DNA from: Candidatus Omnitrophota bacterium | Lineage (GTDB): Bacteria > Omnitrophota > Gorgyraeia > B26-G9 | Direction: 5' to 3' | Length of the DNA: 64,000 bases | NCBI GenBank assembly: GCA_043814605.1 | Contig: JBDRJV010000037.1 | Span: 163,902 to 227,901, forward strand | Shown here: piece after piece, positions 1-64,000 of the stretch | How the letters are laid out: each line of letters begins with the position of its first letter | Numbering within the stretch: the first letter of the stretch is position 1 | Notes under the pieces: model-generated | What the model was told of the DNA's origin: nothing | What the model saw: only the letters and a program-made list of their open reading frames with translations | Databases searched by the model: none | Program-made: the position numbers and the translations under genes

Positions 1-14
1 TACCCATTTTTTAT

Positions 15-515
15 TTGATGATAACTTTAGCTTTGTTTAACATTGAAAAAAAAATAATTCGTTTTATTTGTTCTATGCTCTTAGTATTTTTTATTGTATT
101 ATCACTTTCTATTTATTATTTTGATCAAAAAACATATAAAGATGACTGGAGATACCTTACCAGCTATGTTTTGAAGGATTTGACTGCCGATGATTACATA
201 TTGTTTCAGGGAGAATATGCGCATGTTCCTTTTCGCTATTACACAAAATTATTAAAAAAGAATAATAAAAATTTAGCGCAGAATAAAATTTATAGTAATA
301 CCCTGCAAAGCGCAGACGGATCTTTAGAGAGATTTTTAGCCGATAAAGATAAAGGGGAATTAAAAAATAAAAAGCGAATATGGCTGATTAGTTATTATGC
401 TCTTGAAGAAGAGAATCAGAGGCTTAAAACTTATTTCGATGGTCAATATAATTGTGTAGAAAAAAATACAAATTTGGGCAGAAATTTAAGCCTGTTGTTG
501 TATACAGCTAAATAA
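15..515 (+). CDS. hypothetical protein; the reading frame is open to base 1, so this may be the 3' part of a longer gene that starts upstream of the window
   Basis: ORF of 166 aa with one N-terminal hydrophobic segment. No motif recognised. No upstream stop in frame. Confidence 0.3.
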   Translation: MMITLALFNIEKKIIRFICSMLLVFFIVLSLSIYYFDQKTYKDDWRYLTSYVLKDLTADDYILFQGEYAHVPFRYYTKLLKKNNKNLAQNKIYSNTLQSADGSLERFLADKDKGELKNKKRIWLISYYALEEENQRLKTYFDGQYNCVEKNTNLGRNLSLLLYTAK

Positions 516-581
516 TTAAATTATTTTTTAACCGGGGTTATTAATCTCCGGTGAATATGTGCAAGTGAAAGGTAAAATATA

Positions 582-1634
582 ATGATCAAAAAAACAGAGA
601 AAATTCTATCTTTTATCCGTTGGCAGGATTGGGGGCCGGGAAAAATCCCGGTATTTTGTACTTTGCTGGCTTATATCGGAATTGCCAGCCGTAATGTTTC
701 TAACCTTTTTACGGTTAAATTTATTTTATTTCTTTTCTTTGCTTCCGTTCATTCAGCATCAGGTTATATCATTAATGACTGGGGAGATCGAAAAATTGAT
801 AAATTACATGGTAAATCAAATGCTTTTGAAGGGTTGAGTTATTTTAAAAGCTGTTTGATTTTATTTTTGTTATTTATGATTGCGTTTATTTCCGGGCTTC
901 CGTTTGTGCATAAGGCATTTTTTATCCCCTTATGGATTGCCTGGGCTGTTTTTACCGTAGGTTATTCTCTTAAACCCTTACGTCTTAAAGAACGGGGGAT
1001 AGTCGGACTGGGTGTTTCGGCTCTAGCCCAATGGACGCTGCCGATATTAATTGTTTTTTCGGCGATGGGGCGGTTTGGACATTGGGATATGATTGTTTTT
1101 GCCATTGTAAATTCGATCAGTGGAGCTACACTAGAAATTGCGCATCAACGCCATGATCGCAGTCATGATCTGGGAACTCAAACTAAAACATTTGGGGCAG
1201 TAACAGAAAATAGAACATTAGATTACCTTTATGCGATAGCTGTATTTTTTGATAAAATTGCTGTTTGTGCTGTTTTGATTACTATTCTGATCGGGATTAC
1301 TCCTTTGGACTGGACTTCCGGTTGGAATAAACTTGCTCATCCCTTGATGATTATTTATTTAATTTTATTTTTTATCTCTTTAATCGAAACGATTCGTGCT
1401 TCGAAAAATAACCAGGTTTTTGATCCATATTATTCAACAGCACGCAGTGCTAATAAATTTTTACATGAAACAATGCCTAATCTCATAATTCCTTCTTATT
1501 TATTACTGATTGTAACTATTTATCATCCCACTAATGGAATTTTACTAGGGATTTTTCTCTATTGGCGTTTGGTAATCGGTAAAGCTGATTGGAAATGGCC
1601 ATTACGAATGATTAAGAAATTATGGAAAGGATAA
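582..1634 (+). CDS. UbiA-family integral-membrane prenyltransferase
   Basis: Polytopic membrane protein. It has the Asp-rich motif NDWGDRKID (NDxxDxxxD) and a later DRSHD (DxxxD), which are the two signature motifs of UbiA prenyltransferases. Confidence 0.6.
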   Translation: MIKKTEKILSFIRWQDWGPGKIPVFCTLLAYIGIASRNVSNLFTVKFILFLFFASVHSASGYIINDWGDRKIDKLHGKSNAFEGLSYFKSCLILFLLFMIAFISGLPFVHKAFFIPLWIAWAVFTVGYSLKPLRLKERGIVGLGVSALAQWTLPILIVFSAMGRFGHWDMIVFAIVNSISGATLEIAHQRHDRSHDLGTQTKTFGAVTENRTLDYLYAIAVFFDKIAVCAVLITILIGITPLDWTSGWNKLAHPLMIIYLILFFISLIETIRASKNNQVFDPYYSTARSANKFLHETMPNLIIPSYLLLIVTIYHPTNGILLGIFLYWRLVIGKADWKWPLRMIKKLWKG

Positions 1635-4261
1635 ATATTAGTCAGGTTCATATGGAATTTAAGCAGAATAGATATATTAAATGGTTAAAGAATGCGACAA
1701 TAAATGATTTTGCATCTATGGGTGCAAAAGCAACAAATTTATCAATTTTAATGCAGACGGGATTTCCCATTCCCGATGCTTTTTGTATTAACACAGACGC
1801 TTTTAAAGATTTTATCACAAGCCTGGACATTATGAACGGGGATAAAGAAAATAATCAGCTAAGTAAAAAAATTTTATCAGCACCGATTCCTCCAGAAATA
1901 AGAACGGTGATTTTAGGAGCATATCAGCTTTTGAAACAAAAATCCGGGGATAAAATTCTTGTTGCGGTACGGTCTTCTGCTTTAGATGAAGACTGTGCCC
2001 AAGCTTCATATGCGGGCCAATATAATTCTATTTTGAATGTCAAGTCCGAAGATGAGCTGATCAATGCACTGAGACAATGTTGGAGTTCTTATTTTTCATC
2101 GCGAGTACAGGCTTACCGAGTTCAAATATCTAAACAAAATGATTTGGCCATGGCAGTTATTGTTCAATTAATGATTTCCTCAGAACTTTCCGGGGTAGTT
2201 TTTACGGTTAATCCGCTGGACAAAAATGATCAATGTTTATCTATAGAAATGGCCAGAGGTCTGGGGGATAAACTTGTTTCCGGAGAAAAAACAGGGGATC
2301 ATTTACTTGTGAATAAACGCACTTTAAAAATTGTATCGATAAATAAAGAGCGTAAACATCTAAATTTAAACTTTTCTCAAAATATTAAAAATTTTGATTT
2401 AAACCCTTTATTTAAATTAGCGGTTAAAATTGAAAAGCGCATGAAGTCGCCTCAAGATATTGAGTGGGCCTATGTAAAAGAAAAATTCTGGGTTTTACAA
2501 TCAAGGCCGATAACCTATTCAGCGCAATTAAATAATAGAGAAATCTGGACTCGTGCAAATGCTGGGGAAATTCTGCCGGATGTGGTTACGCCGCTTACTT
2601 GGTCAGTTTTTAAACCAGTTTTAAAATTAGCAGGATTTTTTATGAGCCGGTCCATGTTGACTCTGCACTGGAATTGGAAACATGCGCATGATAAATTTCC
2701 TGATTCTCCCCAATTATTCAATGGTAAGGCTTATATGGAATTAACAAGCGTGTATGCTGGATTTGCTAGTTTTCCCGGCATTACTGCGGACATTTTACAT
2801 AAAATGCTTGGTTTTGAATTTAATCTATTATCGAAAAAAGAACTGCCGCTTCGGTCTCCCCGTTGGCAGATAATGGATATTTATCGGGGGATATGCTATT
2901 GGCTGGAAATTTTAAATATTACTAATTCCCTGGCTTGCAGATCAAGGCGGTTTATTAATAAAGAAAGTTCTGATATAAAAAATTATAAAAAGGATGCTAA
3001 AGAGTTATTGGAAGCAATTAGGGTATTATTGTCAGATACTGCTTTAGTGCTGGGATTGCATGTTCAATCTACGGCAATGACTTTTAGTGCATTTGGATTA
3101 ATCGATGCTTTAGTAAAGAAGATTGTTGATTACCAGACAACGCAGTTATTTGAATCGGCTTTAATCTCAGACTTTAATTCTATTAGCACAGTGCAGCAGA
3201 ATATTGCAATTTGGGAACTGGCGCAGAAGATTAAAAACAATGCGATAATTAAAAAAGCGGTTTTTGAAAAGCCTACAATGAAAGAAGTATTAAATTCTTT
3301 GCAAATGAATCCCGCGGCACGTGATATTGTTAAACTTTGGGAGGAATTTATTGCTCAATTTGGAGAACGCAGTACACAAGAATTTGAACTAGCAGTTGCT
3401 CATTGGAATGAGAATGCAGATTTTATTTTACAGACAATCAGGGATATTATTGCCTCGGATACTCAAAACCCGCGTGAAAAATTACAGCAGCAACAGCTTA
3501 TTTGTAATGATGTTATCCAGAAGACAAGGCTGCAGATAAAAGAAAAATGCTCATATCTAGATTCATGGTGTTTTAGCCGGTTATTAGAGTTTTATAAGAA
3601 AGGAATACCTTTAAGGGAAAATCTCAAATATTGTGTGGTTACAAAGTTTAATTTACTGCGGAGAATATTCCTGGAATTAGGAGTGATTTTGAAAAATAAA
3701 TCCTTACTTTTAGATCCAAATGATATTTTTTTTCTGGAACATGAAGAAGTGCGGCAGGTTTTTGACAACTTGTCTGATTCAGTGATGGACATTAACTCTT
3801 TAGTGATCCTGCGAAAAAAACAATACAATCAGAACAAAAACAGTTTTCATGCTGACCTTTTTTTCTTACAAAATGGACAAGTGGTTCCAGTGGCAACACA
3901 TCTAGGGGAAGCAGAGAATATTTTATGTGGTATTGGGTGTAGCCATGGCCAGTTTACCGGGCCGGCGTATGTGCTTAATTCAGTATTAGAGAATGTTGAG
4001 GTTTCTTCAGGACACATCTTAGTTGCGCCTTCGATTGATCCCGGGTTAACGCCTCTTTTTCTTACAGCTTGTGGGTTAGTGACGGAAGTTGGAGGGATGC
4101 TCTCTCATGGAGCAACAGTTGCACGTGAATATGGGTTACCGGCAGTTGTGGGAGTTTCTGGTGCGACGAAACTTATTAAAACCGGACAGATTATAACTGT
4201 TGATGGAGTTACGGGAAGAGTTTATTTGGAAGTAGATAAGAGAGGGGTTAGTCATAAATGA
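1622..4261 (+). CDS. PEP-utilising enzyme family phosphotransferase (PPDK N-terminal PEP/pyruvate-binding domain plus C-terminal mobile His domain; PpsA/rifampin-phosphotransferase-like)
   Basis: N-terminal GAKATNLSILMQTGFPIPDAFCINTDAF matches the PPDK_N ATP-grasp consensus. C-terminal GGMLSHGATVAREYGLPAVVGV matches the PEP-utilizers mobile-domain consensus. It overlaps the upstream gene by 13 bp and the downstream gene by 4 bp. Confidence 0.75.
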   Translation: MERINISQVHMEFKQNRYIKWLKNATINDFASMGAKATNLSILMQTGFPIPDAFCINTDAFKDFITSLDIMNGDKENNQLSKKILSAPIPPEIRTVILGAYQLLKQKSGDKILVAVRSSALDEDCAQASYAGQYNSILNVKSEDELINALRQCWSSYFSSRVQAYRVQISKQNDLAMAVIVQLMISSELSGVVFTVNPLDKNDQCLSIEMARGLGDKLVSGEKTGDHLLVNKRTLKIVSINKERKHLNLNFSQNIKNFDLNPLFKLAVKIEKRMKSPQDIEWAYVKEKFWVLQSRPITYSAQLNNREIWTRANAGEILPDVVTPLTWSVFKPVLKLAGFFMSRSMLTLHWNWKHAHDKFPDSPQLFNGKAYMELTSVYAGFASFPGITADILHKMLGFEFNLLSKKELPLRSPRWQIMDIYRGICYWLEILNITNSLACRSRRFINKESSDIKNYKKDAKELLEAIRVLLSDTALVLGLHVQSTAMTFSAFGLIDALVKKIVDYQTTQLFESALISDFNSISTVQQNIAIWELAQKIKNNAIIKKAVFEKPTMKEVLNSLQMNPAARDIVKLWEEFIAQFGERSTQEFELAVAHWNENADFILQTIRDIIASDTQNPREKLQQQQLICNDVIQKTRLQIKEKCSYLDSWCFSRLLEFYKKGIPLRENLKYCVVTKFNLLRRIFLELGVILKNKSLLLDPNDIFFLEHEEVRQVFDNLSDSVMDINSLVILRKKQYNQNKNSFHADLFFLQNGQVVPVATHLGEAENILCGIGCSHGQFTGPAYVLNSVLENVEVSSGHILVAPSIDPGLTPLFLTACGLVTEVGGMLSHGATVAREYGLPAVVGVSGATKLIKTGQIITVDGVTGRVYLEVDKRGVSHK

Positions 4262-5472
4262 AAAAGACGGATATCGTTATTGTCGGAGGTGGCATGGCGG
4301 GGCTGTCTGCTGCGGTAATGCTTTGTGAAAATTCAAAGTTTAATGTAACGCTTATTGAGAAAAGCGGTATTGGCACCAATGAAACAACCAGAGCTGTTTT
4401 TGCCGAGGTAATAAAAGAGTTTAGACTTAAAGAAAGTGTGCTGAGAAACTACTCGCGGTATGTTTTTCATAGTGCATTAGGAGCTCAAGCTACTTTTGAT
4501 TATAAAAAAAACGCCATGGTGGCAATTGATTATAAAAAAGCCTGTAACCAATTATTTGAAAGAGCTGTGCAGCATGGTTTAATTTTACTTAAGCAAAAAG
4601 CGATTAATTTTTCTTCTTCATCACCAGATTCTCCTTTAGTGCTCCATTTGGATAATAGCGAAACGATACAAACGGAAATATTGATAGATGCTTCAGGGGT
4701 TGCGCAATGGGCGGCTCAATGTTTGCATATTCCGGTATCACGGTATTATAGTGTGAGTTTTGGTGAACTTTTAGAAAATTGTCAAATTGAAGATATCCAA
4801 GCATTTCGGTTATTGGCACCGTACAGCCGCTACGGAAATGGGGGTGGATGGGCATACCCCCTAACCAATAAAACTATTAGTTTCGGATATTCTATTGTAA
4901 CCGAAAAGCTGGATGCTGATGAGGCTAGTTTAAAAAAAGGATATTTCGAAGCAAAATCTAAATTCGAGCCCTATGCAACATGGATGGGTAATGCGGTAAA
5001 AATAAAAGAAGAAGCCGGCATTATTCCTGTCGGACGTATCGGGCGATTTATTGATGAACGTGTTTTAATTATCGGGGATGCTGCCGGACAAGCAAATCCC
5101 TGGGCTATAGAAGGATGCCGTCCGGCTCTTTTAAACGGGCGTTTGGCAGCAGAAGTAGTGATAGAGGCTTTTGCTAAAAACAAATTTAATCGTTCATTTC
5201 TGATGTTGTTTGAGCGGAAATGGAGCCGTAATAATCGAGAACGCTTTTGGCGTACCGAAAGTTCTGCGGACATTACCTGGTTTAAGACATCGGATGTTCA
5301 GTGGGATAAAATAGTAACTTTACAGAAACGTGTTGCTCCGGAAGTACAGTTTGAATATTTAAAGGAAAACAGAGCCTCATTTTTAATAACTGCTTATGCC
5401 GTTGCGGGTTTTATGCGGCGGGTTTTAGTAAAAAAAATAAAATGCGTTTTAAAAAAAATATGGAAGAGATAA
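4258..5472 (+). CDS. FAD-dependent oxidoreductase, geranylgeranyl reductase family
   Basis: N-terminal dinucleotide fold IVIVGGGMAGLSAA. The motif VLIIGDAAGQANPWAIEGCRPALLNGRLAAE aligns to the GGR/ChlP C-terminal signature. Length 404 aa. Confidence 0.65.
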   Translation: MKKTDIVIVGGGMAGLSAAVMLCENSKFNVTLIEKSGIGTNETTRAVFAEVIKEFRLKESVLRNYSRYVFHSALGAQATFDYKKNAMVAIDYKKACNQLFERAVQHGLILLKQKAINFSSSSPDSPLVLHLDNSETIQTEILIDASGVAQWAAQCLHIPVSRYYSVSFGELLENCQIEDIQAFRLLAPYSRYGNGGGWAYPLTNKTISFGYSIVTEKLDADEASLKKGYFEAKSKFEPYATWMGNAVKIKEEAGIIPVGRIGRFIDERVLIIGDAAGQANPWAIEGCRPALLNGRLAAEVVIEAFAKNKFNRSFLMLFERKWSRNNRERFWRTESSADITWFKTSDVQWDKIVTLQKRVAPEVQFEYLKENRASFLITAYAVAGFMRRVLVKKIKCVLKKIWKR

Positions 5473-5488
5473 TTAATTTTTTGATTGG

Positions 5489-6805
5489 ATGGTTATAAAA
5501 ATGGGAAAAGAAGTTAGCCAGAAACGTGCATTGTTTTTGCCGGGATATTTCGGTAATGGATTTGGCCATGTAGGCAGGTGTTTGGCATTGGCGGATGAAA
5601 TGAAAAAAGAAAACTGGAAAGTGGGTATGGTTTTAGCAGGGCGTTATTGTAAATTAGTAAAAGAGAATGGATATGATCTGTTCTCTCCCATATTTCCGAA
5701 AAGACCAAGCACAAAATTTAGTGATCAGAATACTCCAGCATTTACTTATATAAAAGATGGGAGCGGTCAAGTCCTCAGAGATGGATTAACAAGCCTTTGG
5801 AAAATAAAAGCAGCAGTAGCAGAGTTAATGTTAATCGTTAAAAAATTCCGTCCGAATGTACTAATCGGCGATATTTCCTTATTAACCTGGATATTAGGTA
5901 AAAAAGTAAATTTACCGGTAGTACAGATAATTCGTTCGATTATGTATCCGGGGCGATCTAAAATAATCTGGTGGCAGGATCCGCCGCAGGGCATGGAGTC
6001 TCCGAATATAGCAGCGGTTTTTAATCCGCTGCTGGAAAAATGGAAAATTTCCGCAATAAAAAGTGTAGACTATTTATTACAAGGTGATTTATATCTTGTC
6101 CCGAGTATCCCGGAACTGGAGCCATTACCGGATAATGTAATAAATACGCATTATGTGGGAGCGATGGTATATAAACAAAAATTTAAAAATAATTTACCCG
6201 AGCCCTTATTAAACGATAATCAGAAACAAAAGGTGTATATTACAATGGGGGGCGGTGCGGGCGGAGTTGGGAATCTGAAGTTTTTTGAAATTATTCATAA
6301 AGCTTTTTCCCAAACTCCCTGGACGACAATTGTATCTACCGGTAAAAATTTCAATCCTAAAGATATCCCGGAATTATCAAAGAATATTTATTACTCTCAA
6401 TGGGTTCCTGGCCCAGAAGTGATCAAACGGTCCGATTTAGTAATTTTCCCGGGGGGATACGGAACAATGATGGAGACCATAAAATTTGGGGTGCCGAGTA
6501 TTATTGTCCCTTTCCACAGTGAACAGGAATCTAATGGACGTCGGATTGCAGAGAATAATGCAGGGTGCTTATTAAGTTCTGCGGAAAAAAGTGATCGGGA
6601 TACACTTATCCCTTACAAATGTAAATACGGGAAATTTGTCGGATGTATCAGGAAAGAATTTAATTTAAAACCACATGTTTTAAATGACTCCGCGGAAAAT
6701 ATTTTAAAAAACTGTGAATATAAAAAAGCGGCAATGCGCTTAAGTTCCTTAGTAAATAAATTTAATAGGGAAAAAGCAGTAGAGTTAATTAAAAAAATGG
6801 TTTAA
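5489..6805 (+). CDS. GT1-family (MGT/UDP-glycosyltransferase-like) glycosyltransferase
   Basis: C-terminal PGGYGTMMETIKFGVPSIIVPFHSEQESNGRRI matches the GT1 donor-binding signature (HGGxGT ... DQxxNA-like). Confidence 0.6.
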   Translation: MVIKMGKEVSQKRALFLPGYFGNGFGHVGRCLALADEMKKENWKVGMVLAGRYCKLVKENGYDLFSPIFPKRPSTKFSDQNTPAFTYIKDGSGQVLRDGLTSLWKIKAAVAELMLIVKKFRPNVLIGDISLLTWILGKKVNLPVVQIIRSIMYPGRSKIIWWQDPPQGMESPNIAAVFNPLLEKWKISAIKSVDYLLQGDLYLVPSIPELEPLPDNVINTHYVGAMVYKQKFKNNLPEPLLNDNQKQKVYITMGGGAGGVGNLKFFEIIHKAFSQTPWTTIVSTGKNFNPKDIPELSKNIYYSQWVPGPEVIKRSDLVIFPGGYGTMMETIKFGVPSIIVPFHSEQESNGRRIAENNAGCLLSSAEKSDRDTLIPYKCKYGKFVGCIRKEFNLKPHVLNDSAENILKNCEYKKAAMRLSSLVNKFNREKAVELIKKMV

Positions 6806-6828
6806 TAAATTATAAAAAAAGGTTAATT

Positions 6829-8292
6829 GTGAAGATTACACTTATTTCTTTTGATGAAGAGTTATATTGTTTAGGGATAAGGATACTATCTTCCTGCTTG
6901 CGGCAAGCCGGGCATGAGGTACAATTAATTTTTTTACCGCCCATAACTAATCCTAAAGAGAAAAAGTTCATATTCAAATACACAAAAGATTTACTAAGAG
7001 CTCTTTTGCAACAATGTAAAGGCTCAGATATTCTGGGCATGTCTCTAATGACAAATCAGTTTATTTTAGCTATGGAGGTGACAAAATTTTTAAAAAATAA
7101 TCACATAACCGCACCAATTATCTGGGGGGGTATTGAGCCGACAGTTGAACCAGAAGAATGTATAAAAATAGCAGATATTGTTTGTATCGGTGAGGCAGAA
7201 GCGGCAATAGTAGAATTAGCTGGAAGGATAGAACAAGGAAAGAGTTTTTTAGATGTTAAAAATTTCTGGTTTAAAGATAAGGGTAATATTATCCGTAATG
7301 AAGTAAGACCACTTGAACAAAATTTAGATAAGCTGTCTTTTCCAGATTATAGTTGTGAAGATCATTTTCTGGGTTATGGAAATACTATGGAATCATTAAC
7401 AAAGGAAAAATTGATTAATTTTCCGGGAGAAAGATTTTCGGCAAAGAATGGCAAAATACGTTATCCGGTGATGACAAGCAGAGGTTGCCCTTTTGCCTGT
7501 ACATATTGTTGTAATAGTGTCTATCGGAAAATCTACCCAGGCCAAAAACTGTTAAGATGGAGAACTCAGGAACATGTCATTAAAGAACTGTGTATGGTCA
7601 GGGATAAACTTGCGCGATTAGACATGGTTTTTTTTGTGGATGATAATTTTACGGGCAGGGCAAATATTGATTTACAAGAATTTTGTTCAAACTATGCCAA
7701 GCATATCGGAGTGCCGTTTTTCGCTCAAGTAAGTCCGTTAACGGTTGACAAAGAAAAGCTGGAGATTTTGTTTAAATATGGATGCATCAAAATTACAATG
7801 GGTGTTGAAACGGGAAGCGAACGAGTTGCCGCGATGTATAACCGTAAACATTTTCATAAAGCTGTGCCGGGAGCGATTAAATTTATTGAAGAATATCGTC
7901 CGCAAATGAGTTTACCGCCGACATATCAGTTTATTATCGATAACCCTTTTGAATCACAAGAGGAAACATTAAAAACTCTTCACTTAGCAATAAGTTTGCC
8001 GCGCCCCTGGAATAATCCGATTTATTCTTTAATGCTTTTTCCCGGGACTGAGTTATATGACAAAGCAGTTCAAGCGCAGATGATCAGAGATAAGTATAAC
8101 CAAATTTATGCAAAAAACTGGGTAGAACAAAGTAACCCATACTTGCAATTATGGATTAAACTTTATCGAAATAACTTTCCCCGAATTTTCTTGCACTTTT
8201 TGATTATTCCTTTAATCGTTAAATTAGGGATGAGTAAACCGGTGAGTGCAGTTTTACGTATGAAGATTCTTAAAAAATGGATTTGTATTTAA
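6829..8292 (+). CDS. B12-binding radical SAM enzyme (class B rSAM)
   Basis: GTG start. N-terminal Rossmann-like B12-binding region. CxxxCxxC radical-SAM motif in SRGCPFACTYCCNS. Confidence 0.75.
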   Translation: MKITLISFDEELYCLGIRILSSCLRQAGHEVQLIFLPPITNPKEKKFIFKYTKDLLRALLQQCKGSDILGMSLMTNQFILAMEVTKFLKNNHITAPIIWGGIEPTVEPEECIKIADIVCIGEAEAAIVELAGRIEQGKSFLDVKNFWFKDKGNIIRNEVRPLEQNLDKLSFPDYSCEDHFLGYGNTMESLTKEKLINFPGERFSAKNGKIRYPVMTSRGCPFACTYCCNSVYRKIYPGQKLLRWRTQEHVIKELCMVRDKLARLDMVFFVDDNFTGRANIDLQEFCSNYAKHIGVPFFAQVSPLTVDKEKLEILFKYGCIKITMGVETGSERVAAMYNRKHFHKAVPGAIKFIEEYRPQMSLPPTYQFIIDNPFESQEETLKTLHLAISLPRPWNNPIYSLMLFPGTELYDKAVQAQMIRDKYNQIYAKNWVEQSNPYLQLWIKLYRNNFPRIFLHFLIIPLIVKLGMSKPVSAVLRMKILKKWICI

Positions 8293-8354
8293 ATTATTTT
8301 TACCGGATTGTTAAAATTATATATTTTTAGAAAATCAGTAAAGGAATCAAGAAA

Positions 8355-9887
8355 ATGGAATTGAATCCCGAACAAAGTAATAATGCTGCCAATAATAGCC
8401 ACTTTTCCCAGGAGGTAGTTAAGGGAGGTATTTGGGTTTTTATGGCGCGAGTTTTTAACCAAGGACTCGCTTTGCTGAAGCTGATAATTTTAGCTCGGAT
8501 ATTAACGCCTGCGGATTTTGGAATTATGGGTATTGCGCTTTTGATTATCGCCACAGCAGAACGCTTTTCTCAAACAGGCTTACAGCAAGCGCTGATTCAA
8601 AAGCCAAAACAAATTAAAGATGATCTGGATACTGCCTGGACAATTTTGATTATTAGGGGGATTGTTTTATCTTTGATCATATTTTTTATAGCCCCCCTTG
8701 TGGTAAAATTTTTTAAAATAGAACAAGCCAGCGGGATTATCCAAATCATTGGGTTTTCAATTCTTTTACAAGCTTTTAATAATATCGGTATTGTGTTTTT
8801 TTATAAACAACTAGATTTTAAAAAGCAGTTCATCTATCAAGTTGGCGGAGATTTTACGGAATTTATTGTGGCAGTAATTCTAGCGTTTAAGTTGCGCAGT
8901 GTCTGGGCGTTGGTCTTAGGGCTTTTAGCCGGCAGGTTTGCCGCCCTTATTTTAAGCTATGCAATACAATCTTACCGGCCAAAACTTAGCTTGCGATTTG
9001 ATAAAATTAAAAAATTACTGGGATTTGGAAAATGGGTTACCGGATCAAATATTGGTGTTTTTATCGGGGGATTTTTAGATAATATTATTGTGGGAAAATT
9101 GTTAGGTGCGGCATCTTTAGGATACTATCGCATGGCGTATCGGATTTCAAATATGCCGGCAACTGAAATTAGTTATGTTATTAGTCAGGTTACTTTTCCA
9201 GCCTATGCGAAAATACAACATGACAATCTGCAATTGAAGAAAATGTATTTAAGAATATTGCGGCTGACATTGGTGGTTTGTCTGCCTGTGGTAATTATGA
9301 TTGGATTGCTTTCTTCTGATTTCACAATGGTCTTTTTAGGTTTAAAATGGCGTCCGATGATCCCGGCAATGCAGTTATTAGCTTTTGCCGGTTTAATGAA
9401 ATCAATTGTTTCAACCGGCAGCCCTTTGTTTGTGGGCAGCGGTAATCCTAAATTTGAATTTCATATGCAAACTGTGAGAGCTTTAGCAATGATAATTCTG
9501 ATTATTCCGCTGACCCTTAGGTTTAATATTTCCGGGGCAGCTTTAACCGTAATTTTCAGTATGATTGCGATGTTTATTGTTTGGTATTATTGTACCGGTC
9601 AGATAGTCAAGATAACCGGAAAACAGTATTTTAAAATTTTGAAATATCCGCTAATTGGGGGATTATTAATGAGCGGGATGATCAGCCTGAGTTTGAAATT
9701 GCTGGGTTTAACTGAAAAATCATTGTTTTTTGGAGGAATGCTTTTATGTTGTGTGGTTGTCTTGGGGGTGATTGCTTATTTAGGGGGTATATATTTATGG
9801 CAAATTAAGTGTCATGATTTTGAGCTTAATCAGGATTTTAAATTTATTTTTTGTACAGTAATTAAAAGGAAATCAGGAAGTTTATGA
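8355..9887 (+). CDS. oligosaccharide/polysaccharide flippase (Wzx-like, MOP superfamily)
   Basis: Twelve or more predicted TM helices. Overall resemblance to the polysaccharide biosynthesis protein family. Confidence 0.6.
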   Translation: MELNPEQSNNAANNSHFSQEVVKGGIWVFMARVFNQGLALLKLIILARILTPADFGIMGIALLIIATAERFSQTGLQQALIQKPKQIKDDLDTAWTILIIRGIVLSLIIFFIAPLVVKFFKIEQASGIIQIIGFSILLQAFNNIGIVFFYKQLDFKKQFIYQVGGDFTEFIVAVILAFKLRSVWALVLGLLAGRFAALILSYAIQSYRPKLSLRFDKIKKLLGFGKWVTGSNIGVFIGGFLDNIIVGKLLGAASLGYYRMAYRISNMPATEISYVISQVTFPAYAKIQHDNLQLKKMYLRILRLTLVVCLPVVIMIGLLSSDFTMVFLGLKWRPMIPAMQLLAFAGLMKSIVSTGSPLFVGSGNPKFEFHMQTVRALAMIILIIPLTLRFNISGAALTVIFSMIAMFIVWYYCTGQIVKITGKQYFKILKYPLIGGLLMSGMISLSLKLLGLTEKSLFFGGMLLCCVVVLGVIAYLGGIYLWQIKCHDFELNQDFKFIFCTVIKRKSGSL

Positions 9888-11782
9888 TTAATGCAATAGC
9901 CGGATATATAAATAGTATTGAGAAAATTTCCAATACTTTGTTAGAAAAAATGGCCCAAACCATAAAGCACTCTCCGAATATTAATATGGATACTTGGCAG
10001 GATCAGGTGTTGGCGATTTCACAAGCCAGCTATAAAACTGCAAAATCATTTAATGCCCCGATATTTAATGCAAACAATACTCTTAAACTCGTGATGGTGG
10101 GGGAAATTTTTGATTATGAGAAACAGAAGTTAGAACTTATTCAGCGGGGTTATAAATTTAAATTTCCCGATAGTGCGGCTGAATTTTGCTTACATCTTTA
10201 CGAAGAAAAGGGCAATGCTGCGTTTTGCCAACTAAATGGATCGTTTGGCTTAGCGATTTATAATACAAAAACAAGTGAATTTTTATTAGTGAGTGATCGT
10301 TTTTCTTCGCAGCCTATTTTTTATCATCTAACTAATAAAAAAACATTATTATTTGGATCTCAGGTAGCTTCTATCTTAAAGTCCAATGAGGTTTCGCGGG
10401 AATTAGATAGAGAAGCGGTTTTTGAATATTTTACTTTTCTGCAGGTTTTTGGGACTAAAACGTTCTGCAAAAATATAAAAATGCTTGAACCGGCAACAAT
10501 ACTGACTTACATTAATGGAAAGATTTCTTTTTCACAATACTGGAGTTTTAAATATCAGGAAAAATGTGGTTCCGAACAATATTATGTGGAAAGATTAGCA
10601 AAAACCATAAAAACAGCTGTGCAAAGAAGAACACAGGGGAATGACCGCTTGGGGTTGTTATTAAGCGGAGGATTAGATTCGAGGATTATCTTGGCAGCTG
10701 CGGATAAGGAGATGGTCTGCTTTACCGTCGGAGATTTTGAGAATCGAGAGGTTAAAACGGCAAAAAAAATTTGTCAAGCTAAGGGATGCAAGCATATTTT
10801 TCTAAAACGAGATGTTGACCACTATGTAAATCTTTGGGAAAAAGCTGTAGATATTGGCGATAGTTTGTATTGTTTTACGCATGCTTACGCAATTGGTTTT
10901 TTCGAACAAATTACCAGGGAATGTGATGTTGTATTTCATGGCTATGCACTGGAGCGATTTTTTAGAGGAACAATGTTGGCTCAGAAAAAATTTTCTTTAT
11001 TCGGTACCACTATTTTTAATTGGCTGGATAATCTTAAAGGGAGTTGTCTGGCGCGGCAAATTTTAAGTAAATTCAAAACTAGTTTTTATGCGCTAGATCC
11101 AGCGCAGCTTTTTTCTCAGAAAAATTATGATGTATTTGATAAAATTTTATTAGAATCAATCAAGAAAATTACCGATGAATCAGAAAATAATTGTGATCAT
11201 AAACAGGATCAATTCCTTTGGGCGAATACACGTTATCCCCAAGGCTTTGCTTTCCTGAATGTTTCTTCGATCAGAGCATTTATGAATGAACGCAGTATTA
11301 TTTTTGACAATGACCTTATCGATCTTCATCTGGAAATGCCGCTTAAGTATCGAGCCAATAGCAGGATTTGGAAAAAAGTTATTGCTCAATTGAATTCTAA
11401 AATTGCGAGTGTTCCTAATTCAAACCAAGGATTGAAAATATGGCAAAAGGCAGTGAATAAATTATTTTTTAGAAAACCGGAAAAATTGCCGGCTCCGATA
11501 TTTACCCAAGGATCGTGGCCAAACTTTTTGTTATTTATCCGTTATCATAAAAAGATGCGCGATTTAATAGAAAAGATAATAAAAGATCAGGAGAACATTT
11601 CGCCGGATATTTTTAATTTACAAAAAATTGACCAAGTATATAAGGAATACATGAATGGGAAAAATGAATATTCAATATTGTTATATCTTTTACTTACATT
11701 TGGAACATGGTATAAAAAACATGGACTAAAAATATTTTCTAACAATTTAAAGCAGGATGGGAGTAAAGTAAATGAAGAATGA
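9884..11782 (+). CDS. asparagine synthase-like PP-loop amidotransferase (AsnB family) lacking the N-terminal Cys nucleophile
   Basis: PP-loop LLSGGLDSRII. AsnB-like length and architecture. The N-terminus is MINAIAGY with no Cys at position 2. Confidence 0.65.
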   Translation: MINAIAGYINSIEKISNTLLEKMAQTIKHSPNINMDTWQDQVLAISQASYKTAKSFNAPIFNANNTLKLVMVGEIFDYEKQKLELIQRGYKFKFPDSAAEFCLHLYEEKGNAAFCQLNGSFGLAIYNTKTSEFLLVSDRFSSQPIFYHLTNKKTLLFGSQVASILKSNEVSRELDREAVFEYFTFLQVFGTKTFCKNIKMLEPATILTYINGKISFSQYWSFKYQEKCGSEQYYVERLAKTIKTAVQRRTQGNDRLGLLLSGGLDSRIILAAADKEMVCFTVGDFENREVKTAKKICQAKGCKHIFLKRDVDHYVNLWEKAVDIGDSLYCFTHAYAIGFFEQITRECDVVFHGYALERFFRGTMLAQKKFSLFGTTIFNWLDNLKGSCLARQILSKFKTSFYALDPAQLFSQKNYDVFDKILLESIKKITDESENNCDHKQDQFLWANTRYPQGFAFLNVSSIRAFMNERSIIFDNDLIDLHLEMPLKYRANSRIWKKVIAQLNSKIASVPNSNQGLKIWQKAVNKLFFRKPEKLPAPIFTQGSWPNFLLFIRYHKKMRDLIEKIIKDQENISPDIFNLQKIDQVYKEYMNGKNEYSILLYLLLTFGTWYKKHGLKIFSNNLKQDGSKVNEE

Positions 11783-13634
11783 TGAATATAACCTTCTGGG
11801 AAACGTTAAAAGCATTAAAGATTTAAAAAAAATTAAAAAAAGCGAATTACCGGTATTGGCACAGGAAATACGTCAGTTTATTATTGAGAATGTTGCCAAG
11901 ACCGGCGGGCATCTGGGAGCTTCTTTAGGTGCTGTAGAATTAACCGTAGCGTTGCATTATTTTTTTAACAGCCCCAAGGATAAAATTATCTGGGATGTGG
12001 GGCATCAAGCGTATGCGCATAAGATTTTAACCGGGAGGAAGGATTTATTTTCTACACTGCGTCAAAAAGCAGGGATCAGTGGTTTTCCCCGTATCAATGA
12101 GAGTGAACATGATGCTTTTGGCACAGGGCATGCTTCTACTTCTCTATCTGCGGCATTAGGATTTGCTTGTGCCCGTGATTTAAAAAAAGAGAATCATGAA
12201 GTAATTGCGATTATCGGAGACGGAGCAATGACCGGAGGTAATGCATTGGAAGCAATTAATCAGGTGGGGTATCTTAATACTAAGCTGATTGTAATTCTTA
12301 ATGATAACCGGATGTCAATTTCTGAAAATGTGGGGGGATTATCTAAATATACGCATCGGATAGAACATACTGATGTTTACCAGCAGATAAAAGATACAAT
12401 GCATGAGTTGATTGAAAAAGGAAACGGATTAAGGGAAAAACTTTTAGAATTAAAAGCACACTTAAAAGAGGTTGGTTCTCCCGGATTGCTTTTTGAAAAA
12501 CTCGGATTTGATTATATTGGTCCGATTGACGGGCATGACATCAGGAGTATTTTAGAGGCTTTAAATACAGCAAAAAATACTAAGGCTCCGAGCTTAATTC
12601 ATTGCCGGACGATTAAGGGAAAAGGGTATACTCATGCGGAAAATGATAAGTCAAGATTTCATGGGATCAGTGCTTTTGATATTGATAGCGGGTGTAATAT
12701 TGATTGTCCGGGCCAATTAACATATACGCAGGTATTTAGTAATAGTTTAGTGGAATTAGCGCAAAAAGATGAAAAAATTGTGGCAATTACAGCGGCAATG
12801 CCAGATGGGACAGGGCTTACTGCATTTGCGCAAAAATTTCCCAAAAGATTTTTTGATGTGGGTATTGCTGAACAGCATGCAGTAGTTTTTGCCGCAGGAT
12901 TAGCATGTGCAGGGTTTAAACCTGTAGTAGCAATTTATTCTACTTTTTTACAAAGAGCTTATGATGCTATAATTCATGATGTGTGTTTACAAAAACTTCC
13001 GGTTATTTTTGCCATTGATCGGGCGGGTATTGTTGGTGAAGACGGAGCTACGCATCAGGGAGTATTTGATATTTCTTATTTAAGACATATCCCTGGAATT
13101 ACAATCCTTGCTCCTTCTAATAAGCAGGAATTAGTTCAAATGCTTGGGTTTGCTTTAAAATTAAAAAAACCAGTTGCTTTACGTTATCCTCGAGGATGTT
13201 GTGTTGAAATTAACAATAGAAAATTAACTGCCTTAGAATTGGGAAAATGTGAAATAATCTCAAAAGGGAATAATTTAACAATTGTGTCTATTGGCACAAT
13301 GTTGGAGCCGGCATTTTTGGCTGCCCAGGAACTTAAAAAACAAGGCATTTCGGTAACCTTAATTAATGCGCGGTTTGTAAAACCTTTAGATCCTGTGATT
13401 GCAGAAATTATAAATGAAACAGGAAAAGCGATTATTATTGAAGAAAATACTAAAAAAGGCGGCTTTGGTAGTGCAATCCTGGAATTATGCCAAGAAAATA
13501 GATTACAAGCAGATATTCGAATCTTAGGGGTTAAAGATGATTTTGTAGAGCATGCTTCACAAGAAATAGCGCATCAGGAACAGGCGCTTACAGCGGATGA
13601 AATAATAAAAATAGGGAAGAAATTATATGGGTAA
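11772..13634 (+). CDS. dxs: 1-deoxy-D-xylulose-5-phosphate synthase
   Basis: Strong match to the DXS N-terminus (GGHLGASLGAVELTVALHYFFNSP, DVGHQAYAHKILTGR). TPP-binding GDGAMTGG. Transketolase-like C-terminus. 620 aa. Confidence 0.9.
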   Translation: MKNDEYNLLGNVKSIKDLKKIKKSELPVLAQEIRQFIIENVAKTGGHLGASLGAVELTVALHYFFNSPKDKIIWDVGHQAYAHKILTGRKDLFSTLRQKAGISGFPRINESEHDAFGTGHASTSLSAALGFACARDLKKENHEVIAIIGDGAMTGGNALEAINQVGYLNTKLIVILNDNRMSISENVGGLSKYTHRIEHTDVYQQIKDTMHELIEKGNGLREKLLELKAHLKEVGSPGLLFEKLGFDYIGPIDGHDIRSILEALNTAKNTKAPSLIHCRTIKGKGYTHAENDKSRFHGISAFDIDSGCNIDCPGQLTYTQVFSNSLVELAQKDEKIVAITAAMPDGTGLTAFAQKFPKRFFDVGIAEQHAVVFAAGLACAGFKPVVAIYSTFLQRAYDAIIHDVCLQKLPVIFAIDRAGIVGEDGATHQGVFDISYLRHIPGITILAPSNKQELVQMLGFALKLKKPVALRYPRGCCVEINNRKLTALELGKCEIISKGNNLTIVSIGTMLEPAFLAAQELKKQGISVTLINARFVKPLDPVIAEIINETGKAIIIEENTKKGGFGSAILELCQENRLQADIRILGVKDDFVEHASQEIAHQEQALTADEIIKIGKKLYG

Positions 13635-14181
13635 ATATAAGAATAATTTCGATGATCAGTTAATTTTAGTTGACAAAAGTGATCAGGTTTTAGGCTATCA
13701 AGCAAAAGATAAATGTCACGAAAGTAATGGAATACTGCACCGGGCTTTTTCGATATTTTTATTTAATGACCAAAAACAGTTGCTTTTACAGCAAAGAAGT
13801 AAAGAAAAATTGCTGTGGCCGCTTTTTTGGTCAAATAGCGTATGTTCACACCCGCGTTATGGAGAATCTATGGAAAAGGCGGCAAAACGCCGCCTGCAGG
13901 AAGAATTGAATACAAAAACGCAATTACACTATTTATTTAAATTTGATTATCAGGTTCAATTTAAAGATATTGGAGCAGAAAATGAATTATGTTATGTGTA
14001 TATAGGAAAAGTCAATAATCCAATTGTTATTAATAAAAATGAAATTGCTGATTTTAAATATATAGATTACCGAGAAATTTCTTCTGAGATTAATAAACAA
14101 AGTAATTGTTTTACTCCCTGGTTTAAGATTGAATGGGAAAGAATCGAAAAAGAATATTTACCGGTTATTATGAAGCTATGA
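13627..14181 (+). CDS. idi: isopentenyl-diphosphate delta-isomerase, type 1 (Nudix)
   Basis: HRAFSIFLFN, WSNSVCSHP and GES...RRLQEELN match the type-1 IDI conserved blocks. Overlaps dxs by 8 bp. Confidence 0.8.
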   Translation: MGKYKNNFDDQLILVDKSDQVLGYQAKDKCHESNGILHRAFSIFLFNDQKQLLLQQRSKEKLLWPLFWSNSVCSHPRYGESMEKAAKRRLQEELNTKTQLHYLFKFDYQVQFKDIGAENELCYVYIGKVNNPIVINKNEIADFKYIDYREISSEINKQSNCFTPWFKIEWERIEKEYLPVIMKL

Positions 14182-14290
14182 ATAGTAATTTATGAGATTG
14201 ATGTTTGTTCTCTAACCAATTGAAAAATCAATCAGATTACTAGTATTCGGCTAAGTATTTTCTATAAAATCAGTCAAATTCCCGCCCCTA

Positions 14291-14318
14291 TTGCAAAAGT
14301 TAAAATATAGTGTATAAT
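14291..14318 (+). promoter_or_regulatory. sigma70-like promoter candidate (TTGCAA, 16-bp spacer, TATAAT) in the 475-bp AT-rich leader ahead of the export operon
   Basis: Near-consensus -35/-10 hexamers with 16-bp spacing, read directly in the sequence. It lies about 340 bp upstream of the first ORF. Confidence 0.35.
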
Positions 14319-14656
14319 TAAATCTTTAAGTAACTTGCTTGTATTAAATGTTACGGACTGTCTAGGACATACTACGACTGTCCATTTTTTTATACATTAT
14401 TTAACAAATATCTAATTTACACAATTTTCGAAAAATATTAGACAAACCATATCTTTATAACTTTTTGTACAATAAAAAGATATGAATTAAATAAATTAAG
14501 CATAATAATTCTTAGTTTGGCATAAATTATGCTTGTAATAGTCTGTATTTTTATGTAGCAGACATTCTCATACAATGCCAGACACCAGATTATCAGAATT
14601 AAAGTTTATAAAATAATTCATTTATTGAAAGGAAGTTAAAGAAGGAGAGAAGTATT

Positions 14657-14854
14657 ATGATGAATGGCAGGTTAAGTATTACTGAGGCAGCTGAGCAAAT
14701 TGAGGTTTCTCCTAAAACCATAATTCGCTGGGAAAAAGCTGGAAAAGTAAAAAAAGCCAAAAGAGATTGGCGAGGCTGGAGGTTTTATACTTACGAGGAT
14801 TTGCAGCAGCTAAAAAGTTTTAAGGCAACTGTTTATTACACACAAGACGCATAA
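14657..14854 (+). CDS. small helix-turn-helix DNA-binding protein (MerR/excisionase-like HTH)
   Basis: 65 aa. LSITEAAEQIEVSPKTIIRWEKAGKV is a typical MerR-type HTH. Good RBS (GGAGAG) upstream. Confidence 0.45.
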   Translation: MMNGRLSITEAAEQIEVSPKTIIRWEKAGKVKKAKRDWRGWRFYTYEDLQQLKSFKATVYYTQDA

Positions 14855-14870
14855 ACAAGAGGAGTAAATA

Positions 14871-15686
14871 ATGAAAAATAAAATTGTGATTTTAGCAAGG
14901 TGTATTCTAATCAGTTTTATCGGAACAGTTTTTGTGTTCGCGCAGCTTCTTTTTGCGCAGACAGTGGAAGTAGATTCTAATTTAGATTCAAAGATTAATG
15001 TAAAAGTTAGTAAAAAACCAAAGGGAAAATTCAATAAAAGAGCCGAATATAAAATTAAAAAAGAGGAATACGGTGAATATACTTTAGGTAAAGATGATGT
15101 TATTGAAATTACGGTTCGCCGGCACTCGGAATTTAGCGGCCGTTTTCCGATTGGCGCTAATGGAAAAATTCAGTATCCTTTTGTGGGAGACATTGAACTT
15201 ACCGGATTAACAAAAACAGAAGCAATAAATAAATTGCAGGGTATTTTAAAGGAATATGTTGAATCTGCGGAAGTTGATATTACAATTATTGAATATAACA
15301 GTAAAGTAGTTTATATGGTTGGACAAGTGGCTCGCCCGGGCCGATATAGCATGAGAGCTGAATTTATGCCAGTACGTGATGCGGTTTTAGTAGCGGGTTT
15401 ACCGCGGGAAAATATTGCGTCATTACGCCGTGCAATAATTATTCGTCCAGTTGAAGAAGGTAAACCAATTGTAAAAAAAGTTAACATGTTAAGTTTGCTT
15501 TATGATGGTAATTTAAAAATAAATTATGATTTACGTTCCGGTGATATTGTGTATTTGCCTTCAACTGCTCTTTATAAAGTAAGTACGATTTTAGACCAGA
15601 TAGTTTCCCCGTTTTTCCGTAGTTCCACAGCGTATAATACCTGGGAAGAAGATGTGTTGTACCGGGATCAACCGAGACGGGATTAA
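14871..15686 (+). CDS. wza: polysaccharide export outer-membrane protein (Wza/Poly_export family)
   Basis: Signal peptide. Poly_export motif LGKDDVIEITV...GANGKIQYPFVGDIELTGLT followed by an SLBB-like region. Confidence 0.8.
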   Translation: MKNKIVILARCILISFIGTVFVFAQLLFAQTVEVDSNLDSKINVKVSKKPKGKFNKRAEYKIKKEEYGEYTLGKDDVIEITVRRHSEFSGRFPIGANGKIQYPFVGDIELTGLTKTEAINKLQGILKEYVESAEVDITIIEYNSKVVYMVGQVARPGRYSMRAEFMPVRDAVLVAGLPRENIASLRRAIIIRPVEEGKPIVKKVNMLSLLYDGNLKINYDLRSGDIVYLPSTALYKVSTILDQIVSPFFRSSTAYNTWEEDVLYRDQPRRD

Positions 15687-15717
15687 AAACATATTTTAAA
15701 ACAATAAGGAGTTAATA

Positions 15718-16959
15718 ATGCAGGCAAATATGATTAATTATTTACAAATATTTTTTAGAAGAAAACACTTATTCCTTTACCCCTTTTTATTCACAGTTTT
15801 TGTCGCGGTTGTTTTAAGTTTTGTGCTGCCGAAAACATATGTTTCCAGTTCCGCTATTTTAATTGAAGAAGAAAACGTGCTTAATCCATTAATTAGCGGA
15901 TTGGCAATATCCAGCAGTGTTGCGGACAGGCACAGAATAATCCGGGAGCAAATTTTGAGCTGGAAAAGCTTAACCGAATTAACCCGGCGGTTAAAACTTG
16001 ACGAAAAGATTAAAACACAATTCAGCTATGAAGAATTAATAAAAGATTTACGTGATCATATAGTAGTTGAGTTGCGCGGCCCGCAATTAGTAACAATATC
16101 TTACAACGGAAGAATTCCTAAAGATGTTCAGCTCGTCGCTAAAGAACTTACAGATATTTTTATCCATCAAAATGTCGAAGCTCAGACAAAGGAAACAGAT
16201 GTTGCGGTTAATTTTTTACAGGATCAGCTGAAATTATACCGGCGGAAAATTAAAGAAGATGAAATTAAAAATCTTGAAGGAGAATTAGAAAATTTATTAG
16301 TGGATTCAACGGTCAAACACCCGCTAGTCAAAAATTTGAAAGCACGTATTGCAAAATTAAAAGAGGACTTTCAAAAAGATGATATCGACATAAAGATAAA
16401 ACCGACCAAAGCCTCTTTAAATAAAGATGTCATTTCCTATTTAATAATGAAAGAACTTCAAAAAGATTCTCAGGCTCCTGAATCACCGGATCAAGCCGAA
16501 GATATTTCTTTAACGGAAAGGATTGAAGGATTGCCTTTAGATTCGACTGTAAACGAAGAAATTTATTCGATGCTCTTAGAACGATTGGAAACAGCAAAAA
16601 TAACTAAACAGCTGGAGACTTTTAAGGAAGGAACACGTTTTACAATTATTGACCCGCCGAGATTACCGCTAAAACCGGTAAAACCCGATCCGGTTAAGTT
16701 TTTACTTTATGGCATTGGTTTAGGTGCTTGCGTCGGGTACGGCTGTATTCTGCTTGCGGAAATGGTTGACCGTTCTTATAAAAACATCACGGATACTAAA
16801 GTGGAATTAGAGCGGCCTCTTTTGGGTGTGATTTCGGCAATTATTACCGAAGATGAGTTTTACCGTCGTAAAAACGGGGCAAAGTTTACGTATACAGTAA
16901 TGGCTGCATTTTTTGCTTTAATGGTGATTATTGTTTTAATTTTTTCAATTGTTAGATAA
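15718..16959 (+). CDS. wzz: polysaccharide chain-length determinant / co-polymerase (Wzz/GumC-like)
   Basis: N-terminal TM, long coiled-coil periplasmic region, C-terminal TM. Sits between wza and the BY-kinase. Confidence 0.65.
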   Translation: MQANMINYLQIFFRRKHLFLYPFLFTVFVAVVLSFVLPKTYVSSSAILIEEENVLNPLISGLAISSSVADRHRIIREQILSWKSLTELTRRLKLDEKIKTQFSYEELIKDLRDHIVVELRGPQLVTISYNGRIPKDVQLVAKELTDIFIHQNVEAQTKETDVAVNFLQDQLKLYRRKIKEDEIKNLEGELENLLVDSTVKHPLVKNLKARIAKLKEDFQKDDIDIKIKPTKASLNKDVISYLIMKELQKDSQAPESPDQAEDISLTERIEGLPLDSTVNEEIYSMLLERLETAKITKQLETFKEGTRFTIIDPPRLPLKPVKPDPVKFLLYGIGLGACVGYGCILLAEMVDRSYKNITDTKVELERPLLGVISAIITEDEFYRRKNGAKFTYTVMAAFFALMVIIVLIFSIVR

Positions 16960-17746
16960 AGGAGTTAAAATGAAAAACTTTCTCAATTTTTTAAAAACAT
17001 TTCAGGATAAACAGTTAGACGCATTGAACATGCCCTCTTTACCCAAAGAATTTATATTAAAAAAAGTAAGGGATTCAAATATTAATCCGCATATCGTTTC
17101 TTATTTTGACCCAAAATCGCCGATTTCCGAACAATACCGCAGATTAAGAGAAAATATTAAGACTCTCAATAAACAAAACCAGATAAAAACCTTAGCAATT
17201 ACGAGCGCAATAAGCAACGAAGGTAAATCAACGTCTGTTTTAAATCTGGCGGTGACAATGACGAAAGATGTTGACTGTAAGAATGTTTTAGTGATTGATT
17301 GTGATCTGCGCCGGGGAACAATCGGTGATTCTTTAGATATAAAATCAAAAGTCGGCCTTTCAGATTATTTATTGTTGGGTGCGGATGTGGAAAATATTAT
17401 TTATAAAACTAAAATTGAAAAGCTTTCCATTATCCCGCGCGGGAAAATTGCCGAAGACCCCGCAGAATTATTAGCTTCGATTAAAATGCAAACATTGCTA
17501 GATAAAGTGAAGGGAAAATTTGATTTTATAATTTTAGATACATCTCCGGTTATTGCGGTAGCAGATAGCGGGATTGTCTGTGCGCTGGTTGATGGGGTAA
17601 TTATGGTAATTTGTGCCGGTAAAACCCAGCGCGGGATTGTAAAACATGCGGCAGAGCTTTTAGCTCAAGGCAAGGCAAATTTACTCGGATATATTTTAGC
17701 CCATATTGAATATCCGATTCCGGATTATATTTATCGGTACATTTAA
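16949..17746 (+). CDS. tyrosine-protein kinase (BY-kinase, CpsD/CapB-like cytoplasmic subunit)
   Basis: Walker A SNEGKSTS, Walker A' VIDCDLRRG, Walker B FIILDTSP. C-terminal Tyr cluster YIYRYI. Confidence 0.8.
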   Translation: MLDKGVKMKNFLNFLKTFQDKQLDALNMPSLPKEFILKKVRDSNINPHIVSYFDPKSPISEQYRRLRENIKTLNKQNQIKTLAITSAISNEGKSTSVLNLAVTMTKDVDCKNVLVIDCDLRRGTIGDSLDIKSKVGLSDYLLLGADVENIIYKTKIEKLSIIPRGKIAEDPAELLASIKMQTLLDKVKGKFDFIILDTSPVIAVADSGIVCALVDGVIMVICAGKTQRGIVKHAAELLAQGKANLLGYILAHIEYPIPDYIYRYI

Positions 17747-17799
17747 AAAGTCAATAGTTGACAGTAACTAGCTGATGGCTGATAGCGTTTAGAAAAAAA

Positions 17800-18545
17800 G
17801 TTATGAATTACGAGTTACGAGTGATAAATGAAAAGCGGAAAAGCAGATAAAAATTGAGAAACGATGGACGATCGCTTCGCTAGGATGAAGGACGAGTGAC
17901 AAGTGATGAGTGACGAGTGATAAAAAAAACTAAAACTAATTAACAATATAAAACAAGAAATTAATAATATTAAAATTCAATTATTAGGGGCAAATTTAAG
18001 GTGAATGTTAAAATGAGTAGTGATAATAATATTGTTGATAGAAGTTATAAATTTGCTTTGGAAATTATTAAATTAGTTAATTTTTTACCAAAAAGTACTA
18101 GTGGAACTGTAATTGGTAATCAGATAATGAAATCAGGGACATCCATAGGCGCTAATGTGGAAGAAGCACAAGGATCTGCGAGTAAAAAAGATTTTACTAA
18201 TAAAATGGCAATATCTAAAAAAGAAGCCAGAGAAACAAGGTATTGGCTTAGATTAATAAAGGATTCAGGAATTCTAAAAGAAAATGAGTTGGAGAATTTG
18301 CTTAAAGAAATTGATGAAATATTAAAAATTCTTACAGCTATTGTGAAAACATCAAAAGCTAACTTAAAATGTTGATTCTATTTGTTGTTTTTTGCTTTTA
18401 GGTTTTTAACTTATAACTTGTCAATCGTAATTTGTAATTAGTAAGGTAATTCATAATTAGTAATTTATAACTATCAGGTGTTTTTAACTTATAACTTGTA
18501 ACTCGTAATTTGTAACTATTAAGGTAATTCATAATTTTACAAAGG
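17800..18545 (+). mobile_element. Cassette copy A: conserved about 200-bp leader, four-helix-bundle (23S rRNA IVS / Avd-like) gene, and AT-rich tail with inverted-repeat ends
   Basis: The leader is near-identical to 20440-20654. The tail carries 'ttataacttgtaactcgtaatttgtaact' blocks. The 13-bp inverted repeat aattacgagttac / gtaactcgtaatt brackets the gene. Confidence 0.45.
18001..18375 (+). CDS. four-helix-bundle protein (23S rRNA-intervening-sequence protein family, Avd-like); the probable true start is the ATG at 18013
   Basis: 124 aa. About 90% identical to the copies at 20655 and 33009. Family-typical helices (...KSGTSIGANVEEAQG..S..F...ISKKEARETRYWLRL...). Confidence 0.8.
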   Translation: MNVKMSSDNNIVDRSYKFALEIIKLVNFLPKSTSGTVIGNQIMKSGTSIGANVEEAQGSASKKDFTNKMAISKKEARETRYWLRLIKDSGILKENELENLLKEIDEILKILTAIVKTSKANLKC

Positions 18546-18554
18546 TAACAAAAC

Positions 18555-20390
18555 ATGAGCGGAATTATCGGATATGCAGGGAAAAGAAATATCAGTCAGG
18601 TTTTATTAGATAGTCTGGAACGCTTGGAATACCGGGGTTATGATTCTGCGGGGATTGCAACTTTAAACGGAAAAGATTTATACCTTTGCCGGGAAACAGG
18701 GGATTTAAATAACCTAGTCAATACTATTGCTAATTACCCAGTTAAGGGAAAAATCGGGATTGGGCATACGCGTTGGGCAACTCACGGGGAACCGACAAAA
18801 TCTAATGCCCATCCACACACAGATTGTGAAGATAACATAATTGTAGTACATAACGGCATTATTGATAATTATTTATATTTAAAGAAAAAATTAGAAAAAA
18901 ATAAACATAAATTCAAATCAGAAACTGATTCTGAAATTATTGCGCATTTAATAGAAGATTATTTAAAACAAGGAGCGGCTAACCTGGAACAGGCTCTTAG
19001 CTGTACGCTGATGGACTTAAAAGGTTCTTATTCTATTGTGGCTATGTGTAAAAATGAACCGCGGAAATTGATTGCTGCACGCAACGGAAGCCCTTTAATG
19101 CTGGGAATCGGAGATAAAGAAAATTTTATTACTTCAGATGTTCCGGCAATTATCCCGTATACGCATAAGATTATTTTTTTAGAAGATTATCAAATGGCAG
19201 TTGTGGAAGATGAAAATTTTTACATTAAAAATCTCAACGGGGATATCCTGGATTACAATATTTCGAATTTAAATTGGGATGTAAACGCTGCACAAAAAAA
19301 TGGTTATGCGCATTTCATGTTAAAAGAAATTCATGAGCAGCCGATGATGGTGAAAAAAATACTCAGTGAAAAAATCGATTTTAAAAACCTGGATCTTAAG
19401 ATTGAAGAATTATCTAAAATAAAAAAACAAATTTCAAAAGTACATCAAATAATCATTCAAGCTTGCGGCAGCTCGTATCACGCGGGAATGGTGGGAGAAA
19501 AAATAATCGAATATTTTACAAATGTTCATACGGATGTGGAAATATCCAGCGAATTTAGATACAAACATTTTATTGCTGAACCGGGAAGTTTAATTATTTC
19601 CATTACTCAGTCAGGAGAAACTGCCGATACATTAATCGCTTTAAAAAAAGCCAGGCAAAGGGGATTGAATACTTTTTCTCTGTGTAATGTTGTTGGTTCA
19701 AGCATTGCGCGGGAATCAGATGCTGTATTTTGCATTCATGCCGGCCCGGAAGTGGGGGTTGCTTCAACTAAGGCTTATACAGCACAGCTTTTCAGTTTGT
19801 ATCTGATAAGTATATTTTTGGGTGTTTTAAAAAAAATAATTAAAAAAAATTTGAAGAATAATTTAATTAAAGAATTAACTCTTATTCCATCTTTTATGCA
19901 TAAAGTATTAGAGGAAGAAGAGAAAATTAAAGATTGTGCTAAAAAATATTATAACTTTAATAATTTCTTTTTTCTCGGGCGGGGGATTAATTATCCTAGT
20001 GCGCAAGAAGGGGCTTTAAAATTAAAAGAGATTGCCTACATTCATGCTTCTGCCTACGCAGCCGGAGAAATGAAGCACGGGCCGATTGCTTTAGTCGATC
20101 AGGATTTAGTTTGTGTTTGTATTGCTCCCCAAAGCATGACTTATGACAAAATGCTGGCAAATATCCAGGAAATAAAAGCCAGACGCGGAAAAGTTATTGC
20201 TATTGCTACAGCGGGAGATAAACAGATAAGCAAATATGTTGATGATGTGATTTATATCCCGGAGGTTCAGGAAATTTTTTCTCCTTTACTGGTGGCTTTG
20301 CCTTTACAATTACTGGCTTATTATATTGCTTTACACCGCGGCTGCAGTGTGGATAAGCCGAAGAATTTGGCGAAAAGTGTAACTGTTTGA
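18555..20390 (+). CDS. glmS: glutamine--fructose-6-phosphate aminotransferase (GlmS) homolog with Ser in place of the N-terminal catalytic Cys
   Basis: Full-length GlmS architecture: Ntn amidotransferase domain, two SIS domains, C-terminal ...KPKNLAKSVTV. The N-terminus reads M-S-G-I-I-G (codon AGC). Confidence 0.8.
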   Translation: MSGIIGYAGKRNISQVLLDSLERLEYRGYDSAGIATLNGKDLYLCRETGDLNNLVNTIANYPVKGKIGIGHTRWATHGEPTKSNAHPHTDCEDNIIVVHNGIIDNYLYLKKKLEKNKHKFKSETDSEIIAHLIEDYLKQGAANLEQALSCTLMDLKGSYSIVAMCKNEPRKLIAARNGSPLMLGIGDKENFITSDVPAIIPYTHKIIFLEDYQMAVVEDENFYIKNLNGDILDYNISNLNWDVNAAQKNGYAHFMLKEIHEQPMMVKKILSEKIDFKNLDLKIEELSKIKKQISKVHQIIIQACGSSYHAGMVGEKIIEYFTNVHTDVEISSEFRYKHFIAEPGSLIISITQSGETADTLIALKKARQRGLNTFSLCNVVGSSIARESDAVFCIHAGPEVGVASTKAYTAQLFSLYLISIFLGVLKKIIKKNLKNNLIKELTLIPSFMHKVLEEEEKIKDCAKKYYNFNNFFFLGRGINYPSAQEGALKLKEIAYIHASAYAAGEMKHGPIALVDQDLVCVCIAPQSMTYDKMLANIQEIKARRGKVIAIATAGDKQISKYVDDVIYIPEVQEIFSPLLVALPLQLLAYYIALHRGCSVDKPKNLAKSVTV

Positions 20391-20439
20391 TAAAACAGTT
20401 ATAAGTTACGAGTGATGAGTTATAAGTGATCAGTTATGA

Positions 20440-21135
20440 ATTACAAGGTACAAGTGATAAATGAAAAACGGAAAAGCAGATAGAAATTGAGAAACGATGG
20501 ACGATCGCCCGCCAGAAAGCGGCGAGGCTAGGACGAAGGACGAATGACGAGTGACAAGTGATGAGTGACGAGTGATAAAAAAACTAAAACTAATTAACAA
20601 TATAAAACAAGAAATTAAAAATATTAAAATTCAATTATTAGGGGCAAATTTAAGGTGAATGTTAAAATCAGTAGTGATAATAATATTGTTGATAGAAGTT
20701 ATAAATTTGCTTTAGAAATTATAAAATTAGTTAATTTTTTACCAAAAAGTACTAGTGGAACTGTAATTGGTAATCAGATAATTAAATCAGGGACATCCAT
20801 AGGCGCTAATGTGGAAGAAGCACAAGGAGCTGCGAGTAAAAAAGATTTTGCTAATAAAATGGCAATATCTAAAAAAGAAGCTAGAGAAACAAGGTATTGG
20901 CTCAGATTAATAAAGGATTCAGGGATATTAAAGGTTGCGCAGGTAAAAAGCTTACTTGATGAATGTAATTCAATCATTAATATTTTAACTGCTATTATTA
21001 AAACATCAAAAGCTAACTTAAAATGTTGATTCTATTTGTTGTTTTTTGCTTTTTGGTGTTTAACTTATAATTTGTAACTCGTAATTTGTAACTATTAAGG
21101 TAACTTATAATTTATAACTTGTAATTTTTAATTAG
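20440..21135 (+). mobile_element. Cassette copy B (leader + four-helix-bundle gene + tail)
   Basis: Leader and tail align with copy A. Differences are an extra 'ccgccagaaagcggcgagg' insertion in the leader and a single (not doubled) tail block. Confidence 0.45.
20655..21029 (+). CDS. four-helix-bundle protein (23S rRNA IVS protein family, Avd-like), copy B
   Basis: 124 aa. Near-identical to copy A over the first 95 residues, with a divergent last helix. Confidence 0.8.
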   Translation: MNVKISSDNNIVDRSYKFALEIIKLVNFLPKSTSGTVIGNQIIKSGTSIGANVEEAQGAASKKDFANKMAISKKEARETRYWLRLIKDSGILKVAQVKSLLDECNSIINILTAIIKTSKANLKC

Positions 21136-21159
21136 TCTAAAAAATAGGAGCTAAAACAA

Positions 21160-22482
21160 ATGAGTTTGTACAAAAAAATAAAAAGTGGTAAGGAGACAAT
21201 AGCCATAATTGGTCTCGGGTATGTAGGGTTTCCTTTAGCTGTAGAATTTGGCAAAATTATCAGAACTATCGGGTTTGATTTAAATAAAAAACGCGTAAAA
21301 ACCCTGCAGAACTTTCAGGATACTAATAATGAAACAACATCTGAGGAAATAAAATCGGCAAAGTTTCTGGAAGTAACTTCTGATGCGGAAAAAATAAAAG
21401 AAGCGAAATTCATAATCGTTGCCGTGCCGACACCGATCACAACAAATAATCAGCCGGATCTTTTTTGTCTAGAAAGTGCTTCGGAACTTGTGGGAAAAAA
21501 TCTGACTAAAGGCGCTATTGTCGTTTTTGAATCAACTGTATATCCCGGCGTAACTGAGGATGAGTGTGTGCCGATTTTAGAAAAATTTTCCGGACTTAAA
21601 TTTGGCACTGATTTTAAAGTGGGGTATTCTCCTGAGCGGATTAATCCCGGCGATAAGGAGCACAATATCACCAGTATCATAAAAGTAGTTTCCGGTTGTG
21701 ATCAGGAAACTTTAGAGACGGTTGCGGGTGTATACTCTTTAATTGTAAAAGCCGGTGTTTTTAAAGCAGAATCAATTAAAGTTGCTGAGGCGGCTAAAGT
21801 TATCGAGAATACACAGCGGGACTTAAACATTGCGTTAATGAATGAGCTGGCAATTATTTTCCATAAGATGAATATTGATACCCTAGCAGTTCTTAGGGCT
21901 GCGGCGACCAAGTGGAATTTTATTAATATGTATCCGGGTTTAGTTGGCGGGCATTGTATCGGCGTTGACCCATATTATTTAACATTTAAAGCTGAAGAAT
22001 TAGGTTATGACCCTCAGGTAATACTAGCCGGGCGCAGGATAAATGATAATATGGGCAAATATATTGCAGAACAGACAGTTAAGGCTCTGATAAAGGCTAA
22101 CAAAACTGTGAATGCAGCAAAAGTTTTAGTATTGGGAATTACATTTAAAGAAAATATATCAGACATCCGAAATTCCCGGGTTATTGATATCATAAATGAA
22201 TTAAAAGAGTATAATATCAAAATAAGCGTTTCTGATCCGTATGCTGATGTTCAGGCAGTAAGAAGAGAATACGGGATAGAATTAACCAAATATGCTGCAA
22301 AGATAAAAGCTGATGCGATGATTATTGCCGTTAATCATAATAAGTTTAAACAGGATTTAACCTTAACGGCACTTAAGAGACATCTGAGTGGTGAGGGCAC
22401 AAAAGGAGTATTAATTGATGTTAGGGGAATGTTTGATAAAAAAATATTTCAAGATTCTGATATTTTATACTGGAGGCTTTAA
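21160..22482 (+). CDS. UDP-N-acetyl-hexosamine 6-dehydrogenase (TviB/WbpA/WecC family nucleotide-sugar dehydrogenase)
   Basis: N-terminal NAD fold [14 protein letters not shown]. Catalytic GGHCIGVDP. 440 aa. Confidence 0.75.
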
Positions 22483-22802
22483 AAACAGCGAATAGTGATT
22501 ATAGAATCGAAGGACGAGAGACGAAGGACGAGAGACGAGAAAACAGAAAATATATAAAGTTACAAATTACAAGTGACGAATTACGAATTAAAAGCGAATA
22601 GAAAAAACAAAAAAAAGAAAAAACTAAAAAGCAAATTAGAGAGATGAAAAAGTGGATAAATTTTGTAAAAAATAGTTTTTTAGCGAACGAAGAGAGAGTT
22701 CGTCCTTCGTCCTAAAGAGCGGAGCGAATGGTCGTCTTTCGGACCTCGGTCAGAACTGGTAACGGGTAAACAGGCGAACTAACTACAAGGAGTAACAAAA
22801 TC

Positions 22803-23765
22803 ATGTCAAAATATTTAGTAACCGGTGGGGCGGGATTTATCGGCTCGCATATTGTGGAAGAATTATTGAAAAAAGGAGAATCAGTGGTTGTTTTAGATAA
22901 TTTCTCAAGCGGCAGAGAAGAAAATTTATCTTTTGTTTCTGACTATACGCTAGACGCTAACCGCTATACGCTAAATAGAGGTGATATTCGTGATTTAAAC
23001 ACCTGTAAGCAGGCTTGTCAGGGGATTGATTATGTATTACATCAGGCTGCTTTGCGCAGTGTGCCAAAATCCATGAAACACCCCTACGAGTATAACCAGG
23101 TAAATATTGACGGAACTTTGAATATGCTTAATGCCGCACGTGAATGCGGAGTAAAAAGATTTGTGTTAGCATCTTCCAGCTCTGTTTATGGAGATACGGA
23201 TAAATTTCCCCAGGATGAAGGAGCGTATCCATTATTAATTTCTCCCTATGCATTATCAAAACTTGCCGGAGAATTTTATTGCCGGATTTTTAGTGAAAAT
23301 TTTGGATTAGAAACCGTGGCTTTACGATATTTTAATGTTTTTGGACCGCGGCAGGCAGTTGATGATGAATATGCTGTAGTTATTCCGAAGTTTATTACCT
23401 GTATTTTAAATGATCAAAAACCGCCGATTTTTGGTAATGGTAAACAATCACGCGATTTTACATTTGTTAAGAATGTGGTTCAGGCAAATCTACTCGCAGC
23501 GATAACACCGGGCGTATCGGGTGAGGTTTTTAATGTGGCTTGTGGTAATGATACCACGATTTTGGAGCTGGTTGATAAGATCAATATTCTTGCGAGAAAA
23601 TCCATAGATCCGGAATTATTAGCGATTAGACAAGGAGATATTTTTAAAACCTTAGCTGATGTAACTAAAATTAATTCACGATTAAAATTTAATCCAGAAT
23701 TTGATTTTGACCAAGGATTAAAAATAACTTTTGATTGGTTTAAAACGCAATTACAAAAGAAATAA
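22803..23765 (+). CDS. NAD-dependent nucleotide-sugar epimerase (SDR; WbpP/TviC/UDP-GlcA 4-epimerase-like)
   Basis: TGGAGFIGSH. YALSK (YxxxK). 320 aa. Paired with the TviB-like dehydrogenase upstream. Confidence 0.7.
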   Translation: MSKYLVTGGAGFIGSHIVEELLKKGESVVVLDNFSSGREENLSFVSDYTLDANRYTLNRGDIRDLNTCKQACQGIDYVLHQAALRSVPKSMKHPYEYNQVNIDGTLNMLNAARECGVKRFVLASSSSVYGDTDKFPQDEGAYPLLISPYALSKLAGEFYCRIFSENFGLETVALRYFNVFGPRQAVDDEYAVVIPKFITCILNDQKPPIFGNGKQSRDFTFVKNVVQANLLAAITPGVSGEVFNVACGNDTTILELVDKINILARKSIDPELLAIRQGDIFKTLADVTKINSRLKFNPEFDFDQGLKITFDWFKTQLQKK

Positions 23766-23801
23766 GCTAACATAATTATTGTAATCATTAAGGAACTTTT
23801 A

Positions 23802-24473
23802 ATGGATACTAAACTAAATAATAAAATTAAAGATCAACAAAAATTAATACAGATATTGATATACACAACTATTGTAATTGTAATTTTAAATATTATTAAT
23901 GTATTAATGGGAGAACCATTTTGGCAAATTACTAGATTAATTAATGTAGATACAGAAGGAAATTTCCCAACCTGGTTTTCCAGTATGATGCTGGCAATTG
24001 CGGCTTTTTATGCTTATAATTGTTTTCGCGCATCAAAAAATAATGATGGTAAAATATGGAAACTCTTGTCAATTAGTTTAGTGACGATGTCTTGTGATGA
24101 AGTTGCGCAAATTCACGAGCATTTAGGTAATACAATCAATAAATATTTAATTGGTTTAAAAAATTTAAATGCTGCATGGCTAGTTATTTTTGGCCCCTTT
24201 ATTTTAGGGATAATTTTTATATTTGTTTTAAAAATTAAAAATCAATTAGTTGAGTCTTTTCAGGCAATTAAATTTTTAAGAATTGGACTGTTTGTGTATC
24301 TAGGGGGAGCATTTTTACTTGAATCAACAGTAGTATTTTTAACTCAGGGAGAAGCGCAGTGGCTATGGAATATTGAATATATAGCTGAAGAAACCCTGGA
24401 AATGTTTGGTATAATTTTTATTATTAAAGGGTTAATAGAGCATCATCGGTTTTTATTGCAAAAGAATAGTTAA
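23802..24473 (+). CDS. hypothetical polytopic membrane protein
   Basis: Five or six predicted TM helices. No recognised motif. Confidence 0.4.
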   Translation: MDTKLNNKIKDQQKLIQILIYTTIVIVILNIINVLMGEPFWQITRLINVDTEGNFPTWFSSMMLAIAAFYAYNCFRASKNNDGKIWKLLSISLVTMSCDEVAQIHEHLGNTINKYLIGLKNLNAAWLVIFGPFILGIIFIFVLKIKNQLVESFQAIKFLRIGLFVYLGGAFLLESTVVFLTQGEAQWLWNIEYIAEETLEMFGIIFIIKGLIEHHRFLLQKNS

Positions 24474-24511
24474 TATAAATTTTTTATTAATTATAATTAA
24501 AAAGGTAAAAC

Positions 24512-25555
24512 ATGAAAAATATATTAGTTACAGGCGGCTGCGGATTTATCGGATCTAACTTTATCCGGGTTGCGATTAATAATGGTTATAAAATTATTAA
24601 TTTAGATGTGCTGACCTATGCCGGGAATCTGGAAAATTTGGCAGATATTGAAAATGATCCGAATTATAAATTTATTAAAGGGGATATCGCGGATAGGATT
24701 TTATTAGAAAAAATTATTTTAAACAATAAAATTGATTGTATTATTAATTTTGCCGCAGAATCACATGTGGACCGCTCGATTTTAAATGCTACGCCTTTTA
24801 TACGAACAAATATTATGGGCACACAAGCGCTTTTAGATACAGCTTGTAAACATAATATTGAGCGGTTTATTCAGATATCCACAGATGAGGTTTATGGGTC
24901 TTTAGGGAAGACAGGGTTTTTTACGGAAGAAACCCCGTTAGCCCCCAACAGCCCGTATTCTGCGTCTAAAGCCGGCGCAGATTTACTGGTTAGGGCATAT
25001 GTTAAAACATTTGAGCTGCCGGCAGTGATTATCCGCTGTTCAAATAATTACGGTCCTTTTCAATTTCCGGAAAAATTCATTCCTTTAATTATTACGAATG
25101 CTTTAAATGATCAGCTAATTCCTTTGTACGGAGACGGATTAAACATCAGAGATTGGATATTTGTCAAAGATTTTTGCCAAGCTATTTGTTTAGTTATGGA
25201 AAAAGGCAGGGTGGGGGAGATTTATAATGTGGGCGGAAATTCAGAAAAAACTAATATTGACCTTTTAGCATTGATTTTGGATCAATTAAAAAAACCAAAA
25301 ACTTTAATCAAAAAAGTAAAAGACAGATTAGGCCATGACAGAAGATATGCAATTGATTTCTCGAAAATTAAAAATGAATTAGGTTGGGAGCCGGAATATA
25401 AATTTAAAAAGGGAATAACTGAAACAATCCAATGGTATTTAGATCATAGAGAATGGGTGCAGAGAGTACGTTCGCATCAGTATCAACAATATTATGACCA
25501 AAACTATAAGAAACGTTTAAATGAGCCTGATAATGAAGACAACAAAAAAGCTTAA
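24512..25555 (+). CDS. rfbB: dTDP-glucose 4,6-dehydratase
   Basis: TGGCGFIGSNF, YSASKAGADLLVRAY, and a C-terminus typical of RfbB. 347 aa. Confidence 0.85.
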   Translation: MKNILVTGGCGFIGSNFIRVAINNGYKIINLDVLTYAGNLENLADIENDPNYKFIKGDIADRILLEKIILNNKIDCIINFAAESHVDRSILNATPFIRTNIMGTQALLDTACKHNIERFIQISTDEVYGSLGKTGFFTEETPLAPNSPYSASKAGADLLVRAYVKTFELPAVIIRCSNNYGPFQFPEKFIPLIITNALNDQLIPLYGDGLNIRDWIFVKDFCQAICLVMEKGRVGEIYNVGGNSEKTNIDLLALILDQLKKPKTLIKKVKDRLGHDRRYAIDFSKIKNELGWEPEYKFKKGITETIQWYLDHREWVQRVRSHQYQQYYDQNYKKRLNEPDNEDNKKA

Positions 25556-25940
25556 ATGGCTGGGGATTGTTTGCGGTTATATATTATTAATATTTATTTT
25601 GTCTTGGCGTAATCCGGGACTGGGTAAATATTCTTTTATTAAGGAAATTTTGAGTAATTTAGCGCATATTCCTTTATATGCAGGGTTAAGTTATTTTATC
25701 ATAATTTTTTTAAAGCACTTAAAAACAGGCAAATCAGCGTATGTTTATGCAGTAATTAGCGGGATGATTATTGCTGTTATTGATGAATTCTTACAATCCT
25801 TTGTACCGGCTAGAACAGTTTCCGGGATGGATTTATTACTTGATTTAACAGGTATTTGTTCAGGATTATTTATATTTATTATTTTGCGATTTTTAAAAAT
25901 AAAGAGAAAAATAAAGTCAAATAATAAAAATTTATACTAA
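25521..25940 (+). CDS. VanZ-like small membrane protein
   Basis: Four TM helices. The ...RTVSGMDLLLDLTGI... region resembles the VanZ family signature. Confidence 0.4.
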   Translation: MSLIMKTTKKLKWLGIVCGYILLIFILSWRNPGLGKYSFIKEILSNLAHIPLYAGLSYFIIIFLKHLKTGKSAYVYAVISGMIIAVIDEFLQSFVPARTVSGMDLLLDLTGICSGLFIFIILRFLKIKRKIKSNNKNLY

Positions 25941-25958
25941 ATATTAGAGGAGTGAATT

Positions 25959-26210
25959 ATGGAAATTAAAACAAAGGTAAAAAATTTTATTGTTAGTAAT
26001 TTTTTAATGGGTGCTGACCCTGTAACTTTAAATGATTCTGATTCTTTTCTGGAGCAGAGTATTATTGATTCTACCGGTGTTTTAGAGCTTGTTGAATTTA
26101 TCCAAGACAGCTTTGGCATTAAGATTGAAGATGAAGAGTTGATGCCGGATAATCTGGATTCTTTGAACAGTATTGAAAAATTTATTAAATCTAAAATAGA
26201 GGATTCTTAA
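25959..26210 (+). CDS. acyl carrier protein
   Basis: 83 aa, acidic. Phosphopantetheine attachment context IIDSTGVLELVEF. Confidence 0.65.
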   Translation: MEIKTKVKNFIVSNFLMGADPVTLNDSDSFLEQSIIDSTGVLELVEFIQDSFGIKIEDEELMPDNLDSLNSIEKFIKSKIEDS

Positions 26211-26224
26211 ATCAGGAGGAGATA

Positions 26225-27571
26225 ATGAATATTTGTGTTGTCGGAGTAGGCTATGTGGGATTAGTTGTCGGTACATGTTTAGCGGATTTCGGGCATAAGG
26301 TTATCTGCGTAGATGCAAACCTGGAAAAAATAAATAATCTCAAAAAAGGCATTAGCCCGATTTATGAATTGGGGCTGGAAGAATTAATTCACCGTAATGT
26401 TAAAGAAAAAAGACTGACATTTACTACTGATCTTAAAGAAGGAGTAGAATCATCTCTGGCAATTTATATTGCGGTTGATACTCCGAATAAAGAAGATGGC
26501 TTTCCGAATCTCACTAATATTGATACTGTGGCTTTAGAAATTGCTAAATATATGGACGGGTATAAAGTGGTAATTTTAAAAAGTACTGTGCCGGTAGGAA
26601 CTTGTGCGCATGTTGAAAAAATTATTACTGAAAACCTTAAAGAAAGAGTTTCGGAAGAAAAGCTGGCTAAAAATCCTGATGCGGATGCCTATTTACCCAG
26701 CTTTAGTGTAGTTTCCAACCCTGAGTTTTTAAGAGAAGGTTCGGCAATCGAGGATTTTATGCGGCCAAATAGAGTTGTTATCGGAGCTGTAAGTGACCAG
26801 GCAATTGCAATCATGAAGGATATTTACCGGCCTTTATATTTACTGGAAACTCCGCTAGTGATTACTAATCTTGAATCGTCAGAATTAATCAAATATGCGG
26901 CGAATGCTTTTCTGGCAACTAAAATTTCTTTTATTAATGAAATGAGCTGTATTTGTGAAAAAGTCGGCGCGGATGTAAATATGATTGCTAAGGGAATCGG
27001 ATTAGATAAAAGAATTGGTTCTAAATTTTTACATGTCGGCCCGGGATACGGAGGGTCGTGTTTCCCCAAGGATACTTTGGCTTTGACCAATATTGCAAAA
27101 AATGCAGGTTATGACCTTAAAATTGTAAAGTCAGCAATAGAAGTTAATAAATTGCAAAAAGAAAGAATGATTACTTTAATAAAAAACCATGTGGAAAATA
27201 TTTCGCATAAAACAATCGGCATTTTAGGATTAGCTTTTAAGCCGAATACAGATGATATGCGTGAAGCCGCATCCATAACAATTATTCAGGGGTTGCAGAA
27301 AGAAGGCGTAAAAATAAAAGTTTTTGATCCTGTGGCCATGGAAGAAGCAAAAAAAGTTATTAAGAATGTTGAATATTGTGATGATGCTTACAGCGTGGCT
27401 ATAAATAGTGATGCCTTAGTTATTCTTACCGAATGGAATGAATTCAGGCAAATGGATTTGGCTAAAATCAAAGAACTTTTAAAATCACCGGTGGTGATTG
27501 ATACCCGAAATATATATCAACCGGAGAGGATGCAAAAATTAGGATTCAAATATATTAGTATCGGAAGATGA
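26225..27571 (+). CDS. ugd: UDP-glucose 6-dehydrogenase
   Basis: VVGVGYVGLV. Catalytic GGSCFPKD. 448 aa. Confidence 0.85.
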   Translation: MNICVVGVGYVGLVVGTCLADFGHKVICVDANLEKINNLKKGISPIYELGLEELIHRNVKEKRLTFTTDLKEGVESSLAIYIAVDTPNKEDGFPNLTNIDTVALEIAKYMDGYKVVILKSTVPVGTCAHVEKIITENLKERVSEEKLAKNPDADAYLPSFSVVSNPEFLREGSAIEDFMRPNRVVIGAVSDQAIAIMKDIYRPLYLLETPLVITNLESSELIKYAANAFLATKISFINEMSCICEKVGADVNMIAKGIGLDKRIGSKFLHVGPGYGGSCFPKDTLALTNIAKNAGYDLKIVKSAIEVNKLQKERMITLIKNHVENISHKTIGILGLAFKPNTDDMREAASITIIQGLQKEGVKIKVFDPVAMEEAKKVIKNVEYCDDAYSVAINSDALVILTEWNEFRQMDLAKIKELLKSPVVIDTRNIYQPERMQKLGFKYISIGR

Positions 27572-28043
27572 ATAGCGGATGGCTCTTAGCTCATAGTATA
27601 AAGCATGGAACTGAGGGGCGAGTGACGAAAAAGCTTGAACATAAAGCAAAAAGAGATTAGTGTGGAGGATTTAGGATTTGGGAATTAGGATTTAGGATTT
27701 TGGAAAAGCAGATTTAGCTTGCAGCAATTGCAGCTTGAGGCATGTATCTTGCAGCCTGCAGTCTGAGGCTTGTGGCTTGTAGATTACGGCTTTTAACTAG
27801 TAACTTATAATTCATAACTAGCTTTAAATATTAATGTTAAGCGCTTGCATGAGCTGGAAATATATGGTATGCTTTACGACCTTTGAAACAAGGGGTTTGA
27901 GTTAAGGGGGATAATGGCTTAGCGATAAGGGAAGGGTTGGCGAGGAGCTAAAGAAACAAGGTTTTAGAGTAATAGTCGGCAGGAAAAGATATTTGGCGGT
28001 GGGCCTTGAAAAAAGACGCAAAATATGATATTATTTCTTTAGA

Positions 28044-28059
28044 TTGATAAAAATATCAA
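28044..28059. promoter_or_regulatory. palindrome TTGATAaaaaTATCAA immediately upstream of the AbiEi-like gene; candidate operator
   Basis: Perfect 6-bp arms with a 4-bp spacer, 20 bp before the GTG start at 28079. Confidence 0.35.
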
Positions 28060-28078
28060 TACAGAGAAATGAGGCGTT

Positions 28079-28720
28079 GTGAAATTTGATGATTTTATTA
28101 AAACTTATAGAGAAAGTGTTATTATTGATTCATCAACATTTAATTGGTTTTCGGATAAACCTCAAGATGTAAGGCGTCAGGTAAGGTACTGGGTTAAAAA
28201 AGGATATTTGATTTCCCTTAAGAAAGGGATTTATATCTTAAGTGACAATTACCGGAAAATTAATCTTTCTAGGGGATTTTTAGCAAATTTTCTTGTTTCT
28301 CCTTCGTATCTTAGTTTAGAATACGCTCTGGGATTTTACGGCCTTATCCCGGAAAAAGTAACAGTATATACCTCAATTACAACTAAAAAGACTGCTGCTT
28401 ATAAAAATTATTTGGGTGTATTTGAGTATCGTTCTCTAAAGAAGGACCTTTTTTTTGGGTTTACCAAGGTAGCGGAAAATAACCAGGAATTTTTTATTGC
28501 TCAGCCGGAAAAAGCAATTCTTGATTTTTTTTATTTTCGTAAGGAGATTAAAGGAAAAGCCGGGGAGTTTGAATCTTTGCGTTTTCAGAATCTAGAAACA
28601 TTGGATATCGCGAAATTACAGGAATTTAGTAAAAATTTCACTAAAAAAGTCAATAAAATCGCGCAAGAGTTCGTTAATTTTGTTGTTCAGGAAAACCGGG
28701 AATGGAAGACGCTTAAATGA
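28079..28720 (+). CDS. AbiEi-like antitoxin / transcriptional regulator (type IV TA)
   Basis: 213 aa. Overlaps its partner by 4 bp (ATGA). Partner is a clear AbiEii nucleotidyltransferase. The call rests mainly on this genomic context. Confidence 0.45.
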   Translation: MKFDDFIKTYRESVIIDSSTFNWFSDKPQDVRRQVRYWVKKGYLISLKKGIYILSDNYRKINLSRGFLANFLVSPSYLSLEYALGFYGLIPEKVTVYTSITTKKTAAYKNYLGVFEYRSLKKDLFFGFTKVAENNQEFFIAQPEKAILDFFYFRKEIKGKAGEFESLRFQNLETLDIAKLQEFSKNFTKKVNKIAQEFVNFVVQENREWKTLK

Positions 28721-29520
28721 AAGATTACATTAAGTCAATTATCGACAAAAAAGCAGGCTATGATGAAAACCTTAACAGGCTTCGGGAGTATATTCAAACA
28801 TATTTTTTATATATTAGCTACCGAAAAAAATATTATCAGAATATGGTGTTTACCGGAGGTACTGCTTTGAGATTTATCTATGGAATCAGGAGATTTTCAG
28901 AAGATCTGAATTTTAGTTTATCTATGAGTAATCGCGGATTTGATTTTCTTGATATGCTTAAAGATGTTGAACAGGAGTTTAAACTGGCAGGGTACAGCAT
29001 TGAGGTAAAGCCCAGAATAAAAGGGCAGGTCTATAGCGCTCAATTAAAGTTTCCTCAACTTTTATTTGAAACAGGTTTAAGTATGGTGGAAGATGAAAAA
29101 TTAATGATTAAAGTTGAGATCGACTCTAATCCTCCTGAAGGAGGATTAGAGTCCCACACTTTATATAACAAAACATTTATGTTCCATATGGTACATTATG
29201 ACCTTGCGTCGTTATTTGCGGGTAAATTACACGCGCTTTTACGCCGCAAATATACTAAAGGCCGGGATTGGTATGACTTAATATGGTATTTGTCAAAATT
29301 TAAAAATATAGAGCCTAATTATCTCATGCTTAACAACGCGCTTGCGCAGACATCGAAAGTTTATTCGCGTATTTCAAAAGAAAACTGGAAATCTGAGATA
29401 TTGAAAATTGCTTGCGAGTTGGAGTGGCGTAAAGTTAGAAATGATGTAGGTAGATTTTTAGAGGATCATAATGAAGTAAGTTTGCTTGCGATCGAGACTT
29501 TTAAAAGCATGCTTGGCTGA
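28717..29520 (+). CDS. AbiEii/AbiGii-family nucleotidyltransferase toxin (DUF1814)
   Basis: N-terminal FTGGTALRFIYGIRRFSEDLNF matches the DUF1814 GGTAL...RFSED(I/L)D(F/L) signature. 267 aa. Confidence 0.7.
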   Translation: MKDYIKSIIDKKAGYDENLNRLREYIQTYFLYISYRKKYYQNMVFTGGTALRFIYGIRRFSEDLNFSLSMSNRGFDFLDMLKDVEQEFKLAGYSIEVKPRIKGQVYSAQLKFPQLLFETGLSMVEDEKLMIKVEIDSNPPEGGLESHTLYNKTFMFHMVHYDLASLFAGKLHALLRRKYTKGRDWYDLIWYLSKFKNIEPNYLMLNNALAQTSKVYSRISKENWKSEILKIACELEWRKVRNDVGRFLEDHNEVSLLAIETFKSMLG

Positions 29521-29765
29521 TAGCTGATAGAAAAACAGCGAGTAGCGGCTAGCGAATAGAAAAACTGAAGGACGATGGATGACCGCCCACCAGAAAGCGG
29601 CGAGGCTAGGATGAAGGACGAAAAAGCTAAATAGCTTATAGGAGTTAGGAAAAACAAAAGCTAAATTCTAAAACTCGAGCTAAGAGATAACTTAACTGGT
29701 AGCAGGGAATGGCTAACTGGTTCACTGGCAACCGGCGAACGGATATATAAAAGGTTATAAAATTT

Positions 29766-31256
29766 ATGCTGATTCAAAATATGCTGAAAAACAGTGCAAA
29801 AAAATATCCGGATAAGATTGCGGTAAAATACGTAAAGCAGCAAATGTCTTTTTCTGAGCTTAATGTCTTTTCCGATAAATTTGCGGCTTTGCTTTTAGAA
29901 AAAGGCATAAACCAAGCGGATAGGGTAGTAATCTTTTTAGATAATTGCTGCGAGTATCTAATTGCTTATTTTGGCATTTTGAAAATAGGAGGGGTTGTTG
30001 TAGCTTTAAATAGCCAGCTTGTATCACGTGAATTGAATATTCTTTTGAAAGATTGTACGGCAAAAGTTATTATCACAGACAAAAAACATTCAAAAATAGT
30101 AACTGATGCGCAGCAATTATACGATCAAGACATTCATATTTTATTGATAGAAGATTTAAGCTTTGGGCCTGAGACTTGCAGCTTGCAGCATGTAGCTTGT
30201 CATCCTGAGGATCTAGCTATGATCATCTATACTTCCGGAACAACTGGCAAACCTAAAGGGGTAATGTTATCGCATGCTAATATTTGTGCTAATGCAGAAT
30301 CTATTGTGGCGTATTTAAAATTAACATCAGAAGATAAATGTATGGTGGTATTGCCATTTTATTATTCTTATGGGCATTCTTTACTTTCTACACATATTAA
30401 AGTTGGCGGGACATTAATCATTGATAACCGGTTTTTATACCCGAATACGGTATTAGATAATATGCTAAAAGAAGAAGTCACGGGATTTGCCGGTGTACCT
30501 TCACATTTTGCAATTTTGCTTAAGAAATCAAATCTGCGTAATTATCATTTCCCTAAATTACGTTATGTAACTCAAGCCGGAGGAGCAATGCCCGCGGCTT
30601 TAATTAAGGAATTTTGTAAGATTTTAGCTAATGTTAATTTTTATGTTATGTATGGACAAACCGAAGCTACAGCCAGGCTTAGCTATTTAGAAGCGGATTT
30701 ATTGGGAAAAAAAATGGGCTCAATTGGTAAAGCAATTCCCGGAGTAAATTTGAAGGTTTTAAATCAAGAGGGTAATTCTGTAAAAATTGGCCAAATTGGA
30801 GAAATTGTTGCCCAAGGGAATAATATTATGAGTGGGTATTGGAATGATAAAGAAGAAACAGACAGAGTTTTAATAAACAATCAGCTTTTTACCGGTGATT
30901 TGGCACGTCTGGATAAAGATGGATTTTTGTATCTTATTAGCCGCAAAAAGGATATGATTAAAAGCGGGGCAAATCGGATCAGTCCTTTAGAAATAGAGGA
31001 TGTTGTGGCAAGCATTCCGGGAATAATTGAGTGTGCGGCAGTGGGTATTCCGGATGAAATTTTAGGAGAGGCAATCTGTTTGTTTGTGGTAGCGGAAAAG
31101 ATCGATAAACAGCAAATCCTTATGCACTGTAAAAAGAATCTGGCTTTTTATAAAATACCGAAAATAATTGAATTTATTGATGTGTTGCCGAAAACAGCGA
31201 GCGGTAAGGTAAAGAGAGAAGAACTTAAGGAAATGATAAACACTGAGAAATATTAG
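29766..31256 (+). CDS. AMP-dependent synthetase/ligase (acyl-CoA / acyl-carrier-protein ligase)
   Basis: AMP-binding motif IIYTSGTTGKPKGV. GYGQTE and C-terminal GK motifs. 496 aa. Confidence 0.8.
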   Translation: MLIQNMLKNSAKKYPDKIAVKYVKQQMSFSELNVFSDKFAALLLEKGINQADRVVIFLDNCCEYLIAYFGILKIGGVVVALNSQLVSRELNILLKDCTAKVIITDKKHSKIVTDAQQLYDQDIHILLIEDLSFGPETCSLQHVACHPEDLAMIIYTSGTTGKPKGVMLSHANICANAESIVAYLKLTSEDKCMVVLPFYYSYGHSLLSTHIKVGGTLIIDNRFLYPNTVLDNMLKEEVTGFAGVPSHFAILLKKSNLRNYHFPKLRYVTQAGGAMPAALIKEFCKILANVNFYVMYGQTEATARLSYLEADLLGKKMGSIGKAIPGVNLKVLNQEGNSVKIGQIGEIVAQGNNIMSGYWNDKEETDRVLINNQLFTGDLARLDKDGFLYLISRKKDMIKSGANRISPLEIEDVVASIPGIIECAAVGIPDEILGEAICLFVVAEKIDKQQILMHCKKNLAFYKIPKIIEFIDVLPKTASGKVKREELKEMINTEKY

Positions 31257-31457
31257 GTCAAAAAGGTTAGCGGTTACGATGCCCGTATCGGTTCAAAAAG
31301 GCAACGGTAACGGCTTGAAGCAGAAAAGATAGAAGCAAAAAGCAGATTTAAATAGCTCGTAAGCATGGAAAGCATGCTTAGGTTGTGGGAAAAGGTAAGC
31401 GGTAACGCAGCCCCTACCACAATGCTTGGCGGGCAGGCGTATCGGTTAAAGAGGTAA

Positions 31458-31781
31458 ATGAAAGAAATAGTTTCTAAAATGCCGGACTGTGAAAAATTTG
31501 ATTTGACAGATTAATTGCGACGTTCAAGTAAAGCGATTCCTTGTTTAATTGCTGAAGGATACGCAAAGAAGCATCAGAAGGCTGGATTTCAGAAATACAT
31601 AGACGATGCTATGGCAGAGAGCAATGAGACAGGAGTTAGTCTAAGCCAAGCACGTGATATTTATGGTAATTATGTTGATTTAAAACTTTGCGAAAAATTG
31701 ATTGATGAATATGACAAAATAGGCAGGCAACTATACAATCTTGGAGTTGCTTGGAATGATTTTAAGAGCCGTAACCGATAA
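31458..31781 (+). pseudogene. degenerate four-helix-bundle (IVS/Avd-like) gene: N-terminally shortened, with an in-frame TAA at a conserved Gln position
   Basis: MPDCEKFDLTD*LRRSSKAIPCLIAEGYA aligns to the family consensus [27 protein letters not shown], with the stop at the Q position. The first helix is missing. Confidence 0.6.
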
Positions 31782-31841
31782 ACGTTAGACGAAACGGGCA
31801 TCTTAACCGTCAAACGACAGACGTTTTCAAAGGAGCAAATT

Positions 31842-32837
31842 ATGCGAAGATGTACCAAATGTATTTTACCCGAAACTTTTCCGAACATCAGCTTTGATGA
31901 AGCGGGCGTGTGTAATTATTGCTCTAAATTTAAAGGAACTAAACAGCTTAAAGAAGATAAAGCAGTTTATTTTCAAAAGTTTAAAGATTTAATTGCTCAG
32001 GTAAAAGACACTGCGGATTATGACTGTACTTTATCATATTCCGGAGGCAAAGACAGCTCATACACGCTTTATTTATTAAAGGAAGTGTTTGGATTGAAAG
32101 TTTTAGCTTTAGTTTTAGATAACGGTTTTATTTCTGAGCAGGCTTTAAATAATATAAATACTGTTACTCATAAATTAGGTATAGATTGTAAAATTATAAA
32201 GCCGAATTTTGAAGTATTAAAAAAGATATTCAGACATGCGGTAGCTCATCCCATGTATTCACCTAAAACTTTAGAGCGTGCCAGTACTATTTGTACTTCT
32301 TGCATTGGATTGGTTAAATTTATTTTTCTTAAAATTGCGCTTGAGAAAAAAATTCCCCTTATGGCTTGGGGCTGGTCTCCGGGGCAGGCGCCGCTAAGAA
32401 GCAGTATTATGAAAATCAATCCGGCGATGTTTAAGTCAACTCAGGAAGTGCTGCGTAAGCCAATGCAGGAGGTTGTTGGGGACCAAATAAATGAATATTT
32501 CCTTACTCAGGATCAGTTTCAGGATAAAGATATTTTTCCCACGAATGTAAGCCCATTGGCTTTTATGGATTATGATGAAGAAAAAATTATTGAAAAGATT
32601 AAAGAACTTGGCTGGGTAGCGCCTGAGGATGTGGACAGCAATTCCACAAATTGTTTGCTCAACTCGTTTTCCAATAAAATTCATATTGACCGCTATGGTT
32701 TTCATCCTTATGCTTTTGAAATTGCAGAAATGGTTAGAACCGGGGTGATGACCCGGACAGAAGGACTGAAAAAGATAGAAAATGTGGGAGTGGATGCAAC
32801 AATTGAATATGCGAAGGAAAAATTGGGTATAAAATAA
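31842..32837 (+). CDS. N-acetyl-sugar amidotransferase (WbuX-like PP-loop ATPase with N-terminal zinc ribbon)
   Basis: CTKCILPETFPNISFDEAGVCNYC zinc ribbon. PP-loop SYSGGKDSS. 331 aa. This architecture is typical of the LPS N-acetyl-sugar amidotransferase family. Confidence 0.65.
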   Translation: MRRCTKCILPETFPNISFDEAGVCNYCSKFKGTKQLKEDKAVYFQKFKDLIAQVKDTADYDCTLSYSGGKDSSYTLYLLKEVFGLKVLALVLDNGFISEQALNNINTVTHKLGIDCKIIKPNFEVLKKIFRHAVAHPMYSPKTLERASTICTSCIGLVKFIFLKIALEKKIPLMAWGWSPGQAPLRSSIMKINPAMFKSTQEVLRKPMQEVVGDQINEYFLTQDQFQDKDIFPTNVSPLAFMDYDEEKIIEKIKELGWVAPEDVDSNSTNCLLNSFSNKIHIDRYGFHPYAFEIAEMVRTGVMTRTEGLKKIENVGVDATIEYAKEKLGIK

Positions 32838-33390
32838 TTATGAATTACGAATTACGAGTGACAAGTGACGAACGATAAATTATAAGTTCTAAAATCTAAA
32901 AGCTAAAAATAAAGATAAAACACAAAAATTATAAAAATAAATTAAAAAAGTAAAAATCAAAGAAATAAAAAGTTAATTATTAATTGTGAATTTAAGGTTA
33001 AGGCTGAAATGGCTAGTGAAAATAATATTGTTGATAGAAGCTATAAGTTTGCTTTAGAAATTATAAAACTAGTTAATTTGTTGCCAAAGAGTACTAGTGG
33101 TGCTGTTATAGGTAATCAGATCATGAAATCAGGGACATCTATTGGCGCAAATGTTGAGGAAGCACAAGGAGCATCAAGCAAAAAAGATTTTACTAATAAA
33201 ATGTCAATATCTAAAAAGGAAGCAAGAGAAACAAAATATTGGCTTAGATTAATTAAAGATTCAGAAATTTTAAATATTACACAAGTAAAAAGCTTACTTA
33301 ATGAATGTGATTCGCTGGTAAATATACTAACAGCTATTGTAAAAACATCCAAGATGAACTCATAATTCTTAATTTATAATTTGTAATTGC
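32838..33390 (+). mobile_element. Cassette copy C (shorter leader + four-helix-bundle gene + short tail)
   Basis: The leader starts 'ttatgaattacgaattacgagtgacaagtgacga', which relates to the copy A/B leaders. The tail is 'taatttataatttgtaatt'. Confidence 0.4.
33009..33365 (+). CDS. four-helix-bundle protein (23S rRNA IVS protein family, Avd-like), copy C
   Basis: 118 aa. About 85% identical to copies A/B. Confidence 0.8.
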   Translation: MASENNIVDRSYKFALEIIKLVNLLPKSTSGAVIGNQIMKSGTSIGANVEEAQGASSKKDFTNKMSISKKEARETKYWLRLIKDSEILNITQVKSLLNECDSLVNILTAIVKTSKMNS

Positions 33391-33402
33391 TTGGGAGGCG
33401 CG

Positions 33403-34362
33403 ATGGAGTTTAACAAAGATATCCTAAAAATTGATCGTGAAAAAGAAGCTAACCGTATTTGTGAGTTTTTAAAGCTACAGGTTAGGGAAATGCATAAAGA
33501 CGGAATTGTCATTGGGATTAGCGGCGGAGTGGATTCTGCTTTATCCGCAGCACTAAGTGTAAAGGCATTTGGTCCGGATAAAGTATTGGGATTGATTCTT
33601 CCGGAGCGTGAATCAAATCCGGTAAGTGCGGAATATGCAAAAAAACATGCGGATAAATTAGGGATTAAAACTCAAACGATTGATATTACCCCGGTTTTAG
33701 AGTCCATCGGATCATATAGCAAAAGGGATGAAGCAATTAAAACCGTATTTCCTGAATATGATAAAACCTATAAATCAAAAATTGTTTTACCAGCTGATTT
33801 ATTAGCTAAAGATGCGTACAATTTTTTTACGCTGGTAATTATAGATAAAGATGGTAACGAACAAAAGGCGCGCCTTAATAAAGCAACGCTGAATCAAATT
33901 GTTGCGGCAACAAATACAAAACACCGCACCCGGATGATGCAGCTTTATTATTTTGCGGAAAAGATGAACGCGCTTGTTTGTGGGACGACAAATAAAACTG
34001 AAGCGCTGGAAGGTGATTTTGTTAAATACGGTGATGGCGGTGTGGATATTGAACCTCTGGCGCATTTATATAAAACTCAAGTGTATCAGATCGCCGGACA
34101 TTTAGGAGTAATACAGGAGATTATTGACAGAGCTCCTAGCCCGGATACTTTTAGTGACCCTGTGAGTGATCAGGAATTTTATTTTCGTATTCCATTTGAT
34201 ATTCTTGATTTATTGCTTTATGCCTGGGAAAACAAAGTGAGTATTGAAAAAGTATGTCAAGTGATGCAGCTTGAAGAAAAACAGGTAAACCGCGCGTTCA
34301 GAGATTTTTCCGGAAAGTTTAATACAACAAAGCATTTAAGGGAAATGCCGGCAATGGTGTAA
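33403..34362 (+). CDS. nadE: NAD+ synthetase-like PP-loop ATP pyrophosphatase
   Basis: PP-loop GISGGVDSALSAAL. Later block GTTNKTEALEGDFVKYGDGGVDIEPLAHLYKTQV, typical of NadE. The ORF track starts at an upstream TTG (33391). The ATG at 33403 has a GGGAGG RBS. Confidence 0.65.
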   Translation: MEFNKDILKIDREKEANRICEFLKLQVREMHKDGIVIGISGGVDSALSAALSVKAFGPDKVLGLILPERESNPVSAEYAKKHADKLGIKTQTIDITPVLESIGSYSKRDEAIKTVFPEYDKTYKSKIVLPADLLAKDAYNFFTLVIIDKDGNEQKARLNKATLNQIVAATNTKHRTRMMQLYYFAEKMNALVCGTTNKTEALEGDFVKYGDGGVDIEPLAHLYKTQVYQIAGHLGVIQEIIDRAPSPDTFSDPVSDQEFYFRIPFDILDLLLYAWENKVSIEKVCQVMQLEEKQVNRAFRDFSGKFNTTKHLREMPAMV

Positions 34363-34467
34363 AGTATTGAGTATTGTGTAATGCGTATTGCGTGGAAAAG
34401 CAGATTTAGCTTGCAGCCTGTGAGTTGCGGCTTGTTTAGTTTGTCAATAGTGCAGACTTTTTGTATT

Positions 34468-34527
34468 ATTTGTGCATAAAAATATGTTGTTTTGTGCATA
34501 AAATTATGATATATTTGTGCATGGAGG
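34468..34527 (+). promoter_or_regulatory. three direct repeats of TTTGTGCAT(A/G) spaced about 20 bp apart, upstream of the AAA ATPase gene
   Basis: The copies begin near 34470, 34494 and 34518. Read directly in the sequence. Confidence 0.3.
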
Positions 34528-34538
34528 TGAGCCTTTGA

Positions 34539-35762
34539 ATGAAATATATTTCAAGATGGATAGAAACTAAAATTAAAGCAGTGCTTGAGTCTCATCCGGT
34601 GATTATTCTAACAGGCCCTAGACAGGTAGGGAAAAGCACATTATTGGAATACGCGGATTTTTTAACAGATTGGCGCTATATCACATTGGATGATCCTGAC
34701 GCATTAGAGCAGGCAAAAGAAGATCCGAAAGGTTTATTATGGGAAGACATCCCCACAATTATTGATGAGGCGCAGCGGTGTCCTCAGCTTCTATTAACTG
34801 TTAAATATCTTGTTGATAAGTCAAGAGGGGCCAGAAAGTTTATTCTTTCCGGTTCCGGGAATATCTCATTAAGACAGACGCCCAGAGAAACATTGGCAGG
34901 CAGAGCAAAGTATTTACATTTAACGGGATTTGCTTATAGAGAATTAAAAGGCCTTTCTGCAAGTGATGGCATTCTTGAAAGAGTCTGGACTGGGCAGGAA
35001 ATTGAAGCCAATAATATTAAATCCTTATTTGCTTTAGAGCCTACTGTCTGGAGAGGATGTTTGCCGGCGGTTGTGTTGGCAAAAAATGATACTATTGCTG
35101 TTGAACGGCTAAGCGGCTATATCGATACTTACATTCAACGCGATATTCAGGATTTAGTTAAAGTGCGGTACCCAGAACATTTTCGCCGTTTAATGGAGTC
35201 TCTCTCTCAGGCGACGGGCTGGGAATCCGTGCAGGAAGAACTGTCAAAAAGCTGCGGTGAAACGCGTACGAATGTGAGCCGGTATATTAGCTTGCTTAAA
35301 GATACAAATCTTTTATACGATTTGAAAGGATACGTTTATAAGGGGGAGAGATCTTATAAACAGTCAAAATATTATTGGTTTGATACAGGATCGGCATGTT
35401 TTTTGGCTGGTATTCATTCCCCTGCTGAACTGAAAAAGCCTCATGTTAAAGGCCGGTATTTTGAAAACTTTATTTTACAACAGATTTTGTCATGGGCATC
35501 CTTACAGCTTATTACGCCGGAAATATTTTACTGGAAACCGAAAACCCAGGATATTGAAGTTGATTTTGTCATTGCAGCCGCTGGTAAAGCTATTGGCATA
35601 GAGGTTAAATCATCCGAGAAGCTCACCTTTGGTGATACAAAGCAGATGCGTAAATTTCTCAAATTTCATCCGAAGATTTTAAAGGGGATTATTGTTTACG
35701 CGGGAAATAAGGTTTATCCGGTGGCATCGAATATTCTGGCTGTTCCATGGTTAGCACTTTGA
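34539..35762 (+). CDS. AAA-family ATPase with C-terminal DUF4143-like domain
   Basis: P-loop ILTGPRQVGKST. About 400 aa. The architecture matches the AAA_14/DUF4143 ATP-binding protein family. Confidence 0.6.
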   Translation: MKYISRWIETKIKAVLESHPVIILTGPRQVGKSTLLEYADFLTDWRYITLDDPDALEQAKEDPKGLLWEDIPTIIDEAQRCPQLLLTVKYLVDKSRGARKFILSGSGNISLRQTPRETLAGRAKYLHLTGFAYRELKGLSASDGILERVWTGQEIEANNIKSLFALEPTVWRGCLPAVVLAKNDTIAVERLSGYIDTYIQRDIQDLVKVRYPEHFRRLMESLSQATGWESVQEELSKSCGETRTNVSRYISLLKDTNLLYDLKGYVYKGERSYKQSKYYWFDTGSACFLAGIHSPAELKKPHVKGRYFENFILQQILSWASLQLITPEIFYWKPKTQDIEVDFVIAAAGKAIGIEVKSSEKLTFGDTKQMRKFLKFHPKILKGIIVYAGNKVYPVASNILAVPWLAL

Positions 35763-35925
35763 TTAGCGATAAGGGACGGGTTGTTTGGGAGCTAAAGAAA
35801 CAAGGTTATTGTGGTGAGTTGAATTAGTTTGTCAATAGTTCAGACCTGGCCCCGCTACTTACTTACATTTAGTTTTTGCTAAACGCTAGCCGCTGAACGC
35901 GATACGCTAATGAAGGAGAGTACCC

Positions 35926-36759
35926 ATGAAACTAAAAATACCTTTAATTATATCAGTGTTTATCATCATTATTGCATCTGTGTCTATCAACGTTTTGAAC
36001 TGTATAGGAGGAGAAATGAATAATTTAGTAGGAAAAACCTCAGAATTAAAAGAAGTATCCCCAGAACAATGGAAAAAATTAGCAAGTAAAAAAATATATT
36101 TTGGGCATCAATCTGTAGGATTTAATATTATTTCAGGACTTGAAGATATCCTCGAGCGAATTCCTAATATGGGATTAATGATAAAAGAAACTAAACAAAA
36201 CAATGATTTTAGTAATCCCGTTTTTGCGCATTCAAAAATTGGCAAAAATAAAGATCCTATTTCAAAATTGGATGATTTTAAAGCGATTATGGACAGTGGC
36301 GTAGGAGCGCAGGTGGATATTGCGTTTTTTAAATTTTGCTTTGTTGATGTTATTGAGGATACTGATATAAATCAGGTTTTTCAGCATTATTGTCAAACAT
36401 TTGAATATCTTGAGAATAAATATCCTCAAACAACCTTTATTCACTTTACGGTTCCCTTGATGACAAAAAATACTGGGATAAAAGCAAATATTTTAAGATT
36501 AATAGGAAAAAAAATTTGGGGTGATGCGGATAATAAAAAGCGCAATGAATTTAATGCGTTATTACAGAATAAATATGGAAAGAATATTAATTTTTTTAAT
36601 CTGGCAAAATTTCAAGCAACAGCTAAAGGACAAGCAGAACTTAAAAGTGATGAGTATTATTTGCTTAAAGAATATACAGATGATGGTGGCCATTTGAATG
36701 GCAAAGGCAGAGTTCGGATTGCTAAAAAATTATTGTTACTTTTGATTGATATCGAATAA
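35926..36759 (+). CDS. hypothetical secreted protein; possible SGNH-like esterase features
   Basis: Signal peptide. Early GHQSVG and late DDGGHLNG loosely resemble the SGNH block I and the block V DxxH. Confidence 0.3.
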   Translation: MKLKIPLIISVFIIIIASVSINVLNCIGGEMNNLVGKTSELKEVSPEQWKKLASKKIYFGHQSVGFNIISGLEDILERIPNMGLMIKETKQNNDFSNPVFAHSKIGKNKDPISKLDDFKAIMDSGVGAQVDIAFFKFCFVDVIEDTDINQVFQHYCQTFEYLENKYPQTTFIHFTVPLMTKNTGIKANILRLIGKKIWGDADNKKRNEFNALLQNKYGKNINFFNLAKFQATAKGQAELKSDEYYLLKEYTDDGGHLNGKGRVRIAKKLLLLLIDIE

Positions 36760-36795
36760 ACAAATATTTAAAGGAAATTATAATTTGAGGTAAAA

Positions 36796-37365
36796 ATGTT
36801 TAACACTGTAAAAAAAGATATTCAAAAATATATTGCAACCGATGATGTTAAAGGTATAGGAGCAAAAATATATTTATTTGCATTTAACTATTCCTTATGG
36901 GTGATTATCAGCTATCGCTTCGGTAGATGGGTACGATATAACTTTAAAATTCCAATATTAAAGCAAATTTTAAAAATAATCACTAAGATTTTACATGAAA
37001 TTTTAGGAATGATAACTGGTATTCAAATTCAATTTGAAACCAAAATTGGTTCAGGTCTTTACATTGGGCATACGGGTTTTTTAATCATTAATTCCGGTGC
37101 GGTGATTGGTGAGAATTGCAATTTGGGTGTGGGAGTTGTTATTGGTCAAGGGGGTCGAGGTCCCCAAAAAGGATGTCCGGATATCGGAGATAATGTTTTT
37201 ATTGGTGTGGGAGCAAAAGTAATTGGAAAAATCAAAATAGGTAATTGTGTCGCAATTGGTGCTAATGCTGTGGTGACAAAGGACATTCCGGAAAATGCAA
37301 CAGCTGTGGGCATACCAGCGAGAGTTATTAATTATTCAGGCAGCAAGGATTTTATAAAAACTTAA
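36796..37365 (+). CDS. hexapeptide-repeat (LbH) acetyltransferase, serine-O-acetyltransferase-like
   Basis: Repeated [LIV]G-x-x-x-x hexapeptides (GAVIGENCNLGVGVVIGQG ... IGDNVFIGVGAKVIGKIKIGNCVAIGANAVV). Confidence 0.75.
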   Translation: MFNTVKKDIQKYIATDDVKGIGAKIYLFAFNYSLWVIISYRFGRWVRYNFKIPILKQILKIITKILHEILGMITGIQIQFETKIGSGLYIGHTGFLIINSGAVIGENCNLGVGVVIGQGGRGPQKGCPDIGDNVFIGVGAKVIGKIKIGNCVAIGANAVVTKDIPENATAVGIPARVINYSGSKDFIKT

Positions 37366-37386
37366 AAAAAAGGAAAGAGTAAGAAA

Positions 37387-39312
37387 ATGGGAATTATCGC
37401 AGGAATTTTTTCTAAAGATAAGTTTTTTGATGACATTAAAAATGCTGTACAAAAAATGATGGAAGTTCAAAAATACCGAGATCAAACTAAACCAATTTTT
37501 GTTGCGGATGCAAATTACGCTATTAGTATGGCTAACCAACAGAATTATGTTTTTGAAAAACAGCCAGTGGATTTAAAATTAAATTTTGAATCAGAGAACA
37601 TAAAAAATACTTATGCTTTTGTGGATGGCGTTGTTTTGGATGTACCTAAACATAGAGCTTATTTTGTGCAAAAAGGTTATAAAATTAATCATAATTCTTG
37701 TTCAGCAATAGTTGCTTGTGCTTATCAGGAATGGGGTACGGATTTCATGAAATACTTAGAAGGTGAGTTTGCTTGTGTTGTTTTTGATTCAAAAGAAAAA
37801 AAAATTATTTTAGTCCGTGACCCTTACGGACATAAACCTTTGCATTATTATCATAATTCTCAAGGAATAATATTTTCATCAGAAATTAAAGGCATTTTAG
37901 CTTCGGGGATCAAACCAAAAATTGATATGTGTGCTTTAAGTGAATTTTTAAGCTTAAATTGTATTCCTTATCCGAGAACGATTTTTGAAAATATTGAGCA
38001 GGTTTGTCCAGGGAATATGGTTATTTTTTCTGATAATGGGTTGCAGGAAAAAAAATATTCAAATTTAGAGTTTAATATTAACACAACAATAGCTGAGTCA
38101 GAAGCTATTGATCTGGTTACTCAGGGAATTAAAGCTGCAGTACAAAAGCGCATTGTGGGCAATAATGTTTTTTGTTTTTTAAGCGGTGGTATTGATTCAA
38201 GCGCTTTGCTTTCTTTTGCTTCAGAATTAACTGCAAGTCCGGTTAATGCTATATCTATTGGCTTTGATGAGGCAGAAGTAAATGAGCTTGAATATGCAAA
38301 ACTTATGGCTAAGCATGTGGGAGCAAAGCATCAATATTTTATTGCGAAACCGGATTCTTTTTTTAATATGCTGAATGAATTAGTGTGGCATCATGACCAG
38401 CCGTTTACAGATACCTCGGCTTATCCGACATATTATGCGGCAAAGCTGGCACGAGGATTAACAGATGTTATTTTAACAGGAGATGGCCCGGATCAAACCA
38501 TGGGAGGCAGCGGACATCATGTTTTTGCTTTTAAAAATAATCTTTTTACAAGTCGGAATATTATTTTACAGTTAATATCCAGGTTTGGCTCAGCTATCAT
38601 CGGAATGCTGAGAAATCCGCAATCCAGGGATATCTTAAATAAGATAAGACGAAAAATGTATAGAGATTCTTTGTCCGGCGTAACCGCTGCGTATGATTTA
38701 AGGTCATTTTTCCCAGATATTATAAAAAAGCAGATTTGTTCAGAGGAGTTATGGCAGGCGCATTGTAAAAATAATCCGTATAATCATCCAGAAAAATGGT
38801 TTAAAAATGCCGGTAATGTTGATGCAATTAATAAATATTTATATGCGGATGTACAGTTTTATGTACCGGATGACTTGATGATTAAAGTTGACCGGATGTG
38901 TATGGCACACGGTTTAGAAACATTATCACCTTTTCAAGATGTTAAACTAGCCGAAATTGTTAATTCAATTCCGGGAAAATATAAAATTCACAAATCCGAT
39001 ACTGGCGAAATTACAACTAAATATATCCTGAAAGAAGTTTGCCAAAAACGATTTCCGGCAGAAATTTTAAATAAAAAGAAACAAGGATTTGGGATCCCTT
39101 TGGAAAAATGGTTAAGATCTAATAACGGCCAATATTTACGTGATATTTTATTTGATTCTAAATCACTTAACCGAGGATTTTTTAAAAAGAAATCAATCAT
39201 CAAATTTGTAAATGATTTTATTAATGAAAAAGGGGATTATTATTATCCGAGTTCCGGTGGAATCGTTGCATTATTAACCTTTGAATTATGGGCACAAAAA
39301 TATTATGATTAA
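37387..39312 (+). CDS. asparagine synthase-like PP-loop amidotransferase lacking the N-terminal Cys
   Basis: PP-loop FLSGGIDSSALLSFA. AsnB-like length (641 aa). N-terminus MGIIAGIF, compared with canonical MCGIAGIF. Confidence 0.65.
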   Translation: MGIIAGIFSKDKFFDDIKNAVQKMMEVQKYRDQTKPIFVADANYAISMANQQNYVFEKQPVDLKLNFESENIKNTYAFVDGVVLDVPKHRAYFVQKGYKINHNSCSAIVACAYQEWGTDFMKYLEGEFACVVFDSKEKKIILVRDPYGHKPLHYYHNSQGIIFSSEIKGILASGIKPKIDMCALSEFLSLNCIPYPRTIFENIEQVCPGNMVIFSDNGLQEKKYSNLEFNINTTIAESEAIDLVTQGIKAAVQKRIVGNNVFCFLSGGIDSSALLSFASELTASPVNAISIGFDEAEVNELEYAKLMAKHVGAKHQYFIAKPDSFFNMLNELVWHHDQPFTDTSAYPTYYAAKLARGLTDVILTGDGPDQTMGGSGHHVFAFKNNLFTSRNIILQLISRFGSAIIGMLRNPQSRDILNKIRRKMYRDSLSGVTAAYDLRSFFPDIIKKQICSEELWQAHCKNNPYNHPEKWFKNAGNVDAINKYLYADVQFYVPDDLMIKVDRMCMAHGLETLSPFQDVKLAEIVNSIPGKYKIHKSDTGEITTKYILKEVCQKRFPAEILNKKKQGFGIPLEKWLRSNNGQYLRDILFDSKSLNRGFFKKKSIIKFVNDFINEKGDYYYPSSGGIVALLTFELWAQKYYD

Positions 39313-40159
39313 AAAATTTGATATTTCGTTTATTATTTTGACATGGAATTCAGTAGAATTTATTAAAGAATGTGTGGAAAGCTATGTTGCATCTATAAAT
39401 AAAGAAAACCTCAGCGCAGAATTTTTGATTGTAGATAATGGTTCTTTAGATAATACATTGGAAATAATTAAAAATAAAATTTTACCAGTTTTGCCTGATT
39501 CTTGCAAACTTATTTTAATTGAGCTGGAAAAAAATTATGGAACTACATATTCTAGAAATGTGGGGCTTAAAAGGGCAGCAGGAAGTTTTATTGTAATTTG
39601 TGATTCTGATACATATTTTGCGCAAGGAAGTTGGCGTGATATTATAAATTATTTAGAAAAAAATTCTGAGGTAGGGATTTTAGCTCCATTACTTATGTAC
39701 AAAGATGAGACATTGCAGCGTTCGGTAAAAAGATTTCCGATTATAAAAGATAAACTGCTAAAATTAAAACAAATTTTTTTTGGAATTAATGCAAAAAGTT
39801 CAGATCAGTATCTTGAATTTCCCTGGAAATCCAGTCAGGAAGTAGATACGGCAATTTCTGCTTTTTGGATTTTCAAAAGAGAAGTATTAGAGGAAATAGG
39901 TTTGTTCGATGAAAAAATATTTTATGCCCCGGAAGATTTAGATTACTGCTTAAGAGTATGGAAGTCTGGGAAAAAAGTTGTTTTTTATCCAGATTTTAAA
40001 ATTGTGCATAATACACAGCAGATTTCACACAAAAAACCGTTTAGCTTAATTGCGCTTTCACATTTTTTAGGGTTAGGGTATTATTTTTTTAAACATAATT
40101 ATTTTTTATCGAGGAAGAAAGTATATGCAAAGATAAAAGATATTAAGGCAAAAAAATGA
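39281..40159 (+). CDS. family 2 glycosyltransferase
   Basis: N-terminal ISFIILTWNS, VDNGSLDNT, and DxD in ICDSDTY. Confidence 0.75.
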   Translation: MNYGHKNIMIKKFDISFIILTWNSVEFIKECVESYVASINKENLSAEFLIVDNGSLDNTLEIIKNKILPVLPDSCKLILIELEKNYGTTYSRNVGLKRAAGSFIVICDSDTYFAQGSWRDIINYLEKNSEVGILAPLLMYKDETLQRSVKRFPIIKDKLLKLKQIFFGINAKSSDQYLEFPWKSSQEVDTAISAFWIFKREVLEEIGLFDEKIFYAPEDLDYCLRVWKSGKKVVFYPDFKIVHNTQQISHKKPFSLIALSHFLGLGYYFFKHNYFLSRKKVYAKIKDIKAKK

Positions 40160-41331
40160 AAATTAAAATCTGTCATTTTTTAAATCGGCTTGATGTAGGA
40201 GGTATGGAGAACGGGGTTATTAATATTTGCAATCGTATTGACAGAAAAAAATTTAAGCCTCATATTTGCTGCATAAAGGGAAAAGGAAATATGTCACTGC
40301 GGCTTAAGTCAGATGTAAATGTGCATACTTTTAATTTCCCAGAAGGCAAATCAATTTTTCGTCCATTAACAATGATAAATTTTTTTAAAAAAGAAAGATT
40401 TGATATCGTGCATACACATGCTTGGGGAGCCTGTTCCTTAGACGGAATAATCGGCGCTCGTTTTGCAGGAGTGCCTGTAGTAATAAACGGAGAACACGGT
40501 GTTTTTTTTCTAAAAAAATACCAGATTGCTTCACAAAGAATTTTAGCCAAGTTATGTGATAAAACATTATCAGTCTCTCTTTCTTTAAAAAAAGAAATAA
40601 AGTTAAACTTAGGCATCCCGGGAAATAAAATTTGTGTAATTGCTAATGGGGTAGATACCAATTATTTTAATGGTCAATATGATATTTCGGGTGTAAATGA
40701 ATATATTCTTAAAAGAAATATTAACTTAAATAATGATTCTTTTTTAATCGCTTGTGTAGGAAGCATTAAGCCAAGTAAAAATCAAAAGATTTTAATTGAT
40801 GCAATTATTAAATTAAAAAATAAAAACTTAATTGTTTTATTTGTCGGAGATGGTCCGGACAGAAAGATACTTGAAAGCTATATTGACCAGAATAAATTAA
40901 ACGAAAATATTATTTTTTTGGGGCAAAGAGATGATGTGCATAAAATTTATTCTTTTGCTGATTTGCTGGTTTCAAGTTCCATTGGTTCACATGAAGGATT
41001 GTCTAATGTTATGTTAGAAGCAATGGCATCCGGCATTCCGGTTATTTCTACGGAATCTATAGGAGCTCGGGAACTGGTTAGAGAAGGGGAAACCGGGTTT
41101 TTAATTAAATCAGAAGATGTTGGTAGTTTAGCGGAAAAAATTGAAAGATTTTATTCTGATCGTGGCTTATTGAAAAAAATGGGTGATAGTGCGCAAAAAT
41201 TTATTAAAGAAAATTTTTCTATAGACAGAATGATTTCTGAATATGAAAAACTTTATTTGGATTTATATAACAAAAAAATGAATACAGGCCGCAAGCCGCA
41301 AGCTACAGGCTGCAAAGAACAAGGGGAATAA
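40156..41331 (+). CDS. family 4 (GT-B) glycosyltransferase
   Basis: E-x7-E region [23 protein letters not shown]. Gly-rich N-terminal block. The C-terminal about 17 aa are encoded by a 'ccgcaagccgcaagctacaggctgcaaag' word-repeat motif. Confidence 0.75.
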
Positions 41332-41347
41332 GGTCGGGTTACGAATA

Positions 41348-41719
41348 ATGAAGAGTTATAAAGATTTGGAAATTTATAAATTATCCCATGATTTAGCAGT
41401 AAAGCTACATGAGATGACGCTGCAAAATTTACCTAAATTTGAGATATATGAACAAGGGAGTCAAATTAGAAAGTCATCTAAATCAATAGTTGCTACTATT
41501 GTTGAAGGTTTTGGGAGAAAATCATATCAACAGTAATTCATACGTTATTTGACCTATGCGTTAGCTTCCTGTGATGAAACAAAAGAGCATTTAGAATTAT
41601 TATTTGATACAAAATCTTTAAAAGATGAAATTAAATATAAAAATTGGATGCAGGAGTTGGAGAAGCTAGGCAGAAAACTATATAATTTTCGTAAAACAGT
41701 AGTTAAAGATCTAAAATAA
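41348..41719 (+). pseudogene. four-helix-bundle (IVS/Avd-like) gene, full length but interrupted by an in-frame TAA at 41534-41536
   Basis: The upstream part ...[16 protein letters not shown] and the same-frame downstream part FIRYLTYALASCDETKEHLELL... together reconstruct the whole family protein (about 123 codons). The downstream flank carries the cassette tail motif 'ggtaatttgtaactcgtaacttataact'. Confidence 0.6.
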
Positions 41720-41837
41720 TCTTGTATTCTGTAGCTTGCAGCTTGTAACTTGTAGCATTAGCAGTGTTTATCCAAAGATTTTTTTTGCTGCTAATTGGTA
41801 ATTTGTAACTCGTAACTTATAACTTTTTTGAGGAATT

Positions 41838-43049
41838 ATGGCTTTTTTTTTATTATGTTTAACAGTATTTATTATGTTTTTTCAGCCCACATATATTTTC
41901 CCGTGGTCAGAACAATACCAGCCTTTAAGGATCTGCGCAATTGCTGCACTGTTTTTTTATTTTTTCTCTGATAAGAAAAGTAATGCCAATTTTTTTTCCT
42001 ACAAAATTAATTTATATTTTGTGTTATTTATTTTTTGGCAAACTTTAAGTTCTTTTACGATTTGGTCTCAGGCAGGCCTGGATACTTTAAACTTATGGCT
42101 TAAACTGGGAATTGTTTATTATTTAATTTTTAAAAGTGTTACGAATGAAAAAAAACTGATTACCATAATTTTTACCATTATATTAGCTTTGGGGTATCTT
42201 TGCTATTATGCTATAACAAATTTTATTATTAATTATACGCCAGGAATAAGGGCGAGTGGATTCGGCTGGTATGAAAATGCCAATGATTTATCTTTAATTT
42301 TTGTGGCAGTTATCCCGTTAAGTTTTTTAGTTATCAATCTTACTAATAAATTATTTATCAAATTATTCTATCTCTTCTGCAGTGCAAGTTTTGCTTTTAC
42401 GGTTTTATTTACAGGCTCACGTAATGGTTTATTAGGAGTAGCGGTAGTAGGATTTTTTAGCACAATTTTTGCTAAAAAACTACCAAAAGTGATTCGCGGT
42501 TCGGTTCTAGTAATTCTTGTTTTAGCGATTAGCAGTATTGGAGTTGCGTCGGTATTAAGTCGTAGTAATATCACTGGCCTCAGAGGCGATGATTCATCTG
42601 AAGATCGAATAATCCAATGGAAAGCAGGCATGAGAATGATTGCTGTCCGTCCGTTATTTGGAGTGGGACGAGATGAATTTGGTTCATATGCAGAAGAATA
42701 CGGCGGGATTAGAGGTATGCAGCCGCATAATACTCTAATCCAGGTTTTTGCGGAAAGTGGTATTCCTGCGGGAATTTTCTTTTCCTTATTTTCCTTGCTG
42801 CCGCTTTGGATAATGTGTAAGGATTTTAAATATGAAAATAGCTTTTCGCATGAAAAGGCAAAAAATATTACAGCTTATAAGTATTTATGGGTTTCTTTAT
42901 TAGGATTTTGGGCGTGTGCGTTTTTTGGGAACCGTTATCACGCATATATTTTATTTGTGGTTATCGCGTTAATTGTTACAGTCAAAGCAAATATGATTGG
43001 ATTTGAGGATAATTCTCAAAAGCAAAAGGAAATACTCCATGGCGTTTAA
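41838..43049 (+). CDS. O-antigen ligase/polymerase family membrane protein (Wzy_C domain)
   Basis: About 10 TM helices. A large periplasmic loop with SRNGLLGVAVVGFFS context, typical of Wzy_C (WaaL/Wzy/PglL) proteins. Confidence 0.6.
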   Translation: MAFFLLCLTVFIMFFQPTYIFPWSEQYQPLRICAIAALFFYFFSDKKSNANFFSYKINLYFVLFIFWQTLSSFTIWSQAGLDTLNLWLKLGIVYYLIFKSVTNEKKLITIIFTIILALGYLCYYAITNFIINYTPGIRASGFGWYENANDLSLIFVAVIPLSFLVINLTNKLFIKLFYLFCSASFAFTVLFTGSRNGLLGVAVVGFFSTIFAKKLPKVIRGSVLVILVLAISSIGVASVLSRSNITGLRGDDSSEDRIIQWKAGMRMIAVRPLFGVGRDEFGSYAEEYGGIRGMQPHNTLIQVFAESGIPAGIFFSLFSLLPLWIMCKDFKYENSFSHEKAKNITAYKYLWVSLLGFWACAFFGNRYHAYILFVVIALIVTVKANMIGFEDNSQKQKEILHGV

Positions 43050-44544
43050 AGAAGTAGCAAAACAATCTTCCAAATATTTTATCGGAGAAATTTTAGTTAT
43101 GTTTTCAAGCTTAATTTCTTTTCCGATTTTAACCCGTATATTACCCCAAAATGAATATGGGATTATGAGTTTAATCGCGGTAACCTGCGGCATATTTGGC
43201 CCAATTTCAGCCTTAGGCACACATTTTTCCATGCTGAGATTTTATCATAATTATAAAAATAATAACGCATTAAAAGATTTTTTCAAAAAAATGCTTACCG
43301 TGATTTTGGTCAGTGGTTTTTTTGCTGTTTGTATTTTAATGTTTTTTGTAATTTTTTTTAAAACGGAGAGGTTCTTAAGCATTGAATATAGAAGTACTTT
43401 ATTAATTGCTCTGATATTAATGGTTACGCAGAATGTTTTTTGGTTGCTGCATTCGTCATATCGATTAGAAGAAAAAGTTTTTTTATATAATTTCTTAAAT
43501 GTACTCAGAAGATATGCAGCGTTAATTGTAAGTATTCTGCTGGTTTTAGTTTTTAAAAATTTGTTCACGTTTTATCTTGGCCAATTAATTGTTCATTTAG
43601 TTTTAATCTCACTATTGATTGCAGTTGTTTTTAAAGGGTTTTCTTATTCCAATCATAAAATTGAATTTAAAGCTTTCTTACCGCAAACTTTTAAATACGG
43701 CTTTCCTTTAGCAATTACCGGAATAGTCACATTTTTTTTTAGTGCCGGAGACAGGTATATAATCGCCTATTTTTTAGGTGCAAAAAGTGTTGCTGTATAT
43801 AGTGTCGCAGGAAATTTAGGCGGTTATTTAAAGGAATCATTGATTACCGCGATTAATTTATCTTTAATGCCGATTGCTTTTAAGCTTTGGGAAGAACAAA
43901 GGATAGAACAGGTACGTAAAATATTTACTTCGATGGTTAGATATTACTATCTTTTGGCTGCGGCAATAGTAGCTTTGTTTTTTCTTGTTTCCCAGGAATT
44001 ATTAGTAATCATCGCTTCGGAAAAATATGCGCAATCCGCTAGTGTGGCTCCTTTACTGATGTGCGGGATAATGGCAAGTAGTTTTATTTTTCCATTTTCT
44101 GCAGGATTGCATTTTGAGAAAAAAACTTTAAAAATATTTCTGCTGACAATTGTTTTTACCTTAATTAATGTAATTTTAAATATTATTTGGATTCCGGAGC
44201 ATGGAATTAAAGGCGCGGCTTTTGCAACAATGGTATCTTCGTTTTTCTTTATTTTCTCAAATCAACTTTTTTCCCATAAATATTTTTCTTTTAAAATTCC
44301 GTTTTCTGCAGTTTTAAAATATACAGTTATTTGCTTCGGTGCTTATTTTATTACAAATCAGGTTTGGATATCCAGCGGATTAAAGGCAAAAATTTTCCTA
44401 AGTTTATGTTTTAAGGTATTGTTTTTTTTGGGTTTTTATATTTTATTAATCATGATTTTTGATCAGGAAATTAGGAAAAAAGTTTGGGGATGGAGAAGTA
44501 AATTAAGTATAAAGGCAATGATTTTAAATGAAAAAAAAGATTAA
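42997..44544 (+). CDS. oligosaccharide flippase (Wzx-like, MOP superfamily), second copy
   Basis: Twelve or more TM helices. Polysaccharide biosynthesis protein-like. Overlaps the Wzy-like gene by 53 bp. Confidence 0.6.
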   Translation: MDLRIILKSKRKYSMAFKEVAKQSSKYFIGEILVMFSSLISFPILTRILPQNEYGIMSLIAVTCGIFGPISALGTHFSMLRFYHNYKNNNALKDFFKKMLTVILVSGFFAVCILMFFVIFFKTERFLSIEYRSTLLIALILMVTQNVFWLLHSSYRLEEKVFLYNFLNVLRRYAALIVSILLVLVFKNLFTFYLGQLIVHLVLISLLIAVVFKGFSYSNHKIEFKAFLPQTFKYGFPLAITGIVTFFFSAGDRYIIAYFLGAKSVAVYSVAGNLGGYLKESLITAINLSLMPIAFKLWEEQRIEQVRKIFTSMVRYYYLLAAAIVALFFLVSQELLVIIASEKYAQSASVAPLLMCGIMASSFIFPFSAGLHFEKKTLKIFLLTIVFTLINVILNIIWIPEHGIKGAAFATMVSSFFFIFSNQLFSHKYFSFKIPFSAVLKYTVICFGAYFITNQVWISSGLKAKIFLSLCFKVLFFLGFYILLIMIFDQEIRKKVWGWRSKLSIKAMILNEKKD

Positions 44545-45715
44545 AAATATATTATTAATCACAAAGTTTTTCCCGCCGAAAATTGGCGGCGTACCGGTGC
44601 ACTTTTACAATTTAATTTTGAATGCGCCTGAATTTAATTTTTGTGTTCTTACACAGAAGGAATCCGGATCTAGAGATATTGATGTTTTGCTTAAGAAAAA
44701 ATCAAATAAAGTAATCCGCACTGTTTTTTTTCCTCAAGATTTAGGGCTTAATTTTAGTGCGGATTGGTTTATAAAATTTTTAGCTTTTCCGTTTTTATTT
44801 ATAAGGGTTTTATTGCGGGAAAAAATTGACTTGATTTTTGTTGGACAAGCCACGCTTTTTCTGCTGTTTCCTGTATATATTGCTAGAATTTTGTTCAGAA
44901 AAAAATTTATTTTATTCCTAGCTGGGGAGGAGATTCCAAGCAGGAAAGGAAAAATAAATAATGTGCTTAAATTTTTATATCAAAGAGCTCAAATGTATCT
45001 TTGTATTTCCAGATTTACTTTAAAACGTTTGAATAATTTTTTAGATAGAGAGCAGAAAGATTTTTTACTTTTACCTCCCGGAGTAGAAGATAAATTTTTT
45101 GAAGAGCCAAACCCTGAAATTATGGCTAAAATAAAAAAGCAACTGTTGATGGGATCAAAAAAGGTGCTGTTTACTTCAGGGCGATTAGATAAACGTAAAG
45201 GACATGATTATGTAATCCGGGCGTTACCTGAAATTATAAAAAAATTCCCGGAAATTATTTATATAATTGGTGGAACGGGAGAATATTTGGACTCTCTGAT
45301 TAACTTAGTAAAAGATTTAGAACTTAATGATTATGTTAAATTTATTGGGCAAATAGATTCAGAGCAGTTAGTTGAATATTATGCAATCGCGGATATTTTT
45401 ATCATGCCTAACCGCATTTTAGCTAGCGGCGATGCCGAAGGTTTTGGCATTGTATTCTTAGAGGCAAATGCAGTAGGAAAACCAGTTATCGGAGGGAATA
45501 ATGCAGGAGCTTTGGATTCGGTAGTTAACGGAGAAACAGGTTTGCATGTGGATGCTGAGAATATTTCTGATATTGCTAATAGTGTTTGCAAATTATTAGA
45601 ATCTCCGACGTTAGCCCAAGAACTGGGTTTAAAAGGAAGGAAAAGGGCTTGGGAGCAGTTTCGTTGGCAGGGAATCGGCCAAAAATTTTCTCAAATATTG
45701 AGAGAATTAAGATAG
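44528..45715 (+). CDS. family 4 glycosyltransferase
   Basis: SGDAEGFGIVFLEANAVGKPVIGGN (E-x7-E region). Confidence 0.75.
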   Translation: MKKKIKNILLITKFFPPKIGGVPVHFYNLILNAPEFNFCVLTQKESGSRDIDVLLKKKSNKVIRTVFFPQDLGLNFSADWFIKFLAFPFLFIRVLLREKIDLIFVGQATLFLLFPVYIARILFRKKFILFLAGEEIPSRKGKINNVLKFLYQRAQMYLCISRFTLKRLNNFLDREQKDFLLLPPGVEDKFFEEPNPEIMAKIKKQLLMGSKKVLFTSGRLDKRKGHDYVIRALPEIIKKFPEIIYIIGGTGEYLDSLINLVKDLELNDYVKFIGQIDSEQLVEYYAIADIFIMPNRILASGDAEGFGIVFLEANAVGKPVIGGNNAGALDSVVNGETGLHVDAENISDIANSVCKLLESPTLAQELGLKGRKRAWEQFRWQGIGQKFSQILRELR

Positions 45716-45721
45716 GATATT

Positions 45722-46753
45722 ATGAAATATTTAACAAAACATTTTAATCATGAACAAGATAAAAATTTGCTAATTAATTTATGGTTTAAATATTTAGTAA
45801 ATCCATCATTAGAAAGATATGCTTTTCTTTATGAAAATAATGATGTTTCTATTATTCAGACTGCGTTGCTTTTTTTAGGGAAAGAAAATGAAATACTAGG
45901 GTGTGCTTCTATCTTATTATATAAAGCAGTTTCAAATAGTAATAATTTAGTGCTGGGAATTAATGTGGATATGATTGTGGAACGAAAACACCGGACTCTC
46001 GGCCCGGCTATTCTATTGCTAAAAGAATTAGTAGCTATGGCAAAAAAATACGGTTCAAATGCATTAATCGCAATACCTAACCAAGCTTCTTTACCTGTGT
46101 TTAAACGTATTGGATATAAGTGTGCGGGTAATATTAGTCGCTATGTAAAAATTATAAACATCGAAAAAAAACTAAAAAGTAAACTTAAAAATAAAGTAAT
46201 TATAAATTTTGCGAGTCAGGTGATCAATTTTTTTATGAAATGGATTTCAAGAGAAATACTTTATCAAATATTTGATTTGTTAGATAACAAGAGATGTACT
46301 CTTTGTTTTGAAGAAAGATTTCCTGAGGGGATTAGGTCAAAAAAAAATGGCGAAATATTTAGTTCAGAAAAATATTTAAAATGGCGTTATCGAGTGGGGG
46401 GGGATAAAGGTTATAAAAAATGTTTTTTTTATTACAATAATATCTTGCAGGGAGGTTTAATCTACCGGCTTAATAAGGATGAGATTTTTATTGAAAAAAT
46501 TTGCATGTTTTCAGATCAAAATTTCGATAGGTTATTATTCCATTTTATAAAAAAAATGAGGTTGGATAAAAAAATTTCTAGCATTAATGTAACTTATTTT
46601 GGTAAAGAAAAAAATAAGCAAATTTTTCGTAATTTTGGTTTTTTAAAAAGAGAAGAAAAAGCAATCATGTTTATACCGTTTTCTGAAAAAGCAGCGGGGA
46701 TTTTATCTTTAGAAGAGCAATGGGATATTTATGAAAGTGATTTAGACTTGTAA
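45722..46753 (+). CDS. hypothetical protein with an N-terminal GNAT-like acetyltransferase fold
   Basis: VERKHRTLGPAILLLKELVAMAKKYGSNALIAIPN resembles GNAT motif A (R/Q-x-x-G-x-G/A). Confidence 0.35.
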   Translation: MKYLTKHFNHEQDKNLLINLWFKYLVNPSLERYAFLYENNDVSIIQTALLFLGKENEILGCASILLYKAVSNSNNLVLGINVDMIVERKHRTLGPAILLLKELVAMAKKYGSNALIAIPNQASLPVFKRIGYKCAGNISRYVKIINIEKKLKSKLKNKVIINFASQVINFFMKWISREILYQIFDLLDNKRCTLCFEERFPEGIRSKKNGEIFSSEKYLKWRYRVGGDKGYKKCFFYYNNILQGGLIYRLNKDEIFIEKICMFSDQNFDRLLFHFIKKMRLDKKISSINVTYFGKEKNKQIFRNFGFLKREEKAIMFIPFSEKAAGILSLEEQWDIYESDLDL

Positions 46754-46760
46754 ATTAAAT

Positions 46761-47888
46761 TTGGTTAGTAAAATGCAAAATTATAAATTTAATAATAAGA
46801 AAATCGGGTTTTTAGGAGATACCCGGACAATCCAGTATGAGAGTTTTGTTCATTTGTGTAAAAATGCGCAAGTAGAGGTAATTCCTTTCCAGGAATCCTA
46901 TGCGAACAATCCGCAGCTTTTGCCCAGATCAAAAATTTTACGTTTAATTACTAGCATTAAGTGTCTAATAACAGGGATCACGGATAAAAAGTACAAAATG
47001 GCTTTACGAGACTATTTTAAAAAAAATGATATTAAATGTATTATTGCTTATTGGGGAACGGTTCCTTTTCGGGATATCATCAGTATTAAAAAAATTAACC
47101 CGGATGTAAAAATTATTTTACATGTTTTATGCCATCCTTTGGGGCTTACCCGGATGAAAGTTTTTTTGCAGAATTTATATTTTCGTTACGGAAGCAAATA
47201 TTTAGATGGAATCATCTATACCAGTAATATTATGAAAAATTATTTTCAAGATAAAGTTTTAAAAAAAAATATTCCAAGTATAATTTCATTTCCTTTATTG
47301 AGCAAGTACTTTTTACCGCAAAAAAGAAAAGATAAGGTTTTTGATCATACACCTAATCTGCTTTTTCTCGGAAGAATGGATTGGTGGGCTGGGCAACCGA
47401 CAGACAATGTACTTGAGCCTCTGGAAAATCTAATTAAGGCCGGCATTCATATTTATCATAGTGATAAAACCGGGGACCTGCCTGTTTCATCATTCCGGCA
47501 TGTTTTTAAGCCTATAATAAAGCTTAAAGAGGTAATAGAGTTTGCCACACAATTTGATGCATCACTAATTATCTATAATCTTAAAAAATGCAAGGTGCAG
47601 GATAGATTTAAACTCACTATCCCGGATCGCTTAATTACTGCGGTTACCGCCGGAATTCCAGTGGCAATTCCTCGGGATGGATATGATGCCTGTAAAGAAT
47701 TTTTAAAACCGTATCAGGCGGTAATTGAATTTACATCATTTACTGATTTAAAAGAAAAATTAGAGGCAAAAGAAAGTTTAACTATGTTGGCAAATCTGGC
47801 ACAAGAAAATAGTAGATTATTTACAGCTGAATCTCAGATTGATAATTTATTTGCTTTTATTTATCCCATTATTTACAAAGATGGATGA
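46761..47888 (+). CDS. hypothetical protein (possibly a divergent GT-B-fold enzyme)
   Basis: No clear motif. TTG start in the ORF track. Sits inside a run of glycosyltransferases. Confidence 0.3.
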   Translation: MVSKMQNYKFNNKKIGFLGDTRTIQYESFVHLCKNAQVEVIPFQESYANNPQLLPRSKILRLITSIKCLITGITDKKYKMALRDYFKKNDIKCIIAYWGTVPFRDIISIKKINPDVKIILHVLCHPLGLTRMKVFLQNLYFRYGSKYLDGIIYTSNIMKNYFQDKVLKKNIPSIISFPLLSKYFLPQKRKDKVFDHTPNLLFLGRMDWWAGQPTDNVLEPLENLIKAGIHIYHSDKTGDLPVSSFRHVFKPIIKLKEVIEFATQFDASLIIYNLKKCKVQDRFKLTIPDRLITAVTAGIPVAIPRDGYDACKEFLKPYQAVIEFTSFTDLKEKLEAKESLTMLANLAQENSRLFTAESQIDNLFAFIYPIIYKDG

Positions 47889-47940
47889 GTTAAAAATAGA
47901 AATAAATAGGCAAGATGAATCAGATAAAAGTTAAATTAGT

Positions 47941-49128
47941 GTGAGGCTGGAATTTAGGGCGGATTTTATGAGTTTAGTAAATTTAATATTTAATAAAATT
48001 AAATCTAAAATAAGCTTTTTCCCGGATAAAGGTTTAGCTTATTGGTTAATTCCTTATTTAAAAATTCAATTTAAAAAAACAATCCAGATTAAAAAGAGCT
48101 TAAGGCCGCAGCATATTATTTTAAGCATTGCGGATCATTATGAACCATTTCATGGCGCAGCTAATTTTAATTTGGCGCAGTCTCGGGTGCATAAATGGGT
48201 ACAAGAATATCCTAGATTTGCAGAAAAGCATAAAGATGCGAATGGGAAAAATCCCGCACATACCTGGTTTTATCCGCCGCATTTAGATCATTGTTTTTTA
48301 AAAGATTTAGTGGGTTTGTGTAAAACCGGATACGGAGAAATTGAAATGCATTTACACCATAATCACATGCGTCCCTTTCCGGATACTTCGCATACGTTAA
48401 AAGTAAAGATTTTAAAATGCATTGAAGATTATGCAAAATATGGGATTTTTTGTTTACCGGATGGAAGCAAAAGGTTTGGTTTTGTGCACGGAGACTGGTC
48501 TTTAGATAATTCACGCGGCAAGGAGATATGCGGGGTTAATGATGAGATTAAAATATTAAAAGAATGCGGTTGTTATGCTGATTTTACATTTCCTTCATTA
48601 GGCCCGGCACAACCAGCAATGATCAACAAAATTTATTATGTTGAAGATAATCCAAAGAAACCAAAATCTTATAACCAGGGTAAGGAATTAATTGCCGTGG
48701 GTAAGCCTTGGGGGGATTTATTAATGATTCCTGGAATTATCGGTTTACGCTGGGGTTCAAGAACGCATAAATTCAGACCTTCTGTAGAGAGTTCTGACTT
48801 AAGTAAATCAAATTATCCTTTTGAAAAAAGAATAGATTATTGGGTCCAAAACGCAATAACTATTCCTGGCAAGTCGGAGTGGAAATTTATAAAATTACAT
48901 ACACATGGAGCTATCGAAGATGCTTGGGATGTGCTTTTTGGTAAACAAGCAAATTTAATGTATGATTATTTAGAACAAAAATATAATGATAAAAAAAAGT
49001 ATATTTTGCATTATGTAACCGCGCGAGAAATGTACAATATTGTTAAGGCGGTTGAAGCAGGAGAAGGCGGTAATCCTAACTTGTACCGTGATTATGTTAT
49101 TCCCAGATATACTTATTTAAAGGTTTAA
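47941..49128 (+). CDS. hypothetical protein; His-rich motifs weakly reminiscent of NodB-type polysaccharide deacetylases
   Basis: LSIADHYEP and EIEMHLHHNH resemble the NodB TFDDG and HxxxH blocks only loosely. Confidence 0.25.
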   Translation: MRLEFRADFMSLVNLIFNKIKSKISFFPDKGLAYWLIPYLKIQFKKTIQIKKSLRPQHIILSIADHYEPFHGAANFNLAQSRVHKWVQEYPRFAEKHKDANGKNPAHTWFYPPHLDHCFLKDLVGLCKTGYGEIEMHLHHNHMRPFPDTSHTLKVKILKCIEDYAKYGIFCLPDGSKRFGFVHGDWSLDNSRGKEICGVNDEIKILKECGCYADFTFPSLGPAQPAMINKIYYVEDNPKKPKSYNQGKELIAVGKPWGDLLMIPGIIGLRWGSRTHKFRPSVESSDLSKSNYPFEKRIDYWVQNAITIPGKSEWKFIKLHTHGAIEDAWDVLFGKQANLMYDYLEQKYNDKKKYILHYVTAREMYNIVKAVEAGEGGNPNLYRDYVIPRYTYLKV

Positions 49129-49129
49129 A

Positions 49130-50299
49130 ATGAATATTCTACTTGTTAGTCATATGTTTCCCAATAATGTTAATCCTGGGTATGGAGTCTTTGTTAAAGA
49201 ACAGGCTAAATTTGTGGCAAAAAAAACTGATCTGCAAGTTATGGCGCCATTGCCTTTTTTTCCTTTGGCCGTGCTTTTTTCTAAATATAAAAGTTTTAAT
49301 AAAATTAGGAAAGCTGAAATAATTGATGGTCTAAAAGTAACCCATCCCCAATATTTTTTTATCCCTAAAGTGTTAAAATTTTTGGATGCTTGGTTTTACT
49401 CTTTATCATTAAATAGAAATTTAAGAAATTTAATCCGGAAAGAAAAAATTCAAATCTTGCATTTTCATTGGGGATATCCGGATGCAATAGCTTTGCTAAG
49501 GTTAGCGAAAAAAACAGGGTTAAAAACTGTATTAACAATACATGGTAATGAGAGTATTTGCTATTTTGAAAATTCTTTGCGCAAAAAAATCGTTCAGAAA
49601 TATCTTAAAAAATTTGATTATTTAATTGTTGTAAGTAATGATTTGAAAAATAAAATTATTCAGTATTATGATGTCCCGAAAACTAAAATAACCGTGATGC
49701 CTAACGGGATTAATACTGAAAATTTTTATTCAATAGATAAAAATGAAGCACGCCATATGTGTGGGATTGATCATAAAAAACAAATTATTCTTACTGTCTG
49801 CCGGCTAAGCCATGAAAAAGGGATTGAATATTTATTCCAGGCAATACAAAAGATTAAGGAGATAAATGTGGAATTATTGATTGCCGGGGATGGCCCGTTA
49901 AAGGAGAAATTACTTGTTTTAGCTAGGCAATTAAAAATATCTGATAAAATTAAATTTCTCGGGACAATTGTCCATGAAGAAATTTATAAATTTTATAATG
50001 CAGCCGATATATTTTGTTTGCCATCATTATGGGAAGGTTGTCCTTGTACAATAATTGAAGCCATGGCTTGCGGAACACCGGTAGTGGCTACCAAAGTTGG
50101 GGGCATTCCGGATATGATCAATAAAGAAACAGGTGTTTTGGTTGAGCCTAAAAATCCGGTGGCTCTAGCAGTGGCATTAACTGAAGCTTTAAATAAAAAA
50201 TGGAATCATGAACAAATATCAGCTATCGGTCAAAGTAATAGCTGGGATAATGTGGCGGATAAAGTTATTGAGGTTTATAAGAAAATTTTAGAAAAATAA
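49130..50299 (+). CDS. family 4 glycosyltransferase
   Basis: LWEGCPCTIIEAMACGTPVVATKVGGIPD. Confidence 0.75.
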   Translation: MNILLVSHMFPNNVNPGYGVFVKEQAKFVAKKTDLQVMAPLPFFPLAVLFSKYKSFNKIRKAEIIDGLKVTHPQYFFIPKVLKFLDAWFYSLSLNRNLRNLIRKEKIQILHFHWGYPDAIALLRLAKKTGLKTVLTIHGNESICYFENSLRKKIVQKYLKKFDYLIVVSNDLKNKIIQYYDVPKTKITVMPNGINTENFYSIDKNEARHMCGIDHKKQIILTVCRLSHEKGIEYLFQAIQKIKEINVELLIAGDGPLKEKLLVLARQLKISDKIKFLGTIVHEEIYKFYNAADIFCLPSLWEGCPCTIIEAMACGTPVVATKVGGIPDMINKETGVLVEPKNPVALAVALTEALNKKWNHEQISAIGQSNSWDNVADKVIEVYKKILEK

Positions 50300-50417
50300 T
50301 TATAAATTATGAATTACGAATTATGAATGAAAAAAATTAAAACTCAAAGAATGATGGTAAAATAATTTTAACTTGTAACTTTTAACTCATAACTAATAAC
50401 TTTACTGAAGGTAACAC
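50300..50417 (+). repeat. cargo-less cassette remnant: the leader-type and tail-type flank motifs of the four-helix-bundle cassette are fused without the gene
   Basis: 'ttatgaattacgaattatgaatgaaaaaaattaaaactcaaag' (leader-like) is followed by 'ttttaacttgtaacttttaactcataactaataact' (tail-like). Confidence 0.4.
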
Positions 50418-52289
50418 ATGTGCGGAATATTTGGTATTTATTACTCTGATAAATCAAAAAATATTGATCAAAACCTAGTAGTTGATGCGACAAATTTAAT
50501 GCATCACCGGGGGCCGGATGATTCTGGATTCTATGTAAAAAATAATATTGGCTTAGGACACAGGCGATTAAGTATTATTGATTTATCGCATGGGCATCAG
50601 CCGATGTTTAATGAAGACAACTCTATAACTGTAGTTTATAACGGAGAAATTTATAATCACGTTGAAATTAAAACCCAGTTGATTGCAAAAGGGCATGTGT
50701 TTAAAACCAAGTGCGATACAGAGGTTATCATTCATGCTTATGAAGAATGGGGATATGAAAGTGTTGAAAAATTTAACGGAATGTTTGCGTTTATCGTATG
50801 CGATTACAATAAAAAAATATTATGGATAGTAAGAGATAGATTAGGCATCAAGCCATTATATTATTTTTGGGATAAGCAAGTATTTATATGTGCTTCAGAA
50901 ATTAAAGCAATATTAAGCACAAAATTAATAAATGCCCAAATTAATGAACAGGTTTTAGATAGTTATTTTACGCTGGGCTATGTGCCGGGGCCGCAAACGA
51001 TGTTTAAAAATATTTATAAAGTTAACCCTGGTAATTTTTTAATTATCAAAGGCTGTGAATTAATTGAAGAGAAATATTGGGATTTTAATCAGGTTGAAAC
51101 AGGAAGTTTCAATTTAGAAAAAGCAAAGAGTTTAGTTGAAGAAGTGCTTCGGGACAGTATTGCTAAGCGATTAATGAGTGATGTTTCTTTAGGGGTGTTC
51201 TTGAGCGGGGGATTAGATTCTAGTGCGGTTGTGGCTTTAATGAGCGAGGTGGTTAATAATCCGATTAAAACTTTTACCGTTAGCTATGATAAGAAGTTTA
51301 ATGTAGGAGAGGATGAGTATGCTCAAGCTATTGCTAAAAAATTTAACACAGAGCATCATGTTTTTAATTTAGAGCCGGAAAATTTTTTGGCTTCCGTAAA
51401 TACTTTAGTTGATTTTAGCGAGGAGCCGATTGTTGAACCTGCGGCAATTGCTTTGTATCATATTTCTAAACTAGCGCGGGAAAATGCAATTGTGCTTTTA
51501 TCCGGTGAAGGCAGTGATGAAGTGTTTGCCGGGTATTTTCTTTATCAATTTATGAATAATATTAATAAGTTACATCAGGCTGTCCCGCCGTATATTTGGC
51601 GGTTATTTAAACCGACTATGCCGTTGATTAACAGTACAAAATATACTAAGTATTTTGATTGGTTGATGTTACCTGCTGAAAAAAGTTATCTCGGAACATC
51701 AAACTATTTAACGGATTCTTTAAGGCAAAAGTTTTATTCGCCTGATTTTTTACAAGTAAAAGGCAGCTATTTAAAAGAAACTTTTGATAATTATTTTGAG
51801 CGGGTAAAGCATAAAAAAAGTTTTATTAATAAAATGCTTTACGTGGACACAAAAACCTGGTTAGTGGATGACTTGCTGTTAAAAGCGGATAAAATGACTA
51901 TGGCTGCATCCATAGAATTGAGAGTGCCTTTTTTAGATTATCGTTTAGTAGAGCTGGCGGCTTCAATGCCGGATAACCTTAAAATTAATAAAAGTAACGG
52001 TAAATTTATTTTAAAATCAATAATGAAAAATAGATTACCGGATTATATTATAAATCGAAAAAAAATGGGATTTCCTGTACCAACTAAAAATTGGTTTTGC
52101 CAGGATATTTTTGAAAAAATTAAGGATATCTTAATTAGTAAAAGCCATGATTTGCCTTGGTGGAAGAAAGAAATGATTGAAAAGTTACTTAAGGAGCATA
52201 GTTCTAAACAAGAAGATCACAGCAAGCTGTTGATGATGCTGCTTGTGTTTATTAATTGGAAAGATAAATATATTGATGGAAATTACTAA
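50418..52289 (+). CDS. asnB: asparagine synthase (glutamine-hydrolysing)-type amidotransferase with intact Cys nucleophile
   Basis: N-terminal MCGIFGIYY. PP-loop VFLSGGLDSSAV. 623 aa. Confidence 0.75.
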   Translation: MCGIFGIYYSDKSKNIDQNLVVDATNLMHHRGPDDSGFYVKNNIGLGHRRLSIIDLSHGHQPMFNEDNSITVVYNGEIYNHVEIKTQLIAKGHVFKTKCDTEVIIHAYEEWGYESVEKFNGMFAFIVCDYNKKILWIVRDRLGIKPLYYFWDKQVFICASEIKAILSTKLINAQINEQVLDSYFTLGYVPGPQTMFKNIYKVNPGNFLIIKGCELIEEKYWDFNQVETGSFNLEKAKSLVEEVLRDSIAKRLMSDVSLGVFLSGGLDSSAVVALMSEVVNNPIKTFTVSYDKKFNVGEDEYAQAIAKKFNTEHHVFNLEPENFLASVNTLVDFSEEPIVEPAAIALYHISKLARENAIVLLSGEGSDEVFAGYFLYQFMNNINKLHQAVPPYIWRLFKPTMPLINSTKYTKYFDWLMLPAEKSYLGTSNYLTDSLRQKFYSPDFLQVKGSYLKETFDNYFERVKHKKSFINKMLYVDTKTWLVDDLLLKADKMTMAASIELRVPFLDYRLVELAASMPDNLKINKSNGKFILKSIMKNRLPDYIINRKKMGFPVPTKNWFCQDIFEKIKDILISKSHDLPWWKKEMIEKLLKEHSSKQEDHSKLLMMLLVFINWKDKYIDGNY

Positions 52290-52408
52290 TTACGAATTAT
52301 ACCCGCAGGGCACAGGTGAGTTACAAATTAAAAAATAGAATGCAGCAGGTCGCAGGAAAATAAAAAAAAGGTAAAGAAATCACTAATTAATGAATTGCGA
52401 GTTAAGGG

Positions 52409-53611
52409 TTGAAAATAATGAAGGATGAATTTAGAAAATTAAAAATTGTATATCATCACCGTACTCAAGGAAAGGGTGCAGAGGGAGTGCACATTCGAGA
52501 GATAATTAAAGCCTTGGAAGTTGAGGGCCACACAGTTTATGTAGTTAATCCTCCGGGGATTAATGTATTAATGGAACGTGATGAAGCGGATGTGTTTAAA
52601 AAATCATGGCTTGCAAAATTTTGGTCAATTTCAAGTAAGTATGCGCCACAGGTTTTATTTGAGATTTTAGAAGTTTGTTACAACTTTGTTGCTTTTTATG
52701 CAATAAAAAAAATTGTAGAAAAAGAAAACATTGATTTCATCTATGAAAGAAACGCTTTTTTTTGCTGGGCTGGGACAGCTGTTGCCCGGAAATTTAATAT
52801 TCCAATATTTATTGAGGTCAATGAAGTCAGCGGGATTGAACGCATCCGGGGCCAAGTTCTAACAAAGATTGCAAAAAAAATAGAACAATTTAATTTCCAT
52901 AATGCTTATGCCATTATTGTGGTCTCAGAATTTTTAAAAAAACATATTGCTAATATGGGGATAAATGAAGAAAAAATTCATGTTATGCCCAATGCTGTGG
53001 ATATTAAAAAATTTCAATCTAATGAAAATGAGATTAAAACTATTAAAGATAAATTTAAGTTAGGAGATAAAATTGTTTTAGGTTTTGTGGGAAGTTTTGT
53101 TAAATGGCATAATTTTGATTTGCTTTTTAATGTTTTAAAAGAAACATCAGTGCAGTTAAATAAAAATATTTGTTTATTAGTTGTAGGAGATGGCCCGTTA
53201 AGGGAAAGTTTAAAGCTAAAGGTGAAAGAATTAGGAATAGAGGGAAAAGTTATTTTTACGGGTAAAGTATTGCATGCTCAGGTGCCGCAATATATAAATA
53301 CAATGGATATTTGTATTATTCCGCACGCAAATGAGTACCGCTCTCCTATAAAATTATTTGAATATATGGCTATGGGTAAAACTGTTGTGGTTCCCAAAGT
53401 TGAACCGATTGAAAGTATAATTACGCATTCTGAAAACGGATGGATCTTTGAACTGGACAATAAAGATTCATTATTTAAATCTTTGAAATTTTTAATTGAA
53501 AATAAAAATATTCAGGAAGAAATTGGGAAAAATGCCAGAGATTTGGTATTCAATCAATATCTTTGGTCACATAATGCTCAAAGACTATTGTCTCTATATT
53601 ATAATTATTAA
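52409..53611 (+). CDS. family 4 glycosyltransferase
   Basis: ICIIPHANEYRSPIKLFEYMAMGKTVVVPK (E-x7-E-like). Confidence 0.7.
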   Translation: MKIMKDEFRKLKIVYHHRTQGKGAEGVHIREIIKALEVEGHTVYVVNPPGINVLMERDEADVFKKSWLAKFWSISSKYAPQVLFEILEVCYNFVAFYAIKKIVEKENIDFIYERNAFFCWAGTAVARKFNIPIFIEVNEVSGIERIRGQVLTKIAKKIEQFNFHNAYAIIVVSEFLKKHIANMGINEEKIHVMPNAVDIKKFQSNENEIKTIKDKFKLGDKIVLGFVGSFVKWHNFDLLFNVLKETSVQLNKNICLLVVGDGPLRESLKLKVKELGIEGKVIFTGKVLHAQVPQYINTMDICIIPHANEYRSPIKLFEYMAMGKTVVVPKVEPIESIITHSENGWIFELDNKDSLFKSLKFLIENKNIQEEIGKNARDLVFNQYLWSHNAQRLLSLYYNY

Positions 53612-53670
53612 GAAAGTGCTTGCTTCCTGGAAGAATTTATAGCATAATAATATCTGTATAGCTTACGGAT

Positions 53671-56600
53671 ATGAATCTATACAGAAAGGCCATGAAACAC
53701 ATAATTTTAAACTACGTATTAATTCCACTCTTAATAATCTTTAATTTACTTTTTGTCCAAATTGTTCAGGCGGCAACATATTATATGCCGGATAATTTTG
53801 CCAATTTACAAGCAGCATTCTCCGGCATGTCCGGCGGAGATACTTTAATTATCCGGAACGGGACTTATACCGGAGATGCGAACAGGATTACGACGAGTCA
53901 ACGCCCGCCTCAAGGCAATGCCGGAGCCTGGACAATAATTAAAGCGGAAAATGACGGCCAGGTTATTTTTGATGGGCAAAATGTCAGGAATATATTTGAC
54001 CATCAGCCTTCTTCAAGCAATAAGTATTGGCAGTTTGAAGGGCTGATCTGGTGCCGGACTCCGGATAGTAATGTTACTTTGACATATTCTCGTTATGTAA
54101 AATTTCTACGCTGCGGGGCTTTTGGCTGCGGTGCGGGAAACCGGATAAATTTCAATATCGGCCGGCAGAACGAGTATATTTTACTTGAGAACTGCTATGC
54201 CTGGGGCAGCGGCCGGTATAAGTTTTCCGCTTATCAAAGCCGGAGGATAGTTTTCCGGCAATGCGTGGGCCGCATGGATGATGTTAATGCTTTGGGTGAG
54301 CCGATCGCGATTTTTGCCATATATTCGGTGGATGATGTGGAGGTACAGAATTGTATTGCTATAGATTCTAATCAGACTTCGTCCTGGAGTAATGTCGGCC
54401 AATGCAGCGGATCTTTTTTTGTCCCTTCCACAGATATGGATGCTAACCGGGTAAATTTCACGCAATGCATTGCGTTAAACAATCAAATTGCCGGATTGTG
54501 TACGACAGGAAATAGTTCTTACGCGGCTAATGATGTGACGTTCCGGGATTGTGTAGTTTGGAATGTCGGATCATTTGATAACAACGCAATCAACTTATTA
54601 AGAGGTTATAATTCACAACTGCTCAATTGCACCTTTGGCCTGGCTAATGACCCGATAGATACGCATTATTCTTATGATGCTATTGATTTTGATAATAACG
54701 GTGTGTGTAAGAATTCCATAATTTATAATCACAGAGGCGCTGGGGTATTTAATGATTTTGAGATTGAAGATTACAATTGTTTATATGCTAACGACAACAA
54801 CAATAATTCCGGTTTGCATGATATAACTAATGTGAACCCAATTTATCATGCGTCAAATAATATTAGCGGAGCGTTGAGATACATTGTGCGGATTGAAAAT
54901 AATTCTAATTTGAGTACACGCGGCGAGAACAACGCAATTATTGGAGCGAATTGTTTAAAGACTATTGGCGCGCCAGGGTCGTTATGGGGCGAATATGGGT
55001 ATAATACCGTACAATCTACGAATTTATGGCCGTTTCCGTATGAGAGTGTAATTCGTACGGCAATGAGGGCATATAATTCCGGCGGGGTTAGCGGCAACCG
55101 GGGTTTTTGTGTAGATGGCCAGACACTAACCAAATATATTTGGGAATATTTAGGTAATCCGATGCCAACGGAACTTTATCAGGCAAGTCCGCTTACGATT
55201 AATACTACGGCTCTATCTGGTGGTGTAGTTAATACGAATTATCAGCAAACGCTTTCGGCTACCGGAGGAACTGCGCCGTATACATGGTCGATTGTTTCCG
55301 GCAGTATGCCTAATGGCTTAGTGTTGAATGCTTCAACCGGCCAGATCACCGGTATCCCGACACAGGAAAATACATTTAATTTTACGATCCAGGTGCGCGA
55401 TAGTGTAATGGCTACGGATACCCAAAGCCTTTCGATTGCAGTTATTCGGCAGGATACAACTGCTCCACTGATTTCCAGCGTAAATATTTCTAATATAACT
55501 CAATCATCGGCGATTATTTCCTGGGATACAGATGAGCCGGCAAACTCCCAGATACAGTACGGAGTAACTACATCCTATGGTTCTCAGACGGCACTGAATA
55601 CAAGCATGGTGACAGCGCATTCAGTATTAATCGCTAATCTTACTTCTAATACCGGGTATCATTTTAGGATTTTAAGCGCGGATAACTCGAATAATTTAAG
55701 GATTTCCGGGGATTATACTTTTACCACTAATTCAGTGGTTGTTACGGATAATGTTGCTCCACTGATTTCCAGCGTAAATATTTCTAATATAACTCAGTCA
55801 TCGGCGACTGTTTCCTGGAATACAGATGAGCCGGCAAACTCCCAGATACAGTACGGAGTAACTACATCCTATGGTTATCAGACGGCAATGAATACAAGCA
55901 TGGTTACTTCGCATTCTGTTTCGATTGCAAATCTTAATTCTGATACCGGATATCATTTTAGGATTTTAAGCGCGGATAACTCGAATAATTTAAGGATTTC
56001 CGGGGATTATACTTTTACCACTAATCAGGAAGTTATAAACGATAATATTGCTCCGGCAAATATTCAAGATTTAACAGTAGTTTTAACTACAAGTAATTCT
56101 GTAACACTTAGCTGGACTGCACCTGGTGATGATGCTAACAGCGGTACTGCGGCCAGTTATGATATCCGGTATTCAACGATTGGTAGTAGTTGGTATATCT
56201 GGTATTTTTCGTCTTTTGTAAACGGAGAACCCATACCGGCTGTTGCCGGAACAAGACAGACGATGACAATAGCCGGATTATCTTCGGGAAGGACATATTA
56301 TTTTGTGATGAAAACCCAGGATGAAGCGTCAAATGTCTCTGGGTATTCAAATGTTGTGAGCGGGCAAACGCAAAATATAAATGTTGCTGATTCTCAAGCT
56401 CCCTATGTTGAAGCTTGTTTGCCAATATTAAATGGTAGTAATATTCCGCGTGATACCAATATCCATTTTTGTATAAAAGATAATATTTCCGGAGTTGATC
56501 GAAGTACAATAGATTTATCTGTGCAGGGTATAGATATAATCACTAACGGAGGTATTCGCACATATATCGATGCTAATGGTCAGACTCAAGATTATAATGT

Positions 56601-58707
56601 GGAAATCTTCGAAAAAAATTCTCACGAATTTGTGATTACTTATGATCCGGCTGAATATTTCAATTACGAAGATACAATCAATGTTGTGGTTAATGCTAGC
56701 GATTTAAACCAGAATGAAATTGGCGGATACAGTTATTCTTTTAAAGTGCAGGGATTTGTTTACGGGGCATTTAATTCTTTTGGTGGTATGGCTCTGACCC
56801 AAACTCTGGACGATGAAGTTATTCCTGATTCTGTTATAAATCCAGCTCAAGATAATTCTTGCATTGTTGCCTCAACTAATGGAAAAAATGTTTATGTTGC
56901 TTGGGAACAAAGATCTAGTACGGGGGAGTGGAATATTTATTTGGCCTGGTCATTAAATTTTGGTGAAAATTTTACAGGATTAGTCCAGGTGAATCCGAGT
57001 ATATCCGGAATAGAATGCCGTTATCCGGCTTTGGATATTGACACAGCAGGAAATGTGTATGTAGTTTGGCAGCAACAGAGTGCAGGCGCAGGCTGGGATA
57101 TTTATATTGCCAAATTAGATAGCGGCCAAGCAAAGTTTAGTGAGAGTTATGTTATTTATAATGATATTGATGATACTAATCAGACAAAACCTTCAATTGC
57201 TGTGGGCTCTGCTTTAATTTCAGACGGAAATCCGAATACAGCAGAACCAGCGACAATATATGTCAGCTGGCTTGATGATCGTACATCAACAGCTCAAGTT
57301 TATTATACCCGAACAACTGCCGTATACAGTGATGCTTGGTATAGATTTGTGGCTGCGCCTATTCGTGTTGATGATGATCGCTGGCCGCAATATTGTGCAG
57401 ATGCAAATATTATAATTGATAATAACTCAAACATTTTTATCGCCTGGAGCGGAATCAATGATGATGGAAGTTGTAGTGTTTACTTTGACCGAGCGATTAG
57501 AACAATATATGACCGGGCAGAAAATTTTGGGACGGATGTAAGAGTGAATAGTTCTTCCAGCGGTAAGGCCCCATTATTAGCAGTTTCTAATGACGGGAGT
57601 AAAGTATATGTTCTTTGGAAAGAGTTATCTTTCGGGCAGGCAAAGCTACAATTTTCATATTACGGTTATAGCCAGTTACAGCGTAGATATTTACTGAATA
57701 TGTCAACACAAGTAAATACAAGTATACTCACTGAGAATGAACTAAATGAATATTCATTGAAGATAAATAGGGATGATGATGCTTTTGTAGTTTGGAGTGA
57801 ACAGCAGGGTGCTACAAGTATGATTAATATGGCCGGGGCTACATCCGGAAGTTATCAGTTCTTAAATTATGCTAATTTTACAACAGCAGGCAATCAAAAC
57901 AGGCCTTTTTTAGAAACAGATGTGGCAGGATATCATTTTTTTGTTAGCTGGACGGATAACACGAGTGGATTTGAATCAATAATGTTTTGCCGAAATACTT
58001 TTATTGTCACAGATCAGATCAAATCTCAAAAAATAGATAATGAGTTGGGCGGAATCGTGAGAGTTAGTGAGGGCAATATTACGGGTGCATCTGTAGCAAT
58101 AGAGGCAAACTCAATCGATGCTCCGGTTGAAATTACGCTTGCCGAAGTTATTGCATCACCGGCAAATAGTAGTAATATGCAAAAGATTGGCAACGGAGTT
58201 GACTTTGGACCCGGAGGAACAATTTTTAGTATTGATGCGAGAATTACTATTCCTTATACGGATGCGGCTTTATCTTTAGCCGGGATAGCAGATGAATCAG
58301 TATTAAAAGTATTTAATTATAATTTAGAAAAATCTGTATGGGAATTAGTGAATGGAGCAATCGTGAATACAGACGATAATACAGTTTCAGCAGGAATAAG
58401 TCATTTTTCAATTTATACAATAGGCAGGTCTACAGTAGTTGCTGATGCCGGTGGCGGCGGAGGCGGTGGTTTTTGCTTTATTGCCACAGCTGCTTTTAAT
58501 ACTCCGATGGCGAAAGAAGTATGTGTGCTTTGTCAATTTAGAGATAAATATTTACTGACAAACAATTGCGGTATTTGGTTTGTAAAATTTTATTACCATT
58601 ACAGCCCGCCCCTGGCTGACTTTATAAGGAATAAAGAAGGTTTAAAAAGTATAATTAGAGCTTGTTTGAAACCGTTGATAACCTTAAGTGAAATGATTTG
58701 TGAATAA
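53671..58707 (+). CDS. giant secreted surface protein (1678 aa): signal peptide, about 480-aa right-handed beta-helix-like domain, Ig-like/He_PIG-type segment, multiple Fn3-like repeats, large beta-rich region, Gly7 linker and conserved CFIATAAF C-terminal module
   Basis: Cleavable leader ending VQA|ATYYMP. Repetitive N/G/S/T-rich turns typical of parallel beta-helices. GGTAPYTWSIVSGSMPNGLVLNASTGQITG looks like a putative-Ig motif. Fn3-like units ...ISWDTDEPANSQIQYG...YHFRI. The C-terminus is GGGGGGGFCFIATAAFNTPMAKEV...FRDKYLLTN...FYYHYSPP. Confidence 0.7.
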   Translation: MNLYRKAMKHIILNYVLIPLLIIFNLLFVQIVQAATYYMPDNFANLQAAFSGMSGGDTLIIRNGTYTGDANRITTSQRPPQGNAGAWTIIKAENDGQVIFDGQNVRNIFDHQPSSSNKYWQFEGLIWCRTPDSNVTLTYSRYVKFLRCGAFGCGAGNRINFNIGRQNEYILLENCYAWGSGRYKFSAYQSRRIVFRQCVGRMDDVNALGEPIAIFAIYSVDDVEVQNCIAIDSNQTSSWSNVGQCSGSFFVPSTDMDANRVNFTQCIALNNQIAGLCTTGNSSYAANDVTFRDCVVWNVGSFDNNAINLLRGYNSQLLNCTFGLANDPIDTHYSYDAIDFDNNGVCKNSIIYNHRGAGVFNDFEIEDYNCLYANDNNNNSGLHDITNVNPIYHASNNISGALRYIVRIENNSNLSTRGENNAIIGANCLKTIGAPGSLWGEYGYNTVQSTNLWPFPYESVIRTAMRAYNSGGVSGNRGFCVDGQTLTKYIWEYLGNPMPTELYQASPLTINTTALSGGVVNTNYQQTLSATGGTAPYTWSIVSGSMPNGLVLNASTGQITGIPTQENTFNFTIQVRDSVMATDTQSLSIAVIRQDTTAPLISSVNISNITQSSAIISWDTDEPANSQIQYGVTTSYGSQTALNTSMVTAHSVLIANLTSNTGYHFRILSADNSNNLRISGDYTFTTNSVVVTDNVAPLISSVNISNITQSSATVSWNTDEPANSQIQYGVTTSYGYQTAMNTSMVTSHSVSIANLNSDTGYHFRILSADNSNNLRISGDYTFTTNQEVINDNIAPANIQDLTVVLTTSNSVTLSWTAPGDDANSGTAASYDIRYSTIGSSWYIWYFSSFVNGEPIPAVAGTRQTMTIAGLSSGRTYYFVMKTQDEASNVSGYSNVVSGQTQNINVADSQAPYVEACLPILNGSNIPRDTNIHFCIKDNISGVDRSTIDLSVQGIDIITNGGIRTYIDANGQTQDYNVEIFEKNSHEFVITYDPAEYFNYEDTINVVVNASDLNQNEIGGYSYSFKVQGFVYGAFNSFGGMALTQTLDDEVIPDSVINPAQDNSCIVASTNGKNVYVAWEQRSSTGEWNIYLAWSLNFGENFTGLVQVNPSISGIECRYPALDIDTAGNVYVVWQQQSAGAGWDIYIAKLDSGQAKFSESYVIYNDIDDTNQTKPSIAVGSALISDGNPNTAEPATIYVSWLDDRTSTAQVYYTRTTAVYSDAWYRFVAAPIRVDDDRWPQYCADANIIIDNNSNIFIAWSGINDDGSCSVYFDRAIRTIYDRAENFGTDVRVNSSSSGKAPLLAVSNDGSKVYVLWKELSFGQAKLQFSYYGYSQLQRRYLLNMSTQVNTSILTENELNEYSLKINRDDDAFVVWSEQQGATSMINMAGATSGSYQFLNYANFTTAGNQNRPFLETDVAGYHFFVSWTDNTSGFESIMFCRNTFIVTDQIKSQKIDNELGGIVRVSEGNITGASVAIEANSIDAPVEITLAEVIASPANSSNMQKIGNGVDFGPGGTIFSIDARITIPYTDAALSLAGIADESVLKVFNYNLEKSVWELVNGAIVNTDDNTVSAGISHFSIYTIGRSTVVADAGGGGGGGFCFIATAAFNTPMAKEVCVLCQFRDKYLLTNNCGIWFVKFYYHYSPPLADFIRNKEGLKSIIRACLKPLITLSEMICE
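55462..56049 (+). repeat. two tandem 294-bp (98-aa) near-identical Fn3-like coding repeats inside the giant gene
   Basis: Units starting at 55462 and 55756 are about 93-95% identical at the nucleotide level. Confidence 0.8.
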
Positions 58708-58895
58708 TGAGTTTTGCAGGCTGACTTGCAGCTTTTAACTTGAAACCTGAAGCAGTTGAATTATCAGTGTTCACATTAGTTATTACCCCTTTTAAAATCC
58801 AAAAAATAAAAATAATAAAAAGGCTTGATTCTATTTTTGAATCGTAGTATAAGTATACCGGTATAATTTTTAATAATTATTAATTCAAAGATAAA

Positions 58896-60956
58896 ATGAA
58901 ACAATCAAAATTTACTTATATATTATTTTCTATATTCATAATCCTAATAGTACTTTGTGTCCAAATTGCTCAGGCCGCAACATATTACATGCCGGATAAT
59001 TTTGCGAATTTACAGCAGGCATTTTCCGGGATGTCCAGCGGAGATATTTTAATTATTCGAAACGGGACATATACGGGTAATGAAAACAGGATTACGACAA
59101 GTCAATGCCCGCCCGCGGGTAATGCCGGAGTCTGGACAATAATCAAAGCGGAAAATGACGGCCAGGTAATTTTTGACGGCCAGGATACGCGCAATATGTT
59201 TGATCATCAGCCCTTATCCAGTAATAAATATTGGCAATTTGAGGGGTTAATTTGGTGTCGTTCTGTAGATAGTACGGTTACGATAACTTATTCTCGCTAT
59301 GTAAAATTTCTACGCTGCGGGGCATTTGGCTGCGGTGCGGGAAACCGGATAAATTTCAATATCGGTCGGGAAAATTCATATATTCTTTTGGAAAACTGCT
59401 ATGCCTGGGGTAGCGGACGCTATAAGTTTGCTGCTTATCGGAACGAACGGATAATTTTCCGGCAATGCGTGGGCCGCATGGATGATGTTAATGCTTTGGG
59501 TGAGCCGATTGCGATTTTTGCGATGTATTCGGTGGATGATGTGGAAGTACAGAATTGTATTGCCATTGATTCCAATCAGACCTCTGCCTGGACTAATATC
59601 GGCCAGTGCGGCGGGTCTTTTTTTGTTCCGTCTACAGAGATGAATACTAACCGGGTAAATTTCACGCAATGCATTGCTTTAAACAATCAAATTGCCGGAT
59701 TATGCACAACCGGTAATACTTCTTACGCGGCTAATGATGTGACTTTCAGGGATTGTGTAGTTTGGAATGTCGGCTCGTTTGATAACAACGCGATCAACTT
59801 ATTAAGAGGCTATAATTCACAACTGCTCAATTGTACCTTTGGCCTGGCTAATGACCCGGTAGATACGCATTATTCTTATGATGCGATTGGGTATAATAAC
59901 ATTAGTTCGTGTAAAAATTCAATAATCTATAATCACAGAGGTGCTGCTGTATTTAATGATTTTGAGATTGAGGATTATAATTGTTTGTACGCGAATGATG
60001 ATAATAATAATATTGGATTACATGATTTAACGAATGTAAATCCGATTTACAATGCTGCTAATAATGCTAATGGTGCTTTAAAATATATTATCCGCATTGA
60101 AGATAATTCTAATCTGAGTACGCGAGGTGAGAATAATACAGTTATTGGGGCAAATTGTTTAAAGACTATCGGCGCGCCAGGGTCGTTATGGGGCGAATAC
60201 GGGTATAATACTGTACAATCTACGAATTTATGGCCGTTTCCGTATGAGAGTGTAATTCGTATGGCAATGAGGGCATATAATTCCGGCGGGGTTAGCGGCA
60301 ACCGGGGTTTTTGTGTAGATGGCCAGACACTAACCAAATATATCTGGGAATATTTAGGCAATGCGATTCCTCCGGAAATTTATGGCTCAGCTGACTTGCG
60401 TCCTCCTTCAAATCTTGTCGCAACAATAAAAAATTTTTTATTATCTGCACAAGTTGTTTTAACCTGGGTTGATGATTCGCAATCTGAAGATGGGTTTAAA
60501 ATTGAAAGAAAAGAAGGTGAATTTGGCCTTTGGATAGACTTAATCGAAGTCGGGGCTAATGTTACCACATATACTGATGATCAAGTGTTAGAAGGAAGTA
60601 TTTATTATTATCGAGTCAAGGCTTTTAATAATGTTTTTGATACAGCTTATTCTAATGAAGCTTTAGCGGATTTGATAAATAATACAACAAGCAGTAGTGG
60701 CGGCGGAGAAGGAGGGCCTTGTTTTATTGTCACAGCTGCTTTTAATACACCTATGGCACAAGAAGTGCGTACTCTTTGTCGTTTCAGAGATAAATATTTA
60801 CTGACAAACAATTACGGTATTTGGTTTATAAAATTTTATTACTATTACAGCCCGCCAATTGCCGATTATATAAGGAATAAAGAACTAATAAAGAAGGTTA
60901 TTAGAACGGCTCTTCATCCTTTAATAATGATTAGCCACTATTTAGTTAATAAGTAG
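58896..60956 (+). CDS. paralog 2 of the secreted beta-helix protein (686 aa): same leader and beta-helix domain, one Fn3-like unit, Gly/Ser linker and CFIVTAAF C-terminal module
   Basis: The first about 1.48 kb is about 85-90% identical to 53671-55150 and includes a near-identical stretch (60170-60365 versus 54950-55150). The C-terminal module matches that of the giant protein. Confidence 0.7.
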   Translation: MKQSKFTYILFSIFIILIVLCVQIAQAATYYMPDNFANLQQAFSGMSSGDILIIRNGTYTGNENRITTSQCPPAGNAGVWTIIKAENDGQVIFDGQDTRNMFDHQPLSSNKYWQFEGLIWCRSVDSTVTITYSRYVKFLRCGAFGCGAGNRINFNIGRENSYILLENCYAWGSGRYKFAAYRNERIIFRQCVGRMDDVNALGEPIAIFAMYSVDDVEVQNCIAIDSNQTSAWTNIGQCGGSFFVPSTEMNTNRVNFTQCIALNNQIAGLCTTGNTSYAANDVTFRDCVVWNVGSFDNNAINLLRGYNSQLLNCTFGLANDPVDTHYSYDAIGYNNISSCKNSIIYNHRGAAVFNDFEIEDYNCLYANDDNNNIGLHDLTNVNPIYNAANNANGALKYIIRIEDNSNLSTRGENNTVIGANCLKTIGAPGSLWGEYGYNTVQSTNLWPFPYESVIRMAMRAYNSGGVSGNRGFCVDGQTLTKYIWEYLGNAIPPEIYGSADLRPPSNLVATIKNFLLSAQVVLTWVDDSQSEDGFKIERKEGEFGLWIDLIEVGANVTTYTDDQVLEGSIYYYRVKAFNNVFDTAYSNEALADLINNTTSSSGGGEGGPCFIVTAAFNTPMAQEVRTLCRFRDKYLLTNNYGIWFIKFYYYYSPPIADYIRNKELIKKVIRTALHPLIMISHYLVNK

Positions 60957-61353
60957 AATATAAATTGCTACAGGCTGCAAGCTACAGGACGCAGGAAAAA
61001 CAAAAGTTAACCTTTAACTTATAAGCACTCAATTCTAAATTCTAACAGTTTATGCCTATAATGTATAATTTACATTATTAAAAATAAAGTTGGAGTTCTT
61101 TCCTAATCGCTGTTTTCTAAACGCTAATCGCTGTCCGCTAAACCCTGCTTTTTACGAAATAAATTTCACGAATAGAAAAATCTTTCTTTTTTTTGAATAT
61201 TTACTTAAAAGAAAAAATAAAATTTATTGGCTTAACTTTTCTAACATGCTAAAATAAAATGTATTAGCGTATTTAATTATTTGTTTTTTACAATTAGTTC
61301 TTGGCATAAAAATTGCTTTGTAATAAAGGAATATGTATTTGGGGAAAGAGGCT

Positions 61354-64000
61354 ATGAAAAGAAAAAATCTAATTATTATATCCTTAGCAGTTGCCTTATT
61401 TTTCTGCAAAATTGCTCAGGCAGCAACTTATTACATGCCGGATAATTTTGCCAATTTACAAGCAGCTTTTAGCGGCATGTCCTCAGGGGATACATTAATT
61501 ATCCGGGACGGAACTTATACTGGCAGTACTAATGCCATTACAACCAGTGTTTATCCGCCAGTGGGCAGTGCGGGTAATTATACGAAAATCAAAGCCGAAC
61601 ATGATGGCCAGGTAATTTTTGACGGACAAAATACCCGCAATATGTTTGACCACCAACCTTCCTTAAGTAATAAATATTGGCAGTTTGAAGGAATAATCTG
61701 GTGCAGGGCTGTAGACAGTACGATAATTCTAATCAGATCACGTTATGTGAAATTTTTACGTTGCGGCGCGTATGATACTGGTGCGGGAAACAGGTTAAAT
61801 TTTAATATTGGCCGGGAATGTGATTATATATTATTAGAAAATTGTTATGCCTGGGGCAGTGGCCGTTATAAATTTGCTTCTTATGAAGCGGATCATATAA
61901 TTTTCCGGCAATGCGTAGGGAGGTTGGACCGAGTGGATTCCAGCGGTGAACCGATTGCGATATATTCAATTTATGCTTCCAGCGATGTAGAAGTACAAAA
62001 CTGTATTGCCATTGATTCAGATCAGACAGCGTATTGGGCAAATGTGGGCCAGTATGCCGGCAGTTTTTTTGTGCCGTGTACCTCAGGTATTTCAGAGAGG
62101 GTAAATTTTAAACAATGTTTATCGGTAAATGTTTTATTGGGTGGATGCAGTTCTGCTTCTAATACTGATTCTACAGATGTGCTTTGGGAGAATTGTTTGG
62201 TCTGGGATTGTGAAGCTAATAATGGCATAGTTAATATGATTCGCGGGTCTGATAACATTGTAAGAAACTGTACTTTTGGGATTACAGACAGCTCCAGTGT
62301 TTATATGTATGCTGACGGAGCGAATACAACTGTTAGCAACAGTATTTTTTATGATATAACTTCTTCTTCTCATCTATTGCAATATGCGGACATTCAGGAT
62401 TATAACTGTTTTTATGGTAATAGCAGCTCTAATATCATCAGCGGTACGCATAATGTTAATACTAATCCTTTAACTAATTCTTTACGTTATCTGCCGCGAA
62501 TTGAAAGCGGCTCGACTTTAGACGGTGCCGGGGTTAGCGGTGCGGATATCGGAGCAAATTGTTTAAAAATGATTGGAGTTCCGGGTACATTATGGGGCGA
62601 AACCGGTTATAATGTAGAACAGGTTACGAATATGTGGCCTTTTCCGAATGAAGATGTCATCCGTACTAAAATGAAAGCTTATGATAGCGGCGGGGTAAGC
62701 GGTAATCGTGGTTTTTGCGCGGATAGTACAACTTTAACCAAATATATTTGGGAATATTTAGGTAATACAATACCAGCAGAAATTTATGGGGCTTCAATTT
62801 TAAATATCACTACTTCTTCCTTAGCAGATGGAGTTATAAATACTTCATATAGCCAAACGCTTAGTGTTTCCGGAGGTACAATGCCTTATGTCTGGAGTTT
62901 GAGTTCCGGGACATTACCAGCAGGATTGTCTTTAAACTCAGCAACCGGCGCAATCACCGGAACACCCTCAAGTGCCGGCACGGTAAATTTTACAGTGCAA
63001 GTTACAGATAATAATTCTAATACAGATACCCAAAATTTAAGTATAATTGTTATTGCTCCGGATACAACAGCTCCGGTTATTTCCAGTGTTATGAGTTCCG
63101 GTACTACTGCTAGCGGAACAACAATCAGCTGGAACACAAATGAATCCGCAACTTCGCAGGTAGAATACGGCACAAGTATTAGTTATGGATCCGTGACAGT
63201 GCTTGATACAAATTTAGTAACTGCACATTCTGTATCTATTTCCGGATTAAATAGCGAGACTACGTATCATTTTAGAGTTAAAAGTAAGGATGCGGCTAAT
63301 AATGAAGCGGTTTCCAGTGACAATTCTCTTACTACATCGGCAGCACCAGTAATCAATAATATGTTGCAGGATTTTGAAGATAATGTGTTATGGGTACCTA
63401 ACGGAGCCCAGGATCCTGAGGGATACGGACGCGGCTGGGCATTTACCACTCAAGGCGTTGGTGATTCCATTACGATTGATAGTATCGGTGCTAACGGTAC
63501 AAACCGTTCTTTAAAAGTTACTTTTACCAGCACTAATGATTGCCAAATTTATTTTAGGTCAGACGATAAAACCACAGATCATATGCCAGAAGCTCAAGGA
63601 GCTAACCGAATCGGTTTTTATGTGAGATTTCCTGCAGATTATCCGATACAGCCATTACCATTTAGATATAATAGCTGGCAATTTGGTACATATATCCATG
63701 ATCCGGATAACTGGTCAGATACCAATGCAGCTACATATGAAGAAGGCCCGGGAATCCATCATTATTATCACAGAGTAACCATGGAACAAGTAGGCAATGG
63801 CTGGGTAAAATATATTTTTGATACGCATCCGGACCAGGCTAATTATAGCGGCACTACAGTGCCACCGGATAGAGGTTCTGAATATTATGATAATTATGGC
63901 AGATTCTATTTTCATTTTGGCGGAGAATCCGGAGGCCCGGAACCAGCTCGGCCAGTTACAATATGGATTGATGAAATTAAATTTTATTATGATGACGGCT
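61354..64000 (+). CDS. paralog 3 of the secreted beta-helix protein (more divergent); 3' end lies beyond the window
   Basis: Not in the ORF track because no stop falls inside the window. Manual translation gives MKRKNLIIISLAVALFFCKIAQAATYYMPDNFANLQAAFSGMSSGDTLIIRDGTYTG..., co-linear with paralogs 1 and 2. It continues through an Ig-like segment, an Fn3-like unit and a further beta-rich domain to base 64000. Confidence 0.65.
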   Translation, partial: MKRKNLIIISLAVALFFCKIAQAATYYMPDNFANLQAAFSGMSSGDTLIIRDGTYTGSTNAITTSVYPPVGSAGNYTKIKAEHDGQVIFDGQNTRNMFDHQPSLSNKYWQFEGIIWCRAVDSTIILIRSRYVKFLRCGAYDTGAGNRLNFNIGRECDYILLENCYAWGSGRYKFASYEADHIIFRQCVGRLDRVDSSGEPIAIYSIYASSDVEVQNCIAIDSDQTAYWANVGQYAGSFFVPCTSGISERVNFKQCLSVNVLLGGCSSASNTDSTDVLWENCLVWDCEANNGIVNMIRGSDNIVRNCTFGITDSSSVYMYADGANTTVSNSIFYDITSSSHLLQYADIQDYNCFYGNSSSNIISGTHNVNTNPLTNSLRYLPRIESGSTLDGAGVSGADIGANCLKMIGVPGTLWGETGYNVEQVTNMWPFPNEDVIRTKMKAYDSGGVSGNRGFCADSTTLTKYIWEYLGNTIPAEIYGASILNITTSSLADGVINTSYSQTLSVSGGTMPYVWSLSSGTLPAGLSLNSATGAITGTPSSAGTVNFTVQVTDNNSNTDTQNLSIIVIAPDTTAPVISSVMSSGTTASGTTISWNTNESATSQVEYGTSISYGSVTVLDTNLVTAHSVSISGLNSETTYHFRVKSKDAANNEAVSSDNSLTTSAAPVINNMLQDFEDNVLWVPNGAQDPEGYGRGWAFTTQGVGDSITIDSIGANGTNRSLKVTFTSTNDCQIYFRSDDKTTDHMPEAQGANRIGFYVRFPADYPIQPLPFRYNSWQFGTYIHDPDNWSDTNAATYEEGPGIHHYYHRVTMEQVGNGWVKYIFDTHPDQANYSGTTVPPDRGSEYYDNYGRFYFHFGGESGGPEPARPVTIWIDEIKFYYDDG

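What the first reader, a model, noticed from the sequence alone, without database searches (positions are those of the whole stretch)
582..8292. Translationally coupled UbiA prenyltransferase / PEP-utilising phosphotransferase / GGR-family reductase / GT1 / B12-radical-SAM block at the head of the polysaccharide locus
Five genes are packed with overlaps of 13 and 4 bp at the first two junctions and gaps of only 16-23 bp at the next two. Each family assignment rests on motifs visible in the sequence: NDxxDxxxD, the PEP-utilizers His domain, the GGR C-terminal block, the GT1 donor motif, and CxxxCxxC with a B12-binding N-terminus. A prenyl-transferring enzyme, a prenyl-saturating enzyme family, a phosphotransferase, a glycosyltransferase and a probable C-methylating or ring-forming rSAM suggest synthesis of a tailored isoprenoid lipid. 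The product could be a saturated or methylated polyprenyl-phosphate glycan carrier (dolichol-like) or an ether/glyco-isoprenoid membrane lipid, rather than ordinary sugar-chain assembly. A flippase, an AsnB-like enzyme and then dxs and idi follow directly. I cannot place this combination in a characterised pathway.
Basis: partly seen in the sequence, partly recalled or inferred. Interest (0 to 1): 0.7.

Follow-up and report, generated by a model that had tools for sequence, protein, structure and literature searches.

The report
Isoprenoid-lipid tailoring genes in glycan cassette
Five tightly packed genes in an uncultivated Omnitrophota bacterium are the right-hand part of a rare, uncharacterised gene cassette, shared by several phyla of anaerobes, that appears to attach and tailor a short isoprenoid lipid as part of building a cell-surface sugar polymer.

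Summary
The five ORFs, their junctions (-13, -4, +16, +23 bp) and all cited motifs are present. The block is not the head of the locus: window 3-515 is the C-terminus of a GT-C (PMT_2) glycosyltransferase cut by the window edge. In the closest relative, eight more genes precede it (GT2 x3, rSAM-SPASM, SDR, a 10-TM protein, methyltransferase, PMT_2).

The block is conserved. In 19 well-flanked loci from Omnitrophota, Anaerolineae/Chloroflexota, Syntrophorhabdus and unassigned metagenome contigs, the UbiA gene lies within 10 kb of the Rph-like dikinase (17/19), the GGR-fold flavoprotein (15/19), GT1 (13/19) and the B12-rSAM (6/19).

An isoprenoid reading has independent support. A short-chain FPP/GGPP-type synthase sits directly upstream of UbiA in eight loci. 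dxs recurs once, and true GGRs occur nearby. Natural fusions join flavoprotein+dikinase, CrtC-like hydratase+UbiA and UbiA+rSAM-SPASM.

None of the five proteins reaches any curated functional-family (NCBIfam) cut-off, and none falls in a housekeeping clade. No paper describing the cassette was found.

The best reading is a dedicated prenyl-lipid (glycolipid anchor or carrier) branch of a glycan-assembly cassette; the product is unknown. The main rival is a PRPP-using three-component pentofuranose system.

The parts
3..515 (+). C-terminal 170 aa of a PMT_2-type GT-C glycosyltransferase; the ORF is cut by the window's left edge
   Evidence: There is no stop codon from base 3. It is 53.5% identical to residues 390-559 of the 562-aa PMT_2 protein that precedes UbiA in L001, and 39% identical to the L004 PMT_2. 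The L001 protein scores 55 bits against Pfam PMT_2.
582..1634 (+). UbiA-superfamily intramembrane transferase (350 aa) of a small, uncharacterised clade
   Evidence: Pfam UbiA 56 bits. Motifs NDWGDRKID and DRSHD. AF2 model with pLDDT 89.6, all-helical. The nearest HMM families are ChlG/BchG and PRK12875, all far below their cut-offs. Only 145 of 1.84 billion 50%-identity cluster representatives match at E<=1e-30.
1622..4261 (+). Rifampin-phosphotransferase-like dikinase (879 aa): ATP-grasp, variable central domain and His swivel domain
   Evidence: PPDK_N plus PEP-utilizers. The precomputed Rph_4th domain is present. The best PDB matches are the three-domain enzymes 5hv1/5fbs, deposited as 'phosphoenolpyruvate synthase' (E 6e-67); I identify them from memory as Listeria rifampin phosphotransferase. 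H829 is present. All NCBIfam equivalogs (PpsA, Rph, PigC/RedH) are far below cut-off. The 13-bp overlap with UbiA is the same in L001.
4258..5472 (+). GGR-fold FAD protein ('FAD-X', 404 aa) without the canonical GGR Cys-Gly-Gly loop
   Evidence: In Foldseek, the top 7 PDB hits are all archaeal GGRs (3oz2: E 2e-25, TM 0.78). GG-red-SF scores 92 bits against a cut-off of 158.8. An alignment with the true GGRs of L002 and L026 shows the CGG loop replaced. It occurs fused to the dikinase in P0141.
5489..6805 (+). GT1 (GT-B) glycosyltransferase of the natural-product/aglycone type
   Evidence: Pfam and NCBIfam MGT subfamily 91 bits, below cut-off. The best PDB matches are YjiC, CalG2 and OleD. Orthologues at 37-52% identity follow the dikinase or flavoprotein in other loci.
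6829..8292 (+). B12-binding radical SAM enzyme (class B), subfamily unassigned
   Evidence: B12-binding 61 bits and Radical_SAM 62 bits. CPFACTYC motif. The best subfamily models (TIGR04013, HpnJ, ladderane rSAM) are all far below cut-off. Orthologues at 49-55% identity occur in L002, L022, L023, L026 and L043. The C-terminus is a hydrophobic/basic helix in all orthologues examined.
8355..9887 (+). MOP/Wzx flippase
   Evidence: Polysacc_synt_3 271 bits. A Wzx gene lies beside UbiA in most related loci, and one Wzx-UbiA fusion exists (P0359).
9884..11782 (+). AsnB-like amidotransferase, translationally coupled to its neighbours but not conserved with the block elsewhere
   Evidence: GATase_7 and Asn_synthase hits. 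The gene overlaps its neighbours by 4 and 11 bp. No orthologue lies next to the block in other loci.
11772..13634 (+). 1-deoxy-D-xylulose-5-phosphate synthase (dxs)
   Evidence: TIGR00204 817 bits against a cut-off of 466. A dxs gene (48% identity) also follows GT1 in L022.
13627..14181 (+). Type-1 isopentenyl-diphosphate isomerase (idi)
   Evidence: NF002995 160 bits against a cut-off of 127. The gene overlaps dxs by 8 bp, and a 689-bp gap follows it.

Best explanation
The five genes are the lipid-tailoring half of a conserved cassette of about 14 genes. The cassette couples transfer and modification of a short (probably C15-C20) isoprenoid chain to the assembly and export of a surface glycan.

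Proposed course, with the status of each step:
1. dxs and idi in this window, or an FPP/GGPP-type synthase next to UbiA in other lineages, raise the supply of prenyl diphosphate. The gene identities are shown; the role is inferred.
2. The membrane UbiA enzyme uses its two Asp-rich motifs to ionise a diphosphate donor and joins the prenyl group to a polar acceptor that is not identified. The superfamily is shown; the donor is inferred from context; the acceptor is unknown.
3. The GGR-fold flavoprotein acts on a C=C bond of that chain, most simply by reduction. The fold is shown; the chemistry is inferred and uncertain because the canonical Cys loop is missing.
4. The Rph-like dikinase passes the beta-phosphate of ATP through His829 to a hydroxyl of the same lipid. 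The architecture and the fusion to the flavoprotein are shown; the substrate is inferred.
5. The GT1 enzyme adds a sugar to the lipid aglycone (inferred).
6. The B12-radical SAM enzyme methylates or rearranges an unactivated carbon (inferred).
7. The resulting phospho- or glyco-isoprenoid serves as the anchor, primer or dedicated carrier on which the upstream GT2s build. Wzx flips it, and GT-C enzymes finish the glycan outside the membrane (inferred from gene content).
For: Conservation:
- UbiA, dikinase, flavoprotein, GT1 and B12-rSAM orthologues (29-74% identity) are clustered in Omnitrophota, Anaerolineae/Chloroflexota and unassigned contigs.
- In the 19 non-redundant loci that have large flanks and a UbiA at least 35% identical to a reference (the window's UbiA or that of L022), the counts are dikinase 17, flavoprotein 15, GT1 13 and B12-rSAM 6 (my tally from the per-locus table).

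Isoprenoid link:
- An FPP/GGPP-type synthase (NCBIfam FPPsyn 264 bits, CrtE 235 bits) lies immediately upstream of UbiA in L027-30, L033, L034, L043 and L057. It lies within 10 kb in L022 and L036. These loci include the UbiAs 58-62% identical to the window's, which only L001's (66%) and two contig-end fragments (63-64%) exceed.
- dxs follows GT1 again in L022.
- Canonical GGRs lie in L002, L026, L043 and L022.
- A CrtC-like carotenoid-1,2-hydratase domain is a neighbour in L002, L054 and L036, and is fused to UbiA in P0107, P0349 and P0373.

Functional coupling by fusion:
- Flavoprotein + dikinase (P0141).
- UbiA + rSAM-SPASM (P0365, P0412, P0342).
- Wzx + UbiA (P0359).

Family placement:
- All 28 UbiA family members match ChlG best (as low as 4e-13), while only 10 of 28 touch the DPPRS model.
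- The flavoprotein model's seven best PDB matches are all GGRs.
- The GT1 resembles aglycone GT1s.

Operon structure: the genes are tightly coupled from PMT_2 through idi.
Against: - No product, substrate or activity is known for any member. All evidence is homology, synteny and fusions.
- UbiA occurs with only the GT2/rSAM-SPASM/SDR/methyltransferase set, and without dikinase, flavoprotein or GT1, in L005 and L016. Its reaction therefore does not depend on the other four genes.
- UbiA sits beside a GT-C enzyme, a flippase and an SDR, which is exactly the context of PRPP-using polyprenyl-phosphoribose synthases (PMC11127046).
- The flavoprotein lacks the GGR Cys loop.
- No prenyl-diphosphate synthase lies in this window, and dxs/idi could simply be the organism's housekeeping copies.
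- The upstream half of the cassette is inferred for this genome from a 66%-identical relative, because the contig could not be fetched.
Confidence: 0.55

Rival explanations
1. This is a three-component pentofuranose system. The UbiA protein would be a polyprenyl-phosphoribose synthase that transfers ribose-5-P from PRPP to a polyprenyl phosphate. The SDR (possibly with the rSAM-SPASM) would epimerise the lipid-linked pentose, Wzx would flip it, and the PMT_2 GT-C would add it to a glycan. The dikinase, flavoprotein, GT1 and B12-rSAM would then be an accessory module.
Against: - The window protein has no DPPRS hit at E<=1, while all 28 family members match ChlG better.
- The family profile does not find 8j8j in the PDB at E<=10.
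- Foldseek ranks 8j8j 13th (E 0.046), behind DGGGP synthase and the archaeal UbiAs.
- Known PPPRSs share 31-34% identity with one another.
- No HAD or PAP2 5'-phosphatase appears in any locus.
- The model does not explain the adjacent FPP/GGPP synthase, the CrtC-like fusions, the GGRs or dxs/idi.
Confidence: 0.15
2. Two unrelated pathways lie side by side. UbiA would belong to the glycan module. The dikinase, flavoprotein, GT1 and B12-rSAM would make or modify a separate small molecule, such as a glycosylated, phosphorylated terpenoid or other secondary metabolite, or would inactivate one in the way Rph and macrolide GTs inactivate antibiotics.
For: The dikinase's best structural relative is the PDB enzyme 5hv1/5fbs, which I identify from memory as rifampin phosphotransferase, and the GT1's best family is the macrolide-type GTs. 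The four genes are missing from L005 and L016. About 30%-identical dikinases occur in unrelated contexts (L024).
Against: - The four genes were found next to a UbiA homologue in every long locus recovered through the dikinase's closer relatives (30-47% identity), even where that UbiA is only 30-36% identical (L022, L025, L026, L050, L054).
- The 13-bp and 4-bp overlaps with UbiA are conserved in L001.
- The order of the four genes relative to UbiA varies, but the linkage persists.
Confidence: 0.1
3. The genes make an archaeal-type ether membrane lipid or a C50-carotenoid-like pigment. In this reading UbiA acts as a DGGGP-synthase-like enzyme or a lycopene elongase, the flavoprotein as a GGR or lycopene cyclase, and GT1 as a CrtX-like enzyme.
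For: The best Foldseek hit for UbiA is DGGGP synthase (7bpu/6m31). The flavoprotein passes the Pfam Lycopene_cycl cut-off and has the GGR fold. CrtC-like hydratases are linked to the cassette.
Against: - No GGGP synthase, G1P dehydrogenase, CDP-archaeol synthase, phytoene synthase or bona fide phytoene desaturase appears in any of the loci. L022 has only a 336-aa oxidoreductase with faint, N-terminal-only CrtI/CrtD-family hits.
- The cassette always sits inside glycan loci with Wzx, GT2 and GT-C genes.
- The family is very rare: 145 representatives at E<=1e-30.
- The carriers are anaerobes in which a pigment is unlikely.
Confidence: 0.07
4. The genes are ordinary housekeeping genes (MenA/UbiA for quinones, PpsA for gluconeogenesis, a generic flavoprotein) that happen to be adjacent.
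For: Source annotations call homologues '4-hydroxybenzoate polyprenyltransferase' and 'pyruvate, water dikinase'.
Against: - The window's UbiA has no NCBIfam match to MenA or UbiA models, and only 1-2 of 28 family members touch those models.
- The dikinase lacks the PEP/pyruvate domain and scores 254 bits against 740 for PpsA.
- The genes are conserved as a cluster across phyla.
Confidence: 0.02

Closest known systems
Three-component extracytoplasmic pentofuranose glycosylation (PPPRS + flippase + GT-C +/- epimerase; Kelly et al. 2024, PMC11127046) and the mycobacterial DPPRS/DprE1-E2/Emb-Aft pathway
   Same: A UbiA-superfamily membrane enzyme is encoded beside a flippase, a GT-C glycosyltransferase and an SDR inside a polysaccharide locus. 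The NDxxDxxxD motif is shared.
   Different: The UbiA here is not in the DPPRS/PPPRS sequence family, and no 5'-phosphatase is present. The GT-C is PMT_2-type rather than GT136 or Emb. The cassette also carries an FPP/GGPP synthase, GGR-fold enzymes, CrtC-like hydratases, an Rph-like dikinase, a GT1 and a B12-rSAM, none of which belong to the known system.
Chlorophyll synthase ChlG/BchG with geranylgeranyl reductase ChlP/BchP
   Same: ChlG/BchG is the nearest HMM family of the UbiA protein, and BchP-ChlP is the second-best family of the flavoprotein. Both cases pair a UbiA enzyme that attaches a C20 prenyl group with a GGR-fold enzyme.
   Different: Scores are far below the cut-offs (26 vs 313 bits; 70 vs 343 bits). 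There are no tetrapyrrole genes, the organisms are non-phototrophic anaerobes, and the flavoprotein lacks the GGR Cys loop.
Archaeal isoprenoid lipid and dolichol-phosphate glycosylation enzymes (DGGGP synthase, GGR, AglJ/AglG/AglP/AglR/AglS-type Agl pathway)
   Same: The best Foldseek hit of UbiA is DGGGP synthase, and the flavoprotein model superposes on archaeal GGRs. The upstream GT2s match AglJ, Dol-P-hexose transferase and AglG best. The cassette also has a methyltransferase, a Wzx-like flippase and a GT-C that uses lipid-P-sugar donors.
   Different: All matches are distant and below cut-offs. The cassette is bacterial and has no GGGP synthase or oligosaccharyltransferase. No dolichol kinase homologue is present; the only kinase is of the Rph/PEP-utilising type.
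Rifampin phosphotransferase (Rph) / PigC-RedH / Cj1418 glutamine kinase family of three-domain dikinases
   Same: The proteins share the ATP-grasp + variable substrate domain + His swivel domain architecture and the catalytic histidine. They lack the PEP/pyruvate TIM barrel.
   Different: The score is 297 bits against a cut-off of 999 for Rph, and the central domain is not alignable. The gene is always linked, and sometimes fused, to a GGR-fold flavoprotein, which is not known for any characterised member.
Moenomycin-type phosphoglycolipid biosynthesis (my own knowledge; not tested here)
   Same: The inventory is similar by analogy: a prenyl transfer to a small polar acceptor, a phosphate, glycosyltransferases, an AsnB-like amidotransferase and a B12-radical SAM methyltransferase.
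   Different: The prenyltransferases are not homologous: MoeO5 is a TIM-barrel enzyme and MoeN5 is IPPS-like, and neither is a UbiA. No other orthology was shown. The resemblance is a lead only.

Membership tests
UbiA superfamily (PF01040) | Pfam match above the gathering score | tested here: met
   56.2 bits against 34.2.
UbiA superfamily (PF01040) | Two Asp-rich motifs (NDxxDxxxD and DxxxD) in a polytopic all-helical membrane protein | tested here: met
Polyprenyl-phosphoribose synthase (DPPRS/PPPRS) three-component system | The UbiA protein belongs to the DPPRS/PPPRS sequence family (members share about 31-34% identity; NCBIfam NF008977/NF008978) | tested here: not met
   The window protein has no hit at E<=1, and only 10 of 28 relatives hit weakly. 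The family profile misses 8j8j in the PDB. Structural alignments show 10-12% identity.
Polyprenyl-phosphoribose synthase (DPPRS/PPPRS) three-component system | Adjacent flippase and GT-C glycosyltransferase, with an optional epimerase | tested here: met
   PMT_2 C-terminus at 3-515 and Wzx at 8355-9887. PMT_2, Wzx and an SDR lie next to UbiA in related loci.
Polyprenyl-phosphoribose synthase (DPPRS/PPPRS) three-component system | A HAD (PRP) or PAP2 5'-phosphatase, fused or adjacent | tested here: not met
   No such Pfam family appears on any called gene in L001-L006, L022, L025 or L026, or in the window.
Polyprenyl-phosphoribose synthase (DPPRS/PPPRS) three-component system | PRPP-dependent transfer of ribose-5-P to a polyprenyl phosphate | not testable with these tools
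   This requires the membrane assay of PMC11127046.
Rifampin phosphotransferase-type dikinase | ATP-grasp (PPDK_N) + Rph-type central domain + C-terminal His swivel domain, with no PEP/pyruvate TIM barrel | tested here: met
   PPDK_N at 32-307 and PEP-utilizers at 796-865. Rph_4th is precomputed. H829 is present. The best PDB matches are 5hv1/5fbs.
Rifampin phosphotransferase-type dikinase | Equivalog-level match to Rph, PigC/RedH or PpsA | tested here: not met
   Scores against cut-offs: 297 vs 999 (Rph), 358 vs 1300 (PigC), 371 vs 1350 (RedH), 254 vs 740 (PpsA).
Geranylgeranyl reductase (GGR) family | GGR fold | tested here: met
   The top 7 Foldseek hits are GGRs. 3oz2: E 2e-25, TM 0.78/0.79, rmsd 3.3 over 397 columns.
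Geranylgeranyl reductase (GGR) family | TIGR02032 GG-red-SF trusted cut-off | tested here: not met
   92.1 bits against 158.8.
Geranylgeranyl reductase (GGR) family | Cys-Gly-Gly loop near the flavin (the role of this Cys is from my own knowledge of the TaGGR/SaGGR structures) | tested here: not met
   In the alignment with the GGR_cat-positive proteins of L002 and L026 ('AVCGGM', 'KACGGM'), the window family has 'NETT--RAVF' / 'NxxT--PxTF' at that position.
Class B (cobalamin-binding) radical SAM enzymes | N-terminal B12-binding domain plus a radical SAM core with CxxxCxxC | tested here: met
   PF02310 61 bits and PF04055 62 bits. CPFACTYC at 220-227.
Class B (cobalamin-binding) radical SAM enzymes | Assignment to a characterised subfamily (HpnJ, HpnP/R, BchE, PhpK, ladderane rSAM, etc.) | tested here: not met
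   The best scores are 92 vs 251 (TIGR04013) and 90 vs 578 (HpnJ). The only PDB match is AprD4, at 34 bits.
GT1 (GT-B, UDPGT/MGT type) | C-terminal nucleotide-sugar binding domain signature | tested here: met
   Glyco_tran_28_C 39 bits, EryCIII-like_C 39 bits and UDPGT 28 bits, all above cut-off. PDB matches are YjiC, CalG and OleD. The sequence 'PGGYGTMMETIKFGVPSIIVPFHSEQESN' is present.

The most novel reading that the evidence does not exclude
The cassette makes a dedicated, non-undecaprenyl isoprenoid lipid phosphate or phosphoglycolipid on which a surface glycan is built. This would be a bacterial counterpart of the dolichol-phosphate idea, reached by a different route: an FPP/GGPP-derived chain, a UbiA-type transfer, modification by a GGR-fold enzyme, and phosphorylation by an Rph-family dikinase. 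The dikinase would then be a new class of lipid kinase. The fusions of flavoprotein to dikinase, and of UbiA to rSAM-SPASM and to CrtC-like hydratase, would mark consecutive steps on one lipid.
Probability: 0.2. Interest if true: 0.8.

Novelty: new variant of a known kind. Interest (0 to 1): 0.62.

Why it matters
Almost all bacterial surface glycans are thought to be built on undecaprenyl phosphate, with lipid anchors derived from fatty acids. This cassette occurs in Omnitrophota, Anaerolineae and other anaerobes known only from metagenomes, and it ties its own prenyl supply and prenyl-tailoring enzymes to glycan assembly. It would therefore point to an unrecognised class of isoprenoid glycolipid or carrier.

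It would also give the first physiological, non-resistance role for an Rph-type dikinase acting on a lipid. It defines a new UbiA clade and a new GGR-fold subfamily. The products could be environmental lipid biomarkers for these widespread sediment and groundwater lineages.

The gene set is small enough to test directly by heterologous expression and lipidomics.

Tried and rejected
**Attempts that gave nothing**
- Fetching the window's own contig, to see the genes upstream of base 1, failed twice. The exact-sequence look-ups for the UbiA protein and for P0001 returned nothing. The upstream half therefore rests on synteny with L001.
- A single-sequence PDB search with UbiA gave no hit. The family profile hit only chlorophyll synthase.
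- Promoter and terminator scans over 1-15500 were at or below shuffle expectation and were not used.
- Rfam found nothing in the window.
- Six literature searches found no description of this gene combination. The Lipocone paper mentions a different UbiA neighbourhood.

**Ideas rejected**
- My initial guess of a Bacteroidota origin, based on low GC and the 23S_rRNA_IVP genes, was wrong. The proteins are 100% identical to a Candidatus Omnitrophota MAG (MFH1460525-27).
- A hopanoid-side-chain analogy (HpnA, HpnB, HpnH and HpnJ appear among the weak hits) was considered. It was not adopted because HpnH is only about the 20th best match of the rSAM-SPASM and all scores are far below the cut-offs.
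- A MeOPN-type role for the dikinase, as a Cj1418-like glutamine kinase (my own knowledge), was considered. It was set aside because the dikinase is linked and fused to a GGR-fold flavoprotein, and the other MeOPN genes are absent.
- Verrucomicrobial dikinases of about 30% identity sit in unrelated glycoside-hydrolase contexts. They were not used as evidence.

Full report
**What is in the window**

The junctions are -13, -4, +16 and +23 bp.

Pfam and NCBIfam confirm each family:
- a UbiA-superfamily protein;
- a PPDK_N + PEP-utilizers (mobile His domain) protein that lacks the PEP/pyruvate TIM barrel;
- an FAD Rossmann protein whose best NCBIfam model is the GGR superfamily;
- a GT1;
- a B12-binding radical SAM enzyme.

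The cited motifs are all present: NDWGDRKID, DRSHD, CPFACTYC, and the swivel histidine H829 in GGMLSHGATVAREYGLPAV.

The same tight packing continues through Wzx (+62), the AsnB-like gene (-4), dxs (-11) and idi (-8). A 689-bp gap then precedes wza. dxs and idi pass their NCBIfam equivalog cut-offs.

The rest of the window is a large Wza/Wzc and Wzx/Wzy polysaccharide locus. The proteins are 100% identical to entries MFH1460525-27 of a Candidatus Omnitrophota MAG.

**The block is cut by the window edge**

The frame at 3-515 has no stop codon upstream, so it runs off the window. It is 53.5% identical to the C-terminal 170 residues of a 562-aa PMT_2 (GT-C) protein that directly precedes UbiA in the closest relative. 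That relative is L001, an Omnitrophota contig (JACQZH010000033) whose UbiA is 66% identical.

The gene order in L001 is: dTDP-sugar isomerase, GT2a, GT2b, rSAM-SPASM, SDR, a 10-TM protein, methyltransferase, GT2c, PMT_2, UbiA, dikinase, flavoprotein, then the contig end. UbiA and the dikinase overlap by the same 13 bp as in the window.

The five genes are therefore the right-hand part of a longer cassette, not the head of a locus. I could not fetch the window's own contig to see this directly. No orthologues of the upstream set lie elsewhere in the window.

**Conservation**

Loci came from three sources: exact-protein look-ups, a scan of GTDB species genomes (15 loci) and a scan of metagenomes (32 loci). 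Together they gave 45 non-redundant UbiA loci.

Named hosts are Omnitrophota, Anaerolineae/Chloroflexota, Syntrophorhabdus and a Bacteroidales bin. More distant UbiAs occur in PVC, Desulfatiglandales and Erginobacter bins.

In the 19 loci with large flanks and a UbiA at least 35% identical to a reference (the window's UbiA or that of L022), my tally from the per-locus table is:

| Partner gene | Loci (of 19) |
|---|---|
| Rph-like dikinase | 17 |
| GGR-fold flavoprotein | 15 |
| GT1 | 13 |
| B12-rSAM | 6 |

The GT2c/rSAM-SPASM/SDR/methyltransferase set is present in almost all of them. Two loci (L005 and L016) have UbiA with only that set. Gene order varies between lineages while the linkage persists, which argues for selection rather than shared ancestry of one arrangement.

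The family is rare: 145 of 1.84 billion 50%-identity cluster representatives match the UbiA profile at E<=1e-30.

The AsnB-like gene is not conserved with the block. dxs recurs once, in L022 at 48% identity directly after GT1.

**Evidence that the chemistry is isoprenoid**

1. A 290-aa trans-prenyl-diphosphate synthase of the short-chain type (FPPsyn 264 bits, CrtE-type GGPP synthase 235 bits) lies immediately upstream of UbiA in L027, L028, L029, L030, L033, L034, L043 and L057. It lies within 10 kb in L022 and L036. This group includes the UbiAs 58-62% identical to the window's, which only L001's (66%) and two contig-end fragments (63-64%) exceed.
2. dxs and idi are translationally coupled to the block here, and dxs recurs in L022.
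3. Besides the window-type flavoprotein, canonical GGRs (GGR_cat-positive, with the CGG loop) or further GGR-like proteins lie in L002, L026, L022 and L043.
4. A 385-aa neighbour in L002, L054 and L036 is a CrtC-like carotenoid-1,2-hydratase lipocalin. It scores 21.6 bits against a Pfam cut-off of 22.5, and BLASTP gives 5e-10 to the CrtC part of P0107. That domain is fused to UbiAs of this clade in P0107, P0349 and P0373.
5. All 28 aligned UbiA relatives match chlorophyll synthase ChlG best (as low as 4e-13). ChlG attaches a C20 prenyl group. Only 10 of 28 touch the DPPRS model.

**Other fusions that tie the parts together**

- Flavoprotein + dikinase in one 1249-aa protein, followed by a 52%-identical B12-rSAM and a Wzx (P0141/L023).
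- UbiA + rSAM-SPASM in both orders (P0365, P0412, P0342).
- Wzx + UbiA (P0359).
- UbiA + a P-loop protein that also occurs in the Anaerolineae cassettes (P0284).

**The individual proteins**

*Dikinase.* Its best solved relatives are 5hv1/5fbs (E 6e-67). They are deposited as 'phosphoenolpyruvate synthase'; I identify them from memory as the three-domain Listeria rifampin phosphotransferase. Only the ATP-grasp and His domains align. Every NCBIfam equivalog (Rph, PigC, RedH, PpsA) is far below its cut-off. It is a member of the Rph-type architecture with an unknown substrate.

*Flavoprotein.* The AF2 model has pLDDT 90. Its seven best PDB matches are all archaeal GGRs (3oz2: TM 0.78), four orders of magnitude in E-value ahead of halogenases and FixC. 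An alignment with the true GGRs of the same cassettes shows that the Cys-Gly-Gly loop is replaced, and the GGR superfamily cut-off is not reached. The family is small. The word-indexed search returned 46 relatives at E<=1e-10, and the last three of these, at 27% identity, lie outside the family. Two of the three carry the GGR_cat domain, and the one that is named comes from an archaeon.

*GT1.* It resembles aglycone-directed GT1s: YjiC, CalG and OleD.

*B12-rSAM.* It fits no characterised subfamily. It ends in a hydrophobic/basic helix in all orthologues examined.

*Upstream module (from L001).* GT2a matches AglJ, Dol-P-hexose transferase, ArnC and PpgS best. GT2c has two C-terminal transmembrane helices, as polyprenyl-phosphate glycosyltransferases do. 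PMT_2 matches a mycobacterial GT-C mannosyltransferase best.

**Best explanation and main rival**

The best explanation is that the cassette transfers and tailors a short isoprenoid chain, giving a phospho- or glyco-isoprenoid that is used as an anchor, primer or carrier in glycan assembly (confidence 0.55). Only the family memberships, the synteny and the fusions are shown. The donor, acceptor, order of steps and product are inferred.

The main rival is the three-component pentofuranose system of Kelly et al. 2024. Its gene context (UbiA-family PPPRS, flippase, GT-C, epimerase) matches the genes immediately around UbiA here. Against it:
- the UbiA clade is not in the DPPRS/PPPRS sequence family;
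- no 5'-phosphatase is present;
- it does not explain the prenyl synthase, hydratase fusions, GGRs or dxs/idi.

Housekeeping, carotenoid and archaeal-membrane-lipid readings are poorly supported.

**Novelty**

No paper describing this combination was found. All parts belong to known superfamilies and the general kind, isoprenoid-linked glycoconjugate biosynthesis, is known. The UbiA clade, the GGR-fold subfamily, the lipid-linked Rph-type dikinase and the cassette as a whole are uncharacterised. I therefore rate it a new variant of a known kind, of moderate to high interest, pending chemistry.

Noticed in passing
window 18001-18375, 20655-21029, 33009-33365: Three paralogous 'S23 ribosomal / 23S rRNA intervening sequence' four-helix-bundle genes are scattered between the sugar-nucleotide genes of the polysaccharide locus. 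They are 80-86% identical at the protein level. Their role there is unexplained.
   Followed up: partly
window 28079-29520: A 213-aa ORF with no family overlaps by 4 bp an AbiEii-type nucleotidyltransferase toxin gene (Pfam 95 bits). This looks like a type IV toxin-antitoxin pair sitting inside the polysaccharide locus.
   Followed up: no
window 9884-11782, 37387-39312, 50418-52289: Three AsnB-like glutamine amidotransferase paralogues lie in one locus. The first, which is coupled to Wzx and dxs, is the most divergent (Asn_synthase 60 bits, against 232 and 310 bits).
   Followed up: no
window 53671-58707: A 1678-aa protein carries He_PIG Ig, purple-acid-phosphatase N-terminal and fibronectin-III domains. 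It coincides with a local GC rise to 0.42, against about 0.33 elsewhere.
   Followed up: no
window 1-61000: Every non-nested ORF of 100 aa or more is on the + strand, and GC skew is positive in every 2-kb bin. None of the Pfam-annotated ORFs is an initiating phosphoglycosyltransferase (Bac_transf or Glycos_transf_4), although several ORFs have no family at all.
   Followed up: partly
L004 4530-7084; also L008 and L009: In the Anaerolineae versions of the cassette, a P-loop protein with weak HprK-related-kinase/AAA_33 similarity and an RtcB RNA-ligase homologue sit between the SDR and Wzx. The P-loop protein is also found fused to a UbiA of this clade (P0284). An RtcB gene in a glycan cassette is unexplained.
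   Followed up: partly
L004 14086-15612, L003 11061-12668, L006 11053-12606 and others: A roughly 510-aa protein with weak GH_cc/GH39 similarity (a hydrophobic N-terminal segment in two of the three examined) lies next to UbiA or the dikinase in most non-Omnitrophota cassettes. It is absent from the window and from L001.
   Followed up: partly
P0375, P0389 (relatives of the window's UbiA): Further fusions of this UbiA clade exist: one with a TPR + GT41 (O-GlcNAc-transferase-like) module and one with a cytochrome P450.
   Followed up: no

What the first reader, a model, noticed from the sequence alone, without database searches (positions are those of the whole stretch)
17800..21135. Duplicated four-helix-bundle (23S-rRNA-IVS / Avd-like) gene cassettes bracketing glmS, with conserved leaders, AT-rich tails and inverted-repeat ends
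Two cassettes of about 0.7 kb (17800-18545 and 20440-21135) are near-identical in their roughly 200-bp leaders, their 124-aa genes and their tails. The leader ends in a stop-codon-rich word run 'gacgagtgacaagtgatgagtgacgagtgataaaaaaa'. The tail is built from 'ttataacttgtaactcgtaatttgtaact' blocks. A 13-bp inverted repeat (aattacgagttac in the leader, gtaactcgtaatt in the tail) brackets each copy. A third intact cassette (32838-33390) and two degenerate ones (31458-31781, 41348-41719) lie nearby. That makes five copies in about 25 kb, all on the + strand, each inserted exactly between biosynthetic genes. The protein family is the one that includes DGR accessory Avd proteins, but no reverse transcriptase is present. 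This looks like a small mobile or selfish cassette, or possibly a regulatory module, that has colonised the locus.
Basis: partly seen in the sequence, partly recalled or inferred. Interest (0 to 1): 0.7.

Follow-up and report, generated by a model that had tools for sequence, protein, structure and literature searches.

The report
Heptamer-armed four-helix-bundle gene cassettes
Small genes of unknown function, each held inside a long hairpin built from 7-base repeats, sit between the genes of a sugar-polymer operon; they have the same design as the "intervening sequences" that interrupt ribosomal RNA genes, and they come and go between related bacteria.

Summary
Two cassettes of about 0.7 kb bracket glmS. 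A third intact copy and two pseudogene copies lie nearby, all on the + strand. All five encode PF05635/TIGR02436 four-helix-bundle (4HB) proteins. None reaches the DGR Avd cutoff, and the window has no reverse transcriptase. The source is a Candidatus Omnitrophota MAG.

The leader and tail "words" are complementary arrays of tandem heptamers. They can form nested 32-41-bp long-range stems around the ORF in four of the five copies.

This is not local. In about 80 homologous loci from many phyla, the 4HB gene is flanked by complementary arms (p about 1e-12 against two controls). The arms are made of about 4-5 heptamers, with the G-rich array almost always 5'. Nostoc copies are flanked by STRR-type repeats. 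The Coxiella 23S rRNA intervening sequence (IVS) has the same parts.

Syntenic loci in related Omnitrophota show the same spacers empty, occupied by unrelated 4HB subfamilies, or holding decayed remnants. The same cassette type also sits in unrelated operons.

Best reading: IVS-type selfish cassettes living in transcribed spacers. They are probably tolerated because RNase III cuts the stem (inferred). How they move and what the protein does remain unknown.

The parts
17798..17838 (+). Cassette 1, outer 5' arm (heptamers AGTTATG AATTACG AGTTACG AGTGATA)
   Evidence: Pairs with 18478-18518: 35 bp, -38.5 kcal/mol. Also seen as inverted repeat I2 and in the MFE fold.
17837..17897 (+). Cassette 1 leader modules: GGAAAAGCAGAT motif and a GACGATCGC..GAAGGACGA hairpin module (shortened in this copy)
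   Evidence: GGAAAAGCAGAT is exact at 4 spacer sites (expected 0.6). GAAGGACGA occurs 7 times, all in spacers (expected 0.2). The module aligns with copy 2 and L001.
17878..17930 (+). Cassette 1, inner 5' arm (GACGAGT GACAAGT GATGAGT GACGAGT GATAAAA)
   Evidence: Pairs with 18386-18443: 40 bp, -31 kcal/mol.
17940..17968 (+). Promoter-like site inside the leader (TTAACA-17-AATAAT); weak evidence only
   Evidence: Best + strand consensus match in 17600-21300. However, 25 sites were found against 16.5 expected in this AT-rich DNA.
18013..18375 (+). Cassette 1 four-helix-bundle gene (120 aa from ATG 18013; an upstream GTG at 18001 gives 124 aa)
   Evidence: PF05635 95.5 bits; TIGR02436 111 bits. 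100% identical to a 120-aa NCBI Omnitrophota protein. PDB 2RLD at E 1.8e-23.
18386..18443 (+). Cassette 1, inner 3' arm (first tail block)
   Evidence: (D8).
18478..18537 (+). Cassette 1, outer 3' arm (second tail block, TTATAACTTGTAACTCGTAATTTGTAACTATTAAGGTAATTCATAATT)
   Evidence: 38/40 identical to the L001 tail from another genome.
18555..20390 (+). glmS, the host gene bracketed by cassettes 1 and 2
   Evidence: SIS and GATase domains. 100% identical to the Omnitrophota GlmS P0121.
20394..20480 (+). Cassette 2, outer (20394-20431) and middle (20432-20480) 5' arms
   Evidence: They pair with 21098-21137 (34 bp, -28.1) and 21044-21094 (41 bp, -35.1).
20484..20585 (+). Cassette 2 leader: GC hairpin module flanked by GAAGGACGA-type words, then the inner heptamer run
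   Evidence: The 61-nt module is 87% identical to 29562-29622 (D16).
20655..21029 (+). Cassette 2 four-helix-bundle gene (124 aa, GTG start; the ATG used in copy 1 is ATC here)
   Evidence: PF05635 92 bits. Equals NCBI protein P0002, 86% identical to copy 1. Mosaic with copy 3.
21040..21137 (+). Cassette 2, 3' arms (tail block plus extra heptamers)
22483..22802 (+). ORF-less spacer between UGDH and the epimerase gene, with leader-like heptamer runs (GAAGGACGA x3; AGTTACAAATTACAAGTGACGAATTACGAATT)
   Evidence: (D9, D12). Complementary to the cassette 2 tail (score 69). Its own fold is not significant (z -1.6).
29562..29622 (+). Free-standing copy of the leader GC-hairpin module, downstream of AbiEii
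   Evidence: 87% identical to 20484-20544 (D16).
31257..31823 (+). Cassette 4: 4HB pseudogene of another subfamily (31458-31781, N-terminally truncated, TAA at 31512) with its own arms 31257-31313 and 31770-31823
   Evidence: PF05635 37.7 bits. Translation. Arms 32 bp, -41.6 kcal/mol. Fold z -3.0.
32838..33390 (+). Cassette 3: intact 118-aa gene (33009-33365) with a 5' heptamer arm (32838-32889) but a truncated 25-nt tail
   Evidence: Weak duplex of -14.5 kcal/mol and fold z +0.4.
41276..41760 (+). Cassette 5: full-length 4HB pseudogene (41348-41719, TAA at 41534) with arms 41276-41319 (inside the 3' end of the upstream glycosyltransferase gene) and 41720-41760
   Evidence: PF05635 90.7 bits. 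Translation. Arms 35 bp, -44.3 kcal/mol. Fold z -2.4.

Best explanation
Each unit is a compact insertion cassette. A gene of about 120 aa for a PF05635/TIGR02436 four-helix-bundle protein is carried in the loop of long-range stems. The stems are made from complementary arrays of about 4-5 tandem heptamers, with the G-rich, C-poor array on the 5' side and its complement on the 3' side.

This is the design of the ORF-bearing intervening sequences (IVS) of 23S rRNA in Coxiella and Leptospira. Here it sits in the transcribed spacers of an exopolysaccharide operon of a Candidatus Omnitrophota bacterium.

Shown here:
- the family assignment;
- the nested complementary heptamer arms;
- their presence around homologues in many phyla;
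- gain, loss, replacement and decay of cassettes at the same spacers in related genomes;
- patchy sequence exchange between the copies.

Inferred:
- The operon read-through transcript folds the arms into 32-41-bp duplexes. RNase III cuts these, as shown experimentally for rRNA IVS. This removes the cassette RNA and separates the flanking cistrons, so the insertion is tolerated.
- The pentameric protein binds nucleic acid, as its relative Avd binds RNA, possibly the heptamer arrays themselves.
- Spread occurs by recombination or gene conversion through the arrays, or by an unidentified trans-acting activity.
For: Family: PF05635 and TIGR02436 well above cutoffs; 2RLD pentamer-type structure at E 1.8e-23.

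Stems: 35/40 bp (copy 1), 34/41 bp (copy 2), 32 bp (copy 4) and 35 bp (copy 5). Fold z ranges from -2.4 to -4.4. Arm sequences differ between subfamilies but stay complementary.

Generality:
- In 77 loci, flank complementarity scores 52 against 32 for mismatched pairs (p = 4e-12).
- Against same-locus shifted windows it scores 48 against 27 (p = 6e-13); 58% against 2.8% reach a score of 45.
- The period-7 signal is 0.39 in spacers adjacent to the gene against 0.29 in other spacers of the same loci.
- Runs of at least 3 units occur in 63% of upstream and 76% of downstream flanks against 2% of controls, with a mode of 4-5 units.
- G>C in the 5' arm in 64 loci against 8; GAAT in 36 against ATTC in 4.
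- Nostoc punctiforme has (GTCGGAG)n ... (CTCCGAC)n, 45 bp.

IVS link: the Coxiella IVS has a 28-bp terminal stem, an S23p (PF05635) ORF, tandem heptamers GACAGAT 5' of the ORF, and RNase III cleavage at the first repeat (PMC4990558).

Turnover: syntenic loci L086-L089. The same subfamily occurs in exosortase, hyp and GT2/AbiE contexts. Three pseudogenes were seen.

Exchange between copies.

RNA-binding precedent: the Avd pentamer binds an RNA stem-loop (bioRxiv 10.1101/2023.10.23.563531).

Weak sense-strand wobble excess in this subfamily: G:T 49 against A:C 30, p = 0.04, from non-independent copies.
Against: - There are no expression or cleavage data. RNase III processing is extrapolated from rRNA IVS.
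- Across the family there is no excess of G:U-type mismatches (44 against 40). The + and - strands score equally (52.1 against 52.05). Selection specifically on sense-RNA pairing is therefore not visible. A DNA-level origin of the complementarity is equally compatible.
- Copy 3 is intact but lacks a 3' arm.
- A promoter-like site inside the leader could give transcripts that lack the 5' arm (weak).
- No target-site duplication, recombinase, transposase or RT was found.
- Heptamer runs also occur in spacers without a 4HB gene, and most of those are not significantly structured.
- The 80 loci are all relatives of one query. They are not phylogenetically independent.
Confidence: 0.6

Rival explanations
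1. DNA-level element. The heptamer arms act as DNA: hairpin or cruciform ends recognised by a trans-acting recombinase or by replication/repair. The cassette would then be a non-autonomous mobile element, analogous to a MITE or REPIN, and the RNA stem would be a by-product.
For: - No wobble asymmetry across the family (G:T 44 against A:C 40) and equal scores on both strands.
- The G-rich-arm-first topology holds on both strands by symmetry.
- The tail is conserved more strongly (38/40) than the ORF between genomes.
- Cassettes turn over at fixed sites.
- Heptamer-only remnants occur in otherwise empty sites.
Against: - No transposase, integrase or RT in 64 kb.
- No target-site duplication seen.
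- Arm sequences differ between subfamilies within one genome. That is awkward for a single sequence-specific recombinase.
- The rRNA IVS precedent is an RNA-level event.
- Subfamily A shows a weak sense-strand G:U excess.
Confidence: 0.25
2. Host regulatory module. The stems are STRR-like mRNA processing or stability elements of the operon, and the 4HB protein is a host RNA-binding regulator of polysaccharide gene expression.
For: - All copies are co-directional with the operon and sit precisely between genes, leaving downstream ribosome-binding sites intact.
- Neighbours are on the same strand in 82% (upstream) and 76% (downstream) of loci, with median gaps of 73 and 57 nt.
- Cyanobacterial STRR hairpins have been proposed to stabilise transcripts (PMC2670836).
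- Several copies lie in EPS loci.
Against: - A syntenic locus works with no cassettes at all (L087, spacers of 19-65 nt).
- Two of the five window copies and one copy in L086 are pseudogenes.
- Unrelated subfamilies occupy the same site.
- The same cassette occurs in hydrogenase-maturation and exosortase operons and between cas2 and cas1.
Confidence: 0.15
3. Plain local segmental duplication of a small hypothetical gene, with AT-rich low-complexity flanks and no special element.
For: Copies 1 and 2 are 2.65 kb apart and 97% identical over 300 nt.
Against: - The duplicated unit ends at the arms and includes no host sequence.
- The leader and tail recur in another genome in a different operon.
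- Arm complementarity and period-7 structure are highly non-random, both here and in about 80 other loci.
Confidence: 0.03
4. Remnants of a diversity-generating retroelement, with the 4HB genes being Avd accessory genes.
For: Weak sub-threshold similarity to Avd models: NF033474 at 17-25 bits; PF22296 at 22.7 bits. phrog_3206 hit for one relative.
Against: - The Avd equivalog cutoff is 80 bits.
- No RT among the window ORFs scanned against Pfam.
- No template/variable repeat pair among the direct repeats.
Confidence: 0.02

Closest known systems
ORF-bearing intervening sequences (IVS) of 23S rRNA (Coxiella burnetii, Leptospira; S23p ORF)
   Same: - A PF05635 four-helix-bundle ORF in the loop of a stem formed by terminal complementary sequences.
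- Tandem heptamers on the 5' side.
- Total size of about 0.4-0.75 kb.
- Sporadic distribution and ORF decay.
- Located inside a transcription unit without destroying it (PMC4990558).
   Different: - Located between protein-coding genes of an operon, not in helix 9, 25 or 45 of 23S rRNA. There is no rRNA in the window or in any of 80 homologous loci.
- There are two or three nested arm pairs rather than one 28-bp stem.
- RNase III cleavage is not shown here.
Cyanobacterial STRR (short tandemly repeated repetitive) heptamer sequences
   Same: - Tandem 7-bp units in intergenic regions of operons that can form hairpins; function unknown (PMC2670836).
- Also reported inside RNase P RNA (Vioque 1997, cited).
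- Nostoc and Anabaena 4HB genes are flanked by such arrays.
   Different: - STRRs are described as free-standing repeats of heterocystous cyanobacteria. No link to a protein gene was found in the literature I could search.
- Here the arrays bracket a gene.
- The host is Omnitrophota.
- The association holds in many phyla.
DGR accessory protein Avd
   Same: Homologous small four-helix-bundle fold. Avd is a pentamer and an RNA-binding partner in a nucleic-acid transaction.
   Different: Below the Avd model cutoff. No RT or TR/VR pair is present, so this is not part of a DGR.
REP/REPIN-RAYT systems and RNase III-processed MITEs (Correia, ERIC); comparison from my own knowledge
   Same: A gene flanked by inverted copies of a short repeat that is also scattered in spacers. 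The elements are co-transcribed with operons and form hairpins.
   Different: The enclosed gene is not a transposase. The repeats are tandem heptamer arrays whose sequence varies between copies. No target duplication is seen.

Membership tests
PF05635 / TIGR02436 four-helix-bundle protein (23S rRNA IVS protein) | Score above the curated cutoffs of the family models | tested here: met
   PF05635: 95.5, 92.0, 90.0, 37.7 and 90.7 bits (cutoff 33.8). TIGR02436: 111, 109, 107, 36 and 90 bits (cutoff 24).
PF05635 / TIGR02436 four-helix-bundle protein (23S rRNA IVS protein) | About 110-125 aa, with a solved relative that has the four-helix-bundle (pentamer) fold | tested here: met
   118-124 aa. PDB 2RLD (5 chains) at E 1.8e-23 over residues 7-121. 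No model was built here.
PF05635 / TIGR02436 four-helix-bundle protein (23S rRNA IVS protein) | Conserved motif RxxxSxxxNxxE (Lin 2006, as quoted in PMC3936711) | tested here: met
   Copies 1-3 read KSGTSIGANVEE (K in place of R). L088 reads RAADSVALNIAE.
DGR Avd | Score above the NF033474 equivalog cutoff | tested here: not met
   16.8-24.6 bits against a cutoff of 80. PF22296 bAvd at 22.7 against 40.
DGR Avd | Adjacent reverse transcriptase and a template/variable repeat pair | tested here: not met
   No RT domain in any + strand ORF scanned against Pfam across the 64 kb. No TR/VR-like repeat pair.
23S rRNA intervening sequence (IVS) | Inserted in a 23S rRNA helix | tested here: not met
   No Rfam family, including LSU rRNA, in the window or within any of 80 homologous loci.
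23S rRNA intervening sequence (IVS) | Terminal complementary sequences form a long stem that encloses the element | tested here: met
   32-41-bp duplexes in copies 1, 2, 4 and 5, with z from -2.4 to -4.4. Not met by copy 3.
23S rRNA intervening sequence (IVS) | Tandem heptamer repeats on the 5' side of the S23p ORF (Coxiella) | tested here: met
   GACGAGT GACAAGT GATGAGT GACGAGT upstream of the ORF. Lag-7 signal. Coxiella has GACAGAT repeats.
23S rRNA intervening sequence (IVS) | Excision from the precursor RNA by RNase III | not testable with these tools
STRR (cyanobacterial heptamer repeats) | Tandem 7-bp units in intergenic DNA, able to form hairpins | tested here: met
STRR (cyanobacterial heptamer repeats) | Host is a heterocyst-forming cyanobacterium, with the STRR1-3 consensus units | tested here: not met
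   The source is a Candidatus Omnitrophota MAG. The units are AGTTACG/GACGAGT types.
MITE / IS-type transposable element | Terminal inverted repeats plus a target-site duplication, with a transposase in cis or trans | tested here: inconclusive
   Inverted arms are present. No duplication is seen at the boundaries of copies 1 and 2. There is no transposase in the window. A trans-acting enzyme elsewhere cannot be excluded.
Integron gene cassette | An attC hairpin 3' of each cassette and an intI integrase with attI | tested here: not met
   No integrase. The arms bracket the gene rather than follow it. Other accessory modules (AbiE, PDC-S01) are not bracketed by complementary arms.

The most novel reading that the evidence does not exclude
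PF05635 four-helix-bundle genes with their polar, complementary heptamer arrays form one pan-bacterial class of selfish element that lives in transcribed spacers and RNA hairpin loops. On this reading, the ORF-bearing rRNA intervening sequences are its rare rRNA-resident members, and cyanobacterial STRR arrays (and ORF-less heptamer spacers like those in this window) are its footprints. The pentameric protein would recognise the array of about 4-5 heptamers (core GAAT/GAGT) on RNA or DNA and take part in maintaining or spreading the element.
Probability: 0.25. Interest if true: 0.85.

Novelty: new variant of a known kind. Interest (0 to 1): 0.62.

Why it matters
PF05635/TIGR02436 proteins are among the most widespread small proteins of unknown function in bacteria. 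The capped word-filtered search returned more than 6,000 relatives at E <= 1e-20.

Three puzzles have been treated separately: the origin of rRNA intervening sequences, the meaning of cyanobacterial STRR heptamer repeats, and the role of non-DGR relatives of Avd. The anatomy found here joins them. A fixed architecture (G-rich heptamer array, gene, complementary array) is conserved across phyla and turns over at operon spacers.

This gives concrete, testable predictions: RNase III cleavage in the arms, and binding of the pentamer to heptamer arrays. It also gives a simple genomic signature for a census.

Practically, such cassettes split operons in annotation and can mislead operon and regulon prediction in polysaccharide loci.

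Tried and rejected
1. DGR remnant: rejected. Avd models are below cutoff, and there is no RT or TR/VR pair.
2. Known RNA families or tRNA targets: none in the window. No rRNA in 80 related loci.
3. ORF-less heptamer spacers as self-contained "empty" hairpins: mostly not supported. Fold z ranged from -2 to +1.4; only 50300-50417 was significant, and only on the minus strand.
4. AbiE and PDC-S01 modules as cargo of the same armed cassette: their flanking spacers are not complementary (scores 25 and 23, at background), although they share leader motifs.
5. Wobble-pair asymmetry as proof of an RNA-level stem: none across the family; only weak in this subfamily.
6. "Polarity relative to the gene": on reflection, a G-rich-first inverted repeat reads the same on both strands. 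The bias (64 against 8) is therefore a topology, not an orientation relative to the ORF.
7. Recovering the source contig or further genome copies: exact-protein look-ups failed. The genome is not among the GTDB representatives. The single metagenome scan, using the tail word, only re-found L001. A genome-wide copy number could therefore not be obtained.
8. Viral carriers: none found. Defence or phage family assignments for the 4HB proteins: none in PADLOC; one weak Avd PHROG hit.
9. Target-site duplications: none seen by eye at the copy 1 and 2 boundaries.
10. Literature: no paper was found that links heptamer/STRR arrays to four-helix-bundle genes beyond the Coxiella IVS description. The library is incomplete, so prior description cannot be excluded.

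Full report
**1. What is in the window**

The 64-kb window has 35% GC and all of its real genes lie on the + strand. It is a polysaccharide export and biosynthesis locus:
- a small HTH gene, Wza-like Poly_export, a GNVR protein and an AAA_31 kinase;
- glmS, two UDP-glucose dehydrogenases and several epimerases;
- three AsnB-type amidotransferases, glycosyltransferases, Wzy and Wzx.

An AbiEi/AbiEii toxin-antitoxin pair and a DUF4143/PDC-S01 ATPase are embedded in it.

Exact matches of three 4HB proteins and of GlmS place the window on a 229,859-bp contig of an NCBI "Candidatus Omnitrophota bacterium" MAG.

The finding's coordinates are correct.
- 4HB ORFs lie at 18013-18375 and 20655-21029, on either side of glmS, and at 33009-33365.
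- Two copies with in-frame TAA stops lie at 31458-31781 and 41348-41719.
- All five pass PF05635 and TIGR02436. None approaches the DGR Avd equivalog (at most 25 bits against a cutoff of 80).
- No reverse transcriptase, transposase or integrase is present.
- Rfam and tRNA scans are empty.

**2. Anatomy of the cassettes**

The leader carries AGTTATG AATTACG AGTTACG AGTGATA and GACGAGT GACAAGT GATGAGT GACGAGT. The tail carries the complementary TAACTTG TAACTCG TAATTTG TAACT.

Spacers in the window match themselves at lag 7 in 42% of positions, against about 30% at other lags and 27% in coding DNA.

The arms pair over much more than the quoted 13 bp:

| Copy | 5' arm | 3' arm | Pairs | Energy (kcal/mol) |
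|---|---|---|---|---|
| 1, outer | 17798-17838 | 18478-18518 | 35 bp | -38.5 |
| 1, inner | 17878-17930 | 18386-18443 | 40 bp | -31.0 |
| 2, outer | 20394-20431 | 21098-21137 | 34 bp | -28.1 |
| 2, middle | 20432-20480 | 21044-21094 | 41 bp | -35.1 |
| 4 | 31257-31313 | 31770-31823 | 32 bp | -41.6 |
| 5 | 41276-41319 | 41720-41760 | 35 bp | -44.3 |
| 3 | 32861-32889 | 33370-33394 | 21 bp | -14.5 |

- Whole-cassette folds beat dinucleotide shuffles, with z = -4.4, -3.9, -3.0 and -2.4 for copies 1, 2, 4 and 5.
- Copies 4 and 5 belong to other 4HB subfamilies (about 30% identity) and have entirely different arm sequences that are still complementary.
- Copy 3 is the exception. Its tail is only 25 nt and it has no significant stem.
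- Between the arms and the ORF lie shared leader modules. These are the motif GGAAAAGCAGAT and a small GC hairpin flanked by GAAGGACGA words.
- These modules also occur in spacers without a 4HB gene. GGAAAAGCAGAT has 4 exact sites against 0.6 expected. GAAGGACGA has 7 sites against 0.2 expected.

**3. Copies 1 and 2 are a cassette duplication, not a segmental duplication**

Their homology starts exactly at the outer arm (17799 and 20432) and ends at the tail block (18537 and 21113). It contains no host-gene sequence.

They are 95-100% identical over most of the length. The exception is a patch at 18279-18319, where they match at only 19/40. There copy 2 matches copy 3 at 32/40. The copies have therefore exchanged sequence.

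**4. The same cassette elsewhere**

The closest relatives (73-86% protein identity) come from other Omnitrophota-like MAGs. They have the same leader and tail architecture but different neighbours:
- exosortase EpsH | 4HB | DUF3485 (L001);
- GT2 | 4HB | AbiEi-AbiEii (L002, L082-84);
- hypC | 4HB | hypD-hypE (L003, L085).

The L001 tail is 38/40 identical to the copy 1 tail, although the proteins are only 79% identical. This points to constraint on the tail sequence itself.

**5. Turnover at orthologous sites**

Three syntenic loci have GlmS 76-77% identical to the window's. They show every state:

| Locus | Site upstream of glmS | Site between glmS and UGDH | Other sites |
|---|---|---|---|
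| Window | Copy 1 (subfamily A) | Copy 2 (subfamily A) | UGDH to epimerase: 320-nt ORF-less spacer |
| L087 | Empty (19 nt) | 65 nt, retaining a few heptamers | Further spacers of 21-22 nt; no cassettes at all |
| L086 | No cassette (196-nt spacer) | 4HB gene 26-28% identical to the window's copies | Pseudogene between UGDH and epimerase; another copy after the epimerase |
| L088/L089 | 4HB gene only 22% identical to copy 1 | ORF-less remnant of the subfamily-A leader | not examined |

Together with the three pseudogenes seen, this shows repeated gain, replacement, decay and loss at fixed intergenic sites.

**6. The design is general**

I took the 80 best homologous loci from the GTDB representative genomes. 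They include Planctomycetota, Acidobacteriota, Verrucomicrobiota, Bacteroidota, Cyanobacteria, Desulfobacterota, Chloroflexota, Deferribacteres and Burkholderiales, among others.
- The 250 nt upstream and the 250 nt downstream of the gene are complementary far beyond two controls. The score is 52 against 32 for mismatched pairs (p = 4e-12). It is 48 against 27 for shifted windows in the same locus (p = 6e-13). A score of 45 is reached by 58% against 2.8%.
- The flanks carry a strong period-7 signal: 0.37-0.39 against 0.26 in coding windows, and against 0.29 in other spacers of the same loci.
- Runs have a mode of 4-5 units. They end about 29 nt before the gene match and begin about 22 nt after it.
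- In many loci the upstream unit is the exact reverse complement of the downstream unit. An example is (TTGAGTG)n ... (CACTCAA)n in a Burkholderiales MAG.
- The arrangement has a fixed topology. The 5' arm is G-rich and C-poor in 64 loci against 8. It contains GAAT in 36 loci against ATTC in 4, and TGA in 37 against TCA in 4. Because an inverted repeat reads the same on both strands, this is a property of the repeat, not an orientation relative to the ORF.
- One inferred rationale is that a C-rich arm transcribed first would sit unpaired for about 0.5 kb. I have not tested this.
- None of the 80 loci lies in an rRNA gene.
- Plasmid hits are dominated by Nostocales, the organisms in which STRR heptamers were defined. 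On pNPUN01 of Nostoc punctiforme the gene is flanked by (GTCGGAG)n and (CTCCGAC)n, which form 45 bp.

**7. Link to what is known**

The Coxiella burnetii 23S rRNA IVS has these parts (PMC4990558):
- an element of 428-444 nt bordered by complementary sequences that form a 28-bp stem;
- an S23p (PF05635) ORF in the loop;
- two or three tandem heptamers (GACAGAT) on the 5' side.

[quoted passage not shown] The cassettes here have every one of these parts except the rRNA location.

STRR heptamer hairpins of cyanobacteria are described as intergenic. They have also been reported within RNase P RNA, and their function is unknown.

Avd, the DGR relative, is a pentamer that binds an RNA stem-loop.

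I found no paper that connects heptamer arrays with this protein family beyond the Coxiella case. The searchable library is incomplete.

**8. How it most likely works**

Shown: the architecture, its generality and the turnover.

Inferred:
- The operon transcript reads through the cassette, since all copies are co-directional with short gaps.
- The arms form 32-41-bp duplexes, which are natural RNase III substrates.
- Cleavage removes the cassette RNA and separates the flanking cistrons. An insertion between essential biosynthetic genes is then tolerated, as in rRNA.

Cautions:
- Across the family there is no excess of G:U-type over A:C-type mismatches (44 against 40), and there is no strand preference. 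The complementarity could instead be created or maintained at the DNA level, by template switching, gene conversion or an unknown recombinase.
- Only in this subfamily is there a weak sense-strand excess (49 against 30, p = 0.04, non-independent copies).
- ORF-less heptamer spacers are mostly not structured.
- The AbiE and PDC-S01 modules are not bracketed by paired arms.
- The mobility mechanism and the role of the protein remain open. That the pentamer reads the array of 4-5 heptamers is an attractive but untested idea.

**9. Verdict**

The closest known kind is the ORF-bearing rRNA intervening sequence. This is a variant of it living in operon spacers.

The broader regularity ties IVS, STRR-type repeats and the orphan 4HB family together, and it is worth a systematic census. 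That regularity is polar, complementary heptamer arrays around PF05635 genes across phyla.

Noticed in passing
window 28079-29520: An AbiEi/AbiEii type IV toxin-antitoxin pair is embedded in the polysaccharide operon. The AT-rich sequence just upstream (28030-28078, with the palindrome TTGATAAAAATATCAA) is nearly identical to the one upstream of the AbiEi homologue in L002, which there follows a 4HB cassette.
   Followed up: partly
window 34539-35762; repeats 27919-27963 and 35763-35807: A DUF4143 AAA ATPase (PADLOC candidate system PDC-S01) sits inside the operon. A 45-nt repeat (89% identical) lies upstream of AbiEi and just downstream of this ATPase. The spacers upstream of both modules share GGAAAAGCAGATTTAGCTTGCAGC. 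Their flanks are not complementary to each other.
   Followed up: partly
window 41276-41331: The 5' arm of pseudogene cassette 5 (GCCGCAA GCCGCAA GCTACAG GCTGCAA) lies inside the last approximately 55 nt of the upstream glycosyltransferase ORF. The host protein therefore appears to end in a tail encoded by the heptamer array.
   Followed up: no
window 53671-58707, 58896-60956, 61342-end: Three paralogous large surface-type proteins (fn3, He_PIG and purple-acid-phosphatase N domains) share 68-93% identical N-terminal and internal segments. There is also a tandem 294-nt repeat at 55452-56039.
   Followed up: no
window 14657-14854: A small 65-aa HTH (MerR/excisionase-like) ORF lies just upstream of the Wza-like gene. 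It is conserved at the same position in the syntenic locus L086.
   Followed up: partly
L003 30-135: About 13 tandem copies of the octamer GCATAAAG lie between two heptamer runs upstream of the 4HB gene in an Omnitrophota hyp operon. This is a period-8 array inside an otherwise period-7 leader.
   Followed up: no
L091 (Anabaena cylindrica pANACY.01) 1027-3118; L090 (Nostoc punctiforme pNPUN01) 62-2737: In Anabaena, a 4HB gene with GTAAAAA heptamer runs sits between cas2 and cas1. In Nostoc, one sits next to Tn7-like tnsA and xisH/xisI. The GTAAAAA unit also occurs in the Omnitrophota spacer L086 3305-3500.
   Followed up: partly
window 18376-18554 vs 20391-20654; 21030-21159 vs 22483-22802 and 32838-33008: The 3' arms of one cassette are also complementary to the 5' arms of the next one downstream (scores 49-71). 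The host genes glmS and UGDH are therefore themselves bracketed by C-rich...G-rich arm pairs, which could compete in folding.
   Followed up: partly
window 50300-50417: A short spacer has a 5' AATTATG/AATTACG run and a 3' TAACTNN run but no ORF. It folds significantly only as the minus-strand RNA (z -3.1, against +0.1 on the plus strand).
   Followed up: partly
L086 7124-7532: The 4HB copy between UGDH and the epimerase gene in L086 is a pseudogene: MAFKFERLKV is followed by TAG, and the called gene then restarts at an internal GTG. Its orthologue in L082 (79% identical) is intact.
   Followed up: partly

Follow-up and report, generated by a model that had tools for sequence, protein, structure and literature searches.

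Tandem beta-helix proteins behind an Omnitrophota exopolysaccharide locus, two of them ending in a CFI-box module

The processing of an exopolysaccharide (EPS) by enzymes encoded alongside its synthesis has parallels in AlgL, AlgG and AlgE for alginate, RbmB for the Vibrio polysaccharide, and ExoK and ExsH for succinoglycan. Beta-helix enzymes are often trimeric, and their catalytic residues or Ca2+ sites differ by family: Lys/Arg in PL6, Lys plus four Asp in PL9, and a DPHD motif in AlgE and AlgG. Reportedly, the XrtA/PEP-CTERM-associated EPS locus was set out by Haft in 2006 as a group of named member families plus an exosortase. Also, C-terminal sorting signals that contain Cys have been described (Haft, 10.1101/2023.06.07.544157). 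For the C-terminal module treated below, a literature search with the terms CFI-box-CTERM, CFI-box and CFIATAA found no relevant papers, and its family entry, NF041770, has no described function, structure or partner.

Here, the window (the whole 64,000-nucleotide stretch of an Omnitrophota genome that was analysed) was examined around three tandem genes, A, B and C. With a confidence somewhat above even, we favor the reading that their products are Sec-exported pectin-lyase-fold enzymes acting on carbohydrate polymers, that they form the terminal part of an EPS cassette, and that the CFI-box tethers A and B. Fold, export signals, family memberships and shared gene order are supported directly by the analysis; catalysis, substrate and any function of the CFI-box are proposed.

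Three paralogs behind a Wzx/Wzy-type locus

A preliminary description had placed three tandem genes immediately after a capsule locus, and both the ORF listing and the family searches bear this out, as seen in Table 1. The locus between 14871 and 49128 encodes Wza, GNVR/Wzz, a BY-kinase ATPase, GlmS, TviB-like and UDP-Glc dehydrogenases, epimerases/dehydratases, WbuX, AsnB, GT2 and GT4 glycosyltransferases, Wzy_C and Wzx. In the window, Polysacc_synt, Wzy_C, Poly_export with SLBB, GNVR and AAA_31 all exceed their Pfam cutoffs. With a flippase, a Wzy-type polymerase/ligase, Wza and a chain-length regulator with BY-kinase present, this is a Wzx/Wzy-dependent polysaccharide locus. The TviB-like UDP-GlcNAc 6-dehydrogenase scored 538.8 bits, a second NDP-sugar dehydrogenase exceeds its cutoff, and a TviC-like epimerase, three AsnB-type amidotransferases and one WbuX amidotransferase are also found in the window. 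The conserved 395-aa protein next to the first GT4 gene had no matches in Pfam, NCBIfam or PDB searches.

Table 1. Features of the window and their positions
Feature	Position	Strand	Description
Rest of Wzx/Wzy-type EPS locus	14871..49128	+	Pfam/NCBIfam matches
Conserved 395-aa protein	47941-49128	+	Part of the EPS locus; no family
GT4	49130-50299	+	Pfam/NCBIfam
AsnB-type amidotransferase	50418-52289	+	Pfam/NCBIfam
GT4	52409-53611	+	Pfam/NCBIfam
Conserved cassette span GT4-AsnB-GT4	49130..53611	+	Completed by the beta-helix gene
Paralog A	53671..58707	+	ORF, 1678 aa; signal peptide, beta-helix, He_PIG, three Fn3, Ig-like region, seven-repeat propeller-like region, beta domain, Gly linker, CFI-box
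A putative signal peptide	53671..53772	+	Residues 1-34, cleavage between IVQA and A; read from sequence: basic n-region, hydrophobic core, AXA-type site
A beta-helix domain (predicted)	53773..55185	+	About residues 35-505
A He_PIG and three Fn3/Pur_ac_phosph_N	55189..56361	+	Residues 507-591 and 604-897; Pfam matches
A beta-rich region	56362..58440	+	Residues 898-1590; no family
A CFI-box-CTERM	58474..58680	+	Residues 1602-1670; class I, no TM helix after it; NF041770
Paralog B	58896..60956	+	ORF, 686 aa; signal peptide (1-27), beta-helix (28 to about 500), Fn3-like module (about 505-598), Gly linker, CFI-box
B CFI-box-CTERM	60720..60926	+	Residues 609-677; class I; NF041770
Paralog C	61354..64000	+	ATG at 61354; 882 codons without a stop, ORF running past the window; signal peptide (1-23), beta-helix (24 to about 485), He_PIG (487-566), Fn3 (582-659), domain without family assignment

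The four-gene order is not peculiar to this contig. A GT4-AsnB-GT4 block lies directly upstream of beta-helix homologs in at least eight other lineages (loci L004, L005, L006, L011, L013, L018, L053 and L079). The block, as GT4a-AsnB-GT4b on the same strand, was seen in Clostridia, Syntrophaceae, Endomicrobiales, Desulfuromonadales, Desulfatiglandales, Elusimicrobia and Omnitrophota MAGs as well as in L079, and it is often accompanied by the 395-aa protein; an adjacent GT4 was present in 14 of the 38 long loci. Since the order recurs in at least eight lineages, the beta-helix proteins are integral to the Wzx/Wzy EPS cassette, and this synteny across phyla strongly backs the earlier suggestion of a glycan-acting role tied to the upstream locus.

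The best matches of the EPS locus include four families of the XrtA system, all of them under cutoff: TIGR03108 (577.8 bits against 816.9), TIGR03097 (69.8 against 188.1), TIGR03088 (241.9 against 409) and TIGR03098 (396.2 against 592). The window ORFs that were searched include no exosortase, and no CPBP-type protease was seen in the window. With these families under cutoff and no exosortase among the searched ORFs, the locus falls outside the XrtA/PEP-CTERM-associated type.

A and B are 82.6% identical across 523 aa, and each is 57-59% identical to C across about 490-680 aa. The DNA repeat families within the region are 68-93% identical, and the paralogy of the three genes is far above chance level. 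All three have putative Sec-type signal peptides, judging by the leader sequences: IVQA before ATYYMPDNFANLQAAFSGMS in A, IAQA before ATYYMPDNFANLQQAFSGMS in B, and IAQA before ATYYMPDNFANLQAAFSGMS in C. An AQA ending had been claimed for every leader and is correct for B and C; the VQA of A is a trivial difference. C is 100% identical to residues 1-882 of P0003, a 1112-aa protein from an Omnitrophota MAG at NCBI, which supplies its full-length form. A promoter and terminator scan gave a signal no higher than that of shuffled controls.

The proteins differ mostly in the modules between their ends. Pfam confirmed the insertion of Ig-like and Fn3 domains, as He_PIG and Fn3/Pur_ac_phosph_N in A and as He_PIG and Fn3 in C. 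Two of the Fn3 modules of A are a 294-nt tandem duplication (repeat family D4, 55452-56039, 90% identity). The Fn3-like module of B was assigned through homology to another protein, P0001, which itself has a weak Pfam fn3 match. A large beta-rich region does exist in A, with about 690 residues (898-1590) rather than the roughly 800 first proposed. Seven [VIF][YF]xxW repeats lie within residues 1074-1423, the last domain of the region closes with SHFSIYTIG, and the region had no matches in Pfam, NCBIfam or PDB searches.

The CFI-box module

The C-terminal module had been described as one that could not be assigned. The HMM search identified it as CFI-box-CTERM (NF041770), a family name without a demonstrated function, with both proteins covering profile positions 1-69 of 69 at 91.7 bits (A) and 87.5 bits (B) against a cutoff of 40. 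Translated in six frames, the window contains the motif CFI[AV]TAAFNTPMA at two places only, 58474 (CFIATAAF) and 60720 (CFIVTAAF), both times following a Gly run as had been proposed for the first two paralogs, and the modules end 8-9 residues short of the stop codon. C does not share the module: NF041770 had no match in the windowed part, and full-length P0003 has no CFI motif. The CFI-box is predicted, at moderate confidence (pLDDT 73.6), to be a short helix and a compact three-helix bundle with amphipathic helices. The C-termini of A and B consist of an amphipathic helix, with no TM helix or Arg cluster. A PDB sequence search with a CFI profile gave nothing meaningful, and a protein homolog search gave only two matches with the 94-aa C-terminus and only short fragments with a 44-sequence profile. 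Autoprocessing of a lipobox or Hint type at a G/CF junction was considered and dismissed; the module is predicted to be helical and is only 69 aa long, so a Hint fold is improbable.

Elsewhere, the CFI-box family comprises more than 26,000 clusters at 50% identity, and few C-terminal modules of exported proteins are as abundant. In thousands of members, it is always C-terminal and behind a Gly-rich linker, and its passengers are typical secreted domains (S8, C25 and M6 peptidases, PKD, SBBP and lipases). A signal-like N-terminal segment is present in 59 of the 65 complete metagenomic CFI proteins, so that about 90% look exported. Half of the sampled modules (47/94) are followed by a C-terminal extension, and 44 of these 47 have a TM-like stretch and an Arg cluster, with the helix and Arg tail following about 75 residues past the Cys. 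Thus, there are two architectural classes, with the trailing TM helix and Arg cluster absent (I) or present (II). Tandem CFI genes were found in 14 of 80 loci, and class I adjoins class II in 6 of these 14 two-copy loci.

Among beta-helix homologs, the position of the CFI-box can be taken by MYXO-CTERM (22.2 bits, cutoff 20) or T9SS type A domains (25.6 and 38.8 bits, cutoff 23), and C and many other family members have no C-terminal anchor. These swaps, together with the TM helix and Arg cluster in half of the modules, favor a putative envelope-tethering role. We suggest that, in A and B, the CFI-box with its Gly-rich linker, Cys and small helical bundle would hold the enzyme at the cell envelope, by docking or self-association and possibly onto TM-anchored CFI-box proteins. 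The original suggestion of anchoring or sorting is plausible. It is complicated by three plasmid-encoded CFI proteins of cultured organisms that have no signal peptide: one from Burkholderia with a cold-shock domain, one from Acinetobacter and an Mrr-like one from Haloquadratum. These signal-less members argue against a strict sorting signal.

An unlikely alternative is that the CFI-box acts as a genuine sorting signal of the PEP-CTERM, MYXO-CTERM or Synerg-CTERM type, with the Cys modified (for example, lipidated), the domain processed by a dedicated enzyme and the passenger left covalently bound to the envelope. The interchange with MYXO-CTERM and T9SS domains and the trailing TM helix and Arg cluster fit this possibility, as do the XrtA-associated best matches of the EPS locus and the "-CTERM" of the NCBI family name. 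A Gly-rich run ending in Cys also resembles the Cys-containing signals of Haft (10.1101/2023.06.07.544157). The lone Cys is invariant over 350 distinct modules, and a second Cys is not conserved, but part of this invariance comes from the sampling itself, which selected modules by the CFIATA pattern or by top score. However, the CFI-box is a conserved 69-aa helical domain rather than a short motif leading straight into a TM helix and Arg cluster; in A and B, no TM helix follows it, and some carriers have no signal peptide. No cognate enzyme emerged either: clustering the neighbors of 94 CFI genes in 80 metagenomic loci gave no recurrent processing-enzyme candidate, the commonest neighbor family being present at 6 of 80 loci, and neither an exosortase nor a CPBP-type protease was seen in the window.

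A second explanation, about as improbable, is that the CFI-box is a general oligomerization or protein-docking bundle with no role in localization, which would multimerize any passenger, cytoplasmic or extracellular alike. The predicted three-helix bundle with amphipathic helices, the flexible Gly linker to unrelated passengers, the tandem genes and the presence of the module on exported and signal-less proteins alike would all be consistent with such a tag. A neutral tag should not show so strong a bias, however, with about 90% of complete environmental members appearing exported and half TM-anchored. It also leaves the lone Cys unexplained, and the monomer model is itself only moderately confident.

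Tethering could also be part of something broader, although we consider this extension doubtful. The CFI-box may serve for recognition and attachment in a very widespread, undescribed envelope-tethering system of bacteria and archaea, with the Cys as the site of covalent modification or linkage and class I proteins either docking on TM-anchored class II proteins or sharing their chemistry. Here, it would couple polymer-processing enzymes to the EPS pathway, as an analogue of PEP-CTERM/exosortase made from different parts.

The beta-helix domain and its proposed function

The shared N-domain had been read as a beta-helix from its repeat pattern. The AF2 model of the B N-domain is an all-beta solenoid (pLDDT 94.8, pTM 0.93) that supports that reading, and Pel9A and PL6 rank top in Foldseek. 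The N-domain is accordingly predicted to be a right-handed parallel beta-helix and to belong to the pectin-lyase-like superfamily. Precomputed Pfam matches of some homologs are to PF22842 (Pel9A-like_beta_helix), PF13229 and PF14592, and a PL6 lyase is matched in its N-terminal cap by the family profile (E 8.6e-5). The N-domains of A and B had no Pfam matches even at E <= 10, with PF22842, PF14592 (Chondroitinase_B) and PF13229 included, and the sole Pfam match of the C N-domain was Chondroitinas_B at residues 9-71, which missed the gathering score (14.1 bits against a cutoff of 24). The conserved family motifs are RCGA, CYAWGxGRYKF, FRQCVGRxD and QNCIAIDS, and an extra C-terminal alpha/beta cap (NRGFC...YIWEYLGN) is conserved as well. 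The DPHD motif of the AlgE/AlgG type is absent from these motifs, and none of the conserved residues, among them the invariant R189, D196, Q219, D225 and E402 (numbered as in B), was matched to a catalytic role. Dockerin-like tails were noticed by eye on archaeal homologs; NCBIfam gave no confirmation.

We infer that the likeliest activity of A, B and C is to cleave or modify a polymer of uronic acids, a substrate favored by the two sugar dehydrogenases, the TviC-like epimerase and the amidotransferases encoded in the window. After export, the groove of the beta-helix would bind the cell's own polymer, with uronic acids probable and possibly amidated. Lyase, glycanase or C5-epimerase action could then cleave or modify the polymer and in this way control chain length, release or structure, with the Ig and Fn3 modules serving as spacers.

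An improbable rival is that the three products serve, without catalysis, as surface adhesins or matrix scaffolds, or act as depolymerases directed at the glycans of other cells in predation or nutrition, rather than processors of their own EPS. Large Ig, Fn3 and propeller-like extensions would suit adhesion, and relatives occur in an archaeal virus tail-gene context and on 21 IMG/VR contigs. Against this, the tight synteny behind GT4-AsnB-GT4, with strand and gene order kept in many phyla, suggests that the proteins take part in the EPS pathway. Many polar residues (R, D, Q, E and K) are invariant or nearly so over 67 sequences, a pattern that suits an active site better than a scaffold. No phage genes lie nearby in the window, PHROGs gave no matches with A, B or C, and no phage matched the A-B region in megablast. 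A prophage tailspike remnant was dismissed for lack of phage context in the window, and the S-layer reading offered earlier fell away, with no SLH or S-layer family matches on A, B or C in Pfam or NCBIfam.

Own-polymer processing, our preferred reading, would make the beta-helix family a candidate polymer-processing enzyme for the poorly understood, XrtA-like EPS loci of uncultured bacteria. The family is the conserved fourth gene of the GT4-AsnB-GT4 cassette in Omnitrophota, Elusimicrobia, Desulfobacterota, Clostridia and others. For the CFI-box, an abundant module without a published function, structure or partner, the handles are its two classes, its interchange with MYXO-CTERM and T9SS domains, its lone Cys, and the signal-less minority on plasmids of cultivable Acinetobacter, Burkholderia and Haloquadratum.

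Comparison with known systems

Phage tailspikes and capsule depolymerases differ from A, B and C, which have putative Sec signal peptides, no N-terminal virion-attachment domain and no phage context. AlgE4/AlgG, PL6, Pel9A (PL9) and Vibrio RbmB share the pectin-lyase fold and occur in EPS operons, but their identity to A, B and C is only 9-18%. None of their catalytic motifs was recognized in A, B or C, which add the C-terminal alpha/beta cap.

Like the tripartite and Cys-containing signals, the CFI-box is C-terminal on diverse secreted proteins, has its Cys after a low-complexity linker and is found here beside an XrtA-resembling EPS locus. Unlike the tripartite signals (a short motif, then a TM helix, then a basic cluster), it is predicted to be a 69-aa folded helical domain; A and B do not have the tripartite arrangement, and some CFI-box members are not exported. 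The closest likeness is to the NF041770 family itself, which A and B match over all 69 positions, C-terminally and behind a Gly-rich linker, with no difference in the match; within it, they fall into the class in which no TM helix and Arg cluster trail the module. The three genes in themselves are unremarkable representatives of two families already established.

Fold and accessory domains of the beta-helix paralogs

Three paralogous genes (A, B and C) were found in tandem at the end of the window, as listed in the table, which bears out the preliminary description of tandem paralogs with a common leader. A and B were 82.6% identical over 523 residues, C was 57-59% identical to both, and identity among the copies at the DNA level was 68-93%. 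Read by eye, each leader appears Sec-type, with a basic n-region and a hydrophobic core followed by (V/A)QA and then ATYYMPDNFANLQ(A/Q)AFSGMS. C is identical to residues 1-882 of P0003, a 1112-aa database protein from a 229,859-bp contig of an NCBI "Candidatus Omnitrophota bacterium" MAG. P0003 ends in ...INVTIDAEDLAN and has no CFI-box, the C-terminal module of A and B. G+C content was 0.36-0.42 across the paralogs (54001-64000) versus 0.30-0.34 in the preceding EPS genes (36001-54000), a difference that could stem from a composition rich in Gly, Ser and Thr or from a separate origin.

An AlphaFold model of the shared N-domain, built from a 67-sequence alignment, showed short strands in a long stack followed by a small alpha/beta cap (pLDDT 94.8, pTM 0.93), as expected from the beta-helix proposed previously. 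No Pfam family reached its gathering score on the N-domains of A, B and C, and precomputed matches to PF22842 (Pel9A-like_beta_helix) were present on some homologs. In a sequence search, the family profile matched a PL6 enzyme only at the N-terminal cap (E 8.6e-5). The conserved blocks (RCGA, CYAWGxGRYKF, FRQCVGRxD, QNCIAIDS, NRGFC and YIWEYLGN) contain invariant Arg, Asp, Gln and Glu, and no mapping of the invariant residues onto a known catalytic apparatus was found. By its predicted structure, the N-domain is a member of the pectin-lyase-like superfamily outside every characterised family.

In A, Pfam identified three Fn3/Pur_ac_phosph_N modules besides He_PIG, and in C it identified He_PIG with Fn3. 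The earlier structural guesses were correct. One Fn3 pair in A is a 294-nt tandem duplication, 90% identical and perfectly in-register, and therefore indicates a recent internal module duplication. Residues 898-1590 of A had no family or PDB match. Within them, seven [VIF][YF]xxW strand motifs at a spacing of about 55 residues (1074-1423) suggest a seven-bladed beta-propeller at about 1074-1440. The last domain closes with SHFSIYTIG (about 1575-1590), in which HFS presumably resembles the autoproteolytic site of ZU5/Nup98-type domains, and a Gly linker follows. A separate unassigned domain of C (...PVTIWIDEIKFYYDDGSVGG...) also closes a beta-helix homolog from Desulfuromonadales at locus L011 (...FTIWIDEIRFYHDDGSVGG...), which suggests a conserved accessory module that possibly binds carbohydrate.

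Features of the window and of plasmid-borne CFI-box loci
Feature	Position	Strand	Description
Isoprenoid/glycolipid-looking gene set	582-14181		upstream of EPS locus
ORF pair	28079-29520		overlapping, 213 and 267 aa
395-aa protein	47941-49128		
GT4a, AsnB, GT4b	49130..53611	+	
Paralog A	53671..58707	+	ORF, 1678 aa
Fn3 tandem duplication in A	55452-56039		294-nt repeat
Strand-motif repeats in A	56890-57990		seven copies
SHFSIYTIG in A	58390-58440		
Paralog B	58896..60956	+	ORF, 686 aa
Paralog C	ATG 61354, open at 64000	+	ORF, 882 codons to window end
Unassigned domain of C	63331-64000		
Burkholderia cenocepacia plasmid	L183:3653-4234		signal-less; cold-shock domain, zinc ribbon, CFI-box; beside Lar anti-restriction gene
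Acinetobacter lwoffii 5.2-kb plasmids	L184:1333-2184		signal-less, 283-aa CFI-box protein
Haloquadratum walsbyi PL47	L185:3218-4252		signal-less; Mrr-like N-terminus, CFI-box; beside restriction endonuclease

The polysaccharide locus and its conserved cassette

A polysaccharide locus of Wzx/Wzy type precedes A in the window and encodes Wza (Poly_export and SLBB), a GNVR chain-length protein, a BY-kinase-type ATPase, Wzy_C, a Wzx flippase, several GT4/GT2 glycosyltransferases, GlmS and an RmlB enzyme. Because it also carries a TviB-like UDP-GlcNAc 6-dehydrogenase, a second NDP-sugar dehydrogenase, a TviC-like enzyme, three AsnB-type amidotransferases and a WbuX amidotransferase, the polymer probably contains uronic acids and is possibly amidated. 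Uronic-acid polymers are the substrate class of the N-domain's best structural matches. For several locus genes the best NCBIfam matches were XrtA/PEP-CTERM-system models (TIGR03108, TIGR03097, TIGR03088 and TIGR03098), all below cutoff, and no exosortase was seen within the window. An ORF pair inside the locus, with no NCBIfam match, resembles by eye a putative AbiEi/AbiEii-type antitoxin and nucleotidyltransferase toxin. The gene set further upstream encodes DXS (816.8 bits), IPP isomerase, a geranylgeranyl-reductase-family protein (92 bits, below cutoff), a glycosyltransferase of MGT type, a B12-binding radical SAM protein, and single proteins resembling PEP-synthase/PigC, a flippase and AsnB. 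It also includes a multi-TM ORF whose likeness to UbiA was judged by eye only.

Synteny was surveyed across 78 genome loci. A GT4a-AsnB-GT4b block lies immediately 5' of beta-helix homologs, on the same strand, in Clostridia, Syntrophaceae, Endomicrobiales, Desulfuromonadales, Desulfatiglandales, Elusimicrobia and Omnitrophota MAGs. Among the 38 loci spanning 15 kb or more, an adjacent GT4 was present in 14, AsnB in 9 and the 395-aa protein in 8. This last protein, which often accompanies the block and is 40-64% identical among cassette loci from several phyla, had no Pfam, NCBIfam or PDB match; it appears to be a conserved pathway member without a known family. B has its closest full-length homolog in P0001 (49% identity), which likewise ends in a CFI-box. 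P0001 is preceded by GT2, GT1, Wzy_C, two GT4, an unknown protein, a deacetylase, an epimerase and GT1, and downstream of it lies a 2887-aa paralog whose beta-helix is Pel9A-like. Two Omnitrophota loci (L027 and L028) repeat the B-then-C order, with a 670-686-aa CFI-box protein followed by a paralog of about 1150 aa that ends in ...VNASDLAP without a CFI-box. The conservation therefore extends to paralog subtype and gene order and is not accidental.

The CFI-box

Six-frame translation gave exactly two occurrences of CFI[AV]TAAF, one at the end of A and one at the end of B, each behind a Gly run, where the preliminary description had placed the motif. That description could not assign the module; NCBIfam catalogues it as NF041770 (CFI_box_CTERM), and the whole model matched residues 1602-1670 of A (91.7 bits) and 609-677 of B (87.5 bits), both well above the cutoff of 40. 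The module has a database name and no known biology: a literature search found no published mention, it goes unmentioned in a preprint on sorting signals that contain Cys (Haft 2023, 10.1101/2023.06.07.544157), and no relative of solved structure was found. A profile built from seven modules, run against 1.84 billion cluster representatives, retrieved 26,873 proteins at E <= 1e-3, nearly always with the module C-terminal behind a Gly/Ser-rich linker. The first Cys was invariant in 350 distinct modules, with no second conserved Cys, and F, I, A, T, A, G, the FRD triplet, YY, SP and a late R...L.P were at least 97% conserved, although choosing this sample by pattern or top score partly builds in the invariance.

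The passengers, the N-terminal signals, a subclass with a TM-like tail and interchangeability with known sorting domains together point to a role for the CFI-box in envelope retention. Passengers belong to the secreted repertoire (subtilases, C25 and M6 peptidases, PKD, SBBP, PQQ propellers, GDSL lipases and DUF1565 beta-helices). We sampled 94 CFI genes in 80 metagenomic loci (L081-L160), and a hydrophobic, signal-like N-terminal segment was present in 59 of 65 complete genes. Half of the sample (47/94), like A and B, stops 0-21 residues past the module (class I). The other 47 extend at least 24 residues further, typically about 36, and in 44 of these the tail contains a TM-like stretch with an Arg cluster behind it (class II), an architecture absent from the window. 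Two CFI genes occurred in 14 of the 80 loci, six of which paired class I with class II. At the CFI-box site, beta-helix family members of other lineages carry MYXO-CTERM (22.2 bits against a cutoff of 20) or else a T9SS type A sorting domain (25.6 and 38.8 bits against a cutoff of 23), archaeal members carry dockerin-like tails by eye only, and many members have no module.

Of the anchoring or sorting function suggested earlier, envelope retention is plausible, and three observations count against a strict sorting signal. Such signals are defined by a TM helix and an Arg tail, whereas the CFI-box of A and B has neither. No recurrent enzyme was found nearby, the top neighbour family being present at 6 of 80 loci, and some cultured organisms have plasmids that encode signal-less CFI-box proteins. 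A putative bundle for docking or oligomerisation, which in class II would be anchored through the TM helix of the protein itself, could account for all three observations together.

Role of the beta-helix proteins

Most carriers of the beta-helix family are uncultured, and they span many bacterial and archaeal phyla, including Omnitrophota, CPR, Elusimicrobia, Desulfobacterota, Myxococcota and Acidobacteriota, with DPANN, Altiarchaeota and Methanosarcinales among the archaeal carriers. Two cultured gammaproteobacteria, Teredinibacter and Motiliproteus, have it. Members were also found in 21 IMG/VR contigs and, at 39.7% identity, downstream of the tail genes of one archaeal Caudoviricetes genome. 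These viral occurrences would fit a fold family able to degrade glycans; no phage-like features were found in the window.

We infer that A, B and C are a polymer-processing or polymer-modifying component of the EPS pathway, and synteny is the decisive point for this link. On the best-supported account, a Wzx/Wzy cassette would have exported EPS-processing beta-helix enzymes as its conserved terminus, with two of the three (A and B) tethered through the CFI-box. We lean modestly toward this whole account. Our confidence is higher that a glycan-acting protein is functionally tied to the EPS cassette, and lower for the specific chemistry and the role of the CFI-box. Established processing enzymes of like kind are AlgL/AlgG for alginate, RbmB for Vibrio polysaccharide and ExoK/ExsH for succinoglycan, which A, B and C would resemble in processing a polymer within its EPS pathway.
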